This document shows, piece after piece, positions 1 through 64,000 of a stretch of 64,000 nucleotides of DNA. The stretch is taken from contig CBDFNQ010000038.1 in the NCBI GenBank assembly GCA_965250225.1, positions 118,851 to 182,850 of the forward strand, given 5' to 3'. The position numbers and the translations under genes are program-made. Positions within the stretch are counted from its first letter, which is position 1, and each line of letters begins with the position of its first letter. Source of the stretch: Gammaproteobacteria bacterium (GTDB lineage Bacteria > Pseudomonadota > Gammaproteobacteria > Eutrophobiales > Eutrophobiaceae). A model generated the notes under the pieces. That model saw only the letters and a program-made list of their open reading frames with translations, was not told the origin of the DNA and ran no database searches.

Positions 1-3000
1 GATTTCTTTTGCCGCACCTGCACTTCGTTGAGCAAGGTTACGAACTTCAGAAGCCACGACTGCAAAACCCCGTCCCTGTTCTCCGGCTCTCGCTGCTTCA
101 ACCGCTGCATTCAAGGCAAGTAGATTAGTCTGGAAAGCGATTTCGTCTATCACGCCAATAATATCCGCTATCTTTTTGCTTGATGAATTGATCTCACTCA
201 TGGCAGTTACCGCATTACTCACAACGGAGCCACCTTTTTCGGCGGTTTCCCTGGCGCTGTTCGCCAGTTGATTCGCTTGCCTGGCGTTATCGGCATTTTG
301 TTTCACCGTACCAGTCATCTCTTCTATCGTGGCAGCAGTTTCTTCCAGTGCCGATGCTTGTTGTTCAGTACGAGAACTTAGTTCCGTATTCCCTTGTACC
401 AGTTCCGTTGATGAGGTATCGATACTGCCTGACGAACTGCGTATTTCATTCACCATATTGAGCAAATTTGTGGAACTGGTATTGACGGCATCCTTCATCA
501 CGGCAAACTTGCCATGAAAATCACCATCCATTACCTGGGTCAGGTCACCATCAGCCAACGCCTCCATTACCCGTGTTCCTTCATTCACTGGCGTGACAAC
601 AGAATCGATTAAAGAATTAATCGAAGTCGCCAGGCTTTCCAGAAATCCTTCATATTTACTACTATCCAGGCGTTGTTCCAGGTCGCCTTTTCCTGCGGCC
701 TCAATCAAACTATTAATAGCACGCTCTGCTATTTTCTGTTCCGTTATGTCTTGCCATTCCACCATATTACCAGCGTAGTTTCCGTCCACATCAATAATGG
801 CCGTTGCATTAACACTGAAATCAAGTGGGCCCACATTAATTTCTGCCTTTGTCGGCAGGCTATTGACATCACTCAGTAATCGACGTTGATGAGCCGGATT
901 TTTATGGAATTGATCGATATTTTGACCCACCAGATTATTCACATCCAGGCTCGGCCAGATTGTTCGCAAATCGTTTTGACGATTTCGTAACATCTCGACC
1001 ACCGCTGGATTGGCATAGGTAATATTTAAGTCCACATCACAGATCATTAAATTTGTCTGAGCGCCATCTACCGCCGATTGCAGTCGTGCAACCTCGATAT
1101 TTTTTGCCCGTATCTCCGTCACATCTTCCCATTCCAGGGTATTACCGATGTAGTTACCTTGTGGGTCCATCTGTGCAGAGACTGTCAGGGCAAATTTTAA
1201 TTCTCTAATTTCAATGTCTGTTTTATAAGGCAGATTAGAAGGGTCCGCCAATAACTTACGTTGATGCTCCGGGTTCTTGTGGAACACATCAATACACGTA
1301 CCCATGACTCCTGCCACACTAAAGCTCGGACAGACTTCCTTAAATTTGCTTTCGTATCTCGTCAATAGCCCAACCGTTGCACCATTCACATAGGTGATGA
1401 TGAAATCACGGTCGATCATGATCATCGGTGACTGACAGCCATCAACGGCCACCTGTAAACGTGCTGATGCTATCTGTTGTTCACGTAATTCCGTACCGTC
1501 AGTTGCATATTTGACGACCTTGAAAGGATTACCATTCATGTCATAGATCGGGTTATAACTGGCATTCAACCATATCTCACTACCGTCTTTACCGATGCGA
1601 CGATATTGACCGGACTGATATTCTCCACTAGCTAATTTTTGCCAGAACTCTTTATATTCCGCACCCGCAACATACTCCGGATCGACAAACATGCTGTGGT
1701 GTTTACCCTTAATCTCTTCCAGGCTATAACCCACAGTATTAAGAAAATTATCGTTTGCTGTGATGATGGTACCATCAAGCTCGAATTCAATTGTTGCCTG
1801 TACCTTGTCGACTGCAGCCAACTTTCCTGAAAAATCGGCAAATTCCAGTTTTTGTGCGGTCACATCCGTGGCGTACTTCACTACTTTATAGGGCTTACCA
1901 TCAGTATCGAAGACCGGATTGTAAGAAGCGTTGATCCAGACTTCCTTACCGCCTTTACCGATGCGTTTGTATTCTTTCGCTTCGTATTCTCCGCGGTTTA
2001 AACTCGCCCAGAATTTTTTATATTCTGCACTCGCCTTGAACGCTTCATCTGCAAACATGCTGTGATGCTGACCCTGGACTTCTTCCAGTGTATAGCCCAG
2101 CGCATTTAGAAAATTGTCATTGGCTGTGATGATGGTGCCATCCATATTGAACTCAATCACCGCCTGTACTTTATCAATAGCATTTAATAAACCGGACTGC
2201 TCCTGAATTTTCTGTTTCAGTGCTTCCATATCGTTTGTCTCAGCATTCATCTCTAGTACCTCTACATTTTTAGTTTCTGATTTATCCGTTTTTGAATCTT
2301 TCATTTCGTTTACATCGTTTTCTTCATTCAAACTGTTTACATCTGACCCTTCATATGCTTCAAGCATGATGCCTGCCACTGTATTTAATGCATCACTCCA
2401 GGCCTCATGTACTTCGTCTGTCCAGGCATCACCAGCGAATTCCGCCATAACATCCAAAAGTACTGCTGCGACCGCACCGTAGTGCTCGGCCACTGCGCCA
2501 TACTTCTGATGGTTCTTTCCGAGGTTCGTCAGGGCGGGACCTAATACATCGGGCTTTCGCAGATTATTAATAACCAGCACCAGTGCCGACAGGAGTTTCT
2601 TCTCCTGCTCCTTCTGATCGGTATTCTTAAACAGGGGTTTAACACCCGGATGACGTTCGAATAACACCTCATAAAAGCGAGCAACCAATGCTTCGCCCTG
2701 TGGTGCCAGGGAATTGAAAGTGTCTTCCAAAAGACTAATTTTCAGACCCGGTTCTTCTGTATTCGTTTCTTGATTCATCGATTCATCCTCTGGTTCTTCA
2801 TAAGCATCAAGCATTATTTTCGCTACCGTGCTCAATGCATTACTCCATGCCTCATGAACTTCATCAGTCCAGGTATCACCAGCAAATTCCTGCATGACAG
2901 ATAATAATGTCTCTGCAACTGCCGGGTAATGTTCTGCTGTCGCACCATAGATTTTATGTTTGCGGCCTAATTCACCCAGTGCTTTTGCCAATATTTCTGG

Positions 3001-3210
3001 CCTTTTTAAACTGTTAATAACCATATTTAATCCGGCAGCTAGCTTTTTTTGCTGTTGTTTAGGATCAACATCTTTAAACAATGGTTTTACATCAGGATAT
3101 TTGGCAAACAACTCTTCATAAAAACGTTTCACTAATTCATCCAGGCTAGACGATAATGATGCAAACGTTGTTTGAAGAAGTTCTACATTTAATTCCGTTT
3201 CCTGGTTCAT
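1..3210 (-). CDS. Soluble globin-coupled methyl-accepting chemotaxis protein (tandem globin x2, PAS-like x4, HAMP, MCP signalling domain). Partial: 3' end beyond window start.
   Basis: Reverse complement of nt 1-100 encodes the MCP hallmark [31 protein letters not shown]. Minus-strand ATG at 3210 ([13 protein letters not shown]...). The first ~300 aa contain two homologous globin-like modules ([16 protein letters not shown]...[12 protein letters not shown] / [16 protein letters not shown]...[12 protein letters not shown]). Then come PAS modules ([17 protein letters not shown]..., [17 protein letters not shown]...) and two ~130-aa PAS-like repeats. No hydrophobic TM segment seen. No other long ORF exists in 1-3210. 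Confidence 0.85.
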
Positions 3211-3246
3211 AATTAATCTACCTGTTATAAATTTTATATAAAATAA

Positions 3247-3771
3247 CTAATGTTCAAGCTGCGAATCACCAACCATATCAATATCAATCAAATGATCGAC
3301 ATCAAGCAAGATCAACATCTTTTCATCAATGGTGGCTAATCCTTTAATAAACTGTGTATCAATTGAACTGCCAAACTCAGGGGATGCTTTCAATTGTTCT
3401 GGAGTCAGGTTGTATACTTCTGAAACAGCATCGACAACAAAACCCATGGTTCTTTCACCTTTTCCCGAATGTACATTCAAAACAATCACAACGGTCATAT
3501 TGTTATACTCGATCCTGGTTAGAGAAAACCGTGTGCGTAGATCAATAATCGGCACGATGGTGCCTCGCAGATTTATCACGCCTTGTACATATTCTGGAGT
3601 ATTCGGTATTTCTGTAGCGGGTTCCCAACCTTTTATCTCTTGTACGCGCAGAATATCAACGCCATATTCTTCATCCGCTAAAATAAATGTGAGAAACTGA
3701 TCGGTGTCTTTTTCATTATGATCTTCGACACCTATGTCATTCTGAATTTCCTGATTTGTTTCAGTTGTCAT
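3247..3771 (-). CDS. cheW: Chemotaxis coupling protein CheW
   Basis: 174-aa ORF with typical CheW fold sequence (FLTFILADEEYGVDILRVQEI...VQGVINLRGTIVPIIDLR). Operon position between cheA and the MCP. Confidence 0.9.
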   Translation of the reverse strand: MTTETNQEIQNDIGVEDHNEKDTDQFLTFILADEEYGVDILRVQEIKGWEPATEIPNTPEYVQGVINLRGTIVPIIDLRTRFSLTRIEYNNMTVVIVLNVHSGKGERTMGFVVDAVSEVYNLTPEQLKASPEFGSSIDTQFIKGLATIDEKMLILLDVDHLIDIDMVGDSQLEH

Positions 3772-3780
3772 TGTGATTCC

Positions 3781-5916
3781 TTATGCTGCTTCGGAATTAA
3801 CCGGCAGCGAATGTGGTTTTGATTTCGTATCAGAGAGTATTGGTAATTGTAGAGTGCTAGACATGTCCAAAATCAACGCCACTGTTCCATTGCCTAAGAT
3901 GGTTGCTCCAGAAACACCATCAACGCGTTGATAATTTGTTTCAAGACTTTTAATAACAACTTGTTGCTGCCCAAGTAAATCATCAACAAATATGGCAGCC
4001 TTCTGTCCATCCGCTTCAACAACCACCAATAAACCATCTGTTAATTTATTGTGTTTTGCTTCAACATCAAACACTTCATGTAAACGAACAATTGGGATAT
4101 ATTCATCCCGTAATCGATAGACATCACCTTTGCCTGGTAAACTGTTTATGTTATTTCCCTCTGCCTGTAAGGATTCAACGATAGAAACCAGAGGGATGAT
4201 ATAGGTCTGCTCACCAACCTGGACAAGTTGTCCATCCAGTATGGCTAATGTTAGTGGCAAACGAATACGGAAAGTTGAACCAACGCCTTCTTTGGATTTA
4301 ATCTCTACCACACCACCCAGGTCTTTGATGTTTCTCCGTACAACGTCCATCCCTACACCACGGCCTGATACATCACTGACTTCCTGTGCTGTTGAAAAAG
4401 CAGGCATGAAAATTAATTCATTGATTTTATCATCTGGCAGAATTTCATTTTCACCAACGATCCCTTTTTCACGTGCCTTGGCAAGAATACGTTCCTTATT
4501 CAGACCAGCACCATCATCAATGATCTCGATGACGATGTTGCCGCCCTCATGAAAAGCATTCAAATGTATGACACCCGTTTCTGGTTTTCCGGCCTTGACC
4601 CTGTCTTCCGGCATTTCGATGCCGTGATCCAACGAGTTGCGAACCAGATGAACCATTGGGTCGCCAATTTTTTCCATGACTGTTTTATCCAGCTCGGTTT
4701 GTTCACCAGATATTTTAAGTTCGATCTTTTTATTCAGTGTATTACTCAGATCCCTGACCAGACGTGGAAAACGATTAAACGAAAAGCTGATTGGCAACAT
4801 TCGTATCTGCAATACATTTTCCTGTATTTCACGTGTATTACGTTCAAGTAAATCCAGACCATCCTTTAATCTTTCAATATCAGCCTGGTCGAATGTTTCT
4901 TCTGCACCAAACTGACTCAACATGGATTGAGTGATAACCAGCTCACCTACCATATTGATTAATGTATCTATCTTTTCAATACCCACTCGAATAGATGTGC
5001 TTTCTGAATTCGAACGACGTTCTTTCGCTACTCGTCGGTCAGTACCTGAACGTTGTTCATTTTTTGCAACTTCAGCAACAGGCTGTGTGATTTCTGATGC
5101 TTTGATATCATTTTTTTCATCCAATTGTAAATCACTTTTCTCTTTCATAGATGTAGCATCAGAGACAGCATTTTCATCGAGCATTTTTTTCAATTCCAGA
5201 TCACAGTCACCCTCCACCCAATCAAATATTTCTGTGATTTTCTCTTCTTCTATATTTCCCTTCACCGTAATATCCCAGGATAAAAAAGATGATTCATAAT
5301 CCAAAGTATCAAAGCCAGGTAATTTTGAGTCATCCACAATGACTTCGATCTCACCAAGTCCTGATAATTCTGTGATTAATCTTAAGGGGTCATTTCCAGT
5401 GAGAAACATATTTTCATGTGGGATAAAACGGATAGACCATTGCTTGATTATTTCTTGCCTTTCAGAATCAACATCAGCAACATTTTCATCAATTGTTACA
5501 TCAGAAGCCTCTTCAGCAAGCAGGGTTTCAAGTGCCGTTTGTAATTCATTAATATCTGCCGTATCCAACTCTGCCTCATCACGTGTTGCTGAAAGCATAT
5601 TTCTCAGGCAATCGACAGATTGCAATAACAAATCAACGGATTTCTGACAAACATTGCGCTGACCTGCACGCATCTCATCCAACAAAGTTTCCAGGACATG
5701 AGTAAAACTGGCAATTGCAGTAAAACCAAAAGTGCCACTACCACCTTTGATAGAATGTGCTGCTCTAAAGATCGTGTTTATGGTCTCGACATCTGGCTCT
5801 CCGATATTGAGATCCAGTAAACCAGCTTCCATATCATCCAGGCCTTCAAAACTTTCTTCAAAAAAGACCTCATGAAATTGTGACATATCAACCGACATAG
5901 TTAGTTTTTCCTGCAA
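3781..5916 (-). CDS. cheA: Chemotaxis histidine kinase CheA (start possibly at internal Met, nt 5898)
   Basis: Hpt motif AAHSIKGGSGTFG near N-terminus, HATPase region (GRGVGMDVV), C-terminal CheW-like domain. 711 aa. Confidence 0.92.
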   Translation of the reverse strand: MQEKLTMSVDMSQFHEVFFEESFEGLDDMEAGLLDLNIGEPDVETINTIFRAAHSIKGGSGTFGFTAIASFTHVLETLLDEMRAGQRNVCQKSVDLLLQSVDCLRNMLSATRDEAELDTADINELQTALETLLAEEASDVTIDENVADVDSERQEIIKQWSIRFIPHENMFLTGNDPLRLITELSGLGEIEVIVDDSKLPGFDTLDYESSFLSWDITVKGNIEEEKITEIFDWVEGDCDLELKKMLDENAVSDATSMKEKSDLQLDEKNDIKASEITQPVAEVAKNEQRSGTDRRVAKERRSNSESTSIRVGIEKIDTLINMVGELVITQSMLSQFGAEETFDQADIERLKDGLDLLERNTREIQENVLQIRMLPISFSFNRFPRLVRDLSNTLNKKIELKISGEQTELDKTVMEKIGDPMVHLVRNSLDHGIEMPEDRVKAGKPETGVIHLNAFHEGGNIVIEIIDDGAGLNKERILAKAREKGIVGENEILPDDKINELIFMPAFSTAQEVSDVSGRGVGMDVVRRNIKDLGGVVEIKSKEGVGSTFRIRLPLTLAILDGQLVQVGEQTYIIPLVSIVESLQAEGNNINSLPGKGDVYRLRDEYIPIVRLHEVFDVEAKHNKLTDGLLVVVEADGQKAAIFVDDLLGQQQVVIKSLETNYQRVDGVSGATILGNGTVALILDMSSTLQLPILSDTKSKPHSLPVNSEAA

Positions 5917-5966
5917 GCGTTATGTAATCTGTATTCATTGATGTTGATTATTAATTTTGGAGGTGC

Positions 5967-6329
5967 TCAACCAATGACTTTTTTTATTGTATTTATTAAC
6001 TGATCGGGGTTAAACGGTTTTACCAGCCAGCCAGTAGCACCGGCTGCTTTACCTTCAGATTTTTTGTCGCCCGCTGTTTCAGTGGTTAACATCAACATAG
6101 GGATATGCTTGTAGTTGGGTAGTTTCCTCAGTTCCTTGATCAAGGTAATGCCGTCCATTATTGGCATGTTCACATCAGTTAAAACAATATCAGGAGTTGC
6201 AGATTGCGCCTTATTCAGGGCATCTTGCCCATCGACGGCCTCGATCACATTATAACCGGCCCCTTTCAGTGTAAAACTCACCATTTGTCTCATTGATGCC
6301 GAATCATCAACAGCTAATACAGTTGCCAT
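5967..6329 (-). CDS. cheY: Chemotaxis response regulator CheY
   Basis: 120 aa single REC domain (VLAVDDSASMR...DVNMPIMDG...LVKPF), first gene of the che operon. Confidence 0.9.
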   Translation of the reverse strand: MATVLAVDDSASMRQMVSFTLKGAGYNVIEAVDGQDALNKAQSATPDIVLTDVNMPIMDGITLIKELRKLPNYKHIPMLMLTTETAGDKKSEGKAAGATGWLVKPFNPDQLINTIKKVIG

Positions 6330-6370
6330 TTGTTATACTCCGATTGTTCAATCTTGATAGGTAAACTAAT

Positions 6371-6401
6371 ACATCGGCAGAAGAACGATTTACCTTTAAA
6401 G
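6371..6401 (-). promoter_or_regulatory. Putative sigma-28 (FliA) promoter for the che operon
   Basis: Minus strand reads cTTTAAAGgtaaatcgttcttctGCCGATGt. TAAAG/-35 and GCCGAT(AA)/-10 fit the FliA consensus TAAA-N15-GCCGATAA with spacing 16. Located ~40 nt upstream of cheY ATG. Confidence 0.35.
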
Positions 6402-6707
6402 TTTATTACTGATTTTATGGTTCAATAGCTCCACCCACTATTCAAAGCCATTGCTACCATTGTATTTATTGCTCTCTCGGCCAGACCCAGGACAACGCAT
6501 GAACTATACCAATTGTTCATCAGCTTGTTGGTGGCTTGTAAGTCATTGTATTTAATATATTTATTATTTTCAGATGATGGGTGTTTGGAAAACACGGGAT
6601 AAATTATTGCCAGGGTAAAGCGGCAATTTCGTCCTAATATTGCATGGGAAGCCACCCGGTTTTCTAGCTGTGAAAGACTCAATCGAATGTGTGTATAATG
6701 CTCGCCC

Positions 6708-7358
6708 ATGAAAAACCCCATTATGAAAACCTTGATAATTGTCCTGTTGCTAACCGCTTTTGGTGCTGGCCTGGGTATGTATTCTTCAAGCTATTACACA
6801 AGCAAGATAAACGCTGTGCCAGAAATCCAGGGCTTGATGTGGCCAAACCCGAAACAATTAAGGCCATTCGCCAGCATTAACCAGAGTGGTGATGTCTTTG
6901 GACTTGATAATTTGCAAGGCAAATGGTCGTTTATCTTTTTTGGCTACACCCATTGTCCGGATGTATGTCCGATCACTCTGAGCTTGCTGGATGATGTTCA
7001 TAAAAAAATGCAAGATAAGGGCATTAATGAAGACATACAGATTATTTTCATGACGGTCGATCCTGAACGAGATACGACAGAACTACTGAAAGACTATATT
7101 GAATACTTTAATACAGAATTTATTGCCCTTGGTGGCACCAAAGAGCAAGTGGAAAGCCTGACTCGACAAATTGGTATTGCCTATGCAAAAGCTGAAACTG
7201 GATCAGATAATGATTACCTCGTTGATCACAGTGCCTCGGTATTCTTGATCGGCCCCAAAGGACATCTTATTTCCGTTTTTTCTTCCCCCCACGATGCTAC
7301 CGATATCCTTAACCGTTTTATTGGCATAAAGGGATTTATTCAAAAACAAGACACATGA
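6708..7358 (+). CDS. SCO1/SenC family copper chaperone (thioredoxin-like, cytochrome oxidase assembly)
   Basis: N-terminal membrane anchor, CxxxC motif (HCPDVCP) and conserved downstream His (DHSASVF). Confidence 0.85.
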   Translation: MKNPIMKTLIIVLLLTAFGAGLGMYSSSYYTSKINAVPEIQGLMWPNPKQLRPFASINQSGDVFGLDNLQGKWSFIFFGYTHCPDVCPITLSLLDDVHKKMQDKGINEDIQIIFMTVDPERDTTELLKDYIEYFNTEFIALGGTKEQVESLTRQIGIAYAKAETGSDNDYLVDHSASVFLIGPKGHLISVFSSPHDATDILNRFIGIKGFIQKQDT

Positions 7359-7816
7359 AACAATATTTTATGCATGAAACAGTCACTGGACTCATACTGA
7401 TTTTTTTCACACTTTCAAGTCATGCAGCGAGTAACATTCAGATAAACAACGCCTGGATAAACGAAGCTCCACCGACCATGAAAATCCTGGCAGCTTATTT
7501 GACGATTGAAAACACCAGCAATAGCGATATTATTCTTGACAGGATTGAGAGCCCTGCATTTGAAACCGTAGAGATGCATCGTTCCATTGTTGAAGATGAT
7601 GTTGCAAGAATGATCAAACAAAATAACCTGTCGATTCAGGCAAATTCACAAACTGTTTTTGAACCCGGTGGGTTACATCTCATGTTGATTAATCCTGATT
7701 CAAGCAAAAAACAAGGTGATATAACAGCACTGATATTTTATTTTTCCGACGGTTCTATATTATCAGTGGATGCAATCGTTAAAAAAGCCTCTGACCAAAC
7801 GCTTCATCACCATTGA
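7355..7816 (+). CDS. Periplasmic copper chaperone PCu(A)C (DUF461)
   Basis: Signal peptide, Met/His copper motifs (VEMH ... GGLHLML), 4-nt overlap (ATGA) with the sco gene suggesting co-translation. Confidence 0.7.
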   Translation: MKQYFMHETVTGLILIFFTLSSHAASNIQINNAWINEAPPTMKILAAYLTIENTSNSDIILDRIESPAFETVEMHRSIVEDDVARMIKQNNLSIQANSQTVFEPGGLHLMLINPDSSKKQGDITALIFYFSDGSILSVDAIVKKASDQTLHHH

Positions 7817-7856
7817 AATAACATTATAGTTACTGCATAGACTAATTAATCCTTAT

Positions 7857-8714
7857 ATGTTCCAGTTTCTTAAAGTATTACCCCAGCATTTCATTCCACA
7901 ACATTTTTTAAGCAGTTTAATCTATAGATTGACACGTATACGTTGTAAATATTGGAAAAATTTTATTATCCGTCGGTTCATCACACTATTTCATGTTGAT
8001 ATGGGTAGTTCGATAAAAAAGACCACAGATGATTTTGAACATTTTAATGATTTTTTTACACGCGAATTACTCGCCGATGCACGGCCAGTAGAAGAAGGAA
8101 ATACTATGGTATCCCCTGTGGATGGATATCTGAGTCAATTCGGCAAGATAAAGAGCAATTCTCTTATCCAGGCCAAAAGGCGATATTTTACTCTAACGGA
8201 TTTACTTGCTGGCAATCAGGAAAGTGCAAATAAATTTATCGATGGTGATTTTTCAACTCTGTATCTTTCACCGAAGAATTATCACCGTATCCACATGCCT
8301 GTTAATGGCAGACTGATTAAAATGACCTATGTACCTGGAAGGTTATTTGCAGTAAACCAACATACCGCTCACGTTGTAAATAATTTGTTCGGTCGTAATG
8401 AACGAGTGATCATCGATTTTGAAACGGATATTGGTTCACTGTGTTTAATCATGGTCGGAGCAATCTTTGTCGGTAGTATGGATACTGTTTGGCACCAACA
8501 AATCACACCGGCCAGGAAAAGAGATATACAGCAATGGAACTACGATGATCAGTTAGCTGAAAATCAATTTAATAAAGGTGATGAGATAGGTCGATTTAAT
8601 ATGGGTTCGACAGTGATATTGCTATTTCAGAAAGACAAAGTGCAATGGAATGAAATACTGACTCATGATCAGGAGATAATTATGGGTCAACCACTGGCAA
8701 ATAATAAAGACTAA
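7857..8714 (+). CDS. psd: Phosphatidylserine decarboxylase proenzyme
   Basis: 285 aa. Conserved PSD motifs including the self-cleavage GST site (FNMGSTVIL) and YHRIHMP. Confidence 0.85.
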   Translation: MFQFLKVLPQHFIPQHFLSSLIYRLTRIRCKYWKNFIIRRFITLFHVDMGSSIKKTTDDFEHFNDFFTRELLADARPVEEGNTMVSPVDGYLSQFGKIKSNSLIQAKRRYFTLTDLLAGNQESANKFIDGDFSTLYLSPKNYHRIHMPVNGRLIKMTYVPGRLFAVNQHTAHVVNNLFGRNERVIIDFETDIGSLCLIMVGAIFVGSMDTVWHQQITPARKRDIQQWNYDDQLAENQFNKGDEIGRFNMGSTVILLFQKDKVQWNEILTHDQEIIMGQPLANNKD

Positions 8715-8715
8715 T

Positions 8716-9423
8716 GAGTCGCCCCTGAAGAACACATAAATCATTAATAACAAAGAATAAATTTCTTAATAAAGGTAAAACCGTTTGCAAGAAAACAAGT
8801 CATAGCACTTAAAACCTTGCGAACTATGAAGCCTAAGACAGCTGATAATCACCCTGATTTATACCGCGCCCAGCTCTCTCAAATACTTAACATGTCACAT
8901 CCGTTGTGCCGTTTAGCCAATGAAATAAACGGGTCACGCATTGAAGATAAAATCGACGTTGTTTACAGTATCGGCTGTGGTCAGCCGGCATTACGATGGT
9001 CATACACTCGAAAGTGCACTGAACCAGGTGAGTGAGTTAACCGGCATCATGCCACAAGATGCTTACTGTGATATGGGTTACCGAGGTCATGGATTAAAAG
9101 GCGATACGAAAATTCACCTTGTGGGAAAGATACCCAAACGAACGACAAGAAGTTTACGAAAGTGGATGAAGCGACGTGCGGCAATCGAGCCCATTATCGG
9201 TCATCTAAAATCAGACCATCGATTGAACAGAAATCACTTAAAAGGCAAAGCGGGAGACCGTGCTAATGTCGTATTAGCTGCCGCTGCATACAATATGGCT
9301 AAGCTACTGGCCTGGTTTTATTGGCTTCGATATTTTCAAGCTATCTTTCGTCGATTAAGTTTGAAATAGCGGGAAATCAGAAAATAAACTTTTGTGTTTT
9401 TGCTTAATCTTCAGGGACGACTA
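8716..9423 (+). mobile_element. Internally deleted IS5-family insertion sequence remnant with imperfect terminal inverted repeats
   Basis: Left end gaGTCGCCCCTGAAGA (8716-8731). Right end, read as reverse complement, taGTCGTCCCTGAAGA (9408-9423), 14/16 match. Between them is a transposase reading frame with InsH-like N-terminus and DDE C-terminus but with the middle missing. Confidence 0.7.
8817..9369 (+). pseudogene. IS5-family (InsH/IS1182-like) transposase, truncated and frameshifted
   Basis: ORF 8817-9035 (MKPKTADNHPDLYRAQLSQILNMSHPLCRLANEI, classic InsH N-terminus) and out-of-frame ORF 8941-9369 (...RRAAIEPIIGHLKSDHRLNRNHLKGKAGDRANVVLAAAAYNMAKLL, classic DDE_Tnp_1 C-terminus). Total coding ~180 aa versus >300 aa for intact family members. 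Confidence 0.7.
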
Positions 9424-9424
9424 C

Positions 9425-10873
9425 CTATGTGGAAAATACCCAGATACAGAGCGACATTAACGCGCCGGGCATGATGCCCAGAACCAAGATAGACAAACCA
9501 TTCACACTCATAATAAAACGGAACGTCCGACTTGCCTTGATAGCTGTTAATGCTTTTGCCTGATCAAAATATATTAACTTGACCACACGCAAATAATAAT
9601 ACGCGCCAATAATGGTAAAGAATACAGACAGTGCGGCCAACCATACCAGATCAGCCTGAACAACATCTTTTAAAACAAATAACTTAGCCCAGAAACCAAC
9701 AAAGGGTGGAACGCCTGCCAGTGAAAACATATAGATCAACATAATAAATGCGAACCAGGGATTCCGTTCAGATAATCCCCTGAAATCTTCCAGTTCATCC
9801 GCTTCAGCATCTTTTCTTCCCAGAATAATAATCATTCCGAACACACCGAGGGTCATCAAAGCATAGGTAATTGCGTAAAACATTGCATCAGCAAAACCGG
9901 AATAATCTGGTGCAGCAATTGAATCAAAGGACAATAAACCTAACAATAAAAAACCTACATGGGAGATAGTGGAATAGGCCAACATTCGTTTAATGTTGGT
10001 TTGTGCTATAGCAATAATATTTCCTAGTGCAATAGAGATAATAGCCAGAGCAATGAACACGGGTTGCCAATCATCGATCAATGGAAAAAACCCATCACCA
10101 AATAACCTAACCGCCATAGCAAAGGCAGCGACCTTTGGTGCTGTTGCTATAAAGAGCACGACTGCCGTTGGTGCCCCTTGATAAACATCGGGTACCCACA
10201 TATGAAAAGGAACAGCACCTAACTTAAATGCCATAGCAGCAATAATAAAAATCAAACCAAAGGTCAATAGTATGGATTCATTTTCCATGGCAGGTATTAT
10301 TTGGCTTATCTCAATTAAGGAAATACTGCCAGTCACACCATAGATAATAGAAATTCCATAAAGCAATAAACCTGAAGCGATCGCTCCCATGATGAAATAT
10401 TTCATCGCCGCTTCTGAAGCCATAGGAGAATCACGATGCATCGCCACCATGGCATAAAGTGACAATGACATTAATTCCAGACCTAGATAGATAGTTAATA
10501 AACTACCTGCAGAAGTCATTATCATCATGCCCAGCACAGAAAATAGACCTAAAATAAAATATTCGCCCTTAGTCCAGCCATGTTCCGACAAATAATCTTC
10601 TGCATAATAAAAAACCAGCATTACAATTAAGCAAATGATAATCTTTAAGCTGCCACTCATCGCATCACTAATGAACGTGTTATTAAATGCGTAGCTAGTC
10701 TGTTGGGGAAAGTCAAATAATATCAGAGTCGCTACCAGAGCAAGGGCTATTTCACAGGCGATAAATGTGACTCTGTTTTTAGTGGCTGTTTGAAAGCTGT
10801 CTATCACCAGTATTAAACAGGCAGAAGTCAATAACACTATCTCTGGGATCATTAATGCTAAATCTGTATACAT
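9425..10873 (-). CDS. nuoN: NADH-quinone oxidoreductase subunit N
   Basis: 482-aa polytopic membrane protein, last gene of nuo operon, antiporter-like subunit. Confidence 0.9.
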   Translation of the reverse strand: MYTDLALMIPEIVLLTSACLILVIDSFQTATKNRVTFIACEIALALVATLILFDFPQQTSYAFNNTFISDAMSGSLKIIICLIVMLVFYYAEDYLSEHGWTKGEYFILGLFSVLGMMIMTSAGSLLTIYLGLELMSLSLYAMVAMHRDSPMASEAAMKYFIMGAIASGLLLYGISIIYGVTGSISLIEISQIIPAMENESILLTFGLIFIIAAMAFKLGAVPFHMWVPDVYQGAPTAVVLFIATAPKVAAFAMAVRLFGDGFFPLIDDWQPVFIALAIISIALGNIIAIAQTNIKRMLAYSTISHVGFLLLGLLSFDSIAAPDYSGFADAMFYAITYALMTLGVFGMIIILGRKDAEADELEDFRGLSERNPWFAFIMLIYMFSLAGVPPFVGFWAKLFVLKDVVQADLVWLAALSVFFTIIGAYYYLRVVKLIYFDQAKALTAIKASRTFRFIMSVNGLSILVLGIMPGALMSLCIWVFST

Positions 10874-10876
10874 GAT

Positions 10877-12403
10877 TTAATTAAGCTTCCCAACAGCGGC
10901 ATGTTGTAATAAATTTTCTATTGTGGAATACATAACATCCATCATTGGTGCTGGCCATAGACCAAAAACTAAAACACATGCAGCCAACACAATTAATATC
11001 GTTTTTTCTCTGGAATTAATATCTTTGAGATGATTCACTTCATCATTATTAACGATTCCAAAAACAACCCGTTTGTACATCCACAATGTGTAAGCAGCAC
11101 CGAGTATTAAGGTCAAAGCCGCAAAAAATGCAATCCAGAAGTTCACCTGAAAACTACTGAGGATAACCAGAAATTCACCCACAAAGCCAGATGTTCCCGG
11201 CAGGCCAGCATTCGCCATTGAGAAAAACAACATCAACGCGGCAAATTTCGGCATGCTATTCACCACGCCGCCATAGGCACTGATATCACGACTGTGTATT
11301 CGATCGTATAACATACCAACACACAAAAACATTGCCGCTGAAATAAATCCGTGTGAGACCATTTGCACCATAGCACCCTGCATTGCAAGTACAGCTGGAT
11401 CAAAACTGTATTGATCGGATAATAATGCAAAGACGATAAAGATACCCAGGGTCACAAAACCCATATGTGAAATCGATGAATAAGCAATGAGTTTTTTCAT
11501 ATCCGTTTGCACAAGTGCAACAAAACCGATGTAGACAATCGCTATCAAGGACAGGACAATCAGAATATCAGCAAAGGCCATACTGGCATCCGGTGTGATT
11601 GGTACATTAAAACGCAAAAAGCCATAGCCACCGAGTTTTAACATTACAGCTGCAAGCACAACGGAACCCGCTGTTGGGGCCTCCACATGCGCATCTGGCA
11701 ACCAGGTATGCACCGGCCACATGGGTATTTTCACAGCAAAGGCTAAAAAGAAGGCGACAAAAATATATTGCTGTTCAATCAAAGACAAAGGCAAATCATG
11801 CAACTCAAGAATACTGAATGTATTACCCACTGAATAAAGATAAACAAATGCCACCAGCATGAATACTGAACCCATGAAGGTATACAAAAAGAATTTAATC
11901 GTTGCATAGACTCTATTCGGCCCACCCCAGATGCCAATGATTAAAAACATCGGGATTAACAATGCTTCCCAGTAGACGTAAAAAAGGATCAAATCGAGCG
12001 AGGCAAACACACCATTCATACAACCCGCCAATATTAAAAATAACGCCATAAATTGCGCAGCATTTTTTTCGACGACGTCCCAGGCAGACCATAAAGCCAA
12101 AATCGTAATTAGATTATTCAGCAGGACCATTAATAAGGAAATACCATCAATACCCAAGTGGTAATTAATATTAAAGGCACTGATCCAGGGTGATAATTCG
12201 GTAAATTGCATCTGATGACTTGTCGCATCAAACAACATGTACATATGAATAGATAACGCGAAGACAAACAGACTTAGGATCAAGGCTAAATATTTAGCTG
12301 TTGATACCTGTCGTTTACCCGCATAAAAAACCCAAACACCTCCGAGTATTGGCGTCCAGATCAGTAAACTGAGAAAAGGAATATTGATCGCTGGAGTTAT
12401 CAT
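10877..12403 (-). CDS. nuoM: NADH-quinone oxidoreductase subunit M
   Basis: 508-aa antiporter-like subunit, operon position. Confidence 0.9.
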   Translation of the reverse strand: MITPAINIPFLSLLIWTPILGGVWVFYAGKRQVSTAKYLALILSLFVFALSIHMYMLFDATSHQMQFTELSPWISAFNINYHLGIDGISLLMVLLNNLITILALWSAWDVVEKNAAQFMALFLILAGCMNGVFASLDLILFYVYWEALLIPMFLIIGIWGGPNRVYATIKFFLYTFMGSVFMLVAFVYLYSVGNTFSILELHDLPLSLIEQQYIFVAFFLAFAVKIPMWPVHTWLPDAHVEAPTAGSVVLAAVMLKLGGYGFLRFNVPITPDASMAFADILIVLSLIAIVYIGFVALVQTDMKKLIAYSSISHMGFVTLGIFIVFALLSDQYSFDPAVLAMQGAMVQMVSHGFISAAMFLCVGMLYDRIHSRDISAYGGVVNSMPKFAALMLFFSMANAGLPGTSGFVGEFLVILSSFQVNFWIAFFAALTLILGAAYTLWMYKRVVFGIVNNDEVNHLKDINSREKTILIVLAACVLVFGLWPAPMMDVMYSTIENLLQHAAVGKLN

Positions 12404-12406
12404 GTC

Positions 12407-14389
12407 TTAAACAAAGATTCTATGTACAAACACAGCCAGTAACACCAGTAAACCAAGGATCATAACAAAGACATAATCGTATAAATATCCTGTTTGCATT
12501 CTGCGGATAATTCCTGAAAACCAACGAACACTCAGAGCCGAACCATTCACCAGTAAACCATCAATTAATCTGGCATCACCAAAAACCCATAAATATTTTC
12601 CAGCACCGCGCGCGCCTTTAGCAAATACAAATTGATACAGATCATCAAAACCGTACTTATTGTCAAGCAAGGTATGTATCCATTTGAAACGCTTCATTAG
12701 AATTGCAGGAAGAGCGGTGTTAATACTGTAGCAATACCAGGCTATGACAAATCCAGTCGTCAATAATGTCAGTATTAACGGTGATTGAAAGCTATGTAAA
12801 ATTAAGGAGAATGGACCATGATATCCTTCGGCAAGGCCTGCCAGAACATTATGCTCTGACATGACATAAATACTTGAACCAAAATAGCCTTCGAACAATA
12901 ATGGCCCAACTGCTATATAACCTAGTATTAATGAAGGAATGGCCAAAGCAATTAATGGAATTAATACAACAGCCGGGGATTCATGCAAATGTTTCCATGC
13001 CTCATTGTCTATTCTTTCCTTCCCATGAAACACCAGAAAGAATAAACGGAAACTGTAGAGTGCTGTGACAACGACACCAATTAATAATGAGTAGTAGGCA
13101 AAATTAGCAGCGGGCAATGTCGAATGATGTACCGCTTCAATGATCATATCTTTGGAAAAGAAACCAGAAGTTCCCGGAAAACCAATCAAGGCCAATGTCC
13201 CAACTAGGCAGGTTATCCAGGTGATTGGCATATAGCGATACAGACCACCCATTTTTCGCATGTCCTGGACATGATGCATACCGATAATCACGGAACCTGC
13301 TGCGAGGAATAACAGGGCTTTAAAAAACGCGTGGGTAAATAGATGAAACATTGAAGCGGCATAGGCTGAAGCACCAAGAGCAACCGTCATGTAGCCAAGC
13401 TGTGACAAAGTCGAATAGGCAATCACACGCTTGATGTCATTTTGAACAATCCCCAGAAAGCCCATAAATAACGCAGTGATCGAACCAATGATCAAAATAA
13501 AATTCAGTGCAAATTCAGATAATTCAAACAAAGGTGACATCCGTGTAACCATGAAGATGCCTGCCGTCACCATGGTTGCAGCATGAATCAGGGCAGAGAT
13601 AGGTGTTGGGCCTTCCATTGAATCCGGTAACCAGACATGCAATGGTATTTGTGCGGATTTCCCCATTGCACCAATGAATAAACAAATACAAATCACTGTC
13701 ATCACCGACCATGATTCACCTTCCATGATGCGTATTGTCGCGTGCTCAAGCAGCGGTGCTTTCTCAAACACCAGCGCATAATCCAAAGTATTAAAATACA
13801 TAAACACAGCAGCAATACCGAGCAAGAAGCCGAAGTCGCCAACTCGATTCACCAGGAATGCCTTTAAATTGGCAAATATAGCCGATTCTTTTTGATGCCA
13901 AAAGCCGATCAATAAATAAGAAACCAGGCCAACGGCTTCCCAACCAAAAAATAATTGAACAAAGTTGTTTGCCATCACCAGCATTAACATGGCAAAAGTA
14001 AATAAGGATATGTAAGAGAAGAAACGATTATAACCAGGATCGTCGTGCATATAACCAATGGTATAAATATGCACCATTAAAGAGACAAAATTCACAACCA
14101 TCATCATGCTGATAGATAGATTATCGAGAAGGAAACCGATCTGGAATGTTACATCATGGCTCTGCATCCAGTGATAGACTGTAACATTCAAACTACCCTG
14201 TTCTGTCAATACAAGCTGTTGAAATAAATAAAAGGACAATAAAGTTGAGATGCTGACACCAAGAATGGTTATCCAGTGTGCAGCTGCGCGACTGATTAAA
14301 CCTCCACCCAGACCAACAATTGTTGCACCAACTAATGGTGCAAGCACAATAATCAATGCAATCGTGGCAAAATCCTGCATCATACTCAT
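12407..14389 (-). CDS. nuoL: NADH-quinone oxidoreductase subunit L
   Basis: 660-aa antiporter-like subunit with C-terminal extension, operon position. Confidence 0.9.
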
Positions 14390-14691
14390 CCCTTTAGTGC
14401 ATCCATATCTTCAACGTTAATTGTATTATGTTGTCGAAACAGGACAACAAGAATGGCCAGGCCAATAGCCGATTCTGCAGCAGCAACGGTTAAAACAAAA
14501 AACACAAAAACCTGTCCGGTAATGTCAGCGTGAAAATAGGAAAAGGCAATGAAATTTATATTCACTGCTAACAACATTAACTCTATACACATCAATAACA
14601 CGATTAGATTTTTTCGATTGATGAAAATTCCAGCCACACTGATACAAAAAAGAATCGCGCCTAAAATAAGAACTTCAGATAAATTCAGCAT
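14386..14691 (-). CDS. nuoK: NADH-quinone oxidoreductase subunit K
   Basis: 101-aa three-TM protein, 4-nt overlap with nuoL. Confidence 0.9.
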
Positions 14692-14693
14692 AA

Positions 14694-15293
14694 CTATTCC
14701 TGTTTTTCTGTTGGCATATTCACCAATCTGACTCTTTCTTTCGGATCAACCGCAACCTGTTGATCCGGATTTTGTTTTTTACTGGCTTTTCGATCGCGAA
14801 ATGTCAAAGAGATCGCCGCAATAATAGCAACCAGCAATATGGCTCCTGCGATCTCAAAGGGATATAAATAATTTGTGTATAGATCAAGTCCTAAAATTTC
14901 AGTGTTACTGAGTTCGGTCTGGGAAAGAAATCGACTCTGATTCAAATCGGAAAAGTATTCATTTTTTAAAACCACTGCCATTGCAACAGACATTAATACA
15001 GCAACTAATATACCTATGGGTAGATAACGAGCAAATCCTTCACTGATCTTTGCTAAATTGATATCTATCATCATTACAACAAAGAGGAATAGGACCATCA
15101 CCGCGCCGACGTAAACCAGAACTAGAGTGATAGCCAAAAATTCTGCCTGTAGTAAAAGCCATATTCCTGAACAAAAGAAAAACGACAACACCAGAAATAA
15201 TGCTGCATACACAGGATTACGTACAACAATCACCATCGATGAAGAAAATATCAGCAGTGCGGAAAATATATAAAAGAGTGTGTGTTCAATCAT
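14694..15293 (-). CDS. nuoJ: NADH-quinone oxidoreductase subunit J
   Basis: 199-aa membrane protein, operon position. Confidence 0.85.
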
Positions 15294-15359
15294 TCGTTAT
15301 TTATATTTCAATATACATGGATTTAATATTTTTATACTTGGCTATTCTCTATTTTTTAA

Positions 15360-15848
15360 TTATCGATACAGTGCTTCGCGTGCTCGATCTTCAGCTATCT
15401 GTTGTTCAGCTCTGTCACCATTTTCCAGTAATTTTTCTTTAGTCATCAATAAATCTCCCCGATTTTCTCCATGGTATTCATAAATCCGTGTTTCCACTAT
15501 CGAATCAACTGGGCAGGATTCTTCACAAAAACCGCAAAAGATGCATTTGGTTAAATCAATGTCATAACGAGTGGTTCTGCGACTACCATCTTCACGCTGC
15601 TCTGATTCAATCGTGATTGCCACTGCAGGACAAACCGCTTCACATAATTTACAGGCGATACAACGTTCTTCGCCATTCGGATATCGTCTTAATGCGTGCA
15701 AGCCACGAAAACGCGAAGACTGCGGTGTTTTTTCCTCTGGATATTGAACAGTTACTTTTGCTTTGAATAAATGTTGTCCTGTTAGTTTAAGTCCTTTTAA
15801 TAATTCCCAAAGAAATAAACTTTTAAAATATTGCTTCATCGCGTTCAT
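15360..15848 (-). CDS. nuoI: NADH-quinone oxidoreductase subunit I (2x[4Fe-4S] ferredoxin)
   Basis: Two CxxCxxCxxxCP motifs ([24 protein letters not shown]). Confidence 0.92.
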
Positions 15849-15867
15849 AATTTATTACTCAGGATGC

Positions 15868-16956
15868 TCACGAATTAAACCACGGTGGTAACTGAAACAA
15901 CACCATCAACGCAACGACTACCAACCAGACAATGGTAATGGGAATAAATATCTTCCAGCCTAAACGCATGATTTGATCATAACGATAACGTGGAAAGGTC
16001 GCGCGGAACCAGAGAAAGAAAAACAAGACCATGGATATTTTCAGTAACAACCAAAAAATACTCGGTGCCCCCAGGTAAGGAACAAAATCCGGAAAAGGTG
16101 ATAACCAACCACCAAAAAACATAATTGCTGTCAACGCTGAAACAATGATCATGTTGGCGTATTCGGCCATAAAGAAAACAGAAAAGGCCATGCCACTGTA
16201 CTCAACATGAAAGCCAGCCACAATTTCAGACTCACCTTCTGCCACATCAAAAGGGGCACGATTGGTTTCTGCCACACCCGAAATAAAATAGATCAATAAC
16301 AAAGGTAGCAACGGCAGGAAAAACCAATGCATGAACCAGCCACTCTGTGCACGCACAATATCACCCAGGTTCAAACTGCCAGCGGCGATCAAAACACCAA
16401 CCAGTGCAAAACCCATGGCGATCTCATAAGAGACAATTTGCGCTGCCGAACGTAAAGCCCCCAGAAAGGCATACTTTGAGTTAGAAGCCCAACCTGCAAT
16501 AATAACTCCATAAACCGCCAATGAGGTTAATGCAAGCACATACAATAGTCCGGCATTGATATCTGCCAACACCATATAGCCATTAAACGGAATAGCAGCC
16601 CAGGCTGCCAATGAGGGCGCTAATGATAAAATTGGCGCAATAATAAACAACGTCTTGTTTGCACCACTAGGGATCACAATCTCTTTAAAAATTAATTTAA
16701 CCGCATCTGCAATTGGTTGCCCAAGTCCCCAAAACGATATACCAAAAAATCCAACGCGATTGGGTCCAATGCGTGATTGTATATATCCAATCACTTTACG
16801 TTCAGCATAAGTTAAATAGGCCACACATAACAATAGTGGCATCACTATCAAGAGAATTTTAATGACCGTCTCTATGGTATAGCTGGCATAAAGATGTATG
16901 GATTCGGGAAACAACCATTGTACTGGTTTATCGATGATATCCTGGATTAAATCCAT
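15868..16956 (-). CDS. nuoH: NADH-quinone oxidoreductase subunit H
   Basis: 362-aa polytopic membrane protein, ND1 homolog, operon position. Confidence 0.9.
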
Positions 16957-19127
16957 TAATATTTTCCTTCACGTATCTGTAAGGACTCAGCTCTGCGAGA
17001 CATAGGATCAATGTCATAGGAAGACATTAAGGGCATTTCAATCGGCGCAGCTTTAACGTTACTGGTATCGTCGGAAGAAGGCAGCGTTGTAAAATTGTCT
17101 GCAGTGATCGATTTAACGCGCGGTAATAATTCTGCTTGTATTTCTTCAAGTGTGTTTTGCTCAAATCCCTTTAGCTGTAATTGCTCTCCAAGCGCTCTTA
17201 TTATTTTCCAACCCTGTTTAATTTCATCAGAGGCCGTTACCAATTTTTTAAAACTCTGGATAACACCTTCGATATTTACAAAGCTGCCTTCATTTTCGGC
17301 AAAAAGTGCCATTGGTAATAGAACGTCAGAACTATCGAGTAATTGCGAATTTTCATACGCGCTGAATGAGAGAACAAAATCAGATTGTCTCAAGGCACTG
17401 ATAGCAATGTCAGAACTTAATAAATCATTTTCGGGTTCAATATGAAATAAGAGATAACTCTTGAGATTGTTTTCAAACATTTGTCGTGCGTGCATTCCAT
17501 CTACTGATGATACCTCACCTGAAAGTAGTCTATGTGGCACAGCTCCGGCCAACCATGCACCTGAAGCATTTGCACCCTCAGTCAAATAGCCAAATTGAAT
17601 GTCACATTGTCCTGCTAATGCATTAGCTAACAAACAGATTGATGAATACTGTTGATGCGAGGCAGCATGTGAACCTATCAAAACGATACCTTTATCAGCT
17701 TTTAATAACTCTTCAGCAATTGTTTTATGTTGTTGATCAACTTTGACTGATTTTATGAGTTTTTCAATTGGCTTTACTATTGGTGTATCTGTTGTTTCAT
17801 AGATAACCGCAGTAATTGCCGCCAGCTGATCCAGCAACTCGGATGCACTGCAGATGATCTCGTTGTTAATCGTATAATTAAAATCAATCCGTTGATGATC
17901 CAGCAACATCATAGTTGCGCCTTTCAATGCAGCTTTACGCAAGCGATGATTGATCATCGGTTGTTCATAACGAACATGACTGCCAATCAGAAAAACAGCA
18001 TTCATATCTTCCAGTTCTTCGATAGAACAACCGAGAGAGGGGAATATAGGTGCATTGCTATCGCCACGAAAATCTTGTTGTTTCAATCGATGATCAATAT
18101 TGTTTGAACCTAATGCTCGCATCATATTTTGTAATAGATACATTTCTTCGAGAGTGGCAGAGGGAGAAATAAGTGCCCCGATAGCCTCTCCAGCATGATC
18201 CGATTTGATCTTGCTCAAACCCGAAGCTGCAAATGCCAATGCGTCCTCCCAACTGGCTTGTTTCCACTGCCCATTGTCTTTTATCTTTGGGTGTAACAAA
18301 CGATCATCCGAATACAAGGCCTCATAACTGAAACGATCGCGATCCGATATCCAGACTTCATTTATTGCCTGATTTTCTGCTGGAACAACACGTTTGATTT
18401 CATTTTCTTTAAAATGAACTTCAACATTTGAACCAACGCAATCATGTGGCGCGATCCCCCTGCCCTGTTTCATTTCCCATGCACGGGCAGAAAAACGAAA
18501 GGGTTTTGAAGTTAAGGCACCCACCGGACAAACATCAATAATGTTGCCAGATAATTCAGATGACATGCTTTTTTCTATATAGGTGCCAATCTGCATATGT
18601 TCACCACGGCCAGTCGCACCCAGTTCCCTTAAACCTGCAATCTCTTCACCAAAACGAATACAACGTGTGCAATGAATACAACGAGTCATTTCTGTTTGTA
18701 CCAATGAGCCAATGTTTTTATCTTTTACAACACGTTTACTTTCCTGATATCGAGACACATCCCGCCCATAACCCATGGCCAGATCCTGTAACTCACACTC
18801 ACCACCCTGATCACAGATAGGACAATCGAGCGGGTGATTGATCAATAAAAATTCCATGACACCTTTTTGTGATTCAAGTGCGCTCGCTGATTGGGTTTTT
18901 ACCACCATTCCTTCGTTCACTGGCGTTGCACAGGCAGGCAAAGGCTTTGGTGCCTTTTCAACCTCGACCAGACACATGCGGCAATTAGCAGCCACGGATA
19001 ATTTCGGGTGATAACAAAAACGCGGGATATAGATATCATTCGCATCCGTCACCTCGATCAACATCTGCCCTCGTTGTGCCTCAAGGGTCTTGCCATCTAC
19101 TTCGATTGTTATCTTATCCTCTGACAT
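16956..19127 (-). CDS. nuoG: NADH-quinone oxidoreductase subunit G (75 kDa Fe-S subunit)
   Basis: N-terminal 2Fe-2S and 4Fe-4S cysteine clusters ([18 protein letters not shown]..., [20 protein letters not shown]), molybdopterin-oxidoreductase-like C-terminus. 723 aa. Confidence 0.92.
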
Positions 19128-19181
19128 AATTAAATATTTTTATAATCATTTGTCATTTCACTTTTTACTATTCCCTATTGT

Positions 19182-20501
19182 TCACGCCGCTTTATGATCC
19201 TTATTAGCTGAAACCATGCAGCATTTATGTTTTATGTGATATTCAAATTCATCACGAAACTGTTTAATAAAACTTCTCACTGGCCAGGCCGCAGCATCAC
19301 CCAGTGCACAAATCGTATGGCCTTCGATTTTACTGGCAACGTCATCGAGTTTTTCAAGATCTTCCGCCTGACCCTGACCGTGTTCGATCCGACTGACAAC
19401 ACGATATAACCAACCGGTTCCTTCGCGACAAGGTGTGCATTGACCGCAGGACTCGGAATAATAAAAACGTGATATGCGTTCCAGCACTTTTACCATACAG
19501 GTTGTTTCGTCCATTACGATGACAGCACCAGAACCCAACATGGAACCTGCTTTAACTATTGAATCGTAATCCATATTAGTTTCCATCATGTCTTGCCCAT
19601 GTATAACAGGTACTGACGAACCACCAGGAATAACAGCTTTTAATTGATGCCCATCACGAACACCACCTGCTAGTTCTAAAAGGATTTTAAACGGTGTGCC
19701 CAGAGGCACTTCAAAGTTGCCGGGCTTGTTGACATGGCCACTGACTGAAAAACATTTGGTACCACCACTGTTTACCACACCTTGTTCCAAAAACCATTTT
19801 GAGCCGTTAAGCATAATGCTGGGAACAGAAGCATAGCTCTCAGTATTATTGATCGTAGTGGGCCTGCCGTAGAGGCCAAAATTCGCAGGGAATGGTGGCT
19901 TGAAACGAGGCTGGCCTTTTTTGCCTTCCAATGATTCCAGTAAAGCAGTTTCTTCACCACAGATATAAGCGCCAGCGCCCAGAGTTGCATGTAGATCAAC
20001 TGTGACTCCGGAATCCATAATATCTTTGCCTAACAGACCCTGTTCATAAGCCTCTTCCACTGCTTTGTCGAAGCGCTGAAAAGGCTCATCCATGAATTCA
20101 CCGCGGATATAGTTATAACCGGTTTCTGCACCCATGGCATAACAGGCAATGGCCATCCCTTCTACCAGAGCATGTGGATTAAAACGCAGGATATCTCGAT
20201 CCTTACAGGTTCCTGGTTCACTCTCATCGGAATTACACACCACGTATTTTATTCCCGAAGCCGGAGCCATAAAGCTCCACTTCAATCCAGTAGGAAAACC
20301 AGCACCACCACGACCACGTAAACCGGATTCTTTTAAGTCTTCGATCACTTTTTCTGGAGAAATATTTTCTTTGAGTATTTTCTTCCAAGCATCATAGCCA
20401 CCAACTTTATAGTAAGTATCCAGACTCCATGGTTCTGGATAATTCAGAGTGGCGTAACAAATTGTATTCAACCCTTCCATTTCTTTAGTCCAGTTCCTCA
20501 A
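19182..20501 (-). CDS. nuoF: NADH-quinone oxidoreductase subunit F (51 kDa, FMN/NADH-binding)
   Basis: GRGGAGFPTG FMN site. C-terminal 4Fe-4S motif ESCGQCTPCREG. 439 aa. Confidence 0.92.
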   Translation of the reverse strand: MRNWTKEMEGLNTICYATLNYPEPWSLDTYYKVGGYDAWKKILKENISPEKVIEDLKESGLRGRGGAGFPTGLKWSFMAPASGIKYVVCNSDESEPGTCKDRDILRFNPHALVEGMAIACYAMGAETGYNYIRGEFMDEPFQRFDKAVEEAYEQGLLGKDIMDSGVTVDLHATLGAGAYICGEETALLESLEGKKGQPRFKPPFPANFGLYGRPTTINNTESYASVPSIMLNGSKWFLEQGVVNSGGTKCFSVSGHVNKPGNFEVPLGTPFKILLELAGGVRDGHQLKAVIPGGSSVPVIHGQDMMETNMDYDSIVKAGSMLGSGAVIVMDETTCMVKVLERISRFYYSESCGQCTPCREGTGWLYRVVSRIEHGQGQAEDLEKLDDVASKIEGHTICALGDAAAWPVRSFIKQFRDEFEYHIKHKCCMVSANKDHKAA

Positions 20502-20967
20502 TAATTTTAATTGCTGTTTCTGGCGTTAGATTTTCATAATATTTATGATCCACCATCATCATGGGCGCACCACAACAGGCAGCCAGGCATTCTTCTTCTT
20601 TTTTTAAATAACAACGATCATCCTTGCTAGATTCTCCCAGTTTTATCACTAGATGTTGCTCGAGAGCTGAGATAATTTCATCCGACCCATTCAACATGCA
20701 GGAGATATTGGTGCAAACTGCTATGTTGTGTCTGCCTACCGGCGTTGTTTCCAACATAGAATAAAAAGAGGCTACTTCATAAACCGCAATCTTTGCCATA
20801 TCCAGATATTCAGCAACCGCATCCATTAACTCAGTCGTTAGATATCCCTGATTCTCATGTTGCACTTCACGCAAAGCTGCTAGCACAGCAGATTGTTTTT
20901 GATCAGCCGGATACTTTTTTAACCAGCGATCGATTTCTGTCTTTGCATGTTTGCTTAATTCAGCCAT
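20485..20967 (-). CDS. nuoE: NADH-quinone oxidoreductase subunit E (24 kDa, 2Fe-2S)
   Basis: 160 aa thioredoxin-like ferredoxin, cysteines CTNISC...CLAACCGAP. Overlaps nuoF start. Confidence 0.9.
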   Translation of the reverse strand: MAELSKHAKTEIDRWLKKYPADQKQSAVLAALREVQHENQGYLTTELMDAVAEYLDMAKIAVYEVASFYSMLETTPVGRHNIAVCTNISCMLNGSDEIISALEQHLVIKLGESSKDDRCYLKKEEECLAACCGAPMMMVDHKYYENLTPETAIKIIEELD

Positions 20968-21026
20968 GGAAAGCCCACCCTGGAAAAACAGACCGTTTCC
21001 CCGCGTATGAAAAAATCAACGACTGG

Positions 21027-21046
21027 ATTCCCGCGTGCGCGGGAAT
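21027..21046. repeat. RS3-like small palindromic repeat ATTCCC-N8-GGGAAT
   Basis: ATTCCCGCGTGCGCGGGAAT. Related copies at 33790-33807 (TTCCCGCGAAAGCGGGAA) and 36205-36226 (CATTCCGGCGTAGGCCGGAATC), each followed by (G)GAATGAC/GGATGACGG-like sequence. Confidence 0.6.
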
Positions 21047-21064
21047 GACGGGGGCTGTTCTGAA

Positions 21065-21393
21065 TTTAGAACAAGTATTTTCACCCAAGATGTGGCGCAG
21101 TGCTTTTGAACCCAGAATTTTCATACTCAAAATAAATTTCTTTTTTAGCAAGTATTTTCTTTCAAGATGAGGCGTAAGCTTTTTTAAACGCGCAGTGTAT
21201 GTATGAATACATGAGCAGTTTAAAAAAACGAAACAACGAAATATTGAAAGAAAAGTAAATGTAATAATATTAGAACGAGTATTTTCATCCAAGATGCGGC
21301 GCAGTACTTTTTTAGACGCGGAGCATATAGTTAATATGTGAGCATCTAAAAAAGTACTGCAACAAAATATTGGGTGAAAAGAAGACGTTCTAA
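21065..21393. mobile_element. MITE-like non-coding element in the nuoE-nuoD spacer, bounded by ~22-23-bp terminal inverted repeats
   Basis: Left end TTAGAACAAGTATTTTCACCCA (21065-21086). Right end reverse complement TTAGAACGTCTTCTTTTCACCCA (21371-21393), ending exactly at the nuoD stop. Three direct copies of a ~40-bp unit (21069, 21150, 21270: AGAAC/AGCAAGTATTTTC...CAAGATG.GGCG.A...CTTTT). Two homologous long hairpins (CTTTTTTAAAC...GTTTAAAAAAG around 21195-21245, and GCAGTACTTTTTTAGAC...GTCTAAAAAAGTACTGC 21300-21361). Confidence 0.6.
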
Positions 21394-22647
21394 TCATCTG
21401 TCGACCTCGCCAAAGACAATGTCTTGAGTGCCTATTACTGCCACCACATCCGCCAACATATGTCCTTTTACCATTTCATTCATCGCTGATAAATGGGCAA
21501 AGCCGGCTGCACGTATTTTTACTCGATAAGGTTTATTAGCACCATCTGAAATCAAATAAATACCAAACTCACCTTTGGGATGTTCTACCGCAGAATAAAT
21601 TTCGCCTTCTGGAATACAATAACCTTCTGTGAATAATTTGAAATGATGGATCAAAGATTCCATATCATCTTTCATTTCTTCACGTTTGGGTGGTGATAGT
21701 TTGTGATCATCGATCATGACGGAACCGGGATTATTCCTTAACCAATCGATACATTGTTTGACAATGCGATTGGATTGACGCATCTCTTCTATCCTGACCA
21801 GATATCGATCATAGCAATCGCCGTTCACGCCAACAGGGATGTCAAACTTCAGCTTGTCATAGACTTCATAAGCTTGTTTCCTTCTGAGATCCCATTCAAC
21901 GCCGGAACCGCGCAACATTGGCCCGGTAAAACCCAATGCCTTTGCGCGTTCAGGTGTAACAATACCCACATCAACTGTACGTTGTTTCCAGATACGATTA
22001 TCAGTCAACAGTGTTTCATATTGATCAACACAGGATGGAAATCGATCAGTAAAGTCTTGTATGAAATCCAGCAAACTACCTTGTCGATTTTCATTGAGTC
22101 TTTCGACTTGTTCACCATTATGCCAGGGTGATGGTTTGTATTGTGGCATGAAATCGGGTAAATCACGGTACACTCCACCGGGACGATAATACGTTGCGTG
22201 CATGCGGGTGCCTGACACCGCTTCATAACAATCCATTAAGTCTTCACGTTCTCTGAAACAATATAAAAATACTGTCATGGCACCAATATCAAGTCCATGT
22301 GCCCCTAACCACATGAGATGATTTAATATCCGCGTGATCTCATCAAACATGACGCGTATGTATTGCGCACGAATCGGTGGTGTCACGCCCAGGAGTTTTT
22401 CAATCGCCATTACATAGGCATGCTCATTACACATCATCGACACATAATCGAGTCTGTCCATGTAACCAATGCTCTGATTATAAGGTTTGGATTCAGCGAG
22501 TTTTTCGGTACCTCGGTGCAATAGACCAATATGTGGATCAGCTCGCACGATAGTTTCGCCGTCCATCTCAAGGACCAGACGCAACACACCATGTGCCGCA
22601 GGATGCTGCGGGCCGAAGTTCATGGTCATATTTCTTATTTCAGGCAT
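21394..22647 (-). CDS. nuoD: NADH-quinone oxidoreductase subunit D (49 kDa), unfused
   Basis: 417 aa, starts [24 protein letters not shown] (canonical NuoD N-terminus). Separate ORF from nuoC. Confidence 0.92.
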
Positions 22648-22693
22648 TTATCTTGGTTCGCTGTTCGTTACTTTTTTTACTATTCATTTTTTA

Positions 22694-22728
22694 CTATTCC
22701 CTATTCCCTATTCCCTATTCCCTATTCC
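22694..22728. repeat. Heptanucleotide simple sequence repeat (CTATTCC)x5 spanning the nuoC stop codon and nuoC-nuoD spacer
   Basis: Direct reading of ctattccctattccctattccctattccctattcc. The nuoC stop (TAG at 22715-22717) and last codons (QGNRE) lie inside the repeat. Confidence 0.9.
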
Positions 22729-23404
22729 CTTGTGACTCTTCCTTCTCGGCTTCTTGATATCGATTATCGTGGCGGATCACTTTTGGAACCAATACCCGAT
22801 TAGTAATACTAACTGGCTCATACACGACACGTTCCTTAACCGAGTCATAACGCACTTCCACTTTTCCTTCTAGAGGGAAATCCTTACGAAATGGATGACC
22901 GATGAAACCGTAATCGGTTAACAAACGACGTAAATCGGGATGACCTTCGAATAAAACGCCAAACAAGTCGAATGCCTCGCGTTCATACCAGTTGGCTGAC
23001 GGCCAGATGTCGATCACCGAGGGAATTAATAGCGACTCCGAATCCAGAAAACAACGAATCCTGAGACGGCGATTGTATTTCATCGATAACAAATGATAGA
23101 CAACGGCGAATCTATCTTTGGTCTGTCTTGATTCTGCTGGAATGTCCTTATCCACTGCACGTGAAAAACCGGTTTTACTGGTGTTTTGTGTATCCCAATC
23201 AGACTGACCAAAACTGCTGTAATCAACTGCGCATAAATCGGACAGTTGTTCAAACGCAAATGCCTCTTCATCCCTCAGAGACAGACAGACAGACAGTAAA
23301 TGTTCTGGCGTTAATTCAAGGGTGATTTGTTTATGTGCTATTTCACAGCCACTACTCTCATCCGTAAAGCGTTGCCTTAACTGCTGACTGAAGGTTTCTG
23401 ACAA
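22715..23404 (-). CDS. nuoC: NADH-quinone oxidoreductase subunit C (30 kDa)
   Basis: 229 aa, conserved NuoC core ([24 protein letters not shown]). Confidence 0.9.
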
Positions 23405-23421
23405 TGTCGTAATTTCCCGAT

Positions 23422-23907
23422 CTAACGTGCGATGGTACTGTTGCGTTTAATTTTTTTCTGCAATTGCATAACACCAAACAACAGTGCCTCAGCGGTTGGT
23501 GGACAACCGGGTACATAAATATCAACCGGCACGATGCGATCACAACCGCGAACAACGGCATAAGAATAATGATAATAGCCGCCACCGTTGGCACAGGAAC
23601 CCATCGAGATCACCCATTTGGGATCTGCCATCTGGTCATAAACCCTGCGTAAAGCGGGTGCCATTTTATTTACCAGCGTACCCGCTACGATCATAACATC
23701 GGACTGCCGCGGACTAGGTCTGAATACCACACCAAAGCGATCAAGATCATAACGTGAGGCACCTGCGTGCATCATTTCTACCGCACAACAAGCCAGGCCA
23801 AAGGTCATTGGCCACATCGAACCGGTACGCGCCCAGTTGATAAGACTATCCATTGAGGTCGTTAACAAACCCGGCTCATGCACTTTGGCATCGAGTTCTA
23901 TCGCCAT
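23422..23907 (-). CDS. nuoB: NADH-quinone oxidoreductase subunit B (20 kDa, N2 cluster)
   Basis: [10 protein letters not shown]...[35 protein letters not shown] motifs. The ORF-track start at 23964 overlaps nuoA by 50 nt. The internal Met (MAIELD..., nt 23907) 8 nt after the nuoA stop is the more plausible start. Confidence 0.88.
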
Positions 23908-23914
23908 CGGATAA

Positions 23915-24283
23915 TTATTCCCATTCCAGGGCGCCTTTGCGCCATTCATAGATAAAACCGACAACCAGCACGGCCAGAAAGATCATCATCGCCAGAAAAC
24001 CTGTCATACCCACCTTGCGCAGCACAACAGCCCAGGGAAACAAAAAGGCGATTTCAAGATCAAAAATAATAAACAGAATAGCAACCAGGTAATAGCGAAC
24101 ATCGAACTTCATGCGCGCGTCTTCAAACGGCTCAAAACCACACTCATAAGGGGAATCTTTATGTGGGTTACGACGGGAATGACCAAAGAATTTACCCAGA
24201 CCCAATCCCAGAGCAATCATAACCACACCCAGCAGCAGACCAACGATCAGAAATATCAGTATTGGAATATAGTTCTCTAGCAT
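23915..24283 (-). CDS. nuoA: NADH-quinone oxidoreductase subunit A
   Basis: 122-aa three-TM protein, first gene of operon, conserved PYECGFEPF motif. Confidence 0.9.
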
Positions 24284-24432
24284 GGGAGATACATGTTTTT
24301 ATAGTACAAAAATAGCAATTTTCACGGCTAGATGCCTCTTGCTATACGAGTGTGAATCTAATCAGGTATTTATACCATAAATTCAGGTCAAACGTGTTAA
24401 TTTTGTTAATATTTTAGTCCCTGAGATTCTGG

Positions 24433-24465
24433 TAAAAAATGCAAGAAACTTGCCTGTTTCTTGAC
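24433..24465 (-). terminator. Rho-independent terminator downstream of the GGDEF-EAL gene (minus strand)
   Basis: Minus strand: GTCAAGAAAC-aggcaag-GTTTCTTGCATTTTTTACC. 8-bp stem, 7-nt loop, T6 tract. ~30 nt past the stop at 24498. Confidence 0.55.
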
Positions 24466-24497
24466 ATAAATCAAGTAAGCAATAATGGGGGGGGGAT

Positions 24498-27302
24498 TTA
24501 CATCACCAACTTATGATCTTCAAACATAAAACTCCTGAAATCTTCGGCATCAAGAGGTTTACTGAAATAATAACCCTGCAATACTTCACAACCTAATTGT
24601 GCCAACAACTCATGCTGTTTCATGGTTTCCACACCTTCAGCAACAATTTCAAGACTAAGACTTTTTGCCAAAGAAATAATTGATTTTACTATCGCCATAT
24701 TTTCTATGTTAGCAGGAATATCTCGCACAAAAGATTGGTCTATTTTTAATATATCGACTGGAAATTTTTGTAAATACGACATGGATGAATAACCTGTACC
24801 AAAATCATCAATTGACAATGACACACCCAGGGATTTCAGTTCATGCAAGGTGACTATTGTTTTTTCAATATCATCCATAGCACTACCTTCGGTAATTTCC
24901 AGATCAAGTAATGCAGGATCCAGTCTACTTTCCTCCAGTACTTTTTGGACACAATCATATATATTGTAATTAAGGAATTGTTTAGGCGAGAGATTCACCG
25001 ATATTCTAAATTTTAGAGATGTGACTCGTTGCCATTCCATTGCTTCTTTACAGGCTGTTTTAAAGATCCATTCACTCATAGGTAATATCAATCCTGTTTC
25101 TTCAGCCAACTCAATGAACTCACTGGGAGAAACCATCCCTCTTCGAGGATGTTGCCAACGCAGCAGGGCCTCAGCACCAATTAATTGACCTGTTTGCGAA
25201 CTTATTTTTGGTTGATAGTGAAGTACCAGTTCCTTATTGTTTAATGCGTTCGTCAAATCTCTTTCAAGTTCCAGTTTCTTTAAATTATCGACATCGAGTT
25301 TTTTAGAATAATACTGATAATTTTCCCTACCTTTATTTTTTGCATAATACATAGCGGCATCAGCATTTTTGAGTAACTCATAAAAATCTTCTCCGTGTTT
25401 TGGAAAAATAGAAATGCCAAGACTCGGTGTTACTAAAAGATCATAACTGTCAATTGTGATCTGGCGTTCAAGGTTTGATAAAATATTTTCAGATAACATT
25501 TTGATATATGCAATGATGTCATTAATATCTTTAACATCTGGAACAATAATAAATTCATCACCACCATATCTCGCAATAAAATCATATTCTTGTACATTTT
25601 GTTTGAGAATATTTGCGACCTCTACTAATAATTTATCGCCAACCAAATGCCCGTATGAATCATTAATGTATTTGAAACGATCTAAACCCACTAGAATTAA
25701 AACCATTTTATGATTATCTATTTTTGCTTTTTCAAGATTCAAGGAAAATTCTTTCTGTAGCAAATTTCGATTCGGTAAGCCGGTTAATTTATCGTAATGC
25801 GCCTGTATATAAAGCTTTTGTTCCCAGGTTGAATTTGAGAGTGCAATGGCAACTTTTGAAGCCAACTCTTTGATTTCATTTTTTTCAAATGTTTCAAAAT
25901 CGCTATGATGCCCATTATTGATATACAGAACCCCTATCACACCATCTGTGTTCTTCAATGGAAATAAACGTATATTTTCATTCTCCACACTATTTAGTTG
26001 AGACAAATAATTTCTTTCCGAATTATTCTTTAGTTGTATGCACGTATCACACTCCTCTAATTCTTCATGTTGAGACTGGCTAATCTTGATTGAATATTCT
26101 TCAATGTTATTTTTTTCATCGTTAGAATGAATAAGAAAGTTAGCAGTACCCTGCTCTTCAAAATTGAGAATAATAATTCCGACATTTGACGTTTTCAGAA
26201 ATGAACGAAGCTTATGTATTAAATTAGTAATAATGCTTTTGGAATCCAGTGATGAGAAAATTAATTTATCTATCTCTGTGAACGCATTGATCATTTCAAA
26301 ATGGTCACTAATCTTGCCGCTCATTTCATTAAATGTTTCAGATAAGTCCTGAAACTCATCATGGCTGGTAAGTTTAATTGTGGATCCATAATCACCATTT
26401 TTTATCTTTTCTGCTGATTTTTGTAAAACAGAAAGAGGCACAATGGTACGTCTCACCTGACCTGCGGCTAAAAGCAATATAATTAACAAACTGGCTAATA
26501 AGATTAAGATGAAGTATTTTCTGAAACGTGGCAATGCCTGGTAGGCATCTTCAAGTGGCGTAATGGTATTAACAAAAAGACTATCTGGTGAAAAGGTTGC
26601 GCCCAAAAACAGTTCCCAATAATACGTGGAATGTAATTTATCCTTGTAGACAAACTCTTTGTATTTATTTTCACTTGAGAAAGCAAAAGGGATTTTTTGT
26701 GTTGGGAATCCATCAACATTACAAACTGCTTCGATATTTTTTTCAGCACTGACACAAGCCATGTTATTTGCATAGAGAAACTCATCAACATTTATAACAG
26801 CAACGATAATTACATCATTCAAGTCATGGCTGCTTGCATGATAAAGTAGCGGCGGAGAATCATTTGTATTTTCACTTTCTATTTTGAACAGAAATTTATT
26901 TTGGGAAAGATGATTTTCTTCTTTTTCATTTAACTCATAGTCGAAACTGGCGCCGCCATAAACCTGTTTAAAATATTTTTTGCCTTCTAATAAGTACACA
27001 TCTGAAATATATTTATTGGAGAGTTCATCAGCATAAAATTCCTTCATATTCAGTTGAGATACATCGCTTTGATAAATCATCCTCAACTGCTCAGAGATCA
27101 GGTTTATTCGGTTAAAGATCAATAATGCATAGGATTTTGTATCGAGATAAATTTGTCGTTCCAGATTGGTTTGTATTTGTCTGGATAATTCCTGATATGA
27201 CACGAGTGCAATGCCCATAATTGGAATAAGACCTGCTAAAAGAAAAAAAACAAATATACGCTGTGCTACTTTACTTTTCAGGATCGTATTATTGAATTTC
27301 AC
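24498..27302 (-). CDS. Membrane sensor protein with GGDEF (diguanylate cyclase) and EAL (phosphodiesterase) domains
   Basis: 934 aa. N-terminal TM (IFVFFLLAGLIPIMGIALV), large periplasmic region, second TM (YFILILLASLLIILLLAAG), HAMP-like, GGDEF (RYGGDEFIIV), EAL (EALLRWQHP...DDFGTGYSS). Confidence 0.88.
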   Translation of the reverse strand: MKFNNTILKSKVAQRIFVFFLLAGLIPIMGIALVSYQELSRQIQTNLERQIYLDTKSYALLIFNRINLISEQLRMIYQSDVSQLNMKEFYADELSNKYISDVYLLEGKKYFKQVYGGASFDYELNEKEENHLSQNKFLFKIESENTNDSPPLLYHASSHDLNDVIIVAVINVDEFLYANNMACVSAEKNIEAVCNVDGFPTQKIPFAFSSENKYKEFVYKDKLHSTYYWELFLGATFSPDSLFVNTITPLEDAYQALPRFRKYFILILLASLLIILLLAAGQVRRTIVPLSVLQKSAEKIKNGDYGSTIKLTSHDEFQDLSETFNEMSGKISDHFEMINAFTEIDKLIFSSLDSKSIITNLIHKLRSFLKTSNVGIIILNFEEQGTANFLIHSNDEKNNIEEYSIKISQSQHEELEECDTCIQLKNNSERNYLSQLNSVENENIRLFPLKNTDGVIGVLYINNGHHSDFETFEKNEIKELASKVAIALSNSTWEQKLYIQAHYDKLTGLPNRNLLQKEFSLNLEKAKIDNHKMVLILVGLDRFKYINDSYGHLVGDKLLVEVANILKQNVQEYDFIARYGGDEFIIVPDVKDINDIIAYIKMLSENILSNLERQITIDSYDLLVTPSLGISIFPKHGEDFYELLKNADAAMYYAKNKGRENYQYYSKKLDVDNLKKLELERDLTNALNNKELVLHYQPKISSQTGQLIGAEALLRWQHPRRGMVSPSEFIELAEETGLILPMSEWIFKTACKEAMEWQRVTSLKFRISVNLSPKQFLNYNIYDCVQKVLEESRLDPALLDLEITEGSAMDDIEKTIVTLHELKSLGVSLSIDDFGTGYSSMSYLQKFPVDILKIDQSFVRDIPANIENMAIVKSIISLAKSLSLEIVAEGVETMKQHELLAQLGCEVLQGYYFSKPLDAEDFRSFMFEDHKLVM

Positions 27303-27326
27303 TTTTATAGCGAAGGGTATTGATCA

Positions 27327-27809
27327 CTAGAATTCAGTCGCTAAGCCGACAAAACTACCATTTCGGCCCCTGACAATATCATCATGACTTTGCTTCGCTG
27401 TTAATGGCCCTACACTCGCTTTATCTGATCCTGAGCTGTAAAGATCATAATCCGAATTAATAGGTACCAGATTTTTATCTTTTCTTTGCTTACCTTTGCC
27501 TTTTTTGGTGGCATTTTCAATATTCAAGTATCCGTAAGGAACATCCCAGGGATCGGTCTGCAATCTTGCTTCCAGTCCATTGAGGTTGTCAGGGAAGCGA
27601 CCATTCTCGGTGTAAAAACGTTGCAAATAAATCTCGATCTCCTTGATCTCCGTAATAGCCTCCGTGTTTTTTAAATTATTAATATGATCTGTATACAAAG
27701 GAAAGCCAATGGAAGCCATTACTGCGACTACAGCCACTACCAGCATTAATTCCACCAGGGTAAATGCCTTCATTGTCTTTAGCGGACGAAATTTTTTATG
27801 AGATATCAT
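27327..27809 (-). CDS. Type IV pilin-like / pseudopilin (prepilin N-terminal methylation domain protein)
   Basis: N-terminus ...KTMKAFTLVELMLVVAVVAVMASIGFP matches the prepilin cleavage/methylation consensus (FTLxELM + hydrophobic helix), though with Ala instead of Gly at -1. True start probably the internal Met (nt ~27773). Confidence 0.55.
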   Translation of the reverse strand: MISHKKFRPLKTMKAFTLVELMLVVAVVAVMASIGFPLYTDHINNLKNTEAITEIKEIEIYLQRFYTENGRFPDNLNGLEARLQTDPWDVPYGYLNIENATKKGKGKQRKDKNLVPINSDYDLYSSGSDKASVGPLTAKQSHDDIVRGRNGSFVGLATEF

Positions 27810-27945
27810 AATAATAGCCCTACAACTTTGTTATATTTTTGAATTTTATAATAAAATTAAACCACATGACAGAAAAATGACACTATCGAGATCGAATGTT
27901 GATAATACCTCTTCGTTTTTCTAGCAGCAAACATTCTCTTTCCTG

Positions 27946-27974
27946 CTTGAAATTCAGCGAAATAACCCCAAATT
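27946..27974 (+). promoter_or_regulatory. Putative sigma-32 (RpoH) heat-shock promoter for the Hsp20 gene
   Basis: cTTGAAAttcagcgaaataaCCCCAAATtt: -35 CTTGAAA, 13-nt spacer, -10 CCCCAaaT versus consensus CTTGAAA-N13-15-CCCCATnT. ~80 nt upstream of the ibpA-like start. Confidence 0.55.
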
Positions 27975-28052
27975 TATAAGTCCCGACATGGGTCTCATAG
28001 CAGAACATGTCACATGTGATTAACAACGTATTGCTTCAAAGGAGAATACATT

Positions 28053-28514
28053 ATGACAACTATCGATTTAGCCCCTCTGTACCGCAGCAGCATCGGTTTT
28101 GACCGTTTTGGTTCATTACTGGATACGGCCCTGAGTACCGAACAAGGTTCCGCAAGCTACCCTCCCTACAATATTGAGGTGGCCGGCGATAACCAGTATC
28201 AAATCACCCTTGCTCTGGCCGGATTTGTTGAAAGTGATCTGGACATCCAAACAGAAAAAAGTGTATTAACCATTCGAGGCAAGAAATCCTCCGAAGACGG
28301 TGATCAACAATTCCTGCATCAAGGCATAGCCAATCGCGCCTTTGAGCGTAAATTTAACCTGGCAGATTATATTGAAGTCACCGGAGCCAAGCTTGAAAAT
28401 GGCCTGTTGACCATTAATCTTGTGAAAGAAATTCCTGAAGCGCTGAAACCAAAATCAATCGCTATCAATGGTGTTTCAAACAACAAACTGGTTGAAGAAC
28501 AAGCGGCAGCGTAA
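28053..28514 (+). CDS. ibpA: Small heat-shock protein, Hsp20/alpha-crystallin family (IbpA-like)
   Basis: 153 aa. N-terminus MTTIDLAPLYRSSIGFDRFGSLLD and alpha-crystallin core (YNIEVAGDNQYQITLALAGF...RAFERKFNLAD...ENGLLTINL) match IbpA/IbpB closely. Confidence 0.85.
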   Translation: MTTIDLAPLYRSSIGFDRFGSLLDTALSTEQGSASYPPYNIEVAGDNQYQITLALAGFVESDLDIQTEKSVLTIRGKKSSEDGDQQFLHQGIANRAFERKFNLADYIEVTGAKLENGLLTINLVKEIPEALKPKSIAINGVSNNKLVEEQAAA

Positions 28515-28528
28515 CTTTCATGAAGAAA

Positions 28529-28565
28529 CTGGCAACAGCGAAATACTGTTGCCAGTACTTAGTTT
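28529..28565 (+). terminator. Rho-independent terminator after the Hsp20 gene
   Basis: CTGGCAACAG-cgaaata-CTGTTGCCAG (10-bp perfect stem) followed by tacttagttt. Confidence 0.5.
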
Positions 28566-28682
28566 ACAATAGTTAGGAACAATAATGATTTTGAGCGGTC
28601 AGATTTTTCTATCTATTCGTTAAAAACCAGATTACATGCGTTATCATTAGAATAGACTTGCCTATTCACAATTTGATTTACT

Positions 28683-29108
28683 ATGGAATTGAATTATAAA
28701 TTAAACGCTTATTTCATAACGGCACTTTTGAGTGTGGTGTTCGCAGTCGTTGGCGTTAGTTACAACGCCTGGCGTCTCGAAGTCACAGAAGATAATAATA
28801 ATATACGAACAGCATCTTTCGTAGTTCTGACAGAACTCGCCGAGCTTGAACAAATAATTTATGCGGCACATTACGACAAAAACATCATTGACGGCAGTCC
28901 AAGAAAAGGCTGGGTGAAAGTCGGTTTAATTGTCGATCTAAGCAGCCTCATCAATCAATCAGTGGAAGAAGAATCTGAACATTTAAAAATAATATGGAGT
29001 AATAACTGGAGTAAGATAGCAGTGAGTCGGGAAGCTACCGACAGTCTTGTCGATGAAATCGAATCCGTTCGCAAAGAAATTAAATTGGCTCTCAGTAAAT
29101 TAAAATAA
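28683..29108 (+). CDS. Hypothetical membrane-anchored protein
   Basis: 141-aa ORF with one N-terminal TM (AYFITALLSVVFAVVGVSY) and a coiled-coil-like C-terminus. No recognisable family. Confidence 0.4.
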   Translation: MELNYKLNAYFITALLSVVFAVVGVSYNAWRLEVTEDNNNIRTASFVVLTELAELEQIIYAAHYDKNIIDGSPRKGWVKVGLIVDLSSLINQSVEEESEHLKIIWSNNWSKIAVSREATDSLVDEIESVRKEIKLALSKLK

Positions 29109-29150
29109 TCTGAGATGTAACAACACTCGAAATATATTAACTCTCAAGAT

Positions 29151-30167
29151 CTAAGATATGTGAATTCTGTTCCGTCCTTCTTTTTTTGCACTATAACAGG
29201 CCTGGTCAACTTTTTTTAATAATTCGATCATATTGTCACATGAAGTATCAATCAAAGTAATACCAATACTTATACCAATATCCATATTATTTCCTTCGAT
29301 ATCAAATTCAGTTTTGTTCAATGTCTTTATCAAATTTTTCGCCACACGTTGGGCCTGTTTGATTGAGCAATGCTCCATTATTAATCCAAATTCATCACCA
29401 CCTATCCTGGCAAGAGTGTCTCTTTTTCGTATGTGTCGACCAAGAAGCTGACCAATCTCTTGTAACAAATAATCGCCTGATATATGTCCGAATGAGTCAT
29501 TCACCTGTTTAAAGTTATCCAGATCCATATAACAGAGCACATGTTCTGATGTATCAGTTACAGATTCAGAAAAAACTCTATCCAGTCGTCGTTCAAATTC
29601 AAAACGATTTACCAGACCTGTTAATACATCATGTGTTGCCTGGTAAGATAATTTTTCCGTCCGTTTTAGTGACTCATAGTCACTTTCCAGTCTTTGAACA
29701 ATAACATCCCTCAACATCTCTAGCATTTTAACCTGTTTTAGAGAAAGTGTTTTAGGTGCGCGATCAATTACACAAAGAGTACCCAAAGCATAACCATCCT
29801 TGTTAATGAGTGGAACACCAGCATAGAACCGGAGCGGAGGATCATCAAGGACACGCGGATTATTATTAAATCGATTGTCTTGTAACGTATCTGAAATGAT
29901 CATTGTCTGCTGATGAAATACCACATGGCCACACAAAGATATTTCTCGTGGTGTCTCTTTCACGTCTTCATCCAATCCTACTTTCGTGTAATAGCACCCT
30001 CTGTTTTCATCTATAAGAGTGATTGTTGAAACTGGGCAATCACATATTTCTGCAGCAACTTTGGTCAATAAGACCATGTCGGAACTTGGTTCACTATCAA
30101 GAATCCCATAACAACATAGTGCTTCAAGACGAGCAATTTCATTTTCGGGAATGGGAATTGGCAACAT
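29151..30167 (-). CDS. GAF domain-containing diguanylate cyclase (GGDEF)
   Basis: 338 aa. N-terminal GAF-like region, C-terminal GGDEF (RIGGDEFGLI) with upstream LTGLVNRFEFE motif. Confidence 0.85.
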   Translation of the reverse strand: MLPIPIPENEIARLEALCCYGILDSEPSSDMVLLTKVAAEICDCPVSTITLIDENRGCYYTKVGLDEDVKETPREISLCGHVVFHQQTMIISDTLQDNRFNNNPRVLDDPPLRFYAGVPLINKDGYALGTLCVIDRAPKTLSLKQVKMLEMLRDVIVQRLESDYESLKRTEKLSYQATHDVLTGLVNRFEFERRLDRVFSESVTDTSEHVLCYMDLDNFKQVNDSFGHISGDYLLQEIGQLLGRHIRKRDTLARIGGDEFGLIMEHCSIKQAQRVAKNLIKTLNKTEFDIEGNNMDIGISIGITLIDTSCDNMIELLKKVDQACYSAKKEGRNRIHIS

Positions 30168-30327
30168 AATAAAGGATGATACGCTCTAAATTTAGCTGAG
30201 AGCAACAGAAGTGTTACTTATTAACTACCTGTCATGGAGGAATTAATTATTGCATTGCGTCAATGCGGCTGGTTGCAAACAAGCAACAACGATGCTATTT
30301 AGATATTTATTGTAGAAGTGTGGAAAA

Positions 30328-31197
30328 TTAATGTTTAAGAATATTATCAATATTACAGATAATACTGTCAGGTCCCTCGTCCTTTACATACATGCCGGAA
30401 AATAGATCCGCTGTCTCATCATTTTGTTGACCAAAGACAATATCGGATTGTTTATCACTTCCATTGTATTCAACAACATCGTTGATTTCATCGATAAGAA
30501 TACCAAAAATCGGAACCACACCGTCCTTTGTTACAAAAATAATCACTGGCCGCATGGCACCTTGTACTTGCTCACGAGCCTGACTGAACAAGGATCGTAG
30601 TCGTCGTAATGTGGTATGTCTTTCGACCTTTAATATTTCTAATGCTTCATCCTGTTTTTTTTGATCACGTAAAGACAGTAACTTTTCTGCCAGTGAATGA
30701 ATGCGATTGTGCGGAGCATCAAACTTAACAAGGATTTCCCGTAAGGTTTCATCCCTTGTTTCGAACTGATCATACCATTTGCCAAATGCGCACTGGTGCG
30801 GATCCATAGCCTTAGTGAAAAGAACATCATCAGTAATACTTTTTTCCAGAGCATCTAACCATTCAATATGATCTTTTTCTCTGGCCTCGAGATTTTCAAT
30901 GAGTGTTTGCATGACTTGCTGTCCGGAATCAACACCGATTAATCTGGCATAATCAAAAACAGGTACCACTGTCTCCAGATATTTATACACCCCGAGAATT
31001 CCCTGACCTTTCACAGGTAGGTTCTGTATGTTATCACTGTCATCCTTTACAGAAAGAACGTTAGCGGATTCCAGGGCATAGAGATTGTCGGATAGATAAA
31101 AGGTAAACGCAGATATTGTCCGGGATGACGGAATCCCCGGATTGCCGGAATTTAATTGTGTGGTTTGTTCTGTCTGCAAGATGATCTCCCTGGACAT
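30328..31197 (-). CDS. CheW-like domain protein with an embedded CZB (chemoreceptor zinc-binding) domain
   Basis: CheW-like N-half (ISAFTFYLSDNLYALESANVLSV...GQGILGVYKYLETVVPVFD) and C-half (RPVIIFVTKDGVVPIFGILIDEINDVV) flank a CZB signature: DHIEW...(24 aa)...CAFGKW...(20 aa)...HNRIH (Hxx[W]...CxxGxW...HxxxH). Confidence 0.65.
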   Translation of the reverse strand: MSREIILQTEQTTQLNSGNPGIPSSRTISAFTFYLSDNLYALESANVLSVKDDSDNIQNLPVKGQGILGVYKYLETVVPVFDYARLIGVDSGQQVMQTLIENLEAREKDHIEWLDALEKSITDDVLFTKAMDPHQCAFGKWYDQFETRDETLREILVKFDAPHNRIHSLAEKLLSLRDQKKQDEALEILKVERHTTLRRLRSLFSQAREQVQGAMRPVIIFVTKDGVVPIFGILIDEINDVVEYNGSDKQSDIVFGQQNDETADLFSGMYVKDEGPDSIICNIDNILKH

Positions 31198-31293
31198 TTG
31201 ATAGCCTAGTTTTTAAGGGTATCGGCAGACTTTCCATAAAACTTTAGTGAACTGTGGATAGTTTATCCCTAACATAAATTTAGACAGGTAATT

Positions 31294-32130
31294 TTATGTC
31301 CTGACGGCAAAAAGAAAATAAATAGTATTACCGTCCACCATTTCTCCTCCTTCCCATTTTCTGGCAATTATTCTTCCGCCGGCCTGTTTAATCATTGCAT
31401 CAATATTGTGAATATATGTTCCGTCACGCTCCCTGATCACTGAATCATCAAGCTGTGAATTATCACCTTCTGGATAAGCTAAACCGGAAATTGCCAACAA
31501 TTTATCCGTATGCTGCAACATCATATTTACCACTATCTGGGCATCATCCTTCTTCAAATACATCAGAACACCCGTGCAAATAATGACATCATAACTTCGG
31601 CCATTCATAACACTTTCAATCTCCTCCATATCCTTACAGAAAAGCTTTATTTTTGACCCTAACTTTGAAAGATAAGCAGAACCCTGATCAATTGCATATT
31701 CATCAATATCATTTCCTTCCAGGATATTGGCATTGGTGAAAAAATCCGTTTCCATATAACGTAATAAATAACCCAATGAACAACCCACATCAAAAACGGA
31801 ATCTATACTTTCTTCAGGCAGGTGTCCTAATGTCCCTAGTGTATCCCTGATGTCGGAAAGAAATATTTTTCTGGTCTCATTCAGGTTTTCATACCCGAAT
31901 CGCTGCGCTATCTCATAGGTATCGGCATAATTGAGATGGTACTTCCAAAGAAACTTATGATATTCATTTATATCACGCTGACAAAAATCCTGAAGCAGCT
32001 CAACAGTCCACCAGGCTCTGGTCGTACTATCGATAAAGCGAGACCGATTAAGCCATAGGACAATTTTTTTTCTTACCATTAAGGGTAATAGAAGGATCAG
32101 TTGCTTAATTAGCTTTTTGATATTTTTCAT
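31294..32130 (-). CDS. Class I SAM-dependent methyltransferase
   Basis: 278 aa, motif I VFDVGCSLGYLL and acidic motif II/III spacing typical of Rossmann-fold MTases. Confidence 0.6.
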   Translation of the reverse strand: MKNIKKLIKQLILLLPLMVRKKIVLWLNRSRFIDSTTRAWWTVELLQDFCQRDINEYHKFLWKYHLNYADTYEIAQRFGYENLNETRKIFLSDIRDTLGTLGHLPEESIDSVFDVGCSLGYLLRYMETDFFTNANILEGNDIDEYAIDQGSAYLSKLGSKIKLFCKDMEEIESVMNGRSYDVIICTGVLMYLKKDDAQIVVNMMLQHTDKLLAISGLAYPEGDNSQLDDSVIRERDGTYIHNIDAMIKQAGGRIIARKWEGGEMVDGNTIYFLFAVRT

Positions 32131-32224
32131 TACACATAAGACATACAGCTATGTCTCCCTGTTATTCATTGGGGTCAGCAAATAATTTCACCACTGAGAA
32201 GAAGTGTTTAAACTGCCTATAATT

Positions 32225-32310
32225 TGGTGCCGATGGCCGGAGTCGAACCGGCACGCCGTTAAGGCACTACCCCCTCAAGATAGCGTGTCTACCAATTCCA
32301 CCACATCGGC
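32225..32310 (-). tRNA. tRNA-Leu (anticodon GAG)
   Basis: Minus-strand sequence GCCGATGTGGTGGAATTGGTAGACACGCTATCTTGAGGGGGTAGTGCCTTAACGGCGTGCCGGTTCGACTCCGGCCATCGGCACCA. 7-bp acceptor stem, D-arm GTGG/AATTGGTAG, anticodon loop TTGAGGG (GAG), long variable arm (class II), T-arm GGTTCGACTCC, encoded CCA. Near-identical architecture to E. coli tRNA-Leu. Confidence 0.9.
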
Positions 32311-32359
32311 AATTAAAAAATTATTTCCTAAGCCTGAATCAGTTCAGGTCTATGCCCAT

Positions 32360-32797
32360 CTACTCTGGTAAGGCGGGTAAGTCTGAATCCGTAGCTGGTT
32401 CAGGGACTTCAGCAGGCATATCCATGTCTTCTTCTGTCAATGCTGCATCAACCCCTTCGGCCTCTTGTTCCATAACATCGGTCATTTTATCGGCCAGCTT
32501 GTCCACTTCGACCTGTTCCATCAATTCAGTATTTTCCATTAAACTGCCAGGCGCTTCTCTTTGAGATGCCATATAACCAAGAGCAAGACTATTTGCCAGA
32601 AAAACGACTGCCAAAAAGGTAGTGGTTTTCGTCATGAAGTTACCAGAACCCTGACTACCAAATACTGTGCCCGAGGCACCGCTACCAAATGCAGCGCCCG
32701 CATCGGCACCTTTGCCATGCTGGATCAAAATAAACCCAATCAATGTGATAGCCACAAAGACCTGAACGACTAATAAAACGGTTTGCAATACTTCCAT
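32360..32797 (-). CDS. secG: Preprotein translocase subunit SecG
   Basis: 145 aa. Two TM helices with Gly-rich loop (GKGADAGAAFGSGASGTVFGSQGSGNF) and acidic C-terminal tail. Classic tpiA-secG-tRNA-Leu synteny. Confidence 0.88.
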   Translation of the reverse strand: MEVLQTVLLVVQVFVAITLIGFILIQHGKGADAGAAFGSGASGTVFGSQGSGNFMTKTTTFLAVVFLANSLALGYMASQREAPGSLMENTELMEQVEVDKLADKMTDVMEQEAEGVDAALTEEDMDMPAEVPEPATDSDLPALPE

Positions 32798-33555
32798 TAA
32801 TGTTTCCTCGTTGCATGACAGATGGCCAAAAACTCTTCAGCGTTTAATGACGCGCCGCCAATTAAACCGCCGTCCACATCTGCCATTGTAAATAATTCAT
32901 CGGCATTCGCCGCTTTCACACTGCCGCCATAGAGAATTCGGATCTTCTCAGCGACGCTTTCATCATGCCTGGCTAATCGTAATCGAATGAAGGCATGTAC
33001 TTCCTGGGCTTGCTCCGGTGTTGCTGTTTTACCCGTACCGATAGCCCAGACCGGTTCATAGGCAACAACCGCCTGATGAAATGTTTCTATACCTGCCAGA
33101 TCAATGACTGCATCTAATTGTCTGGCTATCACCTCTTCGGTATTGCTACTCTCTCGTTCTGCCAGTAACTCACCAACACATAAAATCGGGGTCATACCTG
33201 CTGCTGCAACTGCGACAAATTTTTCTGCCACACGCATGTCCGTTTCCAAATACAACTGACGACGTTCGGAATGACCCACTATCGCGTATTGACAGTTAAA
33301 ATCCTGCAACATGGCCACAGATATTTCACCGGTAAACGCCCCATCCGCCAGATGCGAGACGTTTTGTGCACCGAGAGAAATGCTATTTTCCTTAAGCAAT
33401 TCAGATAGTTCCGACAAATATACATAGGGAGGGCAGATCGCCACATCAGCGTTAGTTTTCAGCCCTTGCTGTATTTGCTCAACCAGGGACTGATTGCTGG
33501 CCAATAAACCATTCATCTTCCAGTTGGCTGCTACGAAAGGTATCCGTGATGTCAT
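32797..33555 (-). CDS. tpiA: Triosephosphate isomerase
   Basis: 252 aa. Active-site motifs NWKMN, AICPP, IVGHSERR, AYEPVWAIGTG. Confidence 0.93.
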   Translation of the reverse strand: MTSRIPFVAANWKMNGLLASNQSLVEQIQQGLKTNADVAICPPYVYLSELSELLKENSISLGAQNVSHLADGAFTGEISVAMLQDFNCQYAIVGHSERRQLYLETDMRVAEKFVAVAAAGMTPILCVGELLAERESSNTEEVIARQLDAVIDLAGIETFHQAVVAYEPVWAIGTGKTATPEQAQEVHAFIRLRLARHDESVAEKIRILYGGSVKAANADELFTMADVDGGLIGGASLNAEEFLAICHATRKH

Positions 33556-33699
33556 GTTATTCAGTGTTGATATCTCATAAAAAGGGCGCCAAGCTTACCG
33601 ATGCAGTCCCTTTAAATCAAATGAAAACATAGCAATTAGCCATAAGCTACTAGTCGTTAGCAGGAACAGCCCTCTTACTATTCTATCTAGCTTCTATTA

Positions 33700-33940
33700 G
33701 CTTCATATTTTTCAACAGAGCAATGCCAATTCTCCGTCATGCTGGCGAAGGCCAGTATCCACCTCTGAGGCATGTCAGAGTATGAGTCGTTCCCGCGAAA
33801 GCGGGAATGACCGCCATGGACGGCGGAAATGCAATAGGATTGTCTGGAACAATCCATGCCCAGTACAAAGGAGTTGTCACCAAAGGTGACGCAATAATAA
33901 CTGGATACCGGCTCGGAGGCCGGTATGACGGAGTAAGGGA
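33700..33940. repeat. Cluster of five consecutive perfect hairpins / REP-like palindromes in the tpiA-nth intergenic region
   Basis: TCCCGCGAAAGCGGGA (33791-33806), CCGCCATGGACGGCGG (33810-33825), GGATTGTCTGGAACAATCC (33837-33855), GTCACCAAAGGTGAC (33876-33890), TACCGGCTCGGAGGCCGGTA (33905-33926). No credible ORF (small overlapping ORFs in three frames). Confidence 0.6.
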
Positions 33941-33942
33941 TG

Positions 33943-34671
33943 TTACCCAATGCAAATTTCTTCCACAGAACAGTGCAGACAGTCATCCGACTCCGTACAT
34001 TTCTCTTTGGCATGACGCACGATCAGGGCGTGGAATTCATTAAATAACGCCACATCATCAAACCCCAGTGCATCTTCAAATGCCTGGCGTAAAACCCCAT
34101 AGGGTTCATCACCGTCGATCAGATTCAACCTTGAGAATAATCGTCGAGTATAGGTATCGATGACAAAAACAGGTCGGTTAAAGACATATAATAGGATGTC
34201 ATCGGCCGTTTCCGGGCCAACACCTTTCACTTCCAGTAAGGCATCCCGGAGCCTTGTCGTTTCAAAATGCTGCAGTTTTCTATAACTACCCCGTTGCTGA
34301 TACCAGTCAGCAAAATTTTTCAGCCGTTTCGCCTTGATATTGAAATAACCGGATGGTTTGATCAGTTCAGCCAGTTCTTTCTCATTAATGGACAGCATGG
34401 CCTTGTGATTCAGCGCCTTGTCACGTTTTAAATTTCGTATTGCCTTTTCAACATTTGTCCACGCTGTGTTCTGTGTGAGGATTGCCCCGACCATGACTTC
34501 AAAACGGGAAGAAGCAGGCCACCAGTTCTGTGGCCCATAAGCATCGTAAAGACGTTGATAGATTAAGCGGAGAGCAGTAGAAATAAACTGGGAATCGAGT
34601 TGACTAACCTTTTGGGTTCTCCAACTGATTTTGAAACTTGTATAGATTGGCAGAACTGATCGGATAGCCAA
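33943..34671 (-). CDS. HhH-GPD superfamily base-excision DNA glycosylase (endonuclease III-like). Start uncertain.
   Basis: Helix-hairpin-helix + GPD motif (LLEVKGVGPETADDILLY...VIDTYTRR). The ORF-track start overlaps the upstream M48 gene by 68 nt, so the true start is probably further downstream. Confidence 0.7.
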   Translation of the reverse strand: MAIRSVLPIYTSFKISWRTQKVSQLDSQFISTALRLIYQRLYDAYGPQNWWPASSRFEVMVGAILTQNTAWTNVEKAIRNLKRDKALNHKAMLSINEKELAELIKPSGYFNIKAKRLKNFADWYQQRGSYRKLQHFETTRLRDALLEVKGVGPETADDILLYVFNRPVFVIDTYTRRLFSRLNLIDGDEPYGVLRQAFEDALGFDDVALFNEFHALIVRHAKEKCTESDDCLHCSVEEICIG

Positions 34672-35488
34672 CGTAGGATTCCATTGTACCGGTCATTTGA
34701 TTATCTAATAACATGATACGGTCATTGGGTTGTGGATGGGTCGCATGCATTTGTTTATATGATTCGCTTGATGATGGGTTAATACGATTTAAAGTATCGA
34801 GCACACCAACCAGTCCATAAGGGTCATAGCCCGCACGTGCGGCTAATACAACACCAATTTGATCGGCCTCAAATTCATCTTCTCTATTCAGACCGCTTTC
34901 CCAGACCTCAACACCGATATTAGATAGTTGTTTCACTAACTTTCCCCATCCCGAGCCAAATTTTTGACTGACCAATTCTCCAGCCAGGTCTTTAAAAAGA
35001 CCATTTTGAGCACGTTCTTTGATATCGTCCAGATGGTGTTTTTCCAACACATGACCAATTTCATGTGCCAACACCCCAGCGAGTTCGGATTCATTGCGAA
35101 GCAACAAAAATAAACCTTTTGAAATGAAGATATAACCACCTGGTGCGGCAAAAGCATTGATACTGTCTTCATCCAGAACACCAAAACGCCAGGGAAGGTT
35201 TGAGCGTTCGCTTTGATTGACCACCCACATACCCACTTGATTGACGTAACGTTGTACGTCTTCGTCATCAACCAACGGGGCAGCTCCCAACAGCTGGGCC
35301 GACATGCCTTGCCCCAGTTCAATTTCCTTTGGCTCGTCAATTTCAGTAAAGGCATCTTGCCTATTCAACCCAATCTCTATTGCCTTTGCACCAAACTCCA
35401 GAAGGTCCAGGGCCATCACTGAAATGGATAGCCCACTCACGGCTACTGCCAGAAAAAATTGTTTACTGATTTTTTTCATATTATTCAT
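34604..35488 (-). CDS. M48 family zinc metallopeptidase (signal-peptide bearing, periplasmic)
   Basis: HEIGH zinc motif (AHEIGHVLEKHH) plus downstream EADQ(I)G. Signal peptide after the internal Met (MNNMKKISKQFFLAVAVSGLSISVMA), so start placed at nt 35488 rather than 35521. Confidence 0.8.
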   Translation of the reverse strand: MNNMKKISKQFFLAVAVSGLSISVMALDLLEFGAKAIEIGLNRQDAFTEIDEPKEIELGQGMSAQLLGAAPLVDDEDVQRYVNQVGMWVVNQSERSNLPWRFGVLDEDSINAFAAPGGYIFISKGLFLLLRNESELAGVLAHEIGHVLEKHHLDDIKERAQNGLFKDLAGELVSQKFGSGWGKLVKQLSNIGVEVWESGLNREDEFEADQIGVVLAARAGYDPYGLVGVLDTLNRINPSSSESYKQMHATHPQPNDRIMLLDNQMTGTMESYVGYPISSANLYKFQNQLENPKG

Positions 35489-35517
35489 CTTAACACCCCG
35501 TTCAAGATTGCTACCCG

Positions 35518-36126
35518 TCACCAGAGACTCTCAACTGCTTTTTTGATGAGATCTTCGTCGCCATCGTTATTATTGCTGGTAGAGTTATTCTGTGCTGGTT
35601 CACTGGATCCGGTATTGCTGATATCTGCTTTCTCAATTGGCTTCAAGTAGGCGATATGTTGTGATTTTAATGGAATAGATGCCGCATATTGTTTACCTTG
35701 CGATAAAGAAATTTTGTAGTTTTCAAGCTTAGCAAGCTCTGACAGGTTTGGAGCAGCTTTTTTAACCTCACCCGGTCCAAGTCCACGAATACCTATGGTA
35801 GCGGTTGAATTGGATTCACTGGAATAACCACCGGCAATTACCCGCTTGAGTCTGGAAAACCAGTTGCCATTCGCCTCTGTTTGCACATCATAGCTGCGCA
35901 CCCAACCTTGTTGGCCGGTTGAGTCTGAAACCTGATACCAACCACCCTGACGCTGGTCGATCGTAACATCTGTCCCCTGCGACAAATTAGCAACGACAGA
36001 TGACTGAATACTAGAAGAAGCATACAACTTCGAATCAACACTCATCTTGGCCGATTCGGCTGCTGCAATAACCTGACTAATACCGATCAGGCCTAGCACC
36101 ACAATGATGGATTTTACTATTCGCAT
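35518..36126 (-). CDS. Secreted SH3b-domain protein
   Basis: Signal peptide (IVVLGLIGISQVIAAAES), bacterial SH3 signature (GGWYQVSDSTGQQGWVRS), Ser/Asn-rich acidic tail. Confidence 0.6.
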   Translation of the reverse strand: MRIVKSIIVVLGLIGISQVIAAAESAKMSVDSKLYASSSIQSSVVANLSQGTDVTIDQRQGGWYQVSDSTGQQGWVRSYDVQTEANGNWFSRLKRVIAGGYSSESNSTATIGIRGLGPGEVKKAAPNLSELAKLENYKISLSQGKQYAASIPLKSQHIAYLKPIEKADISNTGSSEPAQNNSTSNNNDGDEDLIKKAVESLW

Positions 36127-36189
36127 AATGATTTCCTGCTAATTGTTCTTAATACAATGTAAATCATGACTACCAATTGACTCAGCCGA

Positions 36190-36320
36190 TCATACTACTA
36201 TTGTCATTCCGGCGTAGGCCGGAATCCATGTAAATCTGGATCCCGGCCTCGGCTTTGGCTTCCTGCGTCGCTCTATCACCTACGTCCTATAGGTGTTCGC
36301 CGGGATGACGGTGTTTTTGA
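36190..36320. repeat. REP-like palindromic repeat region (RS3-like ATTCC-N10-GGAAT plus GC-rich hairpins)
   Basis: CATTCCGGCGTAGGCCGGAATC at 36205-36226 and downstream CGCCGGGATGACGG, similar to the units at 21027 and 33790. GC content locally much higher than surroundings. Confidence 0.5.
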
Positions 36321-36370
36321 CTTAAGCTAAGTGCCATTCGCTCATAACCGTAATTCTATTATAGCGTTTA

Positions 36371-37111
36371 TCACGCACTTTTGACGGCGGCTCTAAGAGA
36401 ATCGATGTCTTTATCCTCTAATTCCCAAACCTTTCCGACCCTGCGTTTGCGTTCCAGGAAGTAAGGCCCGTAGCGTACCCGGATCAAGCGACTGACAGCC
36501 ATACCCTGAGATTCCCACAAACGGCGCACTTCACGATTTCGCCCTTCCATGAGTGCCACGTGATACCAATGATTCGAGCCTTCACCGCCAGAATCGACGA
36601 TGTCGGTAAATCGAGCCACTCCGTCCTCTAGCGCAACACCTCTGAGCAGGTTATCTATTTGCTCCTGCGTGGCTGTTCCCAAAACCCGTACCGCGTATTC
36701 ACGGTCAATAGTACTACTCGGATGCATTAATGCATTGGCTAGTTCCCCATCATTGGTAAATAACAGCAGACCGGAGCTGTTAATGTCGAGTCGTCCCACG
36801 CTGATCCAGCGACCACCCTGAATGCGCGGCAATTTTTGAAACACCGTGGGACGACCTTCGGGGTCTTTACGAGTACAGACTTCGCCAACGGGTTTATAAT
36901 AGGCAATGACTTTGGTTTCGCTCGCATTGTTTAAGGTTTGTCGACGCAATACCTTATCATCCAGACTCACCTTATCCTGCTCAGAAATTTGATCGCCCAA
37001 CGAGGCAGTGTTGCCATTGACCTTGATACGACCTTTTTTGATCCAACCTTCAATCTCTCGACGCGAACCAAAACCAGCTCGTGCCAATACTTTTTGAATT
37101 CGCTCAGACAT
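36371..37111 (-). CDS. rluB: 23S rRNA pseudouridine synthase RluB (S4 domain + RsuA/RluB catalytic domain)
   Basis: N-terminus MSERIQKVLARAGFGSRREIEGWIKKGRIKVNG (S4), catalytic GRLD motif (ISVGRLDINSSGLLLFTNDGELAN). Confidence 0.88.
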   Translation of the reverse strand: MSERIQKVLARAGFGSRREIEGWIKKGRIKVNGNTASLGDQISEQDKVSLDDKVLRRQTLNNASETKVIAYYKPVGEVCTRKDPEGRPTVFQKLPRIQGGRWISVGRLDINSSGLLLFTNDGELANALMHPSSTIDREYAVRVLGTATQEQIDNLLRGVALEDGVARFTDIVDSGGEGSNHWYHVALMEGRNREVRRLWESQGMAVSRLIRVRYGPYFLERKRRVGKVWELEDKDIDSLRAAVKSA

Positions 37112-37163
37112 ATCAGGATCTCGTTTTGAAGGGTGCAGAAAAAAATACCCTTTAAGTATTGGA

Positions 37164-37883
37164 CTAACCGGTGAAAGGGATCACGTTATCGGTTTCTTCG
37201 GATTCGGAATCATCGTCATCCCCACCGGGTTCGTCGATTGATTCTACTTCGTCTTGTTCAACAGGCTCTGAATCGGCTTCCACCGCCTTTCTCAACGCTT
37301 CCATGTCCATGCCCTCGAACAGATCCGGATTCATTTGATCGAAGTCTTTAATCTCAGCCAGGGAAGGCAACTCGGACAATTTTTTCAAATTGAAGTAATC
37401 GAGAAATTCCTTGGTTGTGGCAAGCAAGCTAGGTTTACCTGGCACATCTCGATGACCAACGACCCTGATCCAGTCACGCTCCTGTAATGTCTTGGTGATG
37501 CTCGAACTCACACTCACACCACGGATCTCTTCAATCTCACTACGGGTGATCGGCTGGCGGTAAGCAATAATAGCCAGGGTCTCAAGCAGAGCCCTGGAAT
37601 ATCGTGCTGGCCTTTCATCAAACAATCGATTTATCCAGTCCGCATTTTCTTTGCGTGCCTGAACACGAAAACCACTGGCGACTTCCACCAGCTCAATCCC
37701 TCGACCATCATAATCGGTTTGCAATTCAGTCAAAATCTCACGCACCGCGCTACGTTCAGGTTGCACCGGATCAGACTCAAACAATTTCAGCAAATCAGAA
37801 ACGGTTAGAGGAGAATCGTTAGCCATTAACACCGCTTCAATAATATTTTTTAGTTGTTGTTTTTCCATCTGAATATTTAACAA
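37164..37883 (-). CDS. scpB: Segregation and condensation protein B
   Basis: 239 aa. Winged-helix repeats (IEAVLMANDSPLTVSDL..., RQPITRSEIEEIRGV) and acidic C-terminus. Directly downstream of scpA. Confidence 0.85.
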   Translation of the reverse strand: MLNIQMEKQQLKNIIEAVLMANDSPLTVSDLLKLFESDPVQPERSAVREILTELQTDYDGRGIELVEVASGFRVQARKENADWINRLFDERPARYSRALLETLAIIAYRQPITRSEIEEIRGVSVSSSITKTLQERDWIRVVGHRDVPGKPSLLATTKEFLDYFNLKKLSELPSLAEIKDFDQMNPDLFEGMDMEALRKAVEADSEPVEQDEVESIDEPGGDDDDSESEETDNVIPFTG

Positions 37884-38732
37884 TTAGGCGGCGGCTTTGA
37901 CATAAATTGGACCGTTGGTTTCATTTTGCACCATCTCAATCAAGGAAGATTTCATGAGTTCTAAAATAGCCAGTAAAGCAACGATCACACCTGAGCGTCC
38001 TTCCTCAAGAGTGAATAACTCGCTGAAGTCTATGAAATCATCGGGTTGCACTTTATCCAGTATGATACTCATACGCTCACGCAGTGATAAGGGCTCACGC
38101 GTGATCAAATGATGCGTGTACATATCAGCACGGTTAAGCACGTCGGCAAAAGCCTTTAATAAATTATCGAGAGATACCTGTGGCGGTTCCTGTTGCGAAC
38201 GACGATAGGGAAATTCAACTTGAGCCGAGAACACCTCGCGCCCTTGTCTTGGCAAGGTATCTATATCTTCCGCTGCTTGTTTATAGCGCTCATACTCCTG
38301 TAGTCGGCGTACCAGTTCAGCGCGTGGATCATCTTCATCCTCATCCTCAACCGGACGCGGCAAGAGTAATCTCGATTTGATCTCGGTTAACATCGCCGCC
38401 ATTAATAAATATTCACCGGCCAACTCAAGCTGTAATTCTTCCATTAAGTCGATGTATTCCATGTATTGCTGGGTAATACGCGCAATAGGGATATCCAGAA
38501 TATCAATATTCTGGCGCTTGATCAGATAGAGCAATAAATCCAGTGGGCCTTCAAAGGCCTCCAGAAACACTTCCAGGGCTTGAGGTGGAATGTATAAATC
38601 CTTTGGTAACTCGGTAAGAGGAGCCCCCTGAACGATGGCAAACGGCATTTCGGATTGTTCTGAACCTATCCGCAGTTCAGCATCAGGGGTTTCGACAGTA
38701 TCTTCTTCGGACGGAATAGTTCCAACGGACAT
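37884..38732 (-). CDS. scpA: Segregation and condensation protein A (kleisin)
   Basis: 282 aa, ScpA signature FEGPLDLLLYLIKRQNIDILDIPIARITQQYMEY. Confidence 0.88.
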   Translation of the reverse strand: MSVGTIPSEEDTVETPDAELRIGSEQSEMPFAIVQGAPLTELPKDLYIPPQALEVFLEAFEGPLDLLLYLIKRQNIDILDIPIARITQQYMEYIDLMEELQLELAGEYLLMAAMLTEIKSRLLLPRPVEDEDEDDPRAELVRRLQEYERYKQAAEDIDTLPRQGREVFSAQVEFPYRRSQQEPPQVSLDNLLKAFADVLNRADMYTHHLITREPLSLRERMSIILDKVQPDDFIDFSELFTLEEGRSGVIVALLAILELMKSSLIEMVQNETNGPIYVKAAA

Positions 38733-38913
38733 GAATTACGTTCACCTATTAACTATAAACATATGAATGCTAAGGAAACTCTGTTGCGCTGAAATTTCCG
38801 CCTACATGAGCTGCTACAACAGTTAGCGTATAATACCACGGAAGCAGCATGGATCATCTTTCTATTCTTGACTCTTCCTTACTGTTTGCATGAGCCTGCA
38901 TCAAGTTTATTGA

Positions 38914-39534
38914 CTATAACAACCAGGACACATCGCCTAGACCTTCACGCACTACATCAACCTCTTCATTCACCATATTCAAAACGCTGGTCGGTTCAAT
39001 TCCACCTGCACCGCCGTCTATCACCAACTCGACTCGATTGCCGATTTTTTCTTCTATCTCTTCAGGATCGGACAATGGTACTGTCCCACCTGGCAAGATC
39101 AGACTACTACTCAAAATTGGTTCGCCAAACACAGATAATAATTCCAGCGCGATTTGATTTGCCGGTACGCGCAAACCAATGGTTTTTTTCTGCGCATGCT
39201 GAAGTCGTTTGGGTACATCACGACTGGCCTTTAATAAAAACGTATAAGGGCCCGGTGTCAGTGATTTGATCAAACGAAAAGCGGAATTCCCCACTTTGGC
39301 ATAGTTACTGATCTCTGCCAGATCACGACAAACCAGAGTCATGTCATGGCGCTTATCCAGTTGCCGGATCTGGCATATCCTCTCAACCGCCTGCTTATCT
39401 TCCAGATGGCAGGCAAGAGCGTAACTGGAATCGGTTGGATAAACGATAACACCGCCTTCTCGCAACACACTGCTCACTTGAGTTAGCAAACGTTGCTGAG
39501 GATTGTCTGGATGAATTTTCAAGTACTGAGTCAT
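38914..39534 (-). CDS. yciO: YciO protein (Sua5/YrdC/YciO family, L-threonylcarbamoyladenylate synthase-like)
   Basis: 206 aa. Near-collinear with E. coli YciO (IHPDNPQQRL...GGVIVYPTDSSYAL...IRQL...TLVCRDL...PGPYTF...KTIGLRVP...GEPILSSSL...SDPEEI...VVREGLGDV). Confidence 0.9.
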   Translation of the reverse strand: MTQYLKIHPDNPQQRLLTQVSSVLREGGVIVYPTDSSYALACHLEDKQAVERICQIRQLDKRHDMTLVCRDLAEISNYAKVGNSAFRLIKSLTPGPYTFLLKASRDVPKRLQHAQKKTIGLRVPANQIALELLSVFGEPILSSSLILPGGTVPLSDPEEIEEKIGNRVELVIDGGAGGIEPTSVLNMVNEEVDVVREGLGDVSWLL

Positions 39535-39590
39535 TAGAGTTTACTGAGTATTTTCGTTATGATGTCATTTTTTTCAGTCATTAAAATTTT

Positions 39591-40166
39591 ATGAAATTCC
39601 TGTTTGATTTTTTTCCGATCATTGCCTTCTTCATTGCCTTTTACATCCCTGAGGATCGCCAACAAGGCATTTATGCAGCGACTTATACGATCATCGTAGC
39701 AAGTTTTATCCAGATTTGTCTCTATTGGTTGTTATACAAAAAATTTGAAAAGATGCATCTCATCACTTTTGTCGTGGTACTCATTTTTGGTGGATTGACT
39801 ATCTATTTACATAATGAGAATTTCATTAAATGGAAACCAACGGTTGTTAACTGGTGTTTTGCCATTGCTTTAATCGGCAGTCACTTTATTGGTGAGAAAA
39901 CAATTTTTCAACGTATGATCAATATGGCAGATGATAAATTGCAATTACCATCGCATGTCTGGAAAAATATTAACATGAGCTGGGGGATATTTTTTATTCT
40001 TATAGGTTTCGTAAATCTCTATGTCGCCTTTAATTACAGCACGGAATTCTGGGTTAATTTCAAGGCCTGGGGCATGACCTTACTCAATTTGTCTTTTCTG
40101 GTTGGCATGGGTATTTACATGTTTCGTTATATCAAAGAACAAGAAACTACATCTGAAGAAAAATAA
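39591..40166 (+). CDS. yciB: Intracellular septation protein A (inner-membrane YciB)
   Basis: 191 aa, starts MKFLFDFFPIIAFFIAFY..., five TM segments. Canonical YciB. Confidence 0.88.
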   Translation: MKFLFDFFPIIAFFIAFYIPEDRQQGIYAATYTIIVASFIQICLYWLLYKKFEKMHLITFVVVLIFGGLTIYLHNENFIKWKPTVVNWCFAIALIGSHFIGEKTIFQRMINMADDKLQLPSHVWKNINMSWGIFFILIGFVNLYVAFNYSTEFWVNFKAWGMTLLNLSFLVGMGIYMFRYIKEQETTSEEK

Positions 40167-40188
40167 TATATGAGAGGAAATTATTAAA

Positions 40189-40485
40189 ATGTATTACGCA
40201 ATCATGTGTTTTGACGTTGAAGACAGCCTGGAGAAAAGAATGAGTGTCCGTCCAGATCACATTGCCCGGCTTGAAGCCTTACGTGATGAGGGACGACTAC
40301 TAACTGCCGGGCCTCATCCAAAGATCGACAGTGAAGACCCGGGGCCAAATGGTTTTACAGGTAGCCTCATCGTGGCTGAATTTGATTCACTAGAAGATGC
40401 ACAGGCCTGGGCCGATGAGGATCCTTATATCGCTACCGGTGTCTATGAAAAGGTTATCGTCAAACCCTACAAAAAAGTTTTCTAG
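40189..40485 (+). CDS. yciI: YciI-like protein (dimeric alpha/beta barrel)
   Basis: 98 aa. [31 protein letters not shown]...[20 protein letters not shown] matches the YciI family. Synteny with yciB. Confidence 0.85.
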
Positions 40486-40497
40486 ATTGATCAGATC

Positions 40498-40767
40498 ATG
40501 GATCGTGTTAAAGCTATTCGTAAACAATTGACCGAACACCTACAACCCAGTCAATTGGATATTGTTGATGAGTCCCATCTCCATGCCGGCCACGCCGGTG
40601 CGGCCAGTGGTGCGGGGCATTTTGCCGTTTCTATTACTACCGATGCATTTAATGGTAAAAGTCTTATCGAACGACATCGGTTAGTGTACCTAGCCGTAGA
40701 TGACCTTATGAAGTCAGAAATACATGCGCTGAGTATTAAAGCTATTGCATCAGATGAGAACAATTAA
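40498..40767 (+). CDS. BolA family transcriptional regulator (IbaG/YrbA-like)
   Basis: 89 aa, BolA signature DESHLHAGHAG...HFAVSITTDAFNGKSLIERHRLVY. Confidence 0.8.
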   Translation: MDRVKAIRKQLTEHLQPSQLDIVDESHLHAGHAGAASGAGHFAVSITTDAFNGKSLIERHRLVYLAVDDLMKSEIHALSIKAIASDENN

Positions 40768-40769
40768 TT

Positions 40770-41585
40770 GTGGCACTTATTAAACCATTCTTGAAATGGC
40801 CAGGTAGCAAATTTAGATTACTTGATCGAATTCAGAATCGACTCGATCCAGGAAAGCGTTTGGTGGAACCCTTTGTCGGTTCAGGTGCTGTATTCTTGAA
40901 TAGCGTTTATAAGAAATATCTATTAGCCGATACTAACCCTGACTTAATCAATCTATATCTATACGTTCAACAAGAAGGCGAATCCTTCACTGAATATTGC
41001 CAATCGTTTTTTACGCCGAAAAATAATTGTGAAACGAAATATTATTCTTTTCGGAAACAGTTTAATCGAACTCAGGATTCACGATTAAAATCCGCACTTT
41101 TTATCTACTTAAATCGGCACTGTTATAATGGGCTTTGCCGATATAATTCCAAACATCAATTCAATACGCCTTTTGGTCGTTACAAAAAACCGTATTTCCC
41201 AAAGAAAGAATTAGGTGCCTTTCATATTGCATCAAAAAAAGCGACGTTTATTCATGCCGATTTTGTCGAGACAATGAAAAAGGCAAAAACAGGCGATGTA
41301 ATTTATTGTGACCCGCCTTATGTGCCTTTATCAAAGACAGCCTATTTTACCGATTACTTTTCCGGTGGCTTCGGTTGGGAAGAACAAATTGAATTAGCCG
41401 AATGGGCTGGTAAGCTAGCCAAAAAAGGTATTCCGGTTATTATTTCAAATCATAATACCGATAACACGCGTGCACTCTATAAAAATGCCGGTGCAACAAC
41501 CGAACGATTCCTGGTAAGAAGAACCATTAGCTGTAACACAAGTAAACGCGATAAAGTCGAAGAATTATTGGCCGTGTTTCAATGA
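40770..41585 (+). CDS. dam: DNA adenine methyltransferase (Dam family, GATC-type N6-A MTase). No cognate restriction enzyme nearby.
   Basis: 271 aa. N-terminal FLKWPGSKFRLL and PFVGSGAVF (AdoMet site), catalytic DPPY (VIYCDPPYVPLS). 3-nt gap from the upstream bolA-like gene. Confidence 0.88.
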   Translation: MALIKPFLKWPGSKFRLLDRIQNRLDPGKRLVEPFVGSGAVFLNSVYKKYLLADTNPDLINLYLYVQQEGESFTEYCQSFFTPKNNCETKYYSFRKQFNRTQDSRLKSALFIYLNRHCYNGLCRYNSKHQFNTPFGRYKKPYFPKKELGAFHIASKKATFIHADFVETMKKAKTGDVIYCDPPYVPLSKTAYFTDYFSGGFGWEEQIELAEWAGKLAKKGIPVIISNHNTDNTRALYKNAGATTERFLVRRTISCNTSKRDKVEELLAVFQ

Positions 41586-41762
41586 CCAATCTCCAATACA
41601 CATATATATCTTTATATTGAAGCATATAGAACAATAAACCCTCTTAAGTACAGTCTTTCCAAATAACGTCTAAAACAATAAAGAAACCGCCTGTGTGCTC
41701 GCGTCGATTTCAATAGCTAATACCGTCCTCAAAAAAGCGTTCCTTAATTTCAGGTATGACTT

Positions 41763-42179
41763 TTGCATTCTCCTTGCAAGAGAATTGAAACTCTTTCGAA
41801 CCTAATATTCAGAATAAAGCAGATAAAGCTTAAGATCTATCAAAACAGTGACGTTACAGAAGATCAGCGGATGAATATAAATACAGCGCAATTACCAGAG
41901 CAGTGTCAATTTCCCATGCCATTATTATGGGCAGTCGCCTTGTTATGCATATTACCTATCACGCTTAATCTGTTCGACATGGATTTCCGTTCACAAGCGC
42001 ACGGCTTTAATATCAAGGAAGTCGCTGAATCAGACTTGTCCAAGAGTGCCTTGTTGGATCAAACATTTTACACCCTGACCGGTGGCTTACAACATGGTCT
42101 GTTGGAATGGAGTGCGGTCAGGGTAGTCATTTTAATTTTACTTGGCCAAGATAAACAACAGACTGTTCCACACCCGTAA
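41763..42179 (+). CDS. Hypothetical small membrane protein (possibly a remnant or alternative N-terminal module of the downstream sensor kinase)
   Basis: 138-aa ORF with TM segment PLLWAVALLCILPITLNLF and a second hydrophobic stretch (VRVVILILLG). No family recognised. Confidence 0.25.
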   Translation: MHSPCKRIETLSNLIFRIKQIKLKIYQNSDVTEDQRMNINTAQLPEQCQFPMPLLWAVALLCILPITLNLFDMDFRSQAHGFNIKEVAESDLSKSALLDQTFYTLTGGLQHGLLEWSAVRVVILILLGQDKQQTVPHP

Positions 42180-42405
42180 ATTAATATGGCAATTAAAGAA
42201 TGACAGTAGAAATAGAAACTATACATAAATTACGAACTTCGGAAAAAAAAGGAAGCCTGGAATACGCGCCTTTTTTTTATTGCAATGGCCGGAGTAGTCA
42301 TTTCTATCATTACCTGCCTGGTGTTTAAGGATTTAGAAGATCAAAAATTACGACAAACTATGCTTGCTGACGTAAAAGTGCAATTTCGCTCGATAGAACA
42401 AGCTG

Positions 42406-43977
42406 TTGAAACTAACCTTGGGAGTGTTGGATTCTGTAAAATCCTTTTACGACGCTACACCCCATATCAGTCGTTCGGAATTTCAGACATTTGTGAACCC
42501 ACTCCTGAGAAAATATGCTAACGCACAAGCGTTGGAGTGGATTCCAAAAATACTGAATAGTGAACGACAGAAATATGAAACACAAGCGCAGGTAGATGGG
42601 TTAGAAGGCTTCACTATCAAAGAAAAAAATCAAGGCGCGATGGTCACAGCAAATATTCGCGATGAATATTTCCCGGTATATTTTGTCGAGCCGCTGCAAA
42701 CCAATAAAGCTGCGGTAGGATTTGATCTTGCGTCTAATCCAAAACGCCTGGAAGCACTTAATACATCGAGAGATAGTGGGGAAAAAGTAGCAACCGCACG
42801 CATTACCCTGGTACAAGAAAACGAAAAACAAGCCGGGTTATTAATCTTTAATCCTGTCTATGACAATGCAACGTTCTATAAGAGCATTGAGGAAAGGCAA
42901 AAATATATAGAAGGTTTTGTGCTCATGGTTTTACGTGTTGGCGATATGATTAGCCAGGCACTGGGAGAGAACGAAAGTAACTTTGATATACAGGTTGAAG
43001 ATATAATCTCACCCGGAAATACAGAAAATATTATTAATTCCGTCCAAGGCCAAGCTGTACCTATAGATGCTTTCTCATATACAGATGTACTGGACTTGGC
43101 AGGCCGCCAGTGGAAAATTACGCTAACACCGCGTATGGATGCCTATAAGAACCTCATATCTAGATTACCCTGGATTATTCTTGGCAGTGGTCTTGTGTTT
43201 ACTGCGTTACTCACTCTTTTATTTATGCAACTTATTCGTCGCCGCCAAATAGTTGAAGATCTTGTAGAACAAAGAACATCCGAACTTAAACATACAATGG
43301 AAGATTTACAACTGACTAATGATGAATTAGAAAAGTTTGCCTATGTTGCCTCACACGACTTGAAGTCACCGCTACGTGCTATTGATAATCTCAGTCTCTG
43401 GTTAGATGAAGACCTTGGTGATGCATTGACAGGTAAGAACAAGGAGTACATGGAAAAATTGCGTGGTCGCGTATTTCGCATGGATCGGTTATTGGATGAC
43501 TTACTTGATTATTCACGGACAGGTCAAACAGAACAAAAAAGTAATCCTATTGAGACTGATTTATTAATTAAAGAAATCACCGAGTTGTTAAACATACAGG
43601 AAGGTTTTCTGATCAACATCGATGACAGCCTAAAACAATGTACTGTCTCAAAATCACCACTCGATCTGATCTTTCGTAACCTGATTGACAATGCGATTAA
43701 ACACCATGATAAAACAGAGGGGACGATCACGGTCTCGATGAAACCGAATGGTCAGTATTATGAATTTACGGTTGATGATGATGGCCCCGGTATCGATCCG
43801 AAATTTCACGAGAAGGTTTTCGAAATGTTTCAAACATTAAAACCCCGAGACGAAGTCGAAGGCAGCGGTATGGGTATGGCCATGGTGAAAAAAATTCTGT
43901 TCAAGCATGGCGGAAGAATTATCCTGGATTCTGATATCGGTCAGGGTACCCGTTTTATTTTCACCTGGCCTAAATAA
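42406..43977 (+). CDS. CHASE-domain sensor histidine kinase. N-terminal TM segment lies in frameshifted upstream ORF 42285..42521.
   Basis: Periplasmic CHASE-like domain (…SRSEFQTFVNPLLRKYANAQALEWIPKI…GFDLASNPKRLEALNTSRDSGEKVATARITLVQ…), TM (LPWIILGSGLVFTALLTLLFMQLI), HisKA (FAYVASHDLKSPLRAI), HATPase_c (GSGMGMAMVKKI...GQGTRF). The upstream frame (…RLFFIAMAGVVISIITCLVF…VKVQFRSIEQAVETNL) joins smoothly if one nucleotide is added or removed near 42415. Confidence 0.8.
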   Translation: MKLTLGVLDSVKSFYDATPHISRSEFQTFVNPLLRKYANAQALEWIPKILNSERQKYETQAQVDGLEGFTIKEKNQGAMVTANIRDEYFPVYFVEPLQTNKAAVGFDLASNPKRLEALNTSRDSGEKVATARITLVQENEKQAGLLIFNPVYDNATFYKSIEERQKYIEGFVLMVLRVGDMISQALGENESNFDIQVEDIISPGNTENIINSVQGQAVPIDAFSYTDVLDLAGRQWKITLTPRMDAYKNLISRLPWIILGSGLVFTALLTLLFMQLIRRRQIVEDLVEQRTSELKHTMEDLQLTNDELEKFAYVASHDLKSPLRAIDNLSLWLDEDLGDALTGKNKEYMEKLRGRVFRMDRLLDDLLDYSRTGQTEQKSNPIETDLLIKEITELLNIQEGFLINIDDSLKQCTVSKSPLDLIFRNLIDNAIKHHDKTEGTITVSMKPNGQYYEFTVDDDGPGIDPKFHEKVFEMFQTLKPRDEVEGSGMGMAMVKKILFKHGGRIILDSDIGQGTRFIFTWPK

Positions 43978-44020
43978 ACAACCCATCATTCCACACCTAT
44001 TAATTAATAAGGAGACACAA

Positions 44021-44449
44021 ATGACAACAGATACCGTAAACATCTTATTGGTCGAAGACGACGATATTGATGCCGAAATTACTCAACGCTCCTTTAAAAA
44101 AATGAAAATTAGCAATCCATTTTCCCGCGCCAAGGACGGCGTAGAGGCTCTGGAGATGTTACGTGGCGAAAACGGCCATGAGCCGATTCCATCACCAAAG
44201 CTATTATTAGTCGATTTGAATATGCCTCGTATGGACGGTATCGAATTGATAAAAGAGTTACGTAAAGATCCTGCATTCAATAAAATCGTGGCGTTTATCC
44301 TGACCACCTCCAAGAGAGAAAAAGATAAAATCGCAGCCTACGATCTCAATGTGGCCGGCTATCTGCTTAAATCCAATGTTGGAGATGAATTTATTTCAGT
44401 CATCGAAATGCTGGATCACTACTGGAAAGTAGTCGAATTTCCATCATAA
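44021..44449 (+). CDS. Single-domain response regulator (CheY-like receiver)
   Basis: MTTDTVNILLVEDDDIDAE...LLVDLNMPRMDG...AFILTTSKRE...GYLLKS. Start taken at the internal Met at 44021 (the ORF-track start at 43907 overlaps the kinase end). Immediately downstream of the histidine kinase. Confidence 0.85.
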   Translation: MTTDTVNILLVEDDDIDAEITQRSFKKMKISNPFSRAKDGVEALEMLRGENGHEPIPSPKLLLVDLNMPRMDGIELIKELRKDPAFNKIVAFILTTSKREKDKIAAYDLNVAGYLLKSNVGDEFISVIEMLDHYWKVVEFPS

Positions 44450-44477
44450 ATTTAATAACTAGGTGGACGAGTAATAC

Positions 44478-46211
44478 TCAGTTTATTTGTACTTGTTTTA
44501 ACTCACTAAGACCATTGAACATGAAATTTACATACTCATCTGGTGGCAAAGGTCGCGAATAATAATAACCTTGTATATAGTTACAATCCATCGCACGAAG
44601 AGTCGTTACAAGTTCTAATGTTTCAACACCTTCAACAATGACTTTCATACCCAGTTGTTCACTGAGTACCGAAATTGCCTTTACGATTGCCCTGTCATTT
44701 ATATCGGAGAGAAGATGATCAACAAACGATTTATCAATCTTGAGCGTCGACAAAGGATAATCGCGCAAGTATGAGAAGGAAGAGTAACCAGTGCCGAAAT
44801 CATCAATGCTGATGCCAATGCCATTTTCATTTAATAATTTAAAATGTTCAATAACCAGTGTTTCGTAATGTAAAATAACACTCTCGGTAATTTCAATATC
44901 GAGCCAACTGCTTTCCACAGCTATTTCATCAAATAGTTCAAGCAAACGAACAACGAAGGTCTTCTGTCGAAAATGCAGTGAGGAAATATTGACGGAAATT
45001 CTTGAGTTCGGAAATTGTTGTCGCATATTCGACTTCCAATAATGAGCAACTTCTTTCAAGACATATTCTCCAAGCTGGACAATCAACCCGGACTGTTCCA
45101 TCTCAGGTATAAACGTACCCGGTAACATGATTCCTTTTTCAGGATGCTGCCAACGCACCAGGGCTTCACAGCTATGGATTGTTTCAGTTTTGGCATCTAC
45201 CACTGGCTGGTAATAAACAATAAATTCATTATTGGCAAACGCACGTCGAAGTTCATTACCCATATTTGGGCTTTGCGATTTCTTTTTTGTCTCCGAATCT
45301 GCAAACTGATACTGATTACGACCCTGTTCCTTGGCGAGATACATCGCCGTGTCAGCGACGGTAATCAGCTCATCACAAGACTGACCATCATCAGGGAATA
45401 GTGAAATACCAATACTACAACCTATGTACAACTCCTCTTTATGAACATAAAACGCTTCTTGCAAAGAGGTATTGATTTTTTCAGCGAGCTTACTAATACC
45501 ATTGTTATCGACAATATCTCTCAATACACAGATAAATTCATCACCACCAATTCGGGCTACGATATCCGACTCTCTTAGTAGACTCGTAAGTCGTTTAGCC
45601 ACCTCAATCAAGACAGCATCCCCAATATCATGGCCCATCGAATCATTGATAATTTTAAATCGATCCAGATCGATAAATAATACTGCTATTTTTTCATCAG
45701 TTCGTTTCGCATGCTGGAGTATATTTTCAAATTGATATTTCAATGATGCCCGGTTTGTCAGACCTGTTAATGAATCGTGCATGGCGAGTTCGTGTTCACG
45801 TTCTTTCAAGACATCCAATTCGACTAGGAGGCGCTTTCGCTCTATAGCATGATGAATAGCACGTTCAACCGTATCGTCTCTAGCCTCACCCTTGATAAGG
45901 TAGTCCTGGGCACCTGCTTTAACGGACTCAATACCCTGCTGAATATCGTTATTACCAGTCATAACGATGACGGGAGTGTTCCTGGCATGTTTAATCGCCT
46001 CAGATACGATGGTAGAACTGGTGCCATCGGGTAGTCCCATGTCCAGAAAGATCACATCATAATCTTCCTCTTGCATGGCTTTTTTACCATCGGCTAACAA
46101 TGAAACATGAGTAACAGAATAGGAGGCTAATTTGCCCCGGTTGAGATATTCCTGCAATAAATACGCATCGCCAGGGTTGTCTTCTATTAAAAGCACTCTA
46201 ATTTCAATCAT
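44478..46211 (-). CDS. Response regulator with GGDEF and EAL output domains (REC-GGDEF-EAL)
   Basis: REC (IRVLLIEDNPGDAYLL...VIFLDMGLPDG), GGDEF (RIGGDEFICVL), EAL (EALVRWQHP...DDFGTGYSSFSYL). Confidence 0.88.
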   Translation of the reverse strand: MIEIRVLLIEDNPGDAYLLQEYLNRGKLASYSVTHVSLLADGKKAMQEEDYDVIFLDMGLPDGTSSTIVSEAIKHARNTPVIVMTGNNDIQQGIESVKAGAQDYLIKGEARDDTVERAIHHAIERKRLLVELDVLKEREHELAMHDSLTGLTNRASLKYQFENILQHAKRTDEKIAVLFIDLDRFKIINDSMGHDIGDAVLIEVAKRLTSLLRESDIVARIGGDEFICVLRDIVDNNGISKLAEKINTSLQEAFYVHKEELYIGCSIGISLFPDDGQSCDELITVADTAMYLAKEQGRNQYQFADSETKKKSQSPNMGNELRRAFANNEFIVYYQPVVDAKTETIHSCEALVRWQHPEKGIMLPGTFIPEMEQSGLIVQLGEYVLKEVAHYWKSNMRQQFPNSRISVNISSLHFRQKTFVVRLLELFDEIAVESSWLDIEITESVILHYETLVIEHFKLLNENGIGISIDDFGTGYSSFSYLRDYPLSTLKIDKSFVDHLLSDINDRAIVKAISVLSEQLGMKVIVEGVETLELVTTLRAMDCNYIQGYYYSRPLPPDEYVNFMFNGLSELKQVQIN

Positions 46212-46391
46212 ATAGTCACTACTGATGTAATACTGAAGCTGTCATATCATTGATTTATTTTGATTTGTAATGCCGATTGGTATCGGCAATTTGGCTAAAA
46301 AACTTTAAGTAATCAATGAAATATGCTTGTTTTAATCCAATTGGTGACTGGGTATAGAATTGTTATTTAGTCTTGATACTCTAAACCCTTT

Positions 46392-46787
46392 TTAAAATGG
46401 CTCAGTGGTGAATATCGAATCATCAGCCACATCCGTGGATCTTTAGGATCAGGTAAACGACTGATCGAACCCTTCCCCAGTTCAGGTGCCGTATTTCTTA
46501 ACACCGACTTTGAGAATTATATCCTGGGCGACAGTAATCCAGATTTAATTAACCTTTTTCAACAACAGGTAAAAGAAGAAAAAAATTATTCATTATTGCT
46601 CAGTTTTTTTTAATTTCGAAAAAAAATACCGAAGATATTTTTTATAGCTATCGTAAAGAATTCAGTGGCAAGTGTGTTACAACGCAAAGCCGCCCTGTTT
46701 CTCTATTTAAACCGCCATTGTTATAACGGTAGCTGCAACAGTAAAAAACGGGACAAGGTCAGAGAGCTACTGGCTGTATTTCAATAA
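46392..46787 (+). pseudogene. Decayed second Dam-family methyltransferase gene (N- and C-terminal fragments only, internal deletion and frameshift)
   Basis: Translation KWLSGEYRIISHIRGSLGSGKRLIEPFPSSGAVFLNTDFENYILGDSNPDLINLFQQQVKEE parallels Dam residues 9-70 of the intact copy at 40770. The 3' end ...KKRDKVRELLAVFQ* parallels ...SKRDKVEELLAVFQ*. The DPPY region is missing. No intact ORF. Confidence 0.7.
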
Positions 46788-47029
46788 TATCTTTCCTATG
46801 TGATCTATTTAGGCCCATATTCTATCCATAAATTTCCGCTAGTAACTCTTTTCCATAACAGTGTCTTCGTCGTACCGTTCACGACCTCGATATCATGTAG
46901 TCTAAGCATTCTCATGGAAAGAAATTTAACTAAAGTAACTCGCAAACGCAGCCGTTAAAATTTGCACGAATACATGATGAACGATGCTGCTTCTCATACA
47001 ACTCAATGAGATATCGCGAAATATAATAT

Positions 47030-47821
47030 ATGGAGACCAGGCCGATGGCCCGGCTATTTTCAGTTATATTTAGATACAATATTTTGCCAATAATTCTGTC
47101 CTGCTCATGTGTGTTTCCGGTGCAGGCTGCCACGGAGGGTCAAAAAGCGACTGGTGTTTCGGCGTCAGAAACGACTCAGAATAAAGCATCCGCAGGACGT
47201 CCATTCAACGCGAAAGCTGCGCTTACATACTACTTTGACAGTCGCGATTATAATACTCTTGCGATATTCACCAGCATAGATGAGCTTCCTTTGGGATTTA
47301 AGATTTGGGGGTTTACTGATCTCCACGGTGATCAGGGAAATGCATCTGACCGTTTCGATATCACACGTCATTTCATCGAATACAGACTGTCTCGCGAGAT
47401 CAGTCCGGAATGGCTGTTTGGTCTGCAAGGTGTCGGCATGATGGCCGAATACAATGATTTCAACGGACCTGACAATGATCTAGTTCGCATTGGTCCTTAT
47501 TATGATCATGCTATTCCACTTCCTTTTAGTGATCGCCAGGGAAAAATGCAATGGCGTTTATTCCCATATGAATCAGACGGAAGCGGCTGGCAGGCAAGTG
47601 TCAGCTTTTTTGTACCATTTTCAGATCGAGTATCGCTTACCGGGTTTGCGGATATCAATGTTATCGACGGTTCAGATCGTTGGGTCGTAGAACCGCAATT
47701 AAATTTCAAGGTCTCGCAACAGTTTTCACTTGTCATGGAACTACGTTATAACGGATTTGAAGAAGCGAACCCTGATCTCGACGGATTAGGACTCACTGCT
47801 GGATTGAAATTGTCATTCTGA
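47030..47821 (+). CDS. Hypothetical outer-membrane beta-barrel-like protein
   Basis: Signal peptide (…ILPIILSCSCVFPVQAATE), alternating amphipathic beta-strand pattern, C-terminal aromatic residue (…GLKLSF), typical of OMPs. Start may be the Met at 47045. Confidence 0.45.
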   Translation: METRPMARLFSVIFRYNILPIILSCSCVFPVQAATEGQKATGVSASETTQNKASAGRPFNAKAALTYYFDSRDYNTLAIFTSIDELPLGFKIWGFTDLHGDQGNASDRFDITRHFIEYRLSREISPEWLFGLQGVGMMAEYNDFNGPDNDLVRIGPYYDHAIPLPFSDRQGKMQWRLFPYESDGSGWQASVSFFVPFSDRVSLTGFADINVIDGSDRWVVEPQLNFKVSQQFSLVMELRYNGFEEANPDLDGLGLTAGLKLSF

Positions 47822-47841
47822 GACGTGAAACACAACTTTAA

Positions 47842-49506
47842 TTAGATGGCTTTTCGTTTGTTCCCGCGATCTTTGTGATGTCCCTCTGCCCTGGATTGGC
47901 CCTGCGGTGTAACAGTCACTAACTCAAGTGCTACCTTCGGAAGTGTGAAATAGAATGTCGAACCCGATCCGGGTTTTGACTCCACCCAAATCTCGCCGCC
48001 GTGCCGAATGATCACCTTCTTGCAAATGGCTAGCCCTACACCGGTTCCTTCATAATCCTCACGTGGGTGGAGACGTTGGAACATCACGAAGATTTTTTCG
48101 ATATAGCGCGACTCAATCCCAATACCGTTATCCTCGATTGAAAAACACCAATCCGCACCGCGATCTTCCGCTGATACTTTGATACATGGCACAGTATCTT
48201 CCGCCTGATATTTGAGCGCATTAACGATCAAGTTCTGGAACAATTGAGTAAGTTGTGTGCCATTTCCTGTTACTTCGGGGAGCATTCCAATGTCGATTTG
48301 TGCCCCCAATTCATCGATGGTTTGTTTCAAACTGTTGATAGCATTCTGACAGGCAGTTCCCATGTCTATTGTTTTGAGTTCACTGCTAGAATCGACTCGT
48401 GAATATTCTAGCAACTCATGAAGTAGTCTCTGCATACGTTTTACGCCATCGACTGCGTACTGAATGTAATCATCAGCCTGCTCATCAATCTGCCCCTGGT
48501 AACGATGTTTCAAGAGTTGCGTGTAATTTCCGACCGTCCTTAATGGCTCCTGCAGATCGTGGGAAGCGAGATAGGCAAATTGTTCAAGATCTTCATTCGA
48601 TTGTTCCAGCCGGGACGTTTTTCTTGCCAAATCAACTGTAGCTAAATCCGCGTATTGTAGCGCCTGGCGGTTGGCCTTAGACAGCATGATAAAGAGCATC
48701 AACAACATTGAGTCAATAATGATACCGCCAAATAAAATCATAAGAGGTTGATTGCTATCGGCGGCTTCTCGGAAAGATTGGGTAGAGCGGATATCAAATG
48801 TCCAGATACGACCGTATAACGGCAGATCAATTTTCGTGGTTAATAGTGGTTCTGGATCGTAATCGAACTCACTTGGCATGTGCTCGTTATAGATAGTCTC
48901 GGCTGTATCGGCAATGCTTAAACCAACATGGCGGTTCTCTCTTGAGAGCACGCCATCCATGAGCTTTTTGACAACGAACGGCGCGTAAACCATGCCGGTG
49001 AAATGAGTGTGGCGCTCTTCGGCAGTGGTATAGGTTCCACCTCGATAGAAAGGCGCGTAAAACAGAAACTCCGCCTCCGGATGAACCGCATAATCCGGAC
49101 GCGAAGCACGTTGCTCTGTCTGATAAGCAGGCATCTCTGTAGGCGAAACACGGTGGATGACTCCGATGCCGTTGATACCGGGATATTAGATGTCAATATC
49201 CAGTGTATGGGCAAACTTATTCCAATTCTCGTAAGGAATATCACCTCCCTGAGCCTGAATTGCACCCACCCCACAATGCATCTTCATACTTCTGCATGCG
49301 CTCAGTGATCAGCTTGATAACTTGGTCAGATTCACGTAAAAATCGAGCCTTAACTTTCTCATCGATCTGTGTTTCGTGATATACCACGCGCCGACAGTCA
49401 ATATGAGAGACATAATGATGACTAGCCAATGAAACCAGTGCAGTCGACTGGCCCTGATGAGCTTCTCTCGTTCGAAGTTAATTTTTTGGGTATTCTCTCT
49501 AGCCAT
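47842..49506 (-). pseudogene. Second CHASE-domain sensor histidine kinase, disrupted near the 5' end (N-terminal TM and first CHASE segment in separate frames)
   Basis: Intact 3' part 47842-49134 (CHASE C-half FLFYAPFYRGGTYTTAEERHTHFTGMVYAPF, TM, HisKA FAYLASHDLQEPLRTV, HATPase GTGVGLAICKK). Upstream fragments: ORF 49309-49506 encodes the TM anchor (RLHWFHWLVIIMSLILTVGAWYI). ORF 49241-49429 encodes a CHASE N-segment homologous to the first kinase (…ITERMQKYEDALW vs …LNSERQKYETQAQ). An in-frame stop (…TLDIDI*) occurs before MPAYQ…. Confidence 0.65.
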
Positions 49507-49854
49507 AAGATCTCGTAGAGTAATTTATACTTTTACATCCACACATTAGCGACAAAGCTTTAGTGTAAGAATCAATTTTTTCACCTATACAACATTTGAA
49601 ATCAGGTAGATAAATAGACAGAAACAAACCCAATAGGCTCAGTTAATTAAATAATAGTCTACATTCCGTTGATCGCTACTTGATTTAACACCGCTAACAG
49701 AAAAGTCCTGAAACTATGAGTTGTTTCAGTTGTAACTGTAATAGTCGGTAAGATCGGTGAATTGCCTTCCAACTTTTTGTTTTTTCTATTAACAACTAAT
49801 CTATTAATTAATGATTAAAATACAATGTCGAACTAAGACTTATTTTTTAGCGCT

Positions 49855-51195
49855 CTAGGAAAAACCCTTGTTTAATAATTGTATCGCATCCTGAATAGGC
49901 ATAGGTTTTGAAAAATAATATCCCTGGCCAAGCTCACATCTTTGCTTTCTTAACCATTCCATTTCTTCCCGCTTTTCAATACCTTCAGCTACAACAAGCA
50001 TATCCAGTTGTTTAGCCAAACCAATAATAGCGGAAACTATACGTTTCCCATTATCATTATCAAACATGTCATTAATAAAACTTCGATCGATTTTCAATAT
50101 ATCTAAAGGAAATCTGTTTAAGTAATTCAAACTTGAATAACCTGTACCAAAATCATCTATCGCAACAAGAACTCCAATTGTACGTAATCGACTTAATGCC
50201 TCCATTGCCACATGAGGGTTATTTAACAGAGTGTTTTCTGTTATTTCCAATTTTATACATTTTGGATCGATTGAAGAGCGCAAAATAATATTAATGAGTG
50301 ATTCTACGTTATCTTTATCATCCAGCTGGCGTGGTGATACATTGATGCTGATAAAAAGTGGATTTTTCAGATTTTTATCTTGAGCTTTCTTATCAAATAA
50401 TTGATATGCTAATAAAGAATGCTCTAATATCCATTCACCTAAAGGGATAATCAACCCGGACTCTTCAAGAAGCGGAATAAAGTCTTGAGGATTACGCATC
50501 TCAGGAATATCCTTAGGACCACGGACTAATGCTTCATAACCATTAACGATACCATTTGATAAATTCACTATGGGTTGATAATATAATTCAAATGATTGGT
50601 TCTCGACCGCAGCCGAAAGTTTCGACATAGAATTAATATAATTAACTGCCTCGTTTCGAGTCTGTTGAAAAACGATATCCCTTTTGCTTTCAAATTCCAG
50701 TTCCTCCACCTCTATATCATCAGAAAAATCTGTGTGCATTATTCTCAAACGACGAAATGCTGATTGTAATAATAATTGAGTTAAAGGATCTTCTCCTTTC
50801 ATCGCATCCTGAATCTGCCTGCGACTTATCGGGTGAACAGTTATTTCATGTATAGCAATTGCTGTTGCCGTACGAAGCTTTCCATCCATCACAGAGATTT
50901 CCCCAAAAATTTCTCCTGGGCCAAGAATTGCAATCACTTTCTTTTCATTATTAATGTCGCGTGATATTTCAACATAACCGTTATGTATAAGATATGCTTC
51001 GTTACCACGATCATTTTCTTCAAAGATTCTGGTGCCTGCTGAATAAATAACCTGGCCAACGCTGGGTTCGATTAGTTTTGCCAATTCCATTTGGGATATT
51101 TTGTGAATTGCCTGTGATCCAACAACTGGCATTTTAGCTAACCTTTGAATGTACTTGCTGCTGATCAAACCATTTAGTAACCTGGTTACGTCCAT
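49855..51195 (-). CDS. Cyclic-nucleotide-binding domain + EAL domain protein (cNMP-regulated c-di-GMP phosphodiesterase)
   Basis: cNMP-binding signature (GEIFGEISVMDGKLRTATAIA), EAL domain (YEALVRGP…ELYYQPIV…DDFGTGYSSLNYL…EGIEKREE). The ORF-track start overlaps the upstream GGDEF gene by 62 nt. An internal Met (MPVVGSQ, nt ~51135) abuts it instead. Confidence 0.85.
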   Translation of the reverse strand: MDVTRLLNGLISSKYIQRLAKMPVVGSQAIHKISQMELAKLIEPSVGQVIYSAGTRIFEENDRGNEAYLIHNGYVEISRDINNEKKVIAILGPGEIFGEISVMDGKLRTATAIAIHEITVHPISRRQIQDAMKGEDPLTQLLLQSAFRRLRIMHTDFSDDIEVEELEFESKRDIVFQQTRNEAVNYINSMSKLSAAVENQSFELYYQPIVNLSNGIVNGYEALVRGPKDIPEMRNPQDFIPLLEESGLIIPLGEWILEHSLLAYQLFDKKAQDKNLKNPLFISINVSPRQLDDKDNVESLINIILRSSIDPKCIKLEITENTLLNNPHVAMEALSRLRTIGVLVAIDDFGTGYSSLNYLNRFPLDILKIDRSFINDMFDNDNGKRIVSAIIGLAKQLDMLVVAEGIEKREEMEWLRKQRCELGQGYYFSKPMPIQDAIQLLNKGFS

Positions 51196-52654
51196 TGGTT
51201 TTAGAATGATATAGTGCCTGATCTGCCTGATCGATCATGGCAGCTGGGTCTTTTGCTCCCAAATTAATTGCTGAGACTCCCAAACTGGCAGTGATTGTTT
51301 TGCCGTTTGTAGGACTATCCTTAACTTCTGACCAATACAAAAATAATTCTCTGATCTTTTCTGCTATAACGGCTGCTCTATCAAGATTAGTTTGAGGTAA
51401 TACTATACAAAATTCTTCTCCACCGTAACGGCCAACAGCACCATTTTTACCACAATGCTCAATCAAGATATTTGCTATCCCCTTTATTACTTCATCACCA
51501 ACTGCATGCCCATAGGTGTCATTGATTTTTTTAAAGTGATCAATGTCTACCATAATACAGCTGACTATCAAATTTTCCTGTTTTGCCAGTATAAATTCAG
51601 TATTTAATTTTTCGAAAAACGCCCGACGATTCATGGTATTCGTAAGTGGATCGACACTCGCAAGCCGTCTGAGTTCATCATTTTGTCCACGGATTTTTAT
51701 CTCTGCTTTTTCAAGTTGGGAAACCGTTGCTTTTAATTCCCGATTAGCCCTTTCGACCTCACTGATATCATCAAAAGTGACCATCATGCCGCGCTGTTTC
51801 CCTTTGCCATCATATATTGCTGAAATATTAGTCGACAGGACACGCATGCCTTTTATTTTTGAGTGAAGCAACAATCTGACTCCCTGTAATTTACTGTCCT
51901 GTAATTTAGTGTGTTCCCACGGCAATGGAAAAGGGTTGTCCGCTTCCCGTTTAAATTCTCCCCAGTTCAACTTGGATAATGGTTGACCAATCAGTTCATC
52001 GGATGAGATTCCGGCCATATCAGAAAAAGCATTGTTTGCCAAAACTATGTACTGTTTAGCATCAAGTAACACCACGCCTTCAACCAACAAATCTAACGCA
52101 GCCTTAACACGACCAGGTACTACAGCGCTAGGATCTAGATAATGAAGTGCTCGACGAATAAAAAGTGTGTAAACCAGAAACCCCAACGTTAAAGTGACTA
52201 GAATTAATCTAGCAAGTGGAGACTCTAATAAAGTTGGTATCCAACCAATTTGCAGAGGGGTAAACTGGACTTCCATCCTGCCCCATTCCTGACCAGCTTC
52301 AAAAATCGGTACCAGAGCGTGGGTTGGTGTTGAAAACTTTATACCCTCTTTATTCCAGTTGCTTTCGTGACCACCTGCACTAGCAACCAATTGATCATCA
52401 GCCAGACGTAAACCGAGCGAAACGACTTCGGGATTGCGCTCTACTAATCTCATCATGCTGCTCTGAATAGCTTCATATTCTCCTGACTCAACAAGTGATG
52501 AAAATTGTATTGCAATTGATTCGCAGTATTCTTTGCGAGCCTCTAATTTTTGGCTGTGTTGTCCCGGGAATATTCCAAAAAAAGCATCAGAAACCAGCAA
52601 CACTGTCACCGTCAGTGCCGTTATTGATAAACCTATCCGAATCGATGGGCTCAT
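51134..52654 (-). CDS. Membrane-anchored sensor PAS-GGDEF diguanylate cyclase
   Basis: N-terminal TM, periplasmic/sensor region, second TM (LILVTLTLGFLVYTLFI), PAS-like region, GGDEF (RYGGEEFCIVL). Confidence 0.85.
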   Translation of the reverse strand: MSPSIRIGLSITALTVTVLLVSDAFFGIFPGQHSQKLEARKEYCESIAIQFSSLVESGEYEAIQSSMMRLVERNPEVVSLGLRLADDQLVASAGGHESNWNKEGIKFSTPTHALVPIFEAGQEWGRMEVQFTPLQIGWIPTLLESPLARLILVTLTLGFLVYTLFIRRALHYLDPSAVVPGRVKAALDLLVEGVVLLDAKQYIVLANNAFSDMAGISSDELIGQPLSKLNWGEFKREADNPFPLPWEHTKLQDSKLQGVRLLLHSKIKGMRVLSTNISAIYDGKGKQRGMMVTFDDISEVERANRELKATVSQLEKAEIKIRGQNDELRRLASVDPLTNTMNRRAFFEKLNTEFILAKQENLIVSCIMVDIDHFKKINDTYGHAVGDEVIKGIANILIEHCGKNGAVGRYGGEEFCIVLPQTNLDRAAVIAEKIRELFLYWSEVKDSPTNGKTITASLGVSAINLGAKDPAAMIDQADQALYHSKTNGRNQVTKWFDQQQVHSKVS

Positions 52655-52868
52655 GCGCTTTAATTGATACTCCTGAATAATAATTAGAATATTGACATTG
52701 AGGCCAAATCACCTGAATTTAAAGTAAATTACTGGCAATAAATTCTTTCTGTAAGTTGAAATATCGGCCATTTCAAAAATTACTTAATATTAAGCATGCC
52801 TCGTTTCACGAGCCTGCCCTGAGTTAGTTGATGATTGGAGTAGTACGATTCTATTTCCAGGAGTTAAT

Positions 52869-55800
52869 CTAAGTATCTAGTATTTCTCCAACTTTTTTCT
52901 CAATCTGTTTTTCTTTCTTTTCTGATTGATCATCATCTTTGCTATCTGGATCACCATCTTCAGAATCATCATCTTTAGAAGCAGTAAGAACAGCTAAAGG
53001 GTCAATATGTCTCCATGTTGGTAATGATGAAAGTAATACCGAAAACAACCACTCAACCCGTAACAACCACGATAATGAACCAACAGACAGTGTTAAACCA
53101 ATTGTCTTGCCAATGTTTTCCGCAATTTCGATTTTCTTCTGCCCGGCATCATCAGATACATCCATCTCTTCTCTAAAATTCGAAAGTGCCTCTTCAAAAG
53201 TACGTTGAGTGTCTGACGTGTTTTCTAACAACCCACTGGACTCAAGTATATCTCTACCAGCATCTCGTATCTTTGCTAATTCTATAAATATGTGTTCTGT
53301 TACTGTTCTATCATTTTGTAAATTATCACGATCGAAACTGTTCGAATTTAGAACAATCTGTTCAACTCCTTTATCTTGATTCAAGATATTCTGAGAATCC
53401 AAAATTGTTTCTGGCATTTTTGTATTTGAATTTTCTATGTTCAAAGAATTAATAACTATCTTGAGGGCGGCACTGGTTTCTTCATTAATTGTTAATTCAG
53501 CACTTAATAATTCACTTTCTTGATTCTCATCAGTTATGATTTCCAGTGTCATAGCAGACTCCGGCTCATCAACAATGATTTCACTGACACTGACTGCTAC
53601 TGGTCCTACACCGATGGCACCATCAAACACTGTCAGCGAATAATTTGGCGCGGCCCCACCGAAATGCACAAACTGAATATCACCATTATTAATATCTTCC
53701 TGAGTAAAGGTACTTATCAAAACACCAGGATTACTCACAGCTTCAAACTGTCCACCAGTAATTCCCGAAATAGTAAAGGTCAAATCGGCATCTAAATTAT
53801 CGACATCCGATGTAAGGATATTGGTTGTACTTAATAAGGTGGTTTGTCCAGAGATATAAGCTAGCTGATTTGTGTTAAAAACCGGTGCATCGTTGACTGG
53901 ATTAACGGTGATACTCACTACTTGTGTGGTGGTGCCTCCAAGGTCGTCGGTGACAGTGACGGTAAAGTTATCGCTACCGAACCAGTTTGGATCCGTCGGA
54001 GTAAACGTCCACGCACCCGTGGCGGGGTTGATAGCAGCCGTGCCATTGGTAGCCGGAGTGGTGACAGTAAAATACGTATTATCCGTTAAACCCTCAGCGT
54101 CCGTAGCCGTCATCGTGCCGCCCACAGTATCGCCTTCGTTGCCGCTGTAACTGATGTCCCCGGTAATGACCGCGCTATCGTCGACCCCACTAACCGTCAC
54201 CGTCGTGTCGTAGTTGGTACTGGTGCCTCCATCGCCATCGGTGAGCACGTAGCGCACCGTACGATTACCTGTGGTCGGGTTGTCGGTGTCGGTGTTCTCA
54301 TACGTGATGTTTTGCGTGAGGGCGCTGACCGCCGTCGCATCGGCACTAGCGTTTAACGCGATCACCAAGTCCGTGCCACCGGTGCCGCCGGTGAATGTCC
54401 CAATCGTCACGCCTTGATACGTGACGTTACTTCCACTCACACCAACCTGCCCCGCCGCCGTGCCTTGGTTCCGGATGGCCAGCACATCCTCCGCACTGTC
54501 ACTGCCCGCTTGGAAGGAGACCGTAAGCGTGCCTGTGTCAAAGTCACTGCTGTCCACATCACTGACGACGGCATCCACCCCTTGCTCGATGACCACCGCC
54601 CCGTCGCCTTCGGTGTAGGCCAGGGCATCGCCGCCTAAGTTGGTGATAATCGGCAGGTCGTTTACCGTAGTCACGGTCAAAGTGACGGTCACGGTGTTAG
54701 AATCAATCGTTCCGTCGTTGGCTTTGTAGGTAAACGAGTCGACGCCGTTGAAGTCGGGGTTGGGGGTATAGGTAAACGTGCCATTGGCGTTGAGGACCAG
54801 CGTGCCGTTGCTGACGTCTGTTACTAGCACCGCGGTCAGCGGATCGGCATCGGCGTCAGTGTCGTTGAATAGTATGCCGGGATCGTTGTTCTCAAACCAG
54901 GCCACCGTGTCGTCGCCGCCTGACGCCGCCAACACATCTAGATCACCATCTCCATCCACATCCGCTATCGCGACAGAGATCGCCCCATCGGCCGTATTGG
55001 TGAGCACCTGCGCGGCGCCAAAGGTCCCCAACCCGTCGGTGTTCTCAAACCACGCCACCGTGTCGCCAAACACTGACGCCGCCACCACGTCCAGATCTCC
55101 ATCCCCATCCACATCCGCTGCCATGACAGAAGACGGCCCATTGGTCGTATTATTGATTACCTGCTCAGAGCCAAACGTCCCCAGCCCGTCGGTGTTCTCA
55201 TACCACACCACCGTGTCGCTCACGCGTATGGCTGCCACCACGTCCAGATCCCCATCTCCGTCCACATCCGCTGTCGTGACAGATCTCGCCCCATTGGCCG
55301 AATTGTCGATCAACTGCTCGGCACCAAACGTGCCCAGCCCGTCGGTGTTCTCATACCACGCCACCGTGTCGCCGATAAGTGACGCCACCAGGACGTCCTG
55401 ATCGCCATCCCCATCCACATCCGCTGCGGTAACATCGACTGCCCCATCGGCCGTATTGGTGAGCACCTGTTCGGTGCCAAACGTCCCCAGCCCGTCGGTG
55501 TTCTCATACCACGCCACCGTGTCGTCGTTTTTTGATGCCGCCAGCACGTCCAGATCCCCATCTCCGTCCACATCTGTTGCCACAATCGAGTAAGCCCCAT
55601 CGGCCGTATTCGTGATCACCTGTTCGGCACCAAACGTCCCCAGCCCGTCGGTGTTCTCATACCACGCCACCGTGTCGTCGTTTGTTGACGCCGCCAACAC
55701 ATCCAGATCCCCGTCTCCATCCACATCCGCTGCGGTCACAGCGAATGCCCCATCGGCCAGATTGGTGATCACCTGCTCGGCGCCAAACGTCCCCAGCCCG

Positions 55801-58634
55801 TCGATGTTCTCAAACCACGCCACCGTGTCGCCGTTATCTGACGCCGCCAACACATCCAAATCCCCATCACCGTCCACATCCGCTGCCACCACCGAGTGAG
55901 CCCCATTGGCCGTATTGGTAATCACCTGCTCTGTGAAGGGCGCAAGCAGCGTGGTGGTCAGTGAGCCATCTTCTAACAGATTGTAACTATCGGGGGCCGC
56001 AACTGGTGCATCATTCACCCCCGTGACTGTGATCGCCACTGCGTCCACATCCGTCACACTGTTGCCGTCCGTGCTCGTCATCGTCAGCGAGTCCGCCCCG
56101 GTGTAGTTGAGCGTGCCTTGATAGCTGAGGCTGGCCAAGGTCGCATTGATGTCGGCTTGCGTGCCCGACAAGGTCAGCGTGCTCGTGCCATTGCCCCCTG
56201 CACTGATACTGGCCGCCCCACTCACCGTCACCGTCACCGTCCCTTGCGTCACCCCCAACTGCACCGTGCTCAGGTTGCCGTCCACATCCATCACCGAGAG
56301 CCCACTGATGTTGAGCGCCGTGTCTTCGGCCACCACTTGCGCCCCCGGCACCGTGTTCACCGGCGCGTCGTTGGTTGGAGTGATGGTGAGAGTCACGGTC
56401 GTGGTATTGGAATCTGCTGTGCCATCATTCGTTTTATAGGTAAAGCTATCGGAAAAGTTCTCACTGCCATCATGCGTGTACGTGAAGCTGCCATCTGCGT
56501 TGAGGGTGAAGCTGCTGGCATGGCTGGGGCCGGACACTAAGATCGACGTGAGCGAATCATTCGCATCAACGTCGCTGTCGTTGGCTAAGACACTGAGCCC
56601 GTCGTTTTCATACCAGGCAATCGTGTCGTCGGACTCTGAGGCCGAGAGCACATCCAAATCACCATCACCATCCACATCGCCAGTCGCCACCACCACCGCG
56701 CCATCGGCACTGGTCGTAATCGTATGAGCCGTAAAGTTTTCACTGCCGTCGTTTTCATACCATGTGACCGCATCATCAAGGAATGCTGCGGAGAGGACAT
56801 CCACATCTCCATCCCCATCCATATCTCCGGTTGTGACAAAATAAGCGGCGGCGGCGCTGGTTGTGATCGTATGTTCCGTGAAGTTTTCACTCCCATCGTT
56901 CTCGTACCAGGCGATCGTGTCGTCAGAGTTTGAAGCGGACAAGACATCCAAGTCGCCGTCCCCATCCATGTCCACCGTGGTGACCGAACGAGCGCCATCC
57001 GCGCTGGTCGTGATGGTATGTTTGGTAAAGTTCTCACTGCCGTCATTCTCGTACCACGCAATCGTATCGTCATTGCTCGACGCCGAGAGGACATCCAGGT
57101 CACCATCCCCATCCACATCCGCGGTCGTTGCAGCACGGACGCTATCGGCAGTAGTCGTGATGGTATGTTTGGTAAAGTTCTCGCTCCCATCGTTCTCGTA
57201 CCAGGCGACGGTATCGTCATTGCTCGACGCCGAGAGGACATCCAGGTCTCCATCCCCATCCATATCCGCCGTTACGGCGGAATAGACGCCATCGGCGCTA
57301 GTTGTAATAATATGCTCGGTAAAGTTTTCACTGCCGTCGTTCTCATACCACGCAATGGTATCGTCGTTCGTAGAGGCCGCTAGCACATCCAGGTCGCCGT
57401 CGCCATCCATGTCCGCCGCCTCAACCCAGTGGGCCGCATCAGCGCTGGTCGTGATGGTATGCTTGGTAAAGTTTTCACTGCCATCGTTCTCGTACCACGC
57501 AATGGTGTCATCGGCATCCGAAGCCACCAGCACATCCAGATCCCCATCACCATCGACATCCGCACTTGAAACAAAACGGGCGCCATCGGCCACAGTAGTA
57601 ATCGTATGCTCGGTTAGGGTATTGCTGGTGTCGACCGTCAGTGTCCCGCCTTCAGCCACTGTATAACTGTCCGGGTTGGCCACAGGGGCAGCTAAGACTC
57701 CTTCAAATGCCTCTTGGGCTTGTTCATCCACGATCACCGAACTTTCAATCTCACCAACGATATATTCCAGATCCCAGTCACCACCAAGCTCAGCACTGCC
57801 GGTCAGGTCATCAGACGCCGCAACATCTGCCTGTGTCAATTGACTCAACGAATTGATCAGACTTTGTCCGTCTTCACTTGCTGCCAGATTACAACCGTAA
57901 ATCAGGAAGTCTCCATCCGTGGTAAAAGATTCAGACCAGGATTCGATCGTTTCAATGTTCTGACTTAGAATGTCAGAATCCAGCTGAGTGTTACCGATAT
58001 CAATGCTGCCGTCACTACCATGCGAAATCAGATGTACTGAATCAAGATTCTGATATGTTGATAACACTTCAGAGATTTGTTCAATGCCATTTCGTTCATT
58101 ATCGAGCACAATGACTTCGATATTACGATCTTCATCTCCCTGCGCCATAACGTCATTCAGCAATTGCTGATAGTTTTCAACATCGGTGTCGATGAAGACT
58201 AATTCATGTGGCTGAGTATCGGCTGTATCTGTCAGAGTACTGGTGTCGATTGTAGAGTTGATCGGCTCATCATTATCTGTCTCTTCGCCAACAAGGCTCT
58301 GTTGAACTGCTTCGAATTCCTCTATGATCACACCTTCGATGTTATCAAGTACAGAACTGATGTTGTCTATGTCGCTGTCGTTAGTTTGCTGATCAAAATT
58401 GAGAACGATAAATTCTGTTTCTATATAGGGTTGTTCAGAGACAACCAGAGGGGTATCTGAAGCAGTTGTTTCTTCGTTGGTATTATCAGATTCCGGAACC
58501 AGTTGAGCTTCCAGGGCAACGGGTTCGACCAGATCAGCGGCGAGATTAACATCCATTCCACCCAGTCCATCGGCAGAAAATAATATTCTGGGCTCTTCGG
58601 CTTCAAACGTCGCTTGAGATATTTTTTTTTTCAT
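52869..58634 (-). CDS. Giant surface/secreted protein: DUF4347 N-terminal domain, two seven-bladed FG-GAP beta-propellers, cadherin/VCBS-like domains, C-terminal hydrophobic segment and acidic tail. No N-terminal signal peptide.
   Basis: Start taken at the internal Met (MKKKISQ, nt 58634) rather than the ORF-track start at 58676. DUF4347 hallmarks (VFIDTDVENYQQLL…HLISHGSDGSIDIGNTQL…LIYGCNLAASEDGQSLINSLSQLTQADVAASDDLTGSAELGGDWDLEY). 7 + 7 FG-GAP repeats (ADVDGDGDLDVL.AS..DDT.AWYENDG…). TNDAPV/VNDAPV cadherin-like domain boundaries. C-terminus TIGLTLSVGSLSWLLRVEWLFSVLLSSL then D/E/K-rich tail. Confidence 0.85.
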   Translation of the reverse strand: MKKKISQATFEAEEPRILFSADGLGGMDVNLAADLVEPVALEAQLVPESDNTNEETTASDTPLVVSEQPYIETEFIVLNFDQQTNDSDIDNISSVLDNIEGVIIEEFEAVQQSLVGEETDNDEPINSTIDTSTLTDTADTQPHELVFIDTDVENYQQLLNDVMAQGDEDRNIEVIVLDNERNGIEQISEVLSTYQNLDSVHLISHGSDGSIDIGNTQLDSDILSQNIETIESWSESFTTDGDFLIYGCNLAASEDGQSLINSLSQLTQADVAASDDLTGSAELGGDWDLEYIVGEIESSVIVDEQAQEAFEGVLAAPVANPDSYTVAEGGTLTVDTSNTLTEHTITTVADGARFVSSADVDGDGDLDVLVASDADDTIAWYENDGSENFTKHTITTSADAAHWVEAADMDGDGDLDVLAASTNDDTIAWYENDGSENFTEHIITTSADGVYSAVTADMDGDGDLDVLSASSNDDTVAWYENDGSENFTKHTITTTADSVRAATTADVDGDGDLDVLSASSNDDTIAWYENDGSENFTKHTITTSADGARSVTTVDMDGDGDLDVLSASNSDDTIAWYENDGSENFTEHTITTSAAAAYFVTTGDMDGDGDVDVLSAAFLDDAVTWYENDGSENFTAHTITTSADGAVVVATGDVDGDGDLDVLSASESDDTIAWYENDGLSVLANDSDVDANDSLTSILVSGPSHASSFTLNADGSFTYTHDGSENFSDSFTYKTNDGTADSNTTTVTLTITPTNDAPVNTVPGAQVVAEDTALNISGLSVMDVDGNLSTVQLGVTQGTVTVTVSGAASISAGGNGTSTLTLSGTQADINATLASLSYQGTLNYTGADSLTMTSTDGNSVTDVDAVAITVTGVNDAPVAAPDSYNLLEDGSLTTTLLAPFTEQVITNTANGAHSVVAADVDGDGDLDVLAASDNGDTVAWFENIDGLGTFGAEQVITNLADGAFAVTAADVDGDGDLDVLAASTNDDTVAWYENTDGLGTFGAEQVITNTADGAYSIVATDVDGDGDLDVLAASKNDDTVAWYENTDGLGTFGTEQVLTNTADGAVDVTAADVDGDGDQDVLVASLIGDTVAWYENTDGLGTFGAEQLIDNSANGARSVTTADVDGDGDLDVVAAIRVSDTVVWYENTDGLGTFGSEQVINNTTNGPSSVMAADVDGDGDLDVVAASVFGDTVAWFENTDGLGTFGAAQVLTNTADGAISVAIADVDGDGDLDVLAASGGDDTVAWFENNDPGILFNDTDADADPLTAVLVTDVSNGTLVLNANGTFTYTPNPDFNGVDSFTYKANDGTIDSNTVTVTLTVTTVNDLPIITNLGGDALAYTEGDGAVVIEQGVDAVVSDVDSSDFDTGTLTVSFQAGSDSAEDVLAIRNQGTAAGQVGVSGSNVTYQGVTIGTFTGGTGGTDLVIALNASADATAVSALTQNITYENTDTDNPTTGNRTVRYVLTDGDGGTSTNYDTTVTVSGVDDSAVITGDISYSGNEGDTVGGTMTATDAEGLTDNTYFTVTTPATNGTAAINPATGAWTFTPTDPNWFGSDNFTVTVTDDLGGTTTQVVSITVNPVNDAPVFNTNQLAYISGQTTLLSTTNILTSDVDNLDADLTFTISGITGGQFEAVSNPGVLISTFTQEDINNGDIQFVHFGGAAPNYSLTVFDGAIGVGPVAVSVSEIIVDEPESAMTLEIITDENQESELLSAELTINEETSAALKIVINSLNIENSNTKMPETILDSQNILNQDKGVEQIVLNSNSFDRDNLQNDRTVTEHIFIELAKIRDAGRDILESSGLLENTSDTQRTFEEALSNFREEMDVSDDAGQKKIEIAENIGKTIGLTLSVGSLSWLLRVEWLFSVLLSSLPTWRHIDPLAVLTASKDDDSEDGDPDSKDDDQSEKKEKQIEKKVGEILDT
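54806..57596. repeat. Intragenic tandem DNA repeats (~240-250 bp units) encoding the two sets of FG-GAP blades
   Basis: Highly similar nucleotide units repeated 7x at ~56606-57596 and 7x at ~54806-55886. This generates many spurious antisense and alternate-frame ORFs in the six-frame track (e.g. 54778-55401, 56585-57259). Confidence 0.8.
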
Positions 58635-58753
58635 ATGACATGCTGGCGATATATTTAGTCGGATCTGGCTGACCAACCTTATATATCGTCAGAAAATATA
58701 AAAACTTGAATGTTCTCGAAAGAGATGAAGCCCTGTTCCCTATTCTCTTTTAA

Positions 58754-60751
58754 CTATTCAGCAGTTCCTGAAAATGACAACATATCGCCGAGCCGCTCTT
58801 CCTGTTTTTCAAGGGCGCGCCGTGCCTTGCGATGACGATGCTCCAGCATGGATTGGGAGCGATTCATCAACCAATTACCAAGTCCAGTGGGAATTTCACC
58901 TTTACCGAATGAAAATACAACGATTAAATATCGAAGCCATTTGGAGTAATGCTCATAGGGTATTTCATCGTCCAGTGCGGTAAAAATCTGATAACTACCC
59001 GGGTCTCCCTGACGAGAGCTGCGACCAATCAACTGACGATCAATCCGGTTAGCTTCATTACGTTCAGTGATGATCACGTGCAGACCGCCATTCGCACTGG
59101 CCTGATCGCTCAACTTGATATCGGTACCTCGGCCAGCCATGTTAGTAGCGACCGTAACAGCCCCTACCTCTCCTGCAGCGGCAATGATCTCAGCTTCGAG
59201 CGCATCTTGTCTGGCGTTTAATACTTTCGCCTCAATCCCCAGCTTGTTCAGCATTACCCCAAACCGTTCGGACATCTCCACCGAGCGAGTCCCTACCAAA
59301 ACTGGCCTGCCCATCTTGACCAGTTTTTCTACACTCATAAGGATTGCCCGATTTTTATGTTCAGAGTTTATAAAAGTCCGTGGGCGCGAAACTGTTCGTT
59401 TACAGCGTTTATGTGTCGGAATTCGAACAACGGGTAAGCGATAAACAGAGGCAAGTTCTTTTTCTATCTTTAGTGCAGTGCCTGTCATACCACCAAGTTT
59501 TAGGTAACGACGAAAGAAACGTTGATAACTGATTCGTGCCAGGGTTTCCTTGTTCCCAGAGATCTCACACCCTTCTTTTACTTCTACCATTTGATGCAGA
59601 CCACGTTCCCAGGATCGATCCGCCATTAAACGACCGGTATTATCATCAATGATCTGTACTTTATTATCTTTAACCAGATAATGACGATCGCGGACGAAGA
59701 GATAAAGTGCCATCAAGGCCTGTTCAACAAGCTCTTCACGCCAACGACTGGCTCTCCACATTGGATCCAGATCCTCAACCATCTTTTCCAGAGATACCAA
59801 ACCTTGATCGGTAAACTGGAGTCTACGTTCACGTTGATGAATGATGAAATCAACATCCAGATGGAGATCGCCAGCAAGTGTCAAAGCCTGATGATAAATT
59901 TCCGGGTCTTCACCGCTTTCTATAGGATTTGATAATATCAAAGGTGTCCTTGCTTCATCGATCAAGACACTGTCTGCCTCATCTACGATTGCGTAGCACA
60001 GACCTCTTAGCATTAGTTTCGATGTGGCATTATTATCATCATACAATCTCTGTAATTTCATATGAGTTGCACTGGCTGTGTTACCTCGGGCAACACGATC
60101 ACGTAAATAATCAAATGCAATTTGTTTGTTGGTGCAATAGGTCACATCACAGTTGTATGCTTGTGTACGTTCATCGGTGTCCATACCTTCAATAACTGAA
60201 CCAACACTGAGTCCTAATCTTTCATAAACCGGACGCATGATCTCTGCATCACGTCCGGCCAGATAATCATTCGTTGTAATAACATGAACAGGAATACCCG
60301 TCATCGCTGCGGCACAGGCAGGTAATGTTGCAGTCAGAGTTTTACCTTCTCCGGTTTGCATTTCTGCGAGCAGGCCATTGTACAATACCCATCCACCTTT
60401 TATCTGAGAGGGAAAGTGTCTAAGCCCTAGAGTTCGATCAGCGACCTCTCGTACTGCTGCAAATGCCTGAATTGCCAAATCTTCACCTGCATCGCTGCGG
60501 GCAAGTCTGAGTTTTAATCCTGTTATCGCCAGGTCAAGAACATCATCTGGCATTCTTTTTAATGATTCGCCGGCTTTTTCGATGCGTTCGACGACCTTAT
60601 CCAGATTCGATGATGAGAGTACGCGGTTGGCTTCTAACCGTAACCATGATGACTCAACCGCGTTTTCGAACCAACCTGAATTTTCTGCTAGCCATTCCGG
60701 ATAACTTCCTAACGCAAGTCCTGGACGTGATTCTAATTGTAAACCAATCAT
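58754..60751 (-). CDS. SecA-like ATPase: SecA motor core (NBD1-PPXD-NBD2) with a novel ~40-aa N-terminal extension and lacking helical-wing, IRA1 and C-terminal zinc-binding domains
   Basis: Collinear with the SecA N-terminus (AFAAVREVADRTLGLRHFPSQIKGGWVL vs SecA [28 protein letters not shown]). Walker A MQTGEGKTLTATLP, HVITTNDYLAGRDAE, motif AGRGTDIKL, LIGRSSRQGDPGSYQ (SecA: RGRSGRQGDPGSS). Only 665 aa versus ~900 for SecA. Ends shortly after the first scaffold helix. Confidence 0.8.
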   Translation of the reverse strand: MIGLQLESRPGLALGSYPEWLAENSGWFENAVESSWLRLEANRVLSSSNLDKVVERIEKAGESLKRMPDDVLDLAITGLKLRLARSDAGEDLAIQAFAAVREVADRTLGLRHFPSQIKGGWVLYNGLLAEMQTGEGKTLTATLPACAAAMTGIPVHVITTNDYLAGRDAEIMRPVYERLGLSVGSVIEGMDTDERTQAYNCDVTYCTNKQIAFDYLRDRVARGNTASATHMKLQRLYDDNNATSKLMLRGLCYAIVDEADSVLIDEARTPLILSNPIESGEDPEIYHQALTLAGDLHLDVDFIIHQRERRLQFTDQGLVSLEKMVEDLDPMWRASRWREELVEQALMALYLFVRDRHYLVKDNKVQIIDDNTGRLMADRSWERGLHQMVEVKEGCEISGNKETLARISYQRFFRRYLKLGGMTGTALKIEKELASVYRLPVVRIPTHKRCKRTVSRPRTFINSEHKNRAILMSVEKLVKMGRPVLVGTRSVEMSERFGVMLNKLGIEAKVLNARQDALEAEIIAAAGEVGAVTVATNMAGRGTDIKLSDQASANGGLHVIITERNEANRIDRQLIGRSSRQGDPGSYQIFTALDDEIPYEHYSKWLRYLIVVFSFGKGEIPTGLGNWLMNRSQSMLEHRHRKARRALEKQEERLGDMLSFSGTAE

Positions 60752-60757
60752 AAAAAC

Positions 60758-62902
60758 CTACACACCAAAGCGCCCAAGGAACAATTGCCTGACAATTCGG
60801 TAACATTGCATTGCCAGAGGTTCTTCCCCATGATTAAAACGTACATACACACGTAAACCTATCGGTGCGTTTGTTAGTTTGGTATCCAACGCAACTTCAT
60901 AATGGAATACTGATTCCAAAGTTTTGATGCCCTGTTCATCATTTGGATCGACTGTAATAGATCCTCCCCCAGCCCTCCCCAGTACTTTACTTGGCAATTT
61001 ATCCTGAGCTGAGGGAACCGCAGAGATAACGGTTGCGCGATAAGTCTTGTTGATATTGTTAGCCAATATTACCGATACATCCTTGTAACCTTCTCTGATA
61101 CGACCAATACGGTTTTGTGGAATTGCTATTTTAACTTTCATAGCATTCTCTCCAACCACATACCCAAGGTGGTCACCTTTTCGAATGTATTGGTTTTTTA
61201 GATCACCAAATTCCAATGGTACAAATCGACCATTGGCTGGGCTAATAACTACCAGATTTTTGACTCGTTCCTGAATCTGACGAAATTCAGCACGTTTCGC
61301 CAACAAGCTTTCTTCATACAGATTGGCTTCGAGCAAATCGGTGTTCTTTGCAATTCGATAACGGACTGATAATTCATTAAGCTCAGCTTTAACTATTTCA
61401 AGCTTATGTCGATCAATAGGAGTATCCAGTTCAATCAATGATTGGCCAATGCTTACATTACTAAATGGTTGAATCAATACGTCATTGACAAAACCTTCAC
61501 CAGTCGCCTTTATCAAAGCTTCATCCGGTGGAAATAATACCCCCTCACTACGTGTAGTTGATGGTACTGGAACAACACAAAATACATAAAACAACGAAGT
61601 AAGAAAAACTAAAGTAATCGTGATACTAAAAAATCTTTTTTGTTGCACGCGAGGATCAAGCAAAACGAATGAAATCGCTTTCCATATAGGCAACAGGATT
61701 TGTAACACCACAGCCCACAACGCGAAAATAATGCCAATGACAAAAAATTTTCCCGCAACAAACCAGATTATCGTTATGGTTATAAACCAACGATACAACG
61801 TGGAAGTAATTCCATAGACAACAAACCAGAATCGCTCACCCGCGCGTCCTACTGGTGATATGGCATCTTTTAACAGGAACAGATATCGCTGTATCAGATA
61901 AGTGAGATATCGCGAAGAGCGTGTCGCCAGACTAGGGACTTCTATCAAATCTTCGAGAATGTAATAGGCATCAAATTTCAGTAATGGATTACCATTAAAA
62001 ATAAGTGTTGATACGCCTGCGATCAATATAACGTTAAAGGCAATCATACGGACAATGCTATCTTCGACAGATAGCCAGAGGAACAATGCAAGACTCGCCA
62101 GGAATACTTCTACCATCATGCCTGCAGCACTGACGATCATGCGTTGATACTTGTGTCGACATACCGAGGAGGAGCTGGCGTCTACGTATGGCACAGGGAT
62201 AAATACCAGAAAACTGATACCCATTTCATGCACCTCTCCACCCCATTTTTTGGTAGTAATAGCATGTCCAAATTCATGAAATACTTTGACGAATGGATAT
62301 ATGAAGCCCAGTATGATCAGATTGTCGACTTCCAGAACATTTGTTACAGCATAGTCTTTTAAACTTGACCACTCAGGTGCCGCTGCAAATAATGCTAACG
62401 TAACTACCAGTAACCAGATAATAAATCCAAATGGGTTGAATAATTTCCCCAATACCGGAGTAATAATTTTTAACAGTGCATCTGGATCGAACAGAGGGAT
62501 CTTTAGAGACATAGGACTGCGTAATTTCTGCATCCATTTCTTCCGTCGTTGTTCTTCACCACGGCGGAATAATTCAAGACAATCGGGTGTCATTCTCCCC
62601 TGCAGAGAATCAGCCTTGTGTAGACGACTTAAAATACCGATGATCTCATCCTGAGTTGGAGCGCTATCTTCCATGACGACTAATAAAACTTCCCATATTT
62701 CATGCAACGTCCGTTCACCATTCATACGTCCTACCAATTCATAGGCAGCTTCATTAAATCGATAGAATTTTCCGTTACTGTGATCCTGTAATATATAGGT
62801 TGTCTGATTACCATAAGGTTGTCGGTGAATTTCGACATGATTACGTAACTGCGGTTTTAAATTTGCGACCCGATACCAGGAAAAGCTGTACATACTGGAC
62901 AT
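60758..62902 (-). CDS. Fusion protein: N-terminal cytoplasmic domain + peptidase M50 (site-2 protease-like, HExxH) polytopic membrane domain + HlyD-like membrane-fusion (periplasmic adaptor) domain
   Basis: Zinc motif FHEFGHAITTKKWGG within multi-TM region (6+ hydrophobic helices, aa ~150-440). C-terminal ~270 aa with coiled-coil (LEIVKAELNELSVRYRIAKNTDLLEANLYEESLLAKRAEFRQIQ) and beta-barrel/lipoyl-like segments typical of HlyD/MFP proteins. 6-nt spacing to the SecA-like gene. Confidence 0.75.
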   Translation of the reverse strand: MSSMYSFSWYRVANLKPQLRNHVEIHRQPYGNQTTYILQDHSNGKFYRFNEAAYELVGRMNGERTLHEIWEVLLVVMEDSAPTQDEIIGILSRLHKADSLQGRMTPDCLELFRRGEEQRRKKWMQKLRSPMSLKIPLFDPDALLKIITPVLGKLFNPFGFIIWLLVVTLALFAAAPEWSSLKDYAVTNVLEVDNLIILGFIYPFVKVFHEFGHAITTKKWGGEVHEMGISFLVFIPVPYVDASSSSVCRHKYQRMIVSAAGMMVEVFLASLALFLWLSVEDSIVRMIAFNVILIAGVSTLIFNGNPLLKFDAYYILEDLIEVPSLATRSSRYLTYLIQRYLFLLKDAISPVGRAGERFWFVVYGITSTLYRWFITITIIWFVAGKFFVIGIIFALWAVVLQILLPIWKAISFVLLDPRVQQKRFFSITITLVFLTSLFYVFCVVPVPSTTRSEGVLFPPDEALIKATGEGFVNDVLIQPFSNVSIGQSLIELDTPIDRHKLEIVKAELNELSVRYRIAKNTDLLEANLYEESLLAKRAEFRQIQERVKNLVVISPANGRFVPLEFGDLKNQYIRKGDHLGYVVGENAMKVKIAIPQNRIGRIREGYKDVSVILANNINKTYRATVISAVPSAQDKLPSKVLGRAGGGSITVDPNDEQGIKTLESVFHYEVALDTKLTNAPIGLRVYVRFNHGEEPLAMQCYRIVRQLFLGRFGV

Positions 62903-62906
62903 AACT

Positions 62907-64000
62907 TTACCCCAACCAGATCCAGATCTGCAGTCTCGACCAATAAATCAATTCGTGGAACCAGATCCATAATAATTTTCTCTGTTCAACGTCAACCTTG
63001 GCGATCCCTTCCATTCCTGGGCGTAACAATGGGTTGTCGATAGCAATACTTGCTTCGACATGAAAAACATTTTTCCCATCCAGAGCCTCTGACACCGGTA
63101 ACAGCCGCTCCACTTTCAAGGCCAGGGTTTGATTCGGTAAACCAGTCAAGGCTAATTCACCTTCTGAACCGATATGAACTTCTCCAATATCCTGCTCATC
63201 GATCAAAATTCTTACCCGATAGGAATCCACCGGGGCAATTTGAAATATTTCCTGGCCGCTTTTCAAAGGCGAACCCAATAATTGACTTAAATCCCCTGAT
63301 ACAACCACACCGTCAAATGGAGCTGTGATCTGTGCACGTTGCAATTGTTCATCAAGAAGCTGCATCTTGACCTTGGTTTGTTTGATCTGTGCATTGGCTA
63401 TAGCAGCTTTGGATCGATCGTTCGGGTTAAGCAATCCTGCTCGATGCTGCATGATGAATTGCTCATACTCACTTTCAAGTCTGAATCGTTCAAGCTTTAT
63501 GTCTTTTGTATCCAACATGGCCAACACATTCCCTTTTTCCACCCAGTCACCCGCTCGAACAGATGAACTGTAAATATAGCCTTCTTGCGGGGAGGTAATG
63601 ATTTGCTTAAATTTCGCTTCAAGAATTGCTGGCGCTCGCAGTCGATAAACAGAGCTCTCTGTTGACAGATAAAACAATCCGGAAATCAATCCAACACATA
63701 AGATTTTTGCCAGCAAATATTTTGCACCAAGCAGCTGGGCAATGACATTCCAGATGTTATCCAGTATCTTAATAAAAAATGCTCGATCATGCTGATACTT
63801 CAATTCAAGAATTGGACCGAGCAATGCACCAACACTTTCACATAGTTCCTGCTTGTCGTGATTAAAACCACTGTCCTTTTGCATTTCAAAAGTCATTGCT
63901 CCAATAGGTTGTCCCGCACTATATAACGGGGTCGTAAAAACTAACTTTCCATTATTACGTTGAGATAGAACCTCCTGAGCAAAAGATACATGCGGAACAG
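62907..64000 (-). CDS. GAF-domain + HlyD-family membrane-fusion protein. Partial: 5' end beyond window.
   Basis: The reading frame stays open upstream of the ORF-track Met to the window edge (…VPHVSFAQEVLSQRNNGKLVFTTPLYSAGQPIGAMTFEMQKD…, GAF C-terminal signature). Then TM (ILCVGLISGLFYL), HlyD coiled-coil and barrel regions (…ITAPFDGVVVSGDL…). 4-nt spacing to the M50-HlyD gene. Confidence 0.7.
   Translation of the reverse strand, partial: VPHVSFAQEVLSQRNNGKLVFTTPLYSAGQPIGAMTFEMQKDSGFNHDKQELCESVGALLGPILELKYQHDRAFFIKILDNIWNVIAQLLGAKYLLAKILCVGLISGLFYLSTESSVYRLRAPAILEAKFKQIITSPQEGYIYSSSVRAGDWVEKGNVLAMLDTKDIKLERFRLESEYEQFIMQHRAGLLNPNDRSKAAIANAQIKQTKVKMQLLDEQLQRAQITAPFDGVVVSGDLSQLLGSPLKSGQEIFQIAPVDSYRVRILIDEQDIGEVHIGSEGELALTGLPNQTLALKVERLLPVSEALDGKNVFHVEASIAIDNPLLRPGMEGIAKVDVEQRKLLWIWFHELIYWSRLQIWIWLG

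Follow-up and report, generated by a model that had tools for sequence, protein, structure and literature searches.

A predicted soluble Aer2-family chemoreceptor with paired bacterial-haemoglobin and flavin-type PAS domains in a gammaproteobacterial che operon

Here we describe a chemoreceptor encoded at one end of a 64,000-nt stretch of gammaproteobacterial DNA (the window). Judged from its sequence, it is a soluble receptor of the Aer2 family to which bacterial-haemoglobin domains and flavin-type PAS domains, two of each, have been added. Aer2 receptors serve as the model of gas sensing by PAS-haem domains, and an Aer2-type receptor with these two kinds of added domains is a variant of that known family. 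The predicted Aer2-family identity and the domain assignments are held with high confidence; no description of this combination of globin, PAS_3 and Aer2 was found in the literature we searched. The open reading frame starts with an ATG at 3210-3208 and runs for 1070 codons to the window edge, which cuts it just past the tip of the signalling hairpin. A full length of ∼1220 aa is estimated from an orthologue of 1060 aa (L001), which has 153 aa past the equivalent point and serves as a proxy for the missing 3′ end, GTDB representatives being only 68–72% identical. The features of the receptor and its operon are as follows.

1–3210, minus strand: receptor open reading frame, 1070 aa visible, C-terminal arm outside the window
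2776–3210, minus strand: globin 1 (aa 1–145), Pfam Globin E 3.9e-17, PDB 3WFW E 2e-21
2353–2775, minus strand: globin 2 (aa 146–286), Pfam Globin E 8.8e-17 (as for globin 1, module scanned separately), aligned residue by residue to 1VHB
2776–2790, minus strand: Shine–Dalgarno-like GAGGA (2786–2790), 7 nt ahead of an in-frame ATG, that of Met145 (2776–2778), read directly from the sequence
2209–2352, minus strand: linker of 48 aa from globin 2 to PASa, acidic, 75% polar, net charge −8
1837–2208, minus strand: PASa (aa 335–458), PAS_3, putatively FAD-binding, Fα Trp401, His383 aligned with the His of MmoS GQDHR
1465–1836, minus strand: PASb (aa 459–582), PAS_3, as PASa, Trp523, His505 aligned with the His of Aer GQPHN
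1087–1464, minus strand: PAS-haem 1 (aa 583–708), Eη-His644, Hβ-Leu, Iβ-Trp694, D696-x-T698
697–1086, minus strand: PAS-haem 2 (aa 709–838), Eη-His769, Hβ-Val, Iβ-Trp819, D821-x-T823
406–696, minus strand: di-HAMP region (aa 839–935), Pfam HAMP_2 E 3.6e-13, contiguous NCBIfam Aer2 match
1–405, minus strand: MCP signalling domain, its N-terminal arm and hairpin tip only (aa 936–1070), MCPsignal profile positions 2–91 of 172
3247–3771, minus strand: cheW (174 aa), upstream of the receptor gene at a distance of 36 nt, without globin, Pfam CheW E 1e-37
3781–5916, minus strand: cheA (711 aa) with Hpt, dimerisation, HATPase and CheW-like domains
5967–6329, minus strand: cheY (120 aa), with which the operon begins

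A sequence-only reading had earlier proposed a soluble chemoreceptor without TM helix, with two consecutive homologous globin modules at the N-terminus, four PAS modules, HAMP and a signalling domain. This layout is borne out. Pfam recovered the globin, PAS and MCPsignal domains alike: Globin (PF00042) twice, at aa 29–132 and ∼175–278, PAS_3 twice, two weaker PAS_8/PAS_9 repeats, HAMP_2, and MCPsignal with an E value of 1e-39. TM helices were rejected, the maximum 19-residue Kyte–Doolittle mean being 1.3. Amino acid identities of 57–59% between the globins, 65% between PASa and PASb and 45% between the PAS-haem domains mark each pair as homologous. The four PAS modules were counted correctly; what had been missed is their type, since two are assigned as Aer2 PAS-haem domains and two as FAD-type domains like those of Aer and MmoS.

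The C-terminal part of the receptor is predicted to be an Aer2 core with a second Aer2 PAS-haem domain ahead of it. By far the best whole-protein model is NCBIfam Aer2 (NF041847), which scores 695 bits on the incomplete window protein, with aa 566–1070 contiguous with model positions 148–654; full-length orthologues reach 857 and 865 bits and align end-to-end. Both these close orthologues and the incomplete window protein stay below the equivalog cut-off of 1200 bits, hence we regard the receptor as a homologue, not an equivalog, of Vibrio Aer2. PAS-haem 2 matches the PAS structures of PaAer2 (3VOL, E 7.7e-28; 4HI4) and VcAer2 (6CEQ) and is joined directly to the di-HAMP region. In a MAFFT alignment to PaAer2 (H234/W283/D285xT287), the Eη-His, the Iβ-Trp and the Thr of DxT are present in all 42 PAS-haem sequences, that is the PaAer2 reference, the two window domains and 39 domains from relatives. 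L001 and L002 align to the E. coli Tar model (36H) without large indels. The receptor's own C-terminus lies outside the window; orthologues L001–L005 end in EWEEF or EWDEF (SEWEEF/SEWDEF), and VvAer2 ends in a similar pentapeptide (PMC10107281; PMC7184735).

Described Aer2 receptors (PaAer2/McpB PA0176, VcAer2 VCA1092 and the tri-PAS-haem VvAer2, all F7) are likewise soluble. They have in common with our receptor the PAS-haem type with Eη-His and Iβ-Trp, the DxT motif, the PAS domain placed directly on the di-HAMP/kinase-control module, tandem PAS-haem domains and, as seen in its orthologues, the EWEEF-type C-terminal pentapeptide. In contrast, their N-termini consist of HAMP, PAS-haem or periplasmic domains, and none carries globins or Aer-type PAS_3 domains. 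The variable N-terminal regions of Aer2 receptors are regarded as tuning their response to O2, and studies of these regions have, to our knowledge, been confined to HAMP, PAS-haem and a single periplasmic domain. With an Aer2 core present, the known O2-sensing unit would already be in the receptor, and the globins would be an N-terminal add-on.

The two globin modules are assigned as true 3/3 globins, complete in their haem pocket, of the Vitreoscilla haemoglobin (Vgb)/flavohaemoglobin (FHb), that is M/F-family, type. Alignment of globin 2 to Vitreoscilla haemoglobin (1VHB) placed the pocket residues, which are, in globin 1 and globin 2 respectively, Tyr31 and Tyr180 (B10), Phe45 and Phe194 (CD1), Gln53 and Gln202 (E7), Leu57 and Leu206 (E11), His85 and His234 (F8), and Tyr95 and Tyr244 (G5). 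These six residues are invariant across 39 clade members; Lys-E10 (Lys56 and Lys205) is kept in at least 90%. Globin 1 retains all 13 clade-invariant columns (read on globin 2, with an offset of 149). The globin motif quoted in the sequence-only reading is essentially right in both modules, and the two points that could have spoken against it, a fold other than globin or a missing proximal His, came out in its favour. His-F8 and the rest of the pocket show no variation, and on this ground non-haem globins like RsbR or photoglobin were rejected; that the receptor globins bind haem is predicted as very probable. Tyr-B10/Gln-E7 pockets are typical of NO-dioxygenase-type globins and go along with slow O2 release, and this feature was counted against the reading favoured below.

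An AF2 model of the tandem (pLDDT 90.2) shows two 3/3 folds with separate E and F helices, and its best single-domain fold match is HGb-I (3S1I, TM 0.92, rmsd 1.1 Å). The best solved sequence relatives are HGbRL, HGb-I, Vitreoscilla haemoglobin and flavohaemoglobins, and phylogeny indicates a position inside the FHb/SDgb clade. The sequence-only reading had taken the modules for sensor globins of the HemAT type, which does not hold: with Protoglobin (PF11563) they reach only 14.5 and 19.4 bits, below its cut-off of 25, and with Globin (PF00042) 63 and 62 bits. HemAT, globin-coupled sensors (GCS) and protoglobins are also absent among the listed sequence matches (60 of 69 at E ≤ 0.01; 60 of 91 at E ≤ 10) and among the top 50 fold matches of the globin model. 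On Pfam scores, solved relatives and fold matches we therefore rejected the HemAT/protoglobin class. The best named globin model in NCBIfam is the flavohaemoprotein Hmp, of which only the globin part (positions 7–137) is matched; FAD_binding_6 and NAD_binding_1 are both without match in the receptor, and lacking this reductase domain its globins are not flavohaemoglobins.

Closest in sequence and fold are HGbRL and HGb-I of Methylacidiphilum infernorum, Vitreoscilla haemoglobin and the globins of flavohaemoglobins (3WFW, 3S1I), which have in common with the receptor globins a 3/3 fold without D helix, Tyr-B10, Gln-E7, Lys-E10 and Leu-E11. In HGbRL, too, an M-type globin is fused to what is putatively a signalling domain. 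The receptor differs from these proteins in having neither the Roadblock/LC7 domain nor a reductase domain, in the location of its globins on a chemotaxis protein and in their tandem duplication; unlike the site-swapped dimer of HGbRL, its AF2 model has separate E and F helices. Another related case is Cc_4972 of Corallococcus coralloides, predicted in silico to have PAS and Bac_globin domains together with MCPsignal (PMC6194562). It resembles the receptor as a cytoplasmic MCP with predicted PAS and non-sensor-family globin domains and a dedicated che cluster. However, its globin is a single truncated 2/2 domain (PF01152), no Aer2 core has been described in it and it belongs to a different lineage.

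Among solved structures, the PAS_3 domains are most closely related to MmoS (3EWK, E 2e-12) and E. coli Aer (8DIK, E ∼1e-9). In the alignments, Trp401 and Trp523 take the place of the Trp in the DMW motif of these two proteins, and an Fα Trp is the primary FAD determinant in FAD-binding PAS domains (PMC10468136). Arg57 and His58 of Aer are not kept: by our own numbering of the alignment, Val and Asp stand at these positions in PASb. The position that we take to be Asn85 of Aer is Ser in PASb. Whether the PAS_3 domains bind FAD is about an even call, and their FAD role here is putative. AerC of Azospirillum is, like the receptor, soluble, and it has two tandem FAD-PAS domains upstream of the MCP domain; PASa and PASb resemble the FAD-PAS domains of Aer and MmoS, with the Fα Trp kept. 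Unlike in AerC and Aer, the tandem PAS_3 pair forms only an internal segment of a larger protein.

The receptor gene is the fourth in a cheY-cheA-cheW-mcp operon of a Che2/F7-like cluster. The MCP had been said to head the che operon; instead it follows cheY, cheA and cheW, all on the minus strand. Aer2 genes likewise stand after cheY-cheA-cheW and before cheR-cheD-cheB, a downstream part that is seen here in orthologues only: L001 continues with ParA-STAS-cheR-cheD-cheB and L038 with cheR-cheD-cheB. In contrast to Aer2 clusters, orthologue clusters of the receptor insert ParA-like and STAS genes. It had further been called the sole receptor. This cannot be asserted: no further MCP signalling domain was found in the 64-kb window, but the downstream part of the cluster lies outside it, and in orthologous clusters cheB is followed by another gene with an MCP-signal domain. 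An open reading frame at 6422–6721 (99 aa) was dismissed as probably spurious because it has no Pfam match and overlaps the start of SCO1. A scan of positions 1–7000 for promoters and terminators gave nothing above shuffled expectation and is therefore uninformative.

Single-globin versions of the receptor are common in MAGs, with at least 12 loci in uncultured Gammaproteobacteria. In several of these loci a second globin lies between cheW and the receptor gene, fused to CheW in L037, L038 and L039 and free-standing in L001; among the loci compared, only the window has it fused to the receptor. The syntenic position of globin 1 agrees with that of the CheW-fused and free globins of relatives, and an NJ tree gives globin 1 its own longer branch. 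The same clade occurs at the CheW C-terminus (22 matches), at the CheW N-terminus (P0040), inserted in the P1–P3 linker of CheA (P0039, L034) and in triple-globin proteins (P0002-4). A second two-globin fused receptor was not found by protein search, genome scan or metagenome scan with junction-specific peptides in GTDB representative genomes, a 5.8-billion protein set and JGI metagenomes. What comes closest is L034/P0001, where at least three globins stand in tandem at the receptor position; it is cut short by the end of its contig. Fusions of Globin (PF00042) with Aer2, CheW or CheA are undescribed in the literature searched, to which subscription journals (e.g. the Vinogradov globin censuses) were mostly external, and a prior mention is possible.

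A rival reading is that the fused tandem is not the functional product: an assembly or sequencing error could conceal a stop or frameshift between two genes, as in L001, or translation could start mainly from Met145 and yield an ordinary receptor with one globin. In L001, of the same architecture, the first globin is a separate ORF of 147 aa, 44 nt upstream and in another frame, and in L037, which among the relatives found is the closest (its PASa is 90.5% identical to that of the window), CheW carries it. The lack of a second fused example in the three databases points the same way, as do the GAGGA 7 nt before the Met145 ATG and the MNQET with which both globins begin; this ATG is possibly an internal start for a one-globin isoform or the fossil start of a once-separate gene. 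Against this, the reading frame across the junction is continuous, globin 1 retains 13 of 13 clade-invariant residues, fusion and fission of the globin with neighbours is natural and recurrent in the family, and L034 has its tandem globins in one ORF. We consider it improbable that the fused tandem is an artefact or a minor product. Still less probable is that the tandem globins act as primary O2/NO detectors that drive the MCP via PAS and HAMP in the manner of HemAT, and we give this very little weight. An N-terminal haem globin with proximal His and Tyr-B10 upstream of a soluble MCP, with presumed gas sensing, is what HemAT and other globin-coupled sensors have too, and if a GCS is broadly defined as a globin at the N-terminus with an output domain, the receptor formally counts as one. 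However, its globins belong to the M/F family instead of the S family (Pfam Globin, not Protoglobin) and are two instead of one. Where HemAT has a short direct linker, ∼650 aa (four PAS domains, di-HAMP and the 48-aa linker) part globin 2 from the signalling domain, and a complete Aer2 core with an independent PAS-haem sensor lies between globins and output. In VvAer2 and LiAer2 this core suffices for O2 signalling (PMC10107281).

More weight is due to the idea that the globins are array-tethered accessory haem proteins, fused to whichever array protein adjoins, that act as NO dioxygenase or scavenger, as O2 buffer or store, or as protector of the PAS-haem iron; we still regard it as unlikely. 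The globin–globin and globin–PAS linkers are long (22 and 48 aa), acidic, ∼75–82% polar and variable in length among relatives, which argues against a rigid helical relay such as connects PAS domains, and the 48-aa linker is probably flexible; AF2 pLDDT falls at the C-terminal end of the globin model. The spread of the clade over CheW termini, CheA, free-standing and triple-globin forms, the Tyr-B10, Gln-E7, Leu-E11 pocket known from Vgb, FHb and HGb-I, and Hmp as the best named globin model also fit an accessory role. On the other hand, no reductase domain or gene is present in the clusters examined, so there is no obvious electron source for sustained NO-dioxygenase turnover. Moreover, the fusion partners are all signalling proteins, the globin stands N-terminal in at least 12 receptors, the usual place of sensory modules, and Lys-E10, the switch residue of HGbRL, is conserved. 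That the globins are signal modulators, instead of accessory enzymes or buffers, is the reading we lean to among these, at slightly below an even chance.

As a whole, we moderately favour a reading in which the PAS-haem core would signal O2, the FAD-type PAS domains would add input and the globins would modulate. O2 would bind the haem of the last PAS domain, with His769 and a stabilising Trp819, and the O2-bound domain would move the DxT loop and so relieve the di-HAMP inhibition of the kinase-control module. Experiments on PaAer2, VcAer2 and VvAer2 have demonstrated such a relief via DxT and di-HAMP. The first of the two PAS-haem domains might modulate the core as VcPAS1 and VvPAS2 do, and the FAD-type PAS domains might contribute redox or energy input. 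The globins would take haem b via His85 and His234 and could be flexibly tethered, probably high-affinity O2/NO modules that bias receptor or array output, perhaps via a Lys(E10)/helix-E switch as in HGbRL, their closest solved relative. As precedents, the Aer2 core is modulated by additional haem domains placed N-terminal to it (PMC10107281), and HGbRL has a ligand-linked Lys(E10)–His switch (PMC4476040). A single conformational mechanism is hard to fit, since one globin clade is found at opposite array ends, the receptor N-terminus and the CheW/CheA baseplate. Aerotaxis would be a presumed role of the receptor, given that ancestral F7 systems have no known output (PMC7184735).

The receptor and its relatives put a second, unrelated haem sensor fold and flavin-type PAS domains on one signalling wire. 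As such they are a natural system for studying how one chemoreceptor integrates several gas and redox inputs. More tentatively, and with the balance leaning against it, the Vitreoscilla-haemoglobin-like clade may be a portable haem input module for F7/Aer2 arrays, carried by receptor, CheW or CheA, and the window receptor may combine three cofactor chemistries into an O2/NO/redox band-pass. If this were true, the baseplate could be an entry point for gas signals besides the receptors, and globin haem, flavin PAS and PAS haem would sit in one polypeptide. The globin on receptor, CheW or CheA in neighbouring lineages is Rosetta-stone evidence for an M-family haemoglobin that works physically in chemotaxis arrays. 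According to the textbook split only S-family globins are sensors, and array-coupled M-family globins challenge it.

The interval that the sequence-only reading had assigned to a chemoreceptor is exactly one ORF on the minus strand. It was thought to head the che operon but is its fourth gene, and the gaps between the four genes are 50, 9 and 36 nt in order:

5967-6329, minus strand: cheY, first gene
3781-5916, minus strand: cheA, second gene
3247-3771, minus strand: cheW, third gene, directly before the receptor
1-3210, minus strand: receptor ORF, ATG at 3210-3208, 1070 codons, open at the left window edge

The sequence-only reading took the receptor for the sole one of the local set; the cluster continues downstream beyond the window, and in orthologous clusters a second MCP-signal gene lies 3' of cheB. 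A 99-aa ORF without Pfam match upstream of cheY (6422-6721, minus strand), overlapping the SCO1 start, is probably not a gene.

Pfam bore out the proposed architecture of two globins, four PAS-type modules, HAMP and signalling domain: we found two Globin (PF00042), two PAS_3 and two weaker PAS_8/PAS_9 matches, HAMP_2 and MCPsignal, the last over its first half only (profile positions 2-91 of 172). Judged by amino acid identity, the modules form three homologous pairs: the globins G1 and G2 (57-59%), the PAS_3 domains PASa and PASb (65%) and the Aer2-type PAS-haem domains PH1 and PH2 (45%). The receptor also lacks a TM helix, as had been read, and we consider it soluble because the Kyte-Doolittle mean stays at or below 1.3 over every 19-residue segment.

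Both N-terminal modules are real globins. Scanned singly, G1 and G2 match PF00042 with E-values of 3.9e-17 and 8.8e-17; the two globins score 63 and 62 bits there, and 14.5 and 19.4 bits with Protoglobin (PF11563), both below its cut-off of 25 bits. The nearest solved sequences are HGbRL (3WFW, E 2e-21) and HGb-I, both from M. infernorum, Vitreoscilla Hb (Vgb) and flavohaemoglobins (FHb). No HemAT or GCS chain was among the matches listed against solved structures, a search at E<=10 included. By these scores and matches the globins are not of the HemAT sensor type. Residue-by-residue alignment to Vgb located the pocket residues:

G1: Y31 (B10), F45 (CD1), Q53 (E7), L57 (E11), H85 (F8), Y95 (G5)
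G2: Y180 (B10), F194 (CD1), Q202 (E7), L206 (E11), H234 (F8), Y244 (G5)

These six positions are invariant across the 39 aligned members of the globin clade, and Lys-E10 is kept in at least 90% of them. The proximal His (H85, H234) and the globin-like fold, on which the identification had been staked beforehand, are thus present in both modules. AlphaFold2 of residues 1-298 (mean pLDDT 90.2) predicts two separate 3/3 globin folds with a low-confidence linker (residues 145-153). In Foldseek the single domains match HGb-I best (TM 0.92, rmsd 1.1 Å), then Vgb, FHb and neuroglobin; the whole G1-G2 model best matches engineered di-alpha haemoglobins.

Residues 566-1070 score 695 bits with the NCBIfam Vibrio Aer2 model, far above any other family. 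PH2 matches the PAS-haem structures of the studied receptors PaAer2 (3VOL, E 7.7e-28, and 4HI4) and VcAer2 (6CEQ). The His of its FHKNP motif aligns with PaAer2 His234, the haem ligand there, and the Trp of EW.D.T with the O2-stabilising Trp283; D-x-T is the coupling motif. The alignment-derived key residues are:

PH1: H644, W694, D696xT698
PH2: H769, W819, D821xT823

In our PAS-haem alignment (the PaAer2 reference, 2 window domains and 39 domains of relatives) haem-ligand His, Trp and DxT Thr each occur in 42/42 sequences, and the Hbeta "Leu" site is occupied by Leu, Val or Ile, in most core domains by Val. At the sequence level, PH2, di-HAMP and signalling domain qualify as an Aer2 core, which Watts and co-workers defined as a PAS-haem domain joined directly to di-HAMP and signalling module (PMC10107281). 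Full-length orthologues align end to end with the Aer2 model and without large indels with the E. coli Tar model, the latter being consistent with signalling class 36H. They close with the C-terminal pentapeptides SEWEEF/SEWDEF; this class and such pentapeptides are traits of Aer2-like F7 receptors (PMC7184735). Because these orthologues score 857 and 865 bits, under the equivalog cut-off of 1200 bits, we regard the receptor as an Aer2 homologue and not a Vibrio equivalog.

PASa and PASb are nearest to the FAD-binding PAS domains of two proteins, MmoS (3EWK, E 2e-12 and 4e-12) and, at E about 1e-9, E. coli Aer (8DIK). Both keep the Falpha tryptophan (W401, W523), the primary FAD determinant in a 2023 census (PMC10468136). 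Since secondary FAD contacts are conserved only in part, FAD binding by both domains is plausible, its chances being about even.

All globin-bearing loci found derive from uncultured Gammaproteobacteria MAGs or metagenomes. At least 12 encode a receptor with one globin, 0-2 PAS_3, 1-7 Aer2 PAS-haem domains, di-HAMP and MCP domain. The globin clade also occurs on other chemotaxis proteins, and the relevant features of relative loci (L-numbers) are:

L005 9911-14368: 1485-aa receptor, one globin, then seven tandem Aer2-type PAS-haem domains
L037 6193-7215, L038 8001-8969, L039 2015-2989: CheW-globin fusions, as also in the range P0006-P0052
L034 4068-6683: 871-aa CheA, globin inserted between Hpt and dimerisation domain (P1-P3 linker)
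L034 8001-9505: ORF of at least three tandem globins in receptor position, open at the contig end

Haem His and Trp are present in 7/7 PAS-haem domains of the L005 receptor; to our knowledge, three is the most described so far in one such receptor. C-terminal CheW-globin fusions, with one or two Vgb-like globins each, make up 22 of 68 homologues, and several of their genes lie directly upstream of a globin-Aer2 receptor, as in L038 and L039. The reverse order, globin-CheW, occurs once (P0040). One CheW-globin-globin protein (P0009) is an orphan outside any che cluster. In L034 the globin-bearing CheA and the multi-globin ORF share one cluster. Stand-alone triple-globin proteins of this clade (P0002, P0003, P0004) have 442-487 aa; P0002 (L035 2883-4211) adjoins a truncated-globin (Bac_globin) gene outside a che cluster, and P0004 is from a cyanobacterial MAG.

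The closest relative, L037 (PASa 90.5% identical), has cheW::globin followed by a globin-PASa-PASb receptor, and shares the divergent SCO1-PCuAC-PSD genes with the window. L001 matches the architecture of the window's receptor exactly, except that its first globin is encoded apart, by a 147-aa gene that ends 44 nt before the receptor gene, in the order cheY-cheA-cheW-globin-receptor-ParA-STAS-cheR-cheD-cheB. In L002, L003, L004 and L040 only the receptor bears a globin. An extra globin located after cheW and before the receptor gene is thus a recurrent element, fused left, free or fused right. Among the loci found it is fused to the receptor in the window only; protein search, GTDB genome scan and metagenome scan gave no other fused two-globin receptor. 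The ParA/MinD-like ATPase (AAA_31) and STAS-domain genes, between receptor and cheR in L001 (13765-14959) and placed after cheW and upstream of cheY, respectively, in L034, may form an array-positioning system.

In the tree G2 clusters with the globins of L001-L004, and of the two window globins G1 has the longer branch; G1 might be an orthologue of the CheW-fused copy. At the G1-G2 junction (18 protein letters, not shown here) there is a potential start:

2776-2790, minus strand: GAGGA and, 7 nt further on, the in-frame Met145 ATG

G1 starts with MNQETELN, and MNQET opens both globins (13/15 nt identical). This site could be a fossil start or a live internal one. In relatives the globin-PAS boundary carries an acidic '..ED..-M(S/N)' motif, which may be the relic of an RBS and start left over from gene fusion. 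That the fused tandem-globin product is artefactual or internally initiated seems to us quite unlikely. A somewhat stronger, still improbable alternative is that the globins are tethered accessory haem proteins (NO dioxygenases or O2 buffers). The Vgb/FHb-type pocket speaks for it, as do globins at opposite array ends in different genomes and the long, acidic, variable globin linkers (22 and 48 aa, 75-82% polar), which differ from the 17-aa, amphipathic PAS-PAS connectors. We tentatively favour, at just under an even chance, globins acting as modulatory sensors, because they sit at the N-terminus, where sensory modules belong, are fused to nothing but signalling proteins and keep Lys-E10, and because no reductase genes were found in the che clusters examined. 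Lys-E10 of HGbRL is a reversible haem ligand and causes helix E to move substantially (PMC4476040).

By analogy, we infer that the best-supported model is that of experimentally characterised Aer2 receptors: O2 on the PH2 haem would shift the DxT loop and release the kinase-control module from di-HAMP control. PH1 would modulate PH2 output, as VcPAS1 and VvPAS2 modulate the Aer2 core (PMC10107281), and PASa/PASb, like the PAS domains of Aer and AerC, might supply a flavin-based redox input.

The rest of the window (GC 42%) contains:

6708-8714, plus strand: SCO1/SenC, PCuAC copper chaperone and phosphatidylserine decarboxylase, divergent from the che operon
9425-20501, minus strand: complex I (nuo) operon, same-strand ORFs continuing to about 24000
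32225-32310, minus strand: tRNA-Leu(GAG), the sole tRNA
52869-58676, minus strand: 1935-aa ORF with DUF4347, 12 FG-GAP-like repeats and several cadherin-like/Big_9 domains

SCO1/SenC and PCuAC-type chaperones serve haem-copper oxidase assembly; L001 has similar-sized ORFs. The nuo subunits scanned were NuoN/M/L-like antiporter subunits, NuoJ, NuoH, NuoG and NuoF. The 1935-aa product is large and of the surface-protein or adhesin type.

Databases annotate these proteins no more specifically than as "methyl-accepting chemotaxis protein", "globin domain-containing protein" or "CheW". Globin-Aer2, CheW-globin and CheA-globin fusions are unmentioned in reviews of aerotaxis receptors and F7 systems; subscription-journal globin censuses may hold an earlier mention. 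Closest among published proposals is a Corallococcus MCP predicted in silico to combine PAS with a truncated globin (PMC6194562). In conclusion, the window encodes an Aer2-family receptor carrying M/F-family globins and Aer-type PAS domains at its N-terminus, a combination that seems to be new.

Follow-up and report, generated by a model that had tools for sequence, protein, structure and literature searches.

Small palindromic repeats that lie within operons tend to be dismissed as selfish DNA, or are put down to a role in mRNA stability. Rickettsia palindromic elements (RPE) are palindromes of ~100-150 nt that carry one stop-free frame and are read by ribosomes; their frame is kept open because a stop codon would damage host expression (PMC10969869). 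ERIC elements in Yersinia alter the stability of the mRNAs carrying them (PMC10969869). Correia elements (CREE) and QMITE are small non-autonomous palindromes with terminal inverted repeats that lie within or beside transcription units; the hairpins of Correia elements are RNase III substrates, while small ORFs occur in QMITE1 copies, and QMITE2 extends over gene 3' ends (PMC5896051, PMC10969869). A literature search for palindromes between nuoD and nuoE, and for MITEs in combination with translational coupling, returned nothing.

We analysed such an intergenic palindrome array in a window of 64,000 nucleotides (the window being the whole stretch of DNA under study) from a gammaproteobacterium, in which the complex I operon is encoded on the minus strand. 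An earlier note on this DNA had observed that a 426-bp spacer splits nuoE from nuoD, and this was borne out at 20968-21393. The features of the locus are listed here from nuoD to nuoE.

21394-22647, minus strand: nuoD, 417 codons followed by a TGA stop at 21394-21396
20960-21397, minus strand: 145-codon bridging ORF that begins at an ATG shared in part with the nuoD stop (ATGA)
20968-21393, minus strand: nuoD-nuoE spacer of 426 bp, highly structured
21270-21393, minus strand: unit A, an intact 124-nt imperfect palindrome with the termini TTAGAACG / CGTTCTAA, flush with the nuoD stop
21143-21269, minus strand: unit B, an imperfect palindrome of 127 nt that belongs to a second subtype and is degenerate at its 5' end
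21066-21142, minus strand: unit fragments, i.e. arm pieces of units
21027-21046, strand unassigned: GC-rich palindrome ATTCCCGCGTGCGCGGGAAT, which fits ATTCCC-N8-GGGAAT literally
20485-20967, minus strand: nuoE, 160 codons

The units resemble ERIC/IRU elements, which are imperfect palindromes of ~124-127 nt with terminal inverted repeats, are found in transcribed intergenic regions inside operons and are unusually well conserved between species. However, ERIC/IRU elements occur in tens to hundreds of dispersed copies per genome, whereas the units described here are known at one locus and carry a conserved bridging ORF; a distant-mode blastn search of the unit against 5,426 complete E. coli genomes, made for ERIC similarity, gave no match. 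With RPE the units share a palindrome with one stop-free frame: counted per alignment column to allow for shared descent, no column holds a stop in any unit in the reading frame, compared to 9 and 7 columns in the other two frames. RPE differ in that they are multi-copy and lie in frame inside many unrelated protein genes, whereas the units form a mini-ORF of their own at one locus. By analogy with RPE, the best explanation for the open frame of the units is that it would be read by ribosomes in the course of host expression and kept since a stop would damage it. Correia and QMITE elements are present in 45 to >120 dispersed copies per genome and measure about 100-200 bp (Correia) or 190-400 bp (QMITE), whereas the units are 120-127 nt long and neither dispersal nor a sequence relationship was seen. 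The GC content and the RS3-like palindrome had raised the possibility of a Coxiella QMITE; this was rejected, as the organism is not Coxiella and QMITE1 and QMITE2 are 400 and 190 bp long and multi-copy, and both were kept as analogues only. The bridging ORF also resembles stop-start translational coupling, as its start overlaps the nuoD stop (ATGA or TTGA) and its stop overlaps or abuts the nuoE start (ATGA or ATGGCTGA); yet classical coupling joins two functional genes directly, whereas this relay ORF spans 150-430 nt of hairpin DNA and has no conserved peptide. Because dispersed copies were absent from all the sequence searched, and neither ERIC similarity nor an RPE-like in-frame insertion was found, we classified the array as a fixed palindromic insertion of probable MITE-like origin, which probably serves by now as a fixed, translated relay between two coupled cistrons.

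The nuoD gene ends with the codons GGC GAG GTC GAC AGA TGA, and its orthologues in the relatives match the Pfam family Complex1_49kDa. In L001, the closest relative by NuoD (92% identical), the nuoD-nuoE spacer is only 10 bp long and without the element, and the nuo junctions beside it are equally tight. Given this 10-bp junction, the long spacer is either an insertion or was lost from L001, and the element is dispensable because it is absent from this closest relative. Measured against the compact junction, the spacer of the window is extra, palindromic and repeat-like DNA, as had been proposed. RNA folding, which the earlier note had suggested as a check, predicted a structure far more stable than that of shuffled sequence on both strands (z = -7.4 sense, -6.0 antisense). 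An internal promoter or terminator, which had also been envisaged, found no such backing: by consensus search, neither a sigma-70-like promoter nor an intrinsic terminator was predicted on the operon strand of the spacer. One promoter-like site was observed on the plus strand at 21244-21271.

From nuoD to nuoE the array consists of unit A, unit B, 3'-arm fragments, the GC-rich palindrome and a short run to nuoE. It had been described as one ~330-bp element with terminal inverted repeats of ~22-23 bp, and the outer inverted repeats (TTAGAAC..TTTTCACCCAA; 21066-21088 versus 21371-21393) are indeed real. However, each of the two belongs to a separate unit, of which it forms the outer arm, and their complementarity is interrupted internally by a stretch that does not pair. 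What had looked like a single element resolves more readily into an array of imperfect palindromes of ~125 nt, comprising A, B and fragments. Other parts of the earlier description held. The right inverted repeat does reach the nuoD stop, the last unit ending at 21393, one base before the stop at 21394-21396. The three direct repeats, given as ~40 bp, were seen as repeats of ~42 nt at 21066, 21143 and 21270 (100, 71, and 90% identical to the first), with three occurrences of their core motif versus 0.07 expected by chance. Likewise, the two homologous long A/T-rich hairpins were recovered, one with 19-nt arms at 21301-21319 and 21342-21360 (95% complementary) and its counterpart within 21143-21269.

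The identity of unit A is 90% with L002:2312-2435 and 83% with L050:539-662; that of unit B is 90% with L006:1317-1441. Scored with a covariance model of the units, A and B obtained 122.8 and 107.3 bits, respectively. Among the fragments, the piece at 21066-21107 represents an A-type 3' arm (90% identity to its counterpart in unit A), and a further short piece of a unit end is located at 21105-21123. Decay grows with the distance from nuoD, A being intact and B having a degenerate end, followed by the fragments. A recent tandem duplication in this genome was rejected, since A and B are each 90% identical to units elsewhere and only 76% identical to each other.

The GC-rich palindrome at 21027-21046 had been called RS3-like, which is a fair label: it matches the pattern exactly and belongs to the dispersed REP/RS3-like class. 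Related copies lie elsewhere in the window, at 33789-33808 and 36203-36228. In blastn searches the region of roughly 21012-21083 matched multi-copy repeats of other bacteria: each Neisseria gonorrhoeae chromosome record had 20 such places and a Photobacterium replicon had 26. There were also four places in a Microcystis phage and single matches in Azospirillum and Cupriavidus records. The palindrome shares with REP/BIME and Neisseria dRS3 both the ATTCCC-N8-GGGAAT pattern and its repetition in genomes; unlike those, it is a mere passenger here, unrelated to the AT-rich units, and its host is not Neisseria. It is a separate dispersed REP-type repeat that landed in the spacer. The best explanation for the array in this genome is that it would have grown to two full units plus fragments and also gained this REP/RS3-like palindrome.

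Related loci were fetched via NuoE and by core-motif scans, giving a sample of ten long nuoD-nuoE spacers, some of which are mutually related. Homologous units lying flush with the nuoD stop, with the orientation kept, were present in L002, L003, L006, L045, L047, L049, and L050. The unit of L005 is disrupted by a GC-rich insert, an insert of this kind is also present at the L045 junction, and L004 has a different hairpin between nuoD and nuoE. Every intact unit has one orientation, starts at or overlaps the nuoD stop and abuts (A/C)G(A/T)TGA. The earlier note had taken the element for a mobile repeat and had itself named conservation of the same spacer in related species as evidence to the contrary; with the element found at the same junction in related genomes, the claim was not upheld.

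The conservation of the units is considerable given the divergence of their hosts. At four-fold degenerate sites of nuoD, all genome pairs are 30-43% identical, i.e. saturated, so that unconstrained intergenic DNA of common descent should be unrecognisable. Nevertheless, unit identity is 83-90% across hosts in which NuoF is only 72-76% identical. Unit A of the window and the unit of L002 are 90% identical at the nucleotide level with 76% amino acid identity of the host NuoF, the corresponding values for L050 are 83 and 73%, and unit B and the unit of L006 are 90% identical with 84% identity of NuoD and 73% of NuoE (no NuoF value). L045 and L003 are the closest hosts of the window by NuoF (88 and 86%, respectively), yet their unit is only 63-64% identical to A. 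The unit tree therefore does not simply follow the host tree, an incongruence that calls for lateral replacement, for old paralogous units having been lost differentially, or for constraint of very uneven strength. In L002 the first unit is followed by what remains of a second one, as is possibly the case in L049 and L050, which fits an old tandem array with differential loss. A recombination tract from a relative was considered and rejected, as the adjacent nuoD is no more similar than the gene average.

The bridging ORF starts with an ATG at 21395-21397, for which the Arg codon of nuoD supplies its final two bases and the stop its T (AGATGA), and a Shine-Dalgarno-like GAGG motif lies at 21405-21408 in the end of nuoD, 7 nt upstream of this ATG. 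Its TGA at 20960-20962 is located 5 nt into nuoE (ATGGCTGA). Out of frame with both nuoD and nuoE, it crosses units A and B and the fragments in their single stop-free frame, as well as the REP-like palindrome, and it is called as a hypothetical protein in the source record (P0122). The earlier note had recorded this 145-aa ORF but dismissed it as repeat-derived; while its existence at 20960-21397 was confirmed, the dismissal was not, the open frame being the most clearly conserved feature of the array. The bridging frame contains 0 stops and the other five frames contain 2-12. Among 5,000 dinucleotide shuffles each, the frame was open in 1 for the window, 47 for L002, 306 for L003, 277 for L005, and 173 for L006. 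The window and L006 use one and the same frame for unit B; in the window, where B follows the 124-nt unit A, the phase is restored by a 2-nt difference at the start of B.

The same arrangement was found in the relatives. In all nine unit-bearing junctions the bridging ORF starts at -1 of the nuoD stop, with ATG or TTG (ATGA / TTGA), and in all eight junctions with an intact unit it spans the whole unit. In seven of the ten long spacers (window, L002, L003, L005, L006, L047, and L050) its stop falls between -4 and +10 relative to the nuoE start. In L045 and L049 it spans the whole unit and ends 48 and 32 nt before nuoE, respectively, and in L004 no ORF starts from the nuoD stop and an ORF is present only in the distal part of the spacer; because of these exceptions, strict stop-start coupling to nuoE is not universal. 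As a control we inspected other nuo spacers of these loci (54-185 nt). Only three out of eight contain a bridging ORF, which is short, and the rest have stops in all frames; that such an ORF is a general property of nuo spacers was therefore rejected. These patterns indicate that the open frame is under selection.

With respect to the encoded peptide, pN/pS between unit pairs ranged from 0.6 to 1.4 and substitutions were spread evenly over the three codon positions; with pN/pS ~1, protein-coding selection on the bridging ORF was rejected. The length of the ORF varies between 47 and 145 codons among genomes, with unrelated tails. A Pfam scan of nine window ORFs gave no match for the bridging ORF, and a protein search with the translated units among 5.8 billion clusters returned only the self match and no homologous called protein. 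The comparison indicates that the sequence of the peptide is not under selection, as no conservation is apparent beyond the nucleotide level.

Conservation of the hairpin was assessed on an alignment of eight units. The consensus hairpin comprises 42 pairs in four helices, and 91.9% of the cells are paired. Compensatory changes, with both sides altered, occur in 20 of the 42 pairs; none of 500 shuffles attained these values, and partners slid by 1-3 columns gave 6 or fewer. The terminal helix of 6 pairs is kept, with compensatory changes in 4 of them. Some non-complementary stretches are conserved as well, e.g. AGTA facing GAAGAC near the unit ends. Five copies share AGTATTTTC..CAAGATG.GGCG without any change, and AAAATACTTG hardly varies among all the unit types. 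All of this indicates that the hairpin itself is under selection. The antisense strand folds somewhat better in every unit, and inside the predicted stems G.U pairs outnumber A.C; however, a symmetric arm-to-arm comparison gave 9 G.T versus 13 A.C mismatches and no strand asymmetry. An Rfam search of the window returned only a tRNA elsewhere at threshold, the spacer giving only sub-threshold, miRNA-precursor-like hairpins.

Copies at other loci were searched for with a core motif of 24 nt with 20 specified bases, common to all three window copies and required to match exactly, and with a covariance model (R1) built from the eight units and run with filters off. The core occurred at one place in the GTDB species representatives (L002, in whose genome it is present once) and at one place in the JGI metagenomes (L006), both being nuoD-nuoE junctions. 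The covariance model found only the junction units, both over the 64-kb window and over ~64 kb of the relatives' loci. For the source genome, in which the earlier note had proposed to look for further copies by blastn, a short-word search within the 64-kb window gave no copy of the AT-rich unit besides those in the nuoD-nuoE spacer; blastn in E. coli genomes, plasmids, and phages gave no copy either. On viral contigs a 16-base core gave 38 matches, which were rejected as chance because none of them fits the covariance model.

We favour, with slightly better than even confidence, the reading that the array is an old, locus-bound hairpin insertion (MITE/ERIC/RPE-like) which has been kept translatable so that coupling from nuoD to nuoE would survive. 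The units are probably MITE/ERIC/RPE-like in origin, and the best explanation would have them seated right after the nuoD stop in a clade of uncultured gammaproteobacteria. Ribosomes terminating at nuoD would re-initiate on the bridging ORF, unwind the hairpins in passing and terminate at or near the nuoE start. Such a relay would preserve translational coupling and avert polarity or cleavage in a long, strongly folded and otherwise untranslated gap, and unit copies that gain a stop codon would be selected against.

As the hairpin is conserved, and the element more conserved than silent sites, a further role of the folded RNA when it is untranslated is suggested; it might be a site of processing, protect the 3' end of the nuoA-D segment, or work as a ribosome-dependent switch. 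Most likely, to judge from its conservation, the hairpin would act as an RNA stability/processing element or as a ribosome-dependent switch between nuoA-D and nuoE-N. A more far-reaching version, which we put forward tentatively, is a selected "translated hairpin" in a deep, sulfur-oxidiser-like gammaproteobacterial clade: a relay ORF of which only the openness and the ~42-bp hairpin are conserved, acting as a ribosome-dependent switch that sets the NuoA-D/NuoE-N ratio and possibly spread by site-specific replacement. Ribosome flow from nuoD would then melt the hairpin and nuoE-N would be expressed, while without ribosome flow the hairpin would form and the transcript would be cut, stabilised, or silenced there.

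Some of the observations would also suit mobile DNA. The units have the small size of MITEs (120-127 nt) and no transposase, their only ORF being without a Pfam match, and unit A has terminal inverted repeats (TTAGAACG / CGTTCTAA); the TA dinucleotides that flank unit A would be compatible with a target duplication, although no empty site is close enough to define its ends, silent sites being saturated even against L001. One alternative is a chance insertion from a dispersed MITE family, perhaps one that is active to this day, with incidental effects on nuo (for example as an RNase III site, attenuator, or promoter); the empty 10-bp junction of the close relative L001, the incongruence between unit and host similarity, and the state of the locus, a graveyard of fragments and nested repeats (the REP-like palindrome, the GC-rich inserts in L005 and L045), are all consistent with this. 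We nevertheless consider it unlikely, given that the multiple dispersed copies expected of a MITE were found at no other locus in the 64-kb window, the relatives' 64 kb, or the GTDB/JGI core scans, that the L002 genome contains the core motif once, that all instances have one position and one orientation, and that open frame and hairpin are maintained over deep divergence. Another candidate is a palindromic element that moves horizontally and inserts site-specifically, either by targeting the sequence at the nuoD stop or by homing via the conserved flanks, and that built the array by successive insertions. The unit types are distributed at odds with the host tree, the A-type being present in three host groups and the B-type in the window and L006, which points in this direction, as do the increasing decay away from nuoD (A intact, B with a degenerate end, fragments) and the (A/C)G(A/T)TGA abutted by every unit. 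However, the flanking coding DNA is no more similar than the gene average and reveals no conversion tract, no mobilising enzyme was identified, and the second-unit remnants in L002 and possibly L049 and L050 fit an ancestral tandem array with differential loss; we regard such a mover as quite improbable.

Other explanations would place the function in the RNA or DNA alone, or in the peptide. A conserved cis-acting element to which the ORF is incidental might be a hairpin for processing or stability that separates nuoA-D from nuoE-N, a site bound by a protein, or a gene for an antisense RNA. It is suggested by the strong covariation together with the conserved asymmetric internal loops and the conserved AGTATTTTC..CAAGATG.GGCG and AAAATACTTG motifs, by a unit nucleotide identity above that of the flanking coding DNA, by the somewhat better folding of the antisense strand in every unit and by the promoter-like site on the plus strand (21244-21271). 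We judge this to be rather unlikely, as it leaves unexplained the stop-free frame that starts exactly at the nuoD stop in 9/9 unit-bearing junctions. Moreover, no Rfam family was matched beyond sub-threshold generic hairpins, the strand asymmetry was gone in the symmetric arm comparison, the sense strand is without a predicted terminator or promoter, and L001 is without the element. Conversely, the ORF might be a real small protein gene, e.g. for an accessory or membrane peptide of complex I, that is palindromic by chance. Extra unidentified reading frames are known in the nuo/nqo clusters of Paracoccus and Rhodobacter, and here the coupled start in nine junctions, the GAGG motif 7 nt upstream in the window and the hydrophobic, Cys-rich, and basic character of the bridging peptides, with a recurring MI.TSSF N-terminus, would be in line with such a gene. 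Yet a pN/pS of ~1 with substitutions evenly spread over codon positions, the variation in length from 47 to 145 codons with unrelated tails, the absence of a Pfam family and of a homologue in the protein collection, and the absence of the ORF in L001 make a protein-coding gene very improbable.

For the favoured reading, a locus-bound hairpin insertion kept translatable, two independent constraints can be read from the sequence, namely that pairing is kept and that one frame stays stop-free, while the peptide drifts freely. The locus would thus provide a natural test case for two problems: the tolerance or exploitation by bacteria of a long structured insert that separates translationally coupled genes, and the possibility that a relay ORF is selected for nothing but its translation. 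It also bears on annotation: ORFs of this kind are either overlooked or, like P0122, entered as hypothetical proteins, and the spacer would wrongly be labelled a mobile element.

As to the identity of the hosts, the named members of the 90%-identity clusters of L002 NuoF and L001 NuoD are MAGs labelled Thiotrichaceae, Beggiatoa or Gammaproteobacteria, and the corresponding cluster of L005 NuoD contains one member labelled Woeseia. Besides the complex I operon, the window encodes chemotaxis and c-di-GMP signalling proteins as well as a very large adhesin-like protein.

The nuoD-nuoE spacers of two loci from relatives, L004 and L005, have a distinct GC-rich block in common (GCTAT[AG]AATACATCCCTGTACGCTC ... 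GACGGTC), which sits within the AT-rich unit in L005 and within a long hairpin (GATGAGTTGGAAGTTGATGA / TCATCAACTTCCAACTCATC) in L004.

L004:574-788, GC-rich block in the nuoD-nuoE spacer
L005:2627-2809, GC-rich block in the nuoD-nuoE spacer

Close to nuoE in the window, ACGGTCTGTTT..CCAGGGT was found again. Together with the block in the two relatives, this sequence match indicates that the nuoD-nuoE junction also houses what appears to be a second element, conserved or mobile.

Kin of the nuoD-nuoE spacer palindrome were observed elsewhere in the window, with the sequences GTCATGCTGGCGAAGGCCAGTATCC, GTTCCCGCGAAAGCGGGAATGAC, GTCATTCCGGCGTAGGCCGGAATCC and CGCCGGGATGACGG.

33736-33811, intergenic GC-rich REP-like palindromes
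36203-36312, intergenic GC-rich REP-like palindromes

Translation of these palindromes gives the familiar 'VIPAHAGIQ'-type peptide, which is also present in the 145-codon ORF bridging nuoD and nuoE.

Bridging ORFs were found in three of the eight control nuo spacers, a count that alone is not significant and that hints that such relay ORFs may be a broader habit of these operons. All three are short, start 4-10 nt past the preceding stop and end at most 4 nt from the following start.

L003:4787-4887, nuoF-nuoG spacer
L047:2496-2613, nuoE-nuoF spacer
L047:3913-3990, nuoF-nuoG spacer

Several nuo junctions besides nuoD-nuoE carry simple heptamer repeats and a common A-rich GTGAA-type motif.

Window 22648-22714, nuoC-nuoD spacer
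Window 19128-19181, nuoF-nuoG spacer
L002:4308-4492, nuo junction of a relative
L003:1500-1574 and 4787-4887, nuo junctions of a relative
L047:1894-2000, nuo junction of a relative

Directly 5' of nuoD in the window, (GGGAATA)x5 is followed by GTAAAAAATGAATAGTAAAAAAAG, and ATAGGGAATAGTAAAAAGTGAAATG lies 5' of nuoG; the L002 junction contains AAAAGTGAAATG and a (GAGATAC)n run, while GTGAAG/GTGAAA blocks recur in L003 and L047. As intergenic heptamer direct repeats near start codons are known from marine Beggiatoaceae, and also from cyanobacteria (PMC4679880), the repeats fit the likely host clade. The MAG of L002 (CAYMPA010000024.1, GC ~42%) is labelled uncultured Enterobacteriaceae bacterium; the 90%-identity cluster of its NuoF includes Thiotrichaceae- or Gammaproteobacteria-labelled proteins, and the Enterobacteriaceae label is probably wrong.

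Three GGDEF and/or EAL-domain signalling proteins (HAMP-GGDEF-EAL, receiver-GGDEF-EAL and cNMP-binding-EAL) are encoded in 27 kb of the window, with a CHASE histidine kinase and CheA nearby.

24498-27302, 44478-46211 and 49855-51195, signalling ORFs with GGDEF and/or EAL
42406-43977, CHASE histidine kinase
3781-5916, CheA

Because diverged DNA repeats are common to the three genes, their products are likely paralogues.

A large ORF, coding for an adhesin-like protein, lies in a stretch with a GC content of 55-59%, compared to ~41% elsewhere, made of tandem 153-nt and 147-nt repeats in at least six copies each.

52869-58676, minus strand, 1935-codon ORF; its domains are FG-GAP, cadherin-like, Big_9 and DUF4347
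54883-55947 and 56552-57586, sub-regions singled out in this stretch

Follow-up and report, generated by a model that had tools for sequence, protein, structure and literature searches.

A widespread cassette encoding a GAF-MFP adaptor, an RRE–S2P(M50)–MFP fusion and a SecA-like ATPase, located upstream of a giant DUF4347/FG-GAP protein in the 64,000-nucleotide stretch of gammaproteobacterial DNA analyzed here (the window), probably represents a new route to export and trim giant proteins that carry an N-terminal LEPR-XLL leader. Judging from comparison with related loci, we consider it rather likely that the cassette builds a periplasmic duct of MFPs and TolC resembling that of the type 1 secretion system (T1SS), with a leader-binding S2P and a SecA-like motor as the inner-membrane engine. 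Chance falls far short of explaining the layout, as 76 of 82 related loci in several phyla share it, and the export/processing interpretation proposed in the preliminary description of this DNA is supported. We found no description of the cassette in the literature searched, a coverage that excluded most subscription journals.

ORF calling placed four genes on the minus strand, separated by gaps of 4, 6 and 77 nt from the GAF-MFP gene to the giant gene (the last counted from TTG 58676). The first three are closely packed, and strand and spacing are exactly those reported before. The genes, their parts and two neighboring genes are as follows (all on the minus strand).

62907..>64000, minus: GAF-MFP gene, 3' part; 363 codons in the window, continuing past the window end
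60758..62902, minus: RRE–S2P(M50)–MFP fusion gene, 714 aa
62603..62851, minus: RRE of the fusion, a cytoplasmic PqqD-like winged helix, about aa 18-100
61577..62482, minus: site-2-protease membrane core of the fusion, about aa 141-442
62264-62278, minus: HEFGH zinc motif of the S2P core
61970-61996, minus: NGNPLLKFD third-ligand motif of the S2P core
60761..61570, minus: periplasmic MFP domain at the C-terminus of the fusion protein (aa 445-714), made up of lipoyl, alpha-hairpin and beta-barrel parts
58754..60751, minus: SecA-like ATPase gene, 665 aa
60335-60361, minus: Walker A of the SecA-like ATPase
52869..58634, minus: giant DUF4347/FG-GAP/cadherin-like gene from its likely ATG start, 1921 aa; Pfam domains with NCBIfam tandem-95 and VCBS repeats
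58572..58634, minus: N-terminal leader of the giant, with a basic stretch ahead of the LEPR-XLL motif (MKKKISQATFEAEEPRILFSA)
57693..58202, minus: DUF4347 domain of the giant (PF14252, 194.7 bits)
53013..53102, minus: hydrophobic segment in the C-terminal part of the giant, ahead of an acidic, lysine-rich tail of 47 aa; read from the sequence
51134-52654, minus: PAS-GGDEF gene, directly 3' of the giant (NCBIfam)
49855-51195, minus: cNMP-binding-EAL gene, 3' of the giant (NCBIfam)

Pfam profiles bear out the adaptor, M50::HlyD, SecA-like and DUF4347 assignments made earlier. The mechanical ORF of the giant starts at TTG 58676 and has 1935 aa. The true start is most likely ATG 58634 (M15, giving MKKKISQATFEAEEPRILFSAD), which we prefer because the closest orthologue has the same start, and the gap between the ATPase and giant genes is therefore 119 nt; the 77-bp gap reported before holds from the TTG.

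The giant was described as a 1.9-kaa DUF4347/FG-GAP/cadherin-like protein, and Pfam agrees, finding 15 FG-GAP_3 repeats and Big_9/cadherin domains besides DUF4347. DUF4347 also occurs elsewhere without the leader and without the cassette. The claim that the giant has no export signal holds for Sec, Tat and RTX signals, as its hydropathy profile contains no hydrophobic N-terminal segment and Pfam finds no HemolysinCabind/RTX repeats in it, but fails with respect to the N-terminal LEPR-XLL tag: residues 10-28 of the protein starting at ATG 58634 match NCBIfam NF012209 (LEPR-XLL) with 24.5 bits versus 17. In the leader consensus, (F/L)E-x-LEPR-x-LL-SAD comes after a basic stretch. In the related loci, the motif lies at the N-terminus of all neighboring giants with a readable N-terminus, and its co-variation with the cassette holds for 20 of 20 neighboring giants, one of them counted by its PGAP name; a 10,603-aa neighbor is called ‘LEPR-XLL domain-containing protein’ by PGAP. 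A six-frame scan of all loci found the motif 16 times, 14 of them at the N-terminus of the cassette-side giant ORF, and no small ORF with the motif in any frame of any locus. In one neighboring giant the motif is masked by a miscalled start. At the other end of the window's giant, the last 200 aa gave no match in family and homologue searches, and the hydrophobic segment there may, with some uncertainty, be a membrane anchor.

The M50::HlyD fusion is real and not an assembly artefact: it is shared at full length by more than 5,287 relatives with lengths near 715 aa, in which HExxH and NPLLxFD are invariant. It scores 28.0 bits against Peptidase_M50 (cut-off 27.2) and 25.8 against HlyD_3 (cut-off 22.2) in Pfam, with a weak PqqD match, and its best PDB profile match is HlyD of the HlyB/D complex (8dck_C). 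HlyD_3 and HlyD_D23 are found in both MFP-bearing proteins and fold matches support their assignment to the HlyD family, while the HExxH and NxxPxxxxD zinc site, the polytopic core and the S2P fold assign the membrane part to M50. The cytoplasmic N-domain noticed before is present and can now be identified as a leader-peptide recognition element (RRE), whose fold corresponds to that of lasso-peptide B1 proteins in structures determined together with leader peptides. The fusion thus has the N-terminal leader-recognition (PqqD-like) domain of RiPP peptidases. It aligns to nearly the full extent of the NCBIfam model NF041824 (daptide biosynthesis intramembrane metalloprotease; 1e-40), under the cut-off (137 vs 300), and scores 27 against NF058609 (YydH/LiaK family epipeptide maturation metalloprotease; cut-off 225); orthologues and the fusions of a SecA-less variant (described below) likewise stay under both equivalog cut-offs. 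Because the N-domain is an RRE, a protease that recognizes the leader of its substrate appears much better supported than an S2P acting as a channel. Of the two functions suggested previously for the S2P, we therefore favor the protease, in a leader-reading role, and the channel gained no support; S2P cores are not known to conduct polypeptides.

Domain matches and alignment agree that the ATPase is a SecA homologue cut down to its DEAD motor, as proposed. Pfam detects SecA_DEAD (340 bits), SecA_PP_bind (90.6) and P-loop_SecA (161) and nothing further. The protein shares NBD1-PPXD-NBD2 and all ATPase motifs with SecA and SecA2 but stops early in the scaffold helix, at residue 665; HWD, the two-helix finger (IRA1), the C-terminal linker/tail and the zinc site are missing. 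It aligns over ~550 residues to residues 23-575 of the 786 in C. difficile SecA2 (6sxh; E 1e-123) with intact ATPase motifs. The NCBIfam SecA models cover only about positions 16-603 of 789, the best score being 586.6 against a cut-off of 814, and the protein falls under every NCBIfam SecA/SecA2 cut-off. Its N-terminal segment differs from that of SecA/SecA2 and is about 25 aa longer. The gene is no pseudogene fragment, since 54 full-length orthologues (median 667 aa) have the ATPase motifs intact, conserved at 90% or more; the orthologues also conserve a C-terminal L-S/A-F-S/A-G tail. Unlike in SecA2 systems, no SecY2 or accessory Sec genes accompany the cassette and the putative substrate lacks a hydrophobic signal peptide.

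The frame of the GAF-MFP gene has no in-frame stop through base 64000. Its window part is 58% identical (tblastn) to residues 230-590 of a 590-aa orthologue (L001), and because the aligned part begins at orthologue residue 230, the window holds no more of the GAF domain than its tail. This part matches HlyD_3 (1.2e-18) and HlyD_D23 (9.8e-13) in Pfam, and GAF scores above the Pfam cut-off of 22.4 bits in full-length orthologues (28.0, 40.7, 50.1 and 26.8 bits). The HlyD half of the adaptor described before is thus seen directly in the window, and the GAF half, a tail there, through the orthologues. A single hydrophobic (KD) segment in the window part is a predicted TM segment, followed by the periplasmic HlyD-type adaptor, with the GAF region predicted to be cytoplasmic.

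The survey of gene neighborhoods favors the earlier reading. At least 535 genome loci contain the cassette; the GAF-MFP gene immediately precedes the fusion in related loci, the SecA-like gene immediately follows it in the 76 of 82 loci mentioned above, and a small third MFP accompanies the cassette in most relatives. The adjacency of a giant ORF extends across genomes, with 30 of the 36 loci that have full 10-kb flanks showing it, and 5-6 of the 36 having no giant within 10 kb. The absence of an ABC or RND partner holds as far as the relatives show: in related loci no such pump adjoins the cassette (the window itself ends inside the MFP gene of this genome), the annotated loci contain no ABC transporter, and ABC matches appear in only two of the 82, both distal. 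The postulated TolC-like exit is encoded in the cluster of some relatives (Methylosinus and 6 of 82 loci). DUF3467 lies between the giant and GAF-MFP genes in 29 of 82 loci and also adjoins a classical pair of ABC and AprE-type MFP. By tblastn, TolC, the small MFP, DUF3467 and an ABC ATPase are absent from the 64-kb window. In a sister variant (Azospirillum, Kosakonia, E. coli plasmids and also Citrobacter plasmids), TolC, MFPs and the S2P::MFP fusion stand beside LEPR/DUF4347 giants without an ATPase gene, and TolC was in the cluster in every locus of this variant inspected. Therefore, either some form of the system can do without the motor, or another source supplies the energy; the SecA-like motor proposed as energizer is retained in most loci but is not universal. 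The PAS-GGDEF and cNMP-binding-EAL genes downstream of the giant may serve the locus as c-di-GMP regulators, their membership being suggested by position, and both proteins score far under the NCBIfam LapD cut-off. EAL and HDOD genes adjoin the cassette in the closest orthologous locus too, where they lie with SecG and TIM genes upstream of GAF-MFP.

Comparative genomics suggests export, cleavage and gating by GAF, and gene neighborhood together with domain identity points to the likely substrate, transport direction and energy coupling. In the mechanism we propose, the N-terminal LEPR-XLL leader observed on the giant would be bound by the cytoplasmic RRE of the fusion, as RiPP RREs bind theirs, and the S2P core, with its fully conserved zinc site, would cleave the leader or free the protein. 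The SecA-like ATPase, which retains the DEAD motor and the preprotein clamp but has lost the SecY-engaging HWD and the two-helix finger, would unfold and push the ~1,900-aa chain. A periplasmic duct to a TolC-type channel, presumably encoded elsewhere in this genome, would be built from the fusion's MFP and the GAF-MFP, with the small third MFP added in most relatives. GAF and the neighboring GGDEF/EAL genes may tie export or release to a nucleotide second messenger, and the FG-GAP/cadherin-like giant would finally lie on the cell surface, forming an adhesin-like filament. Whether this amounts to a new Gram-negative secretion type, with LEPR-XLL as the address, an RRE-S2P-MFP reader, a SecY-independent SecA-derived motor, an MFP/TolC duct and leader removal by the S2P, we regard as an even call.

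The cassette could instead serve retention and release. RTX/HemolysinCabind repeats lie near the C-terminus of many neighboring giants (PMC10868602), and this would fit a classical T1SS encoded elsewhere too. The giant would then be exported C-terminus first by this ABC-type T1SS, and the cassette would hold its LEPR-XLL end at the inner membrane through the RRE, with the S2P freeing or recycling it under second-messenger control and the SecA-like ATPase extracting or feeding the N-terminal segment, a functional analogue of the LapG/LapD control of adhesins of the LapA type. The GGDEF, EAL and HDOD genes flanking the cassette here and in its closest relative, the GAF sensor on an MFP, the SecA-less variant, for which a dedicated motor is unneeded, and DUF3467 beside a classical T1SS pair all agree with such a function. 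However, the giant in the window lacks RTX repeats and shows no family match in its C-terminal 200 aa, two to three MFPs and an in-cluster TolC are parts of a duct that a release protease would find superfluous, the intact preprotein clamp of the SecA motor suggests translocation, and 80 of 82 loci have no linked ABC exporter; we consider this function unlikely.

Maturation and export of a small RiPP or bacteriocin, with giants nearby only through shared islands, is suggested by the RRE and S2P module, which most resembles leader peptidases of the daptide and YydH/LiaK kinds, by the frequency of HlyD-type adaptors in bacteriocin export, and by the few full-flank loci that lack a giant. We judge it very improbable: the leader motif is almost confined to giant N-termini, where it co-varies with the cassette, and no small ORF carries it, modifying enzymes (radical SAM etc.) are absent from the annotated loci, and the NCBIfam score is far under the equivalog cut-off. 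Hardly any weight can be given to a tripartite efflux pump or to signaling by regulated intramembrane proteolysis, both unconnected with protein export, in which the SecA-like protein would be a generic helicase-like ATPase. The PGAP names ‘efflux RND transporter periplasmic adaptor subunit’ and ‘DEAD/DEAH box helicase’ point that way, and S2P enzymes are classically signaling proteases, but there is no RND, ABC or MFS pump and no anti-sigma/sigma pair conserved in the loci, the ATPase has the preprotein cross-linking domain specific to SecA (90.6 bits), the N-domain of the fusion is by fold match of the peptide-leader binder type, and the tight link to LEPR-tagged giants is left without explanation.

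As a putative exporter, the cassette resembles T1SSs (HlyBD-TolC; LapBCE/LapA) in its HlyD-type adaptors, the in-cluster TolC-family gene of relatives, the giant cadherin-like/VCBS/RTX substrates next door, the c-di-GMP genes nearby and the shared DUF3467. It differs in having no ABC transporter, with an RRE-S2P protease::MFP and a SecA-like ATPase at the inner membrane in its place, two to three distinct MFPs instead of one, and an N-terminal leader as the candidate signal, whereas the T1SS signal is C-terminal and uncleaved. In contrast to the LapA/LapG/LapD system, LapG or LapD homologues are absent, with no LapG-like gene in the annotated loci. MacAB-TolC and EmrAB-TolC differ in that the inner-membrane partner of the cassette is neither ABC nor MFS and its cargo is presumably a polypeptide. 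The daptide and YydH/LiaK RRE-S2P enzymes, whose family names annotate them as enzymes of RiPP peptide maturation, remove a leader peptide. The fusion matches nearly all 379 positions of the daptide model including the N-terminal domain, and keeps HExxH, but it is fused to a periplasmic MFP and its neighbor is a protein of 1,900 to >10,000 aa, with no short precursor and no modifying enzymes. Compared with the site-2 proteases MjS2P, RseP and SpoIVFB, it has no PDZ or CBS domain, carries an extra N-terminal RRE and C-terminal MFP, and lies outside a sigma/anti-sigma context. Giants of Omnitrophota and Actinobacteria embed SecA DEAD and preprotein-binding domains, which their authors propose to aid the giant's own export (bioRxiv 10.1101/2023.11.21.568195). 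That SecA-like motor likewise is without scaffold and wing domains and tied to giant proteins; there the domains lie inside the giant, beside T2SS-like genes (bioRxiv 10.1101/2023.11.21.568195), whereas here they form a separate 665-aa protein in an MFP/S2P cassette.

If the proposed mechanism is true, the SecA motor is separable from SecY, and tripartite exporters have, besides ABC, RND and MFS, a fourth kind of inner-membrane engine, the first to combine Sec, S2P and RiPP parts. To our knowledge, how bacterial proteins thousands to tens of thousands of residues long cross two membranes is understood for ABC-driven type 1 systems only, and the cassette would be a second, mechanistically different answer. 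The so far unexplained LEPR-XLL motif would gain a role, as would the large protein family with ‘truncated SecA’ and ‘PqqD family / peptidase M50 / HlyD’ members, which annotation pipelines name inconsistently. RiPP-type leader recognition would reach from short peptides to giant proteins, and a short N-terminal tag might be used for surface display of very large passengers. The hypothesis is open to direct test in cultured hosts of the cassette. The host range spans Gamma-, Beta-, Alpha- and Deltaproteobacteria, Nitrospira/Nitrospina, Rokubacteria, Methylomirabilia, Myxococcota and Acidobacteria, including nitrifiers (Nitrospina, Nitrospira), rhizobia and marine Gammaproteobacteria, together with thousands of metagenomic protein clusters.

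The four minus-strand ORFs were recovered with the same coordinates and spacing as in the preliminary description (intergenic gaps of 4, 6 and 77 nt). Three of them form the cassette: a GAF-domain periplasmic adaptor of the HlyD type (GAF-MFP), a fusion of a leader-peptide recognition element (RRE), a site-2 protease (S2P) and a further MFP, and a shortened SecA-like ATPase. The fourth encodes the giant surface-type protein. The features, taken from ORF calls and, for the last two, from reading the sequence, are as follows.

62907 to >64000, minus strand: GAF-MFP ORF, running past the window end
60758 to 62902, minus strand: RRE-S2P-MFP fusion ORF, 714 aa
58754 to 60751, minus strand: SecA-like ORF, 665 aa
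52869 to 58676, minus strand: giant ORF, 1935 aa from a TTG
53013 to 53102, minus strand: C-terminal hydrophobic segment of the giant, 30 aa, IGLTLSVGSLSWLLRVEWLFSVLLSSLPTW
52869 to 53012, minus strand: end tail of the giant, 47 aa, with abundant acidic residues and lysine

The GAF-MFP frame stays open, free of stop codons, as far as base 64000, so the gene extends past the window. For the giant gene, the ATG at 58634 is most likely the start, judging from the predicted N-terminus, which begins MKKKISQATFEAEEPRILFSAD and agrees with the orthologue's MKNNLSEATFETVEPRILYSAD. A terminator scan of the gap between the SecA-like and giant genes returned no terminator-like site, and the terminator and promoter counts from the SecA-like gene to the giant equaled those in shuffled sequence and are uninformative. 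The remaining window is ordinary chromosome with the nuo operon, cheA and several GGDEF/EAL genes, and genes for TolC, an ABC ATPase, the small MFP and DUF3467 were undetectable by tblastn across the 64 kb. Directly past the giant gene, 44478-52654 is dense in c-di-GMP and signaling genes (PAS-GGDEF, cNMP-binding-EAL, histidine kinase, REC-GGDEF-EAL), and a HAMP-GGDEF-EAL gene lies more distantly at 24498-27302. The closest orthologous locus, L001, carries EAL and HDOD genes on the opposite flank of the cassette.

The GAF-MFP matches Pfam HlyD_3 and HlyD_D23, and its portion inside the window aligns with residues 230-590 of a 590-aa orthologue. The window therefore holds only the tail of the GAF domain, but the label given in the preliminary description is correct because in full-length orthologues the GAF domain passes the Pfam cut-off and lies N-terminal to a single TM segment. 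In the fusion, Peptidase_M50 and HlyD_3 exceed their Pfam cut-offs and the PqqD match is weak; the N-terminal part, previously taken for a cytoplasmic domain, is now assigned as the leader-recognition element. The fusion covers nearly the whole NCBIfam model 'daptide biosynthesis intramembrane metalloprotease' with a score far below its cut-off, and matches the YydH/LiaK model, also far under the cut-off. The exact entry of the window's fusion was absent from the assembly index and homologues were taken instead. Across 79 sequences of the family, HExxH and NPLLxFD are invariant, and the AlphaFold2 model built with 79 homologues in the alignment has a mean pLDDT of 85.5. The S2P part was undetected by sequence search against the PDB and required a fold search. 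The SecA-like protein matches Pfam SecA_DEAD, SecA_PP_bind and P-loop_SecA and no other domain. It aligns with SecA2 and SecA structures to about residue 575 of 786 and terminates early in the scaffold helix, with the Walker A, DEAD, GMTGTA and arginine-finger motifs all intact. Its orthologues share an extreme C-terminal L-S/A-F-S/A-G tail in the alignment (window region 58754-58800), and a moderately conserved YPEW motif is found in their new N-terminal segment. Both the tail and YPEW are candidate docking elements for membrane partners.

To place the cassette among other genomes, we collected related loci. The protein collection holds more than 5,287 fusion relatives of about 715 aa, and species-representative genomes hold at least 535 loci with a fusion relative, spread over Gamma-, Beta-, Alpha- and Deltaproteobacteria, Nitrospira/Nitrospina, Rokubacteria, Methylomirabilia, Myxococcota and Acidobacteria. 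Cultured carriers of the complete cassette include Neptuniibacter caesariensis MED92, Marinobacterium mangrovicola DSM 27697, Vibrio sp. UCD-FRSSP16_30, Pseudomonas sp. MMS21 TM103, Labrenzia alba, Bradyrhizobium sp. DOA9 and Nitrospina gracilis 3/211. A GAF-MFP gene stands before the fusion in related loci, and the SecA-like gene lies directly 3' of it in 76 of 82 loci by tblastn, the exceptions being mostly contig ends. Among the 54 SecA-like orthologues of full length, the median is 667 aa and the ATPase motifs are conserved. From this recurrence and the conserved lengths and motifs, we conclude that the fusion is a genuine single polypeptide rather than an assembly artefact and that the SecA-like gene is no pseudogene. 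Downstream of the SecA-like gene there is usually a third, small MFP (about 275 aa), which the window's own clade lacks. On a Pontibrevibacter plasmid annotated by PGAP, the order is a LEPR-XLL protein (10,603 aa), DUF3467, GAF-MFP, fusion, SecA-like protein and small MFP; a Methylosinus plasmid repeats this arrangement and adds a TolC gene after it, and in an Alisedimentitalea plasmid an 8,148-aa calcium-binding protein precedes the cassette. In 29/82 loci a DUF3467 gene (~100 aa) separates the giant from the GAF-MFP; it is tied to protein secretion because it also adjoins a classical ABC exporter with an AprE-type MFP. In Alisedimentitalea (L090:958-1755) and Methylosinus (L089:1204-1901), a gene upstream of the giant and divergent from it encodes a SapC-family protein or another MFP; for Chlorobium chlorochromatii, giant proteins with SapC and TolC as neighbours have been mentioned (bioRxiv 10.64898/2026.03.19.712371).

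The giant of the window comprises DUF4347, 15 FG-GAP_3 repeats and Big_9/cadherin/tandem-95 modules (Pfam, NCBIfam). The preliminary description had found no Sec, Tat or RTX/T1SS signal in it. This stands in so far as the N-terminus has no hydrophobic segment and Pfam and NCBIfam searches found no RTX repeats, but the N-terminus does carry a leader, scoring 24.5 bits against NCBIfam NF012209 'LEPR-XLL domain' (cut-off 17). The leader consensus comprises a basic stretch and then (F/L)E-x-LEPR-x-LL-SAD. Among the 36 loci with full 10-kb flanks, to which this count was confined, a giant (an ORF of 1,500 aa or longer, with 1,000 aa or longer accepted where the locus edge cuts it) adjoins the cassette in 30, and one more locus has a fragmented giant. 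The leader opens 18 neighbouring giants and the window's own, and with one more identified by its PGAP name this makes 20/20; in one of these giants the motif was hidden immediately 5' of a miscalled start. A six-frame scan covering the window and every locus found 16 occurrences of the motif, 14 of them at the opening of a giant ORF beside the cassette. DUF4347 was rejected as a marker of the system, since Phaeobacter pPGA1_262 and Gloeothece have it without the cassette; the DUF4347 protein of pPGA1_262 has no leader. The feature that tracks the cassette is the LEPR-XLL leader, not DUF4347. In the literature searched, LEPR-XLL is mentioned only in passing, for example in a ~8,000-aa Vibrio protein (PMC10868602). 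Five loci with full 10-kb flanks (L008, L024, L030, L063, L069) have the cassette and neither a giant ORF nearby nor an ORF with the leader motif; their substrate may be encoded elsewhere in the genome.

At the other end of the window's giant, the hydrophobic segment and tail may form a C-terminal anchor. The C-terminal module has no family match and no detectable homologue, and the idea of a conserved anchor or sorting domain was rejected on these grounds. Many giants upstream of the cassette have a short (I/V)-D/N-W motif in their final 10-60 residues (LIDWDAL, IIDWDKG, RIDWTNF, LIDWSAR), including those of L002/L003, L025, L033, L039, L059, L064, L076 and L082; the window's giant has none. 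It is a candidate for a second conserved signal at a terminus. In the window's giant, the repeat region (54001-58000) has a G+C content of 55-59% vs ~40% in the rest of the window and encodes a sequence abundant in Thr, Asp, Ala, Gly and Val; the G+C difference may reflect either the composition of the repeats or foreign origin.

A sister variant, with fusions about 24% identical, occurs in Azospirillum, Kosakonia, Citrobacter and E. coli plasmids (for example L087, Kosakonia NZ_CP107078; L088, Azospirillum NZ_CP059452; L095, E. coli pECTOK-001_2 NZ_AP018397). Its order is the giant with LEPR motif and DUF4347, TolC, a small MFP, an MFP of ~440 aa and the S2P::MFP fusion, and SecA-like and GAF genes are absent from these loci. 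Because the sister variant has no SecA-like gene, the motor lies outside the deepest conserved link, which joins a LEPR-tagged giant to the RRE-S2P-MFP fusion, additional MFPs and TolC. Within one branch the SecA-like motor is a gain or a loss. At ≥99% identity the sister module is found in 23/5,426 complete E. coli genomes, mostly plasmid-borne, which offers a tractable model.

We favour, as somewhat the more probable account, that a leader-reading RRE-S2P protein, a SecA-like motor and an MFP/TolC duct export the giant. The cytoplasmic RRE of the fusion would bind the LEPR-XLL leader, and the S2P site would cut the leader off or free the protein. The SecA-like motor, having lost the SecY-engaging parts and kept the preprotein clamp, would unfold and drive the chain through a duct that the MFP domains would build as far as TolC, and the GAF domain and nearby GGDEF/EAL genes might tune the process. 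This account builds on features established directly, namely domain identities, conserved catalytic and ATPase sites, gene order, the leader motif and the TolC gene inside the cluster in relatives. The export/processing interpretation in the preliminary description is backed by the comparative tests it had proposed (HMM architectures and a neighbourhood survey), while nothing was found in favour of its S2P channel. That the cassette is instead a retention/release device, with the giants leaving through a classical T1SS encoded elsewhere, seems to us unlikely: the RTX repeats of many related giants and the c-di-GMP gene context would suit it, but the window's giant is free of RTX, and the multiple MFPs plus TolC and the SecA clamp argue against it. 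An efflux or signaling module explains the cassette poorly, as does a small-peptide (RiPP) exporter, whose substrate we rejected because no small ORF in the window or in any locus showed the leader motif in the six-frame scan.

Leader-directed export of the giant by such a cassette resembles the adaptor and TolC half of a T1SS, but the ABC transporter that defines a T1SS is missing and the window's giant has no C-terminal RTX signal. The cassette shares a SecA homologue with the SecA/SecA2 pathways, whereas this protein falls under every family cut-off and lacks the HWD and two-helix finger, and the putative substrate has no signal peptide. Like the daptide and YydH/LiaK leader peptidases, the fusion combines an RRE with a true site-2 protease of the M50 family, but it scores far below their cut-offs and there is neither a short precursor nor any modifying enzyme. 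Truncated SecA domains also sit inside giant Omnitrophota and actinobacterial proteins, where they were proposed to aid export of the giant itself (bioRxiv 10.1101/2023.11.21.568195). A 2021 Chem. Rev. review of tripartite systems and T1SS gives ABC, RND and MFS as the only engines and mentions neither SecA nor S2P (PMC8277102). We found no description of the cassette in the full-text literature searched, which omits most subscription journals, so an earlier description cannot be fully excluded. We rate the cassette as a probable tripartite MFP/TolC exporter with an inner-membrane engine and signal without precedent, and give an even chance that it merits the name of a new secretion system type.

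The three cassette proteins have no dedicated NCBIfam models and their PGAP names are inconsistent ('PqqD family peptide modification chaperone', 'peptidase M50', 'HlyD family...', 'DEAD/DEAH box helicase', 'preprotein translocase subunit SecA', 'prepilin peptidase'). Public records mislabel cassette parts, as with the Methylosinus SecA-like gene at L085:22219-24135 (NZ_AP022333), misnamed 'prepilin peptidase' with a Pfam SecA_DEAD match of 1e-103. Late start calls also hide the leader: in Alisedimentitalea L090 (NZ_CP123586, ~183224-183300), the late-called start of the 8,148-aa protein drops the LEPR-XLL leader, VVEQLEPRLLLAAD.
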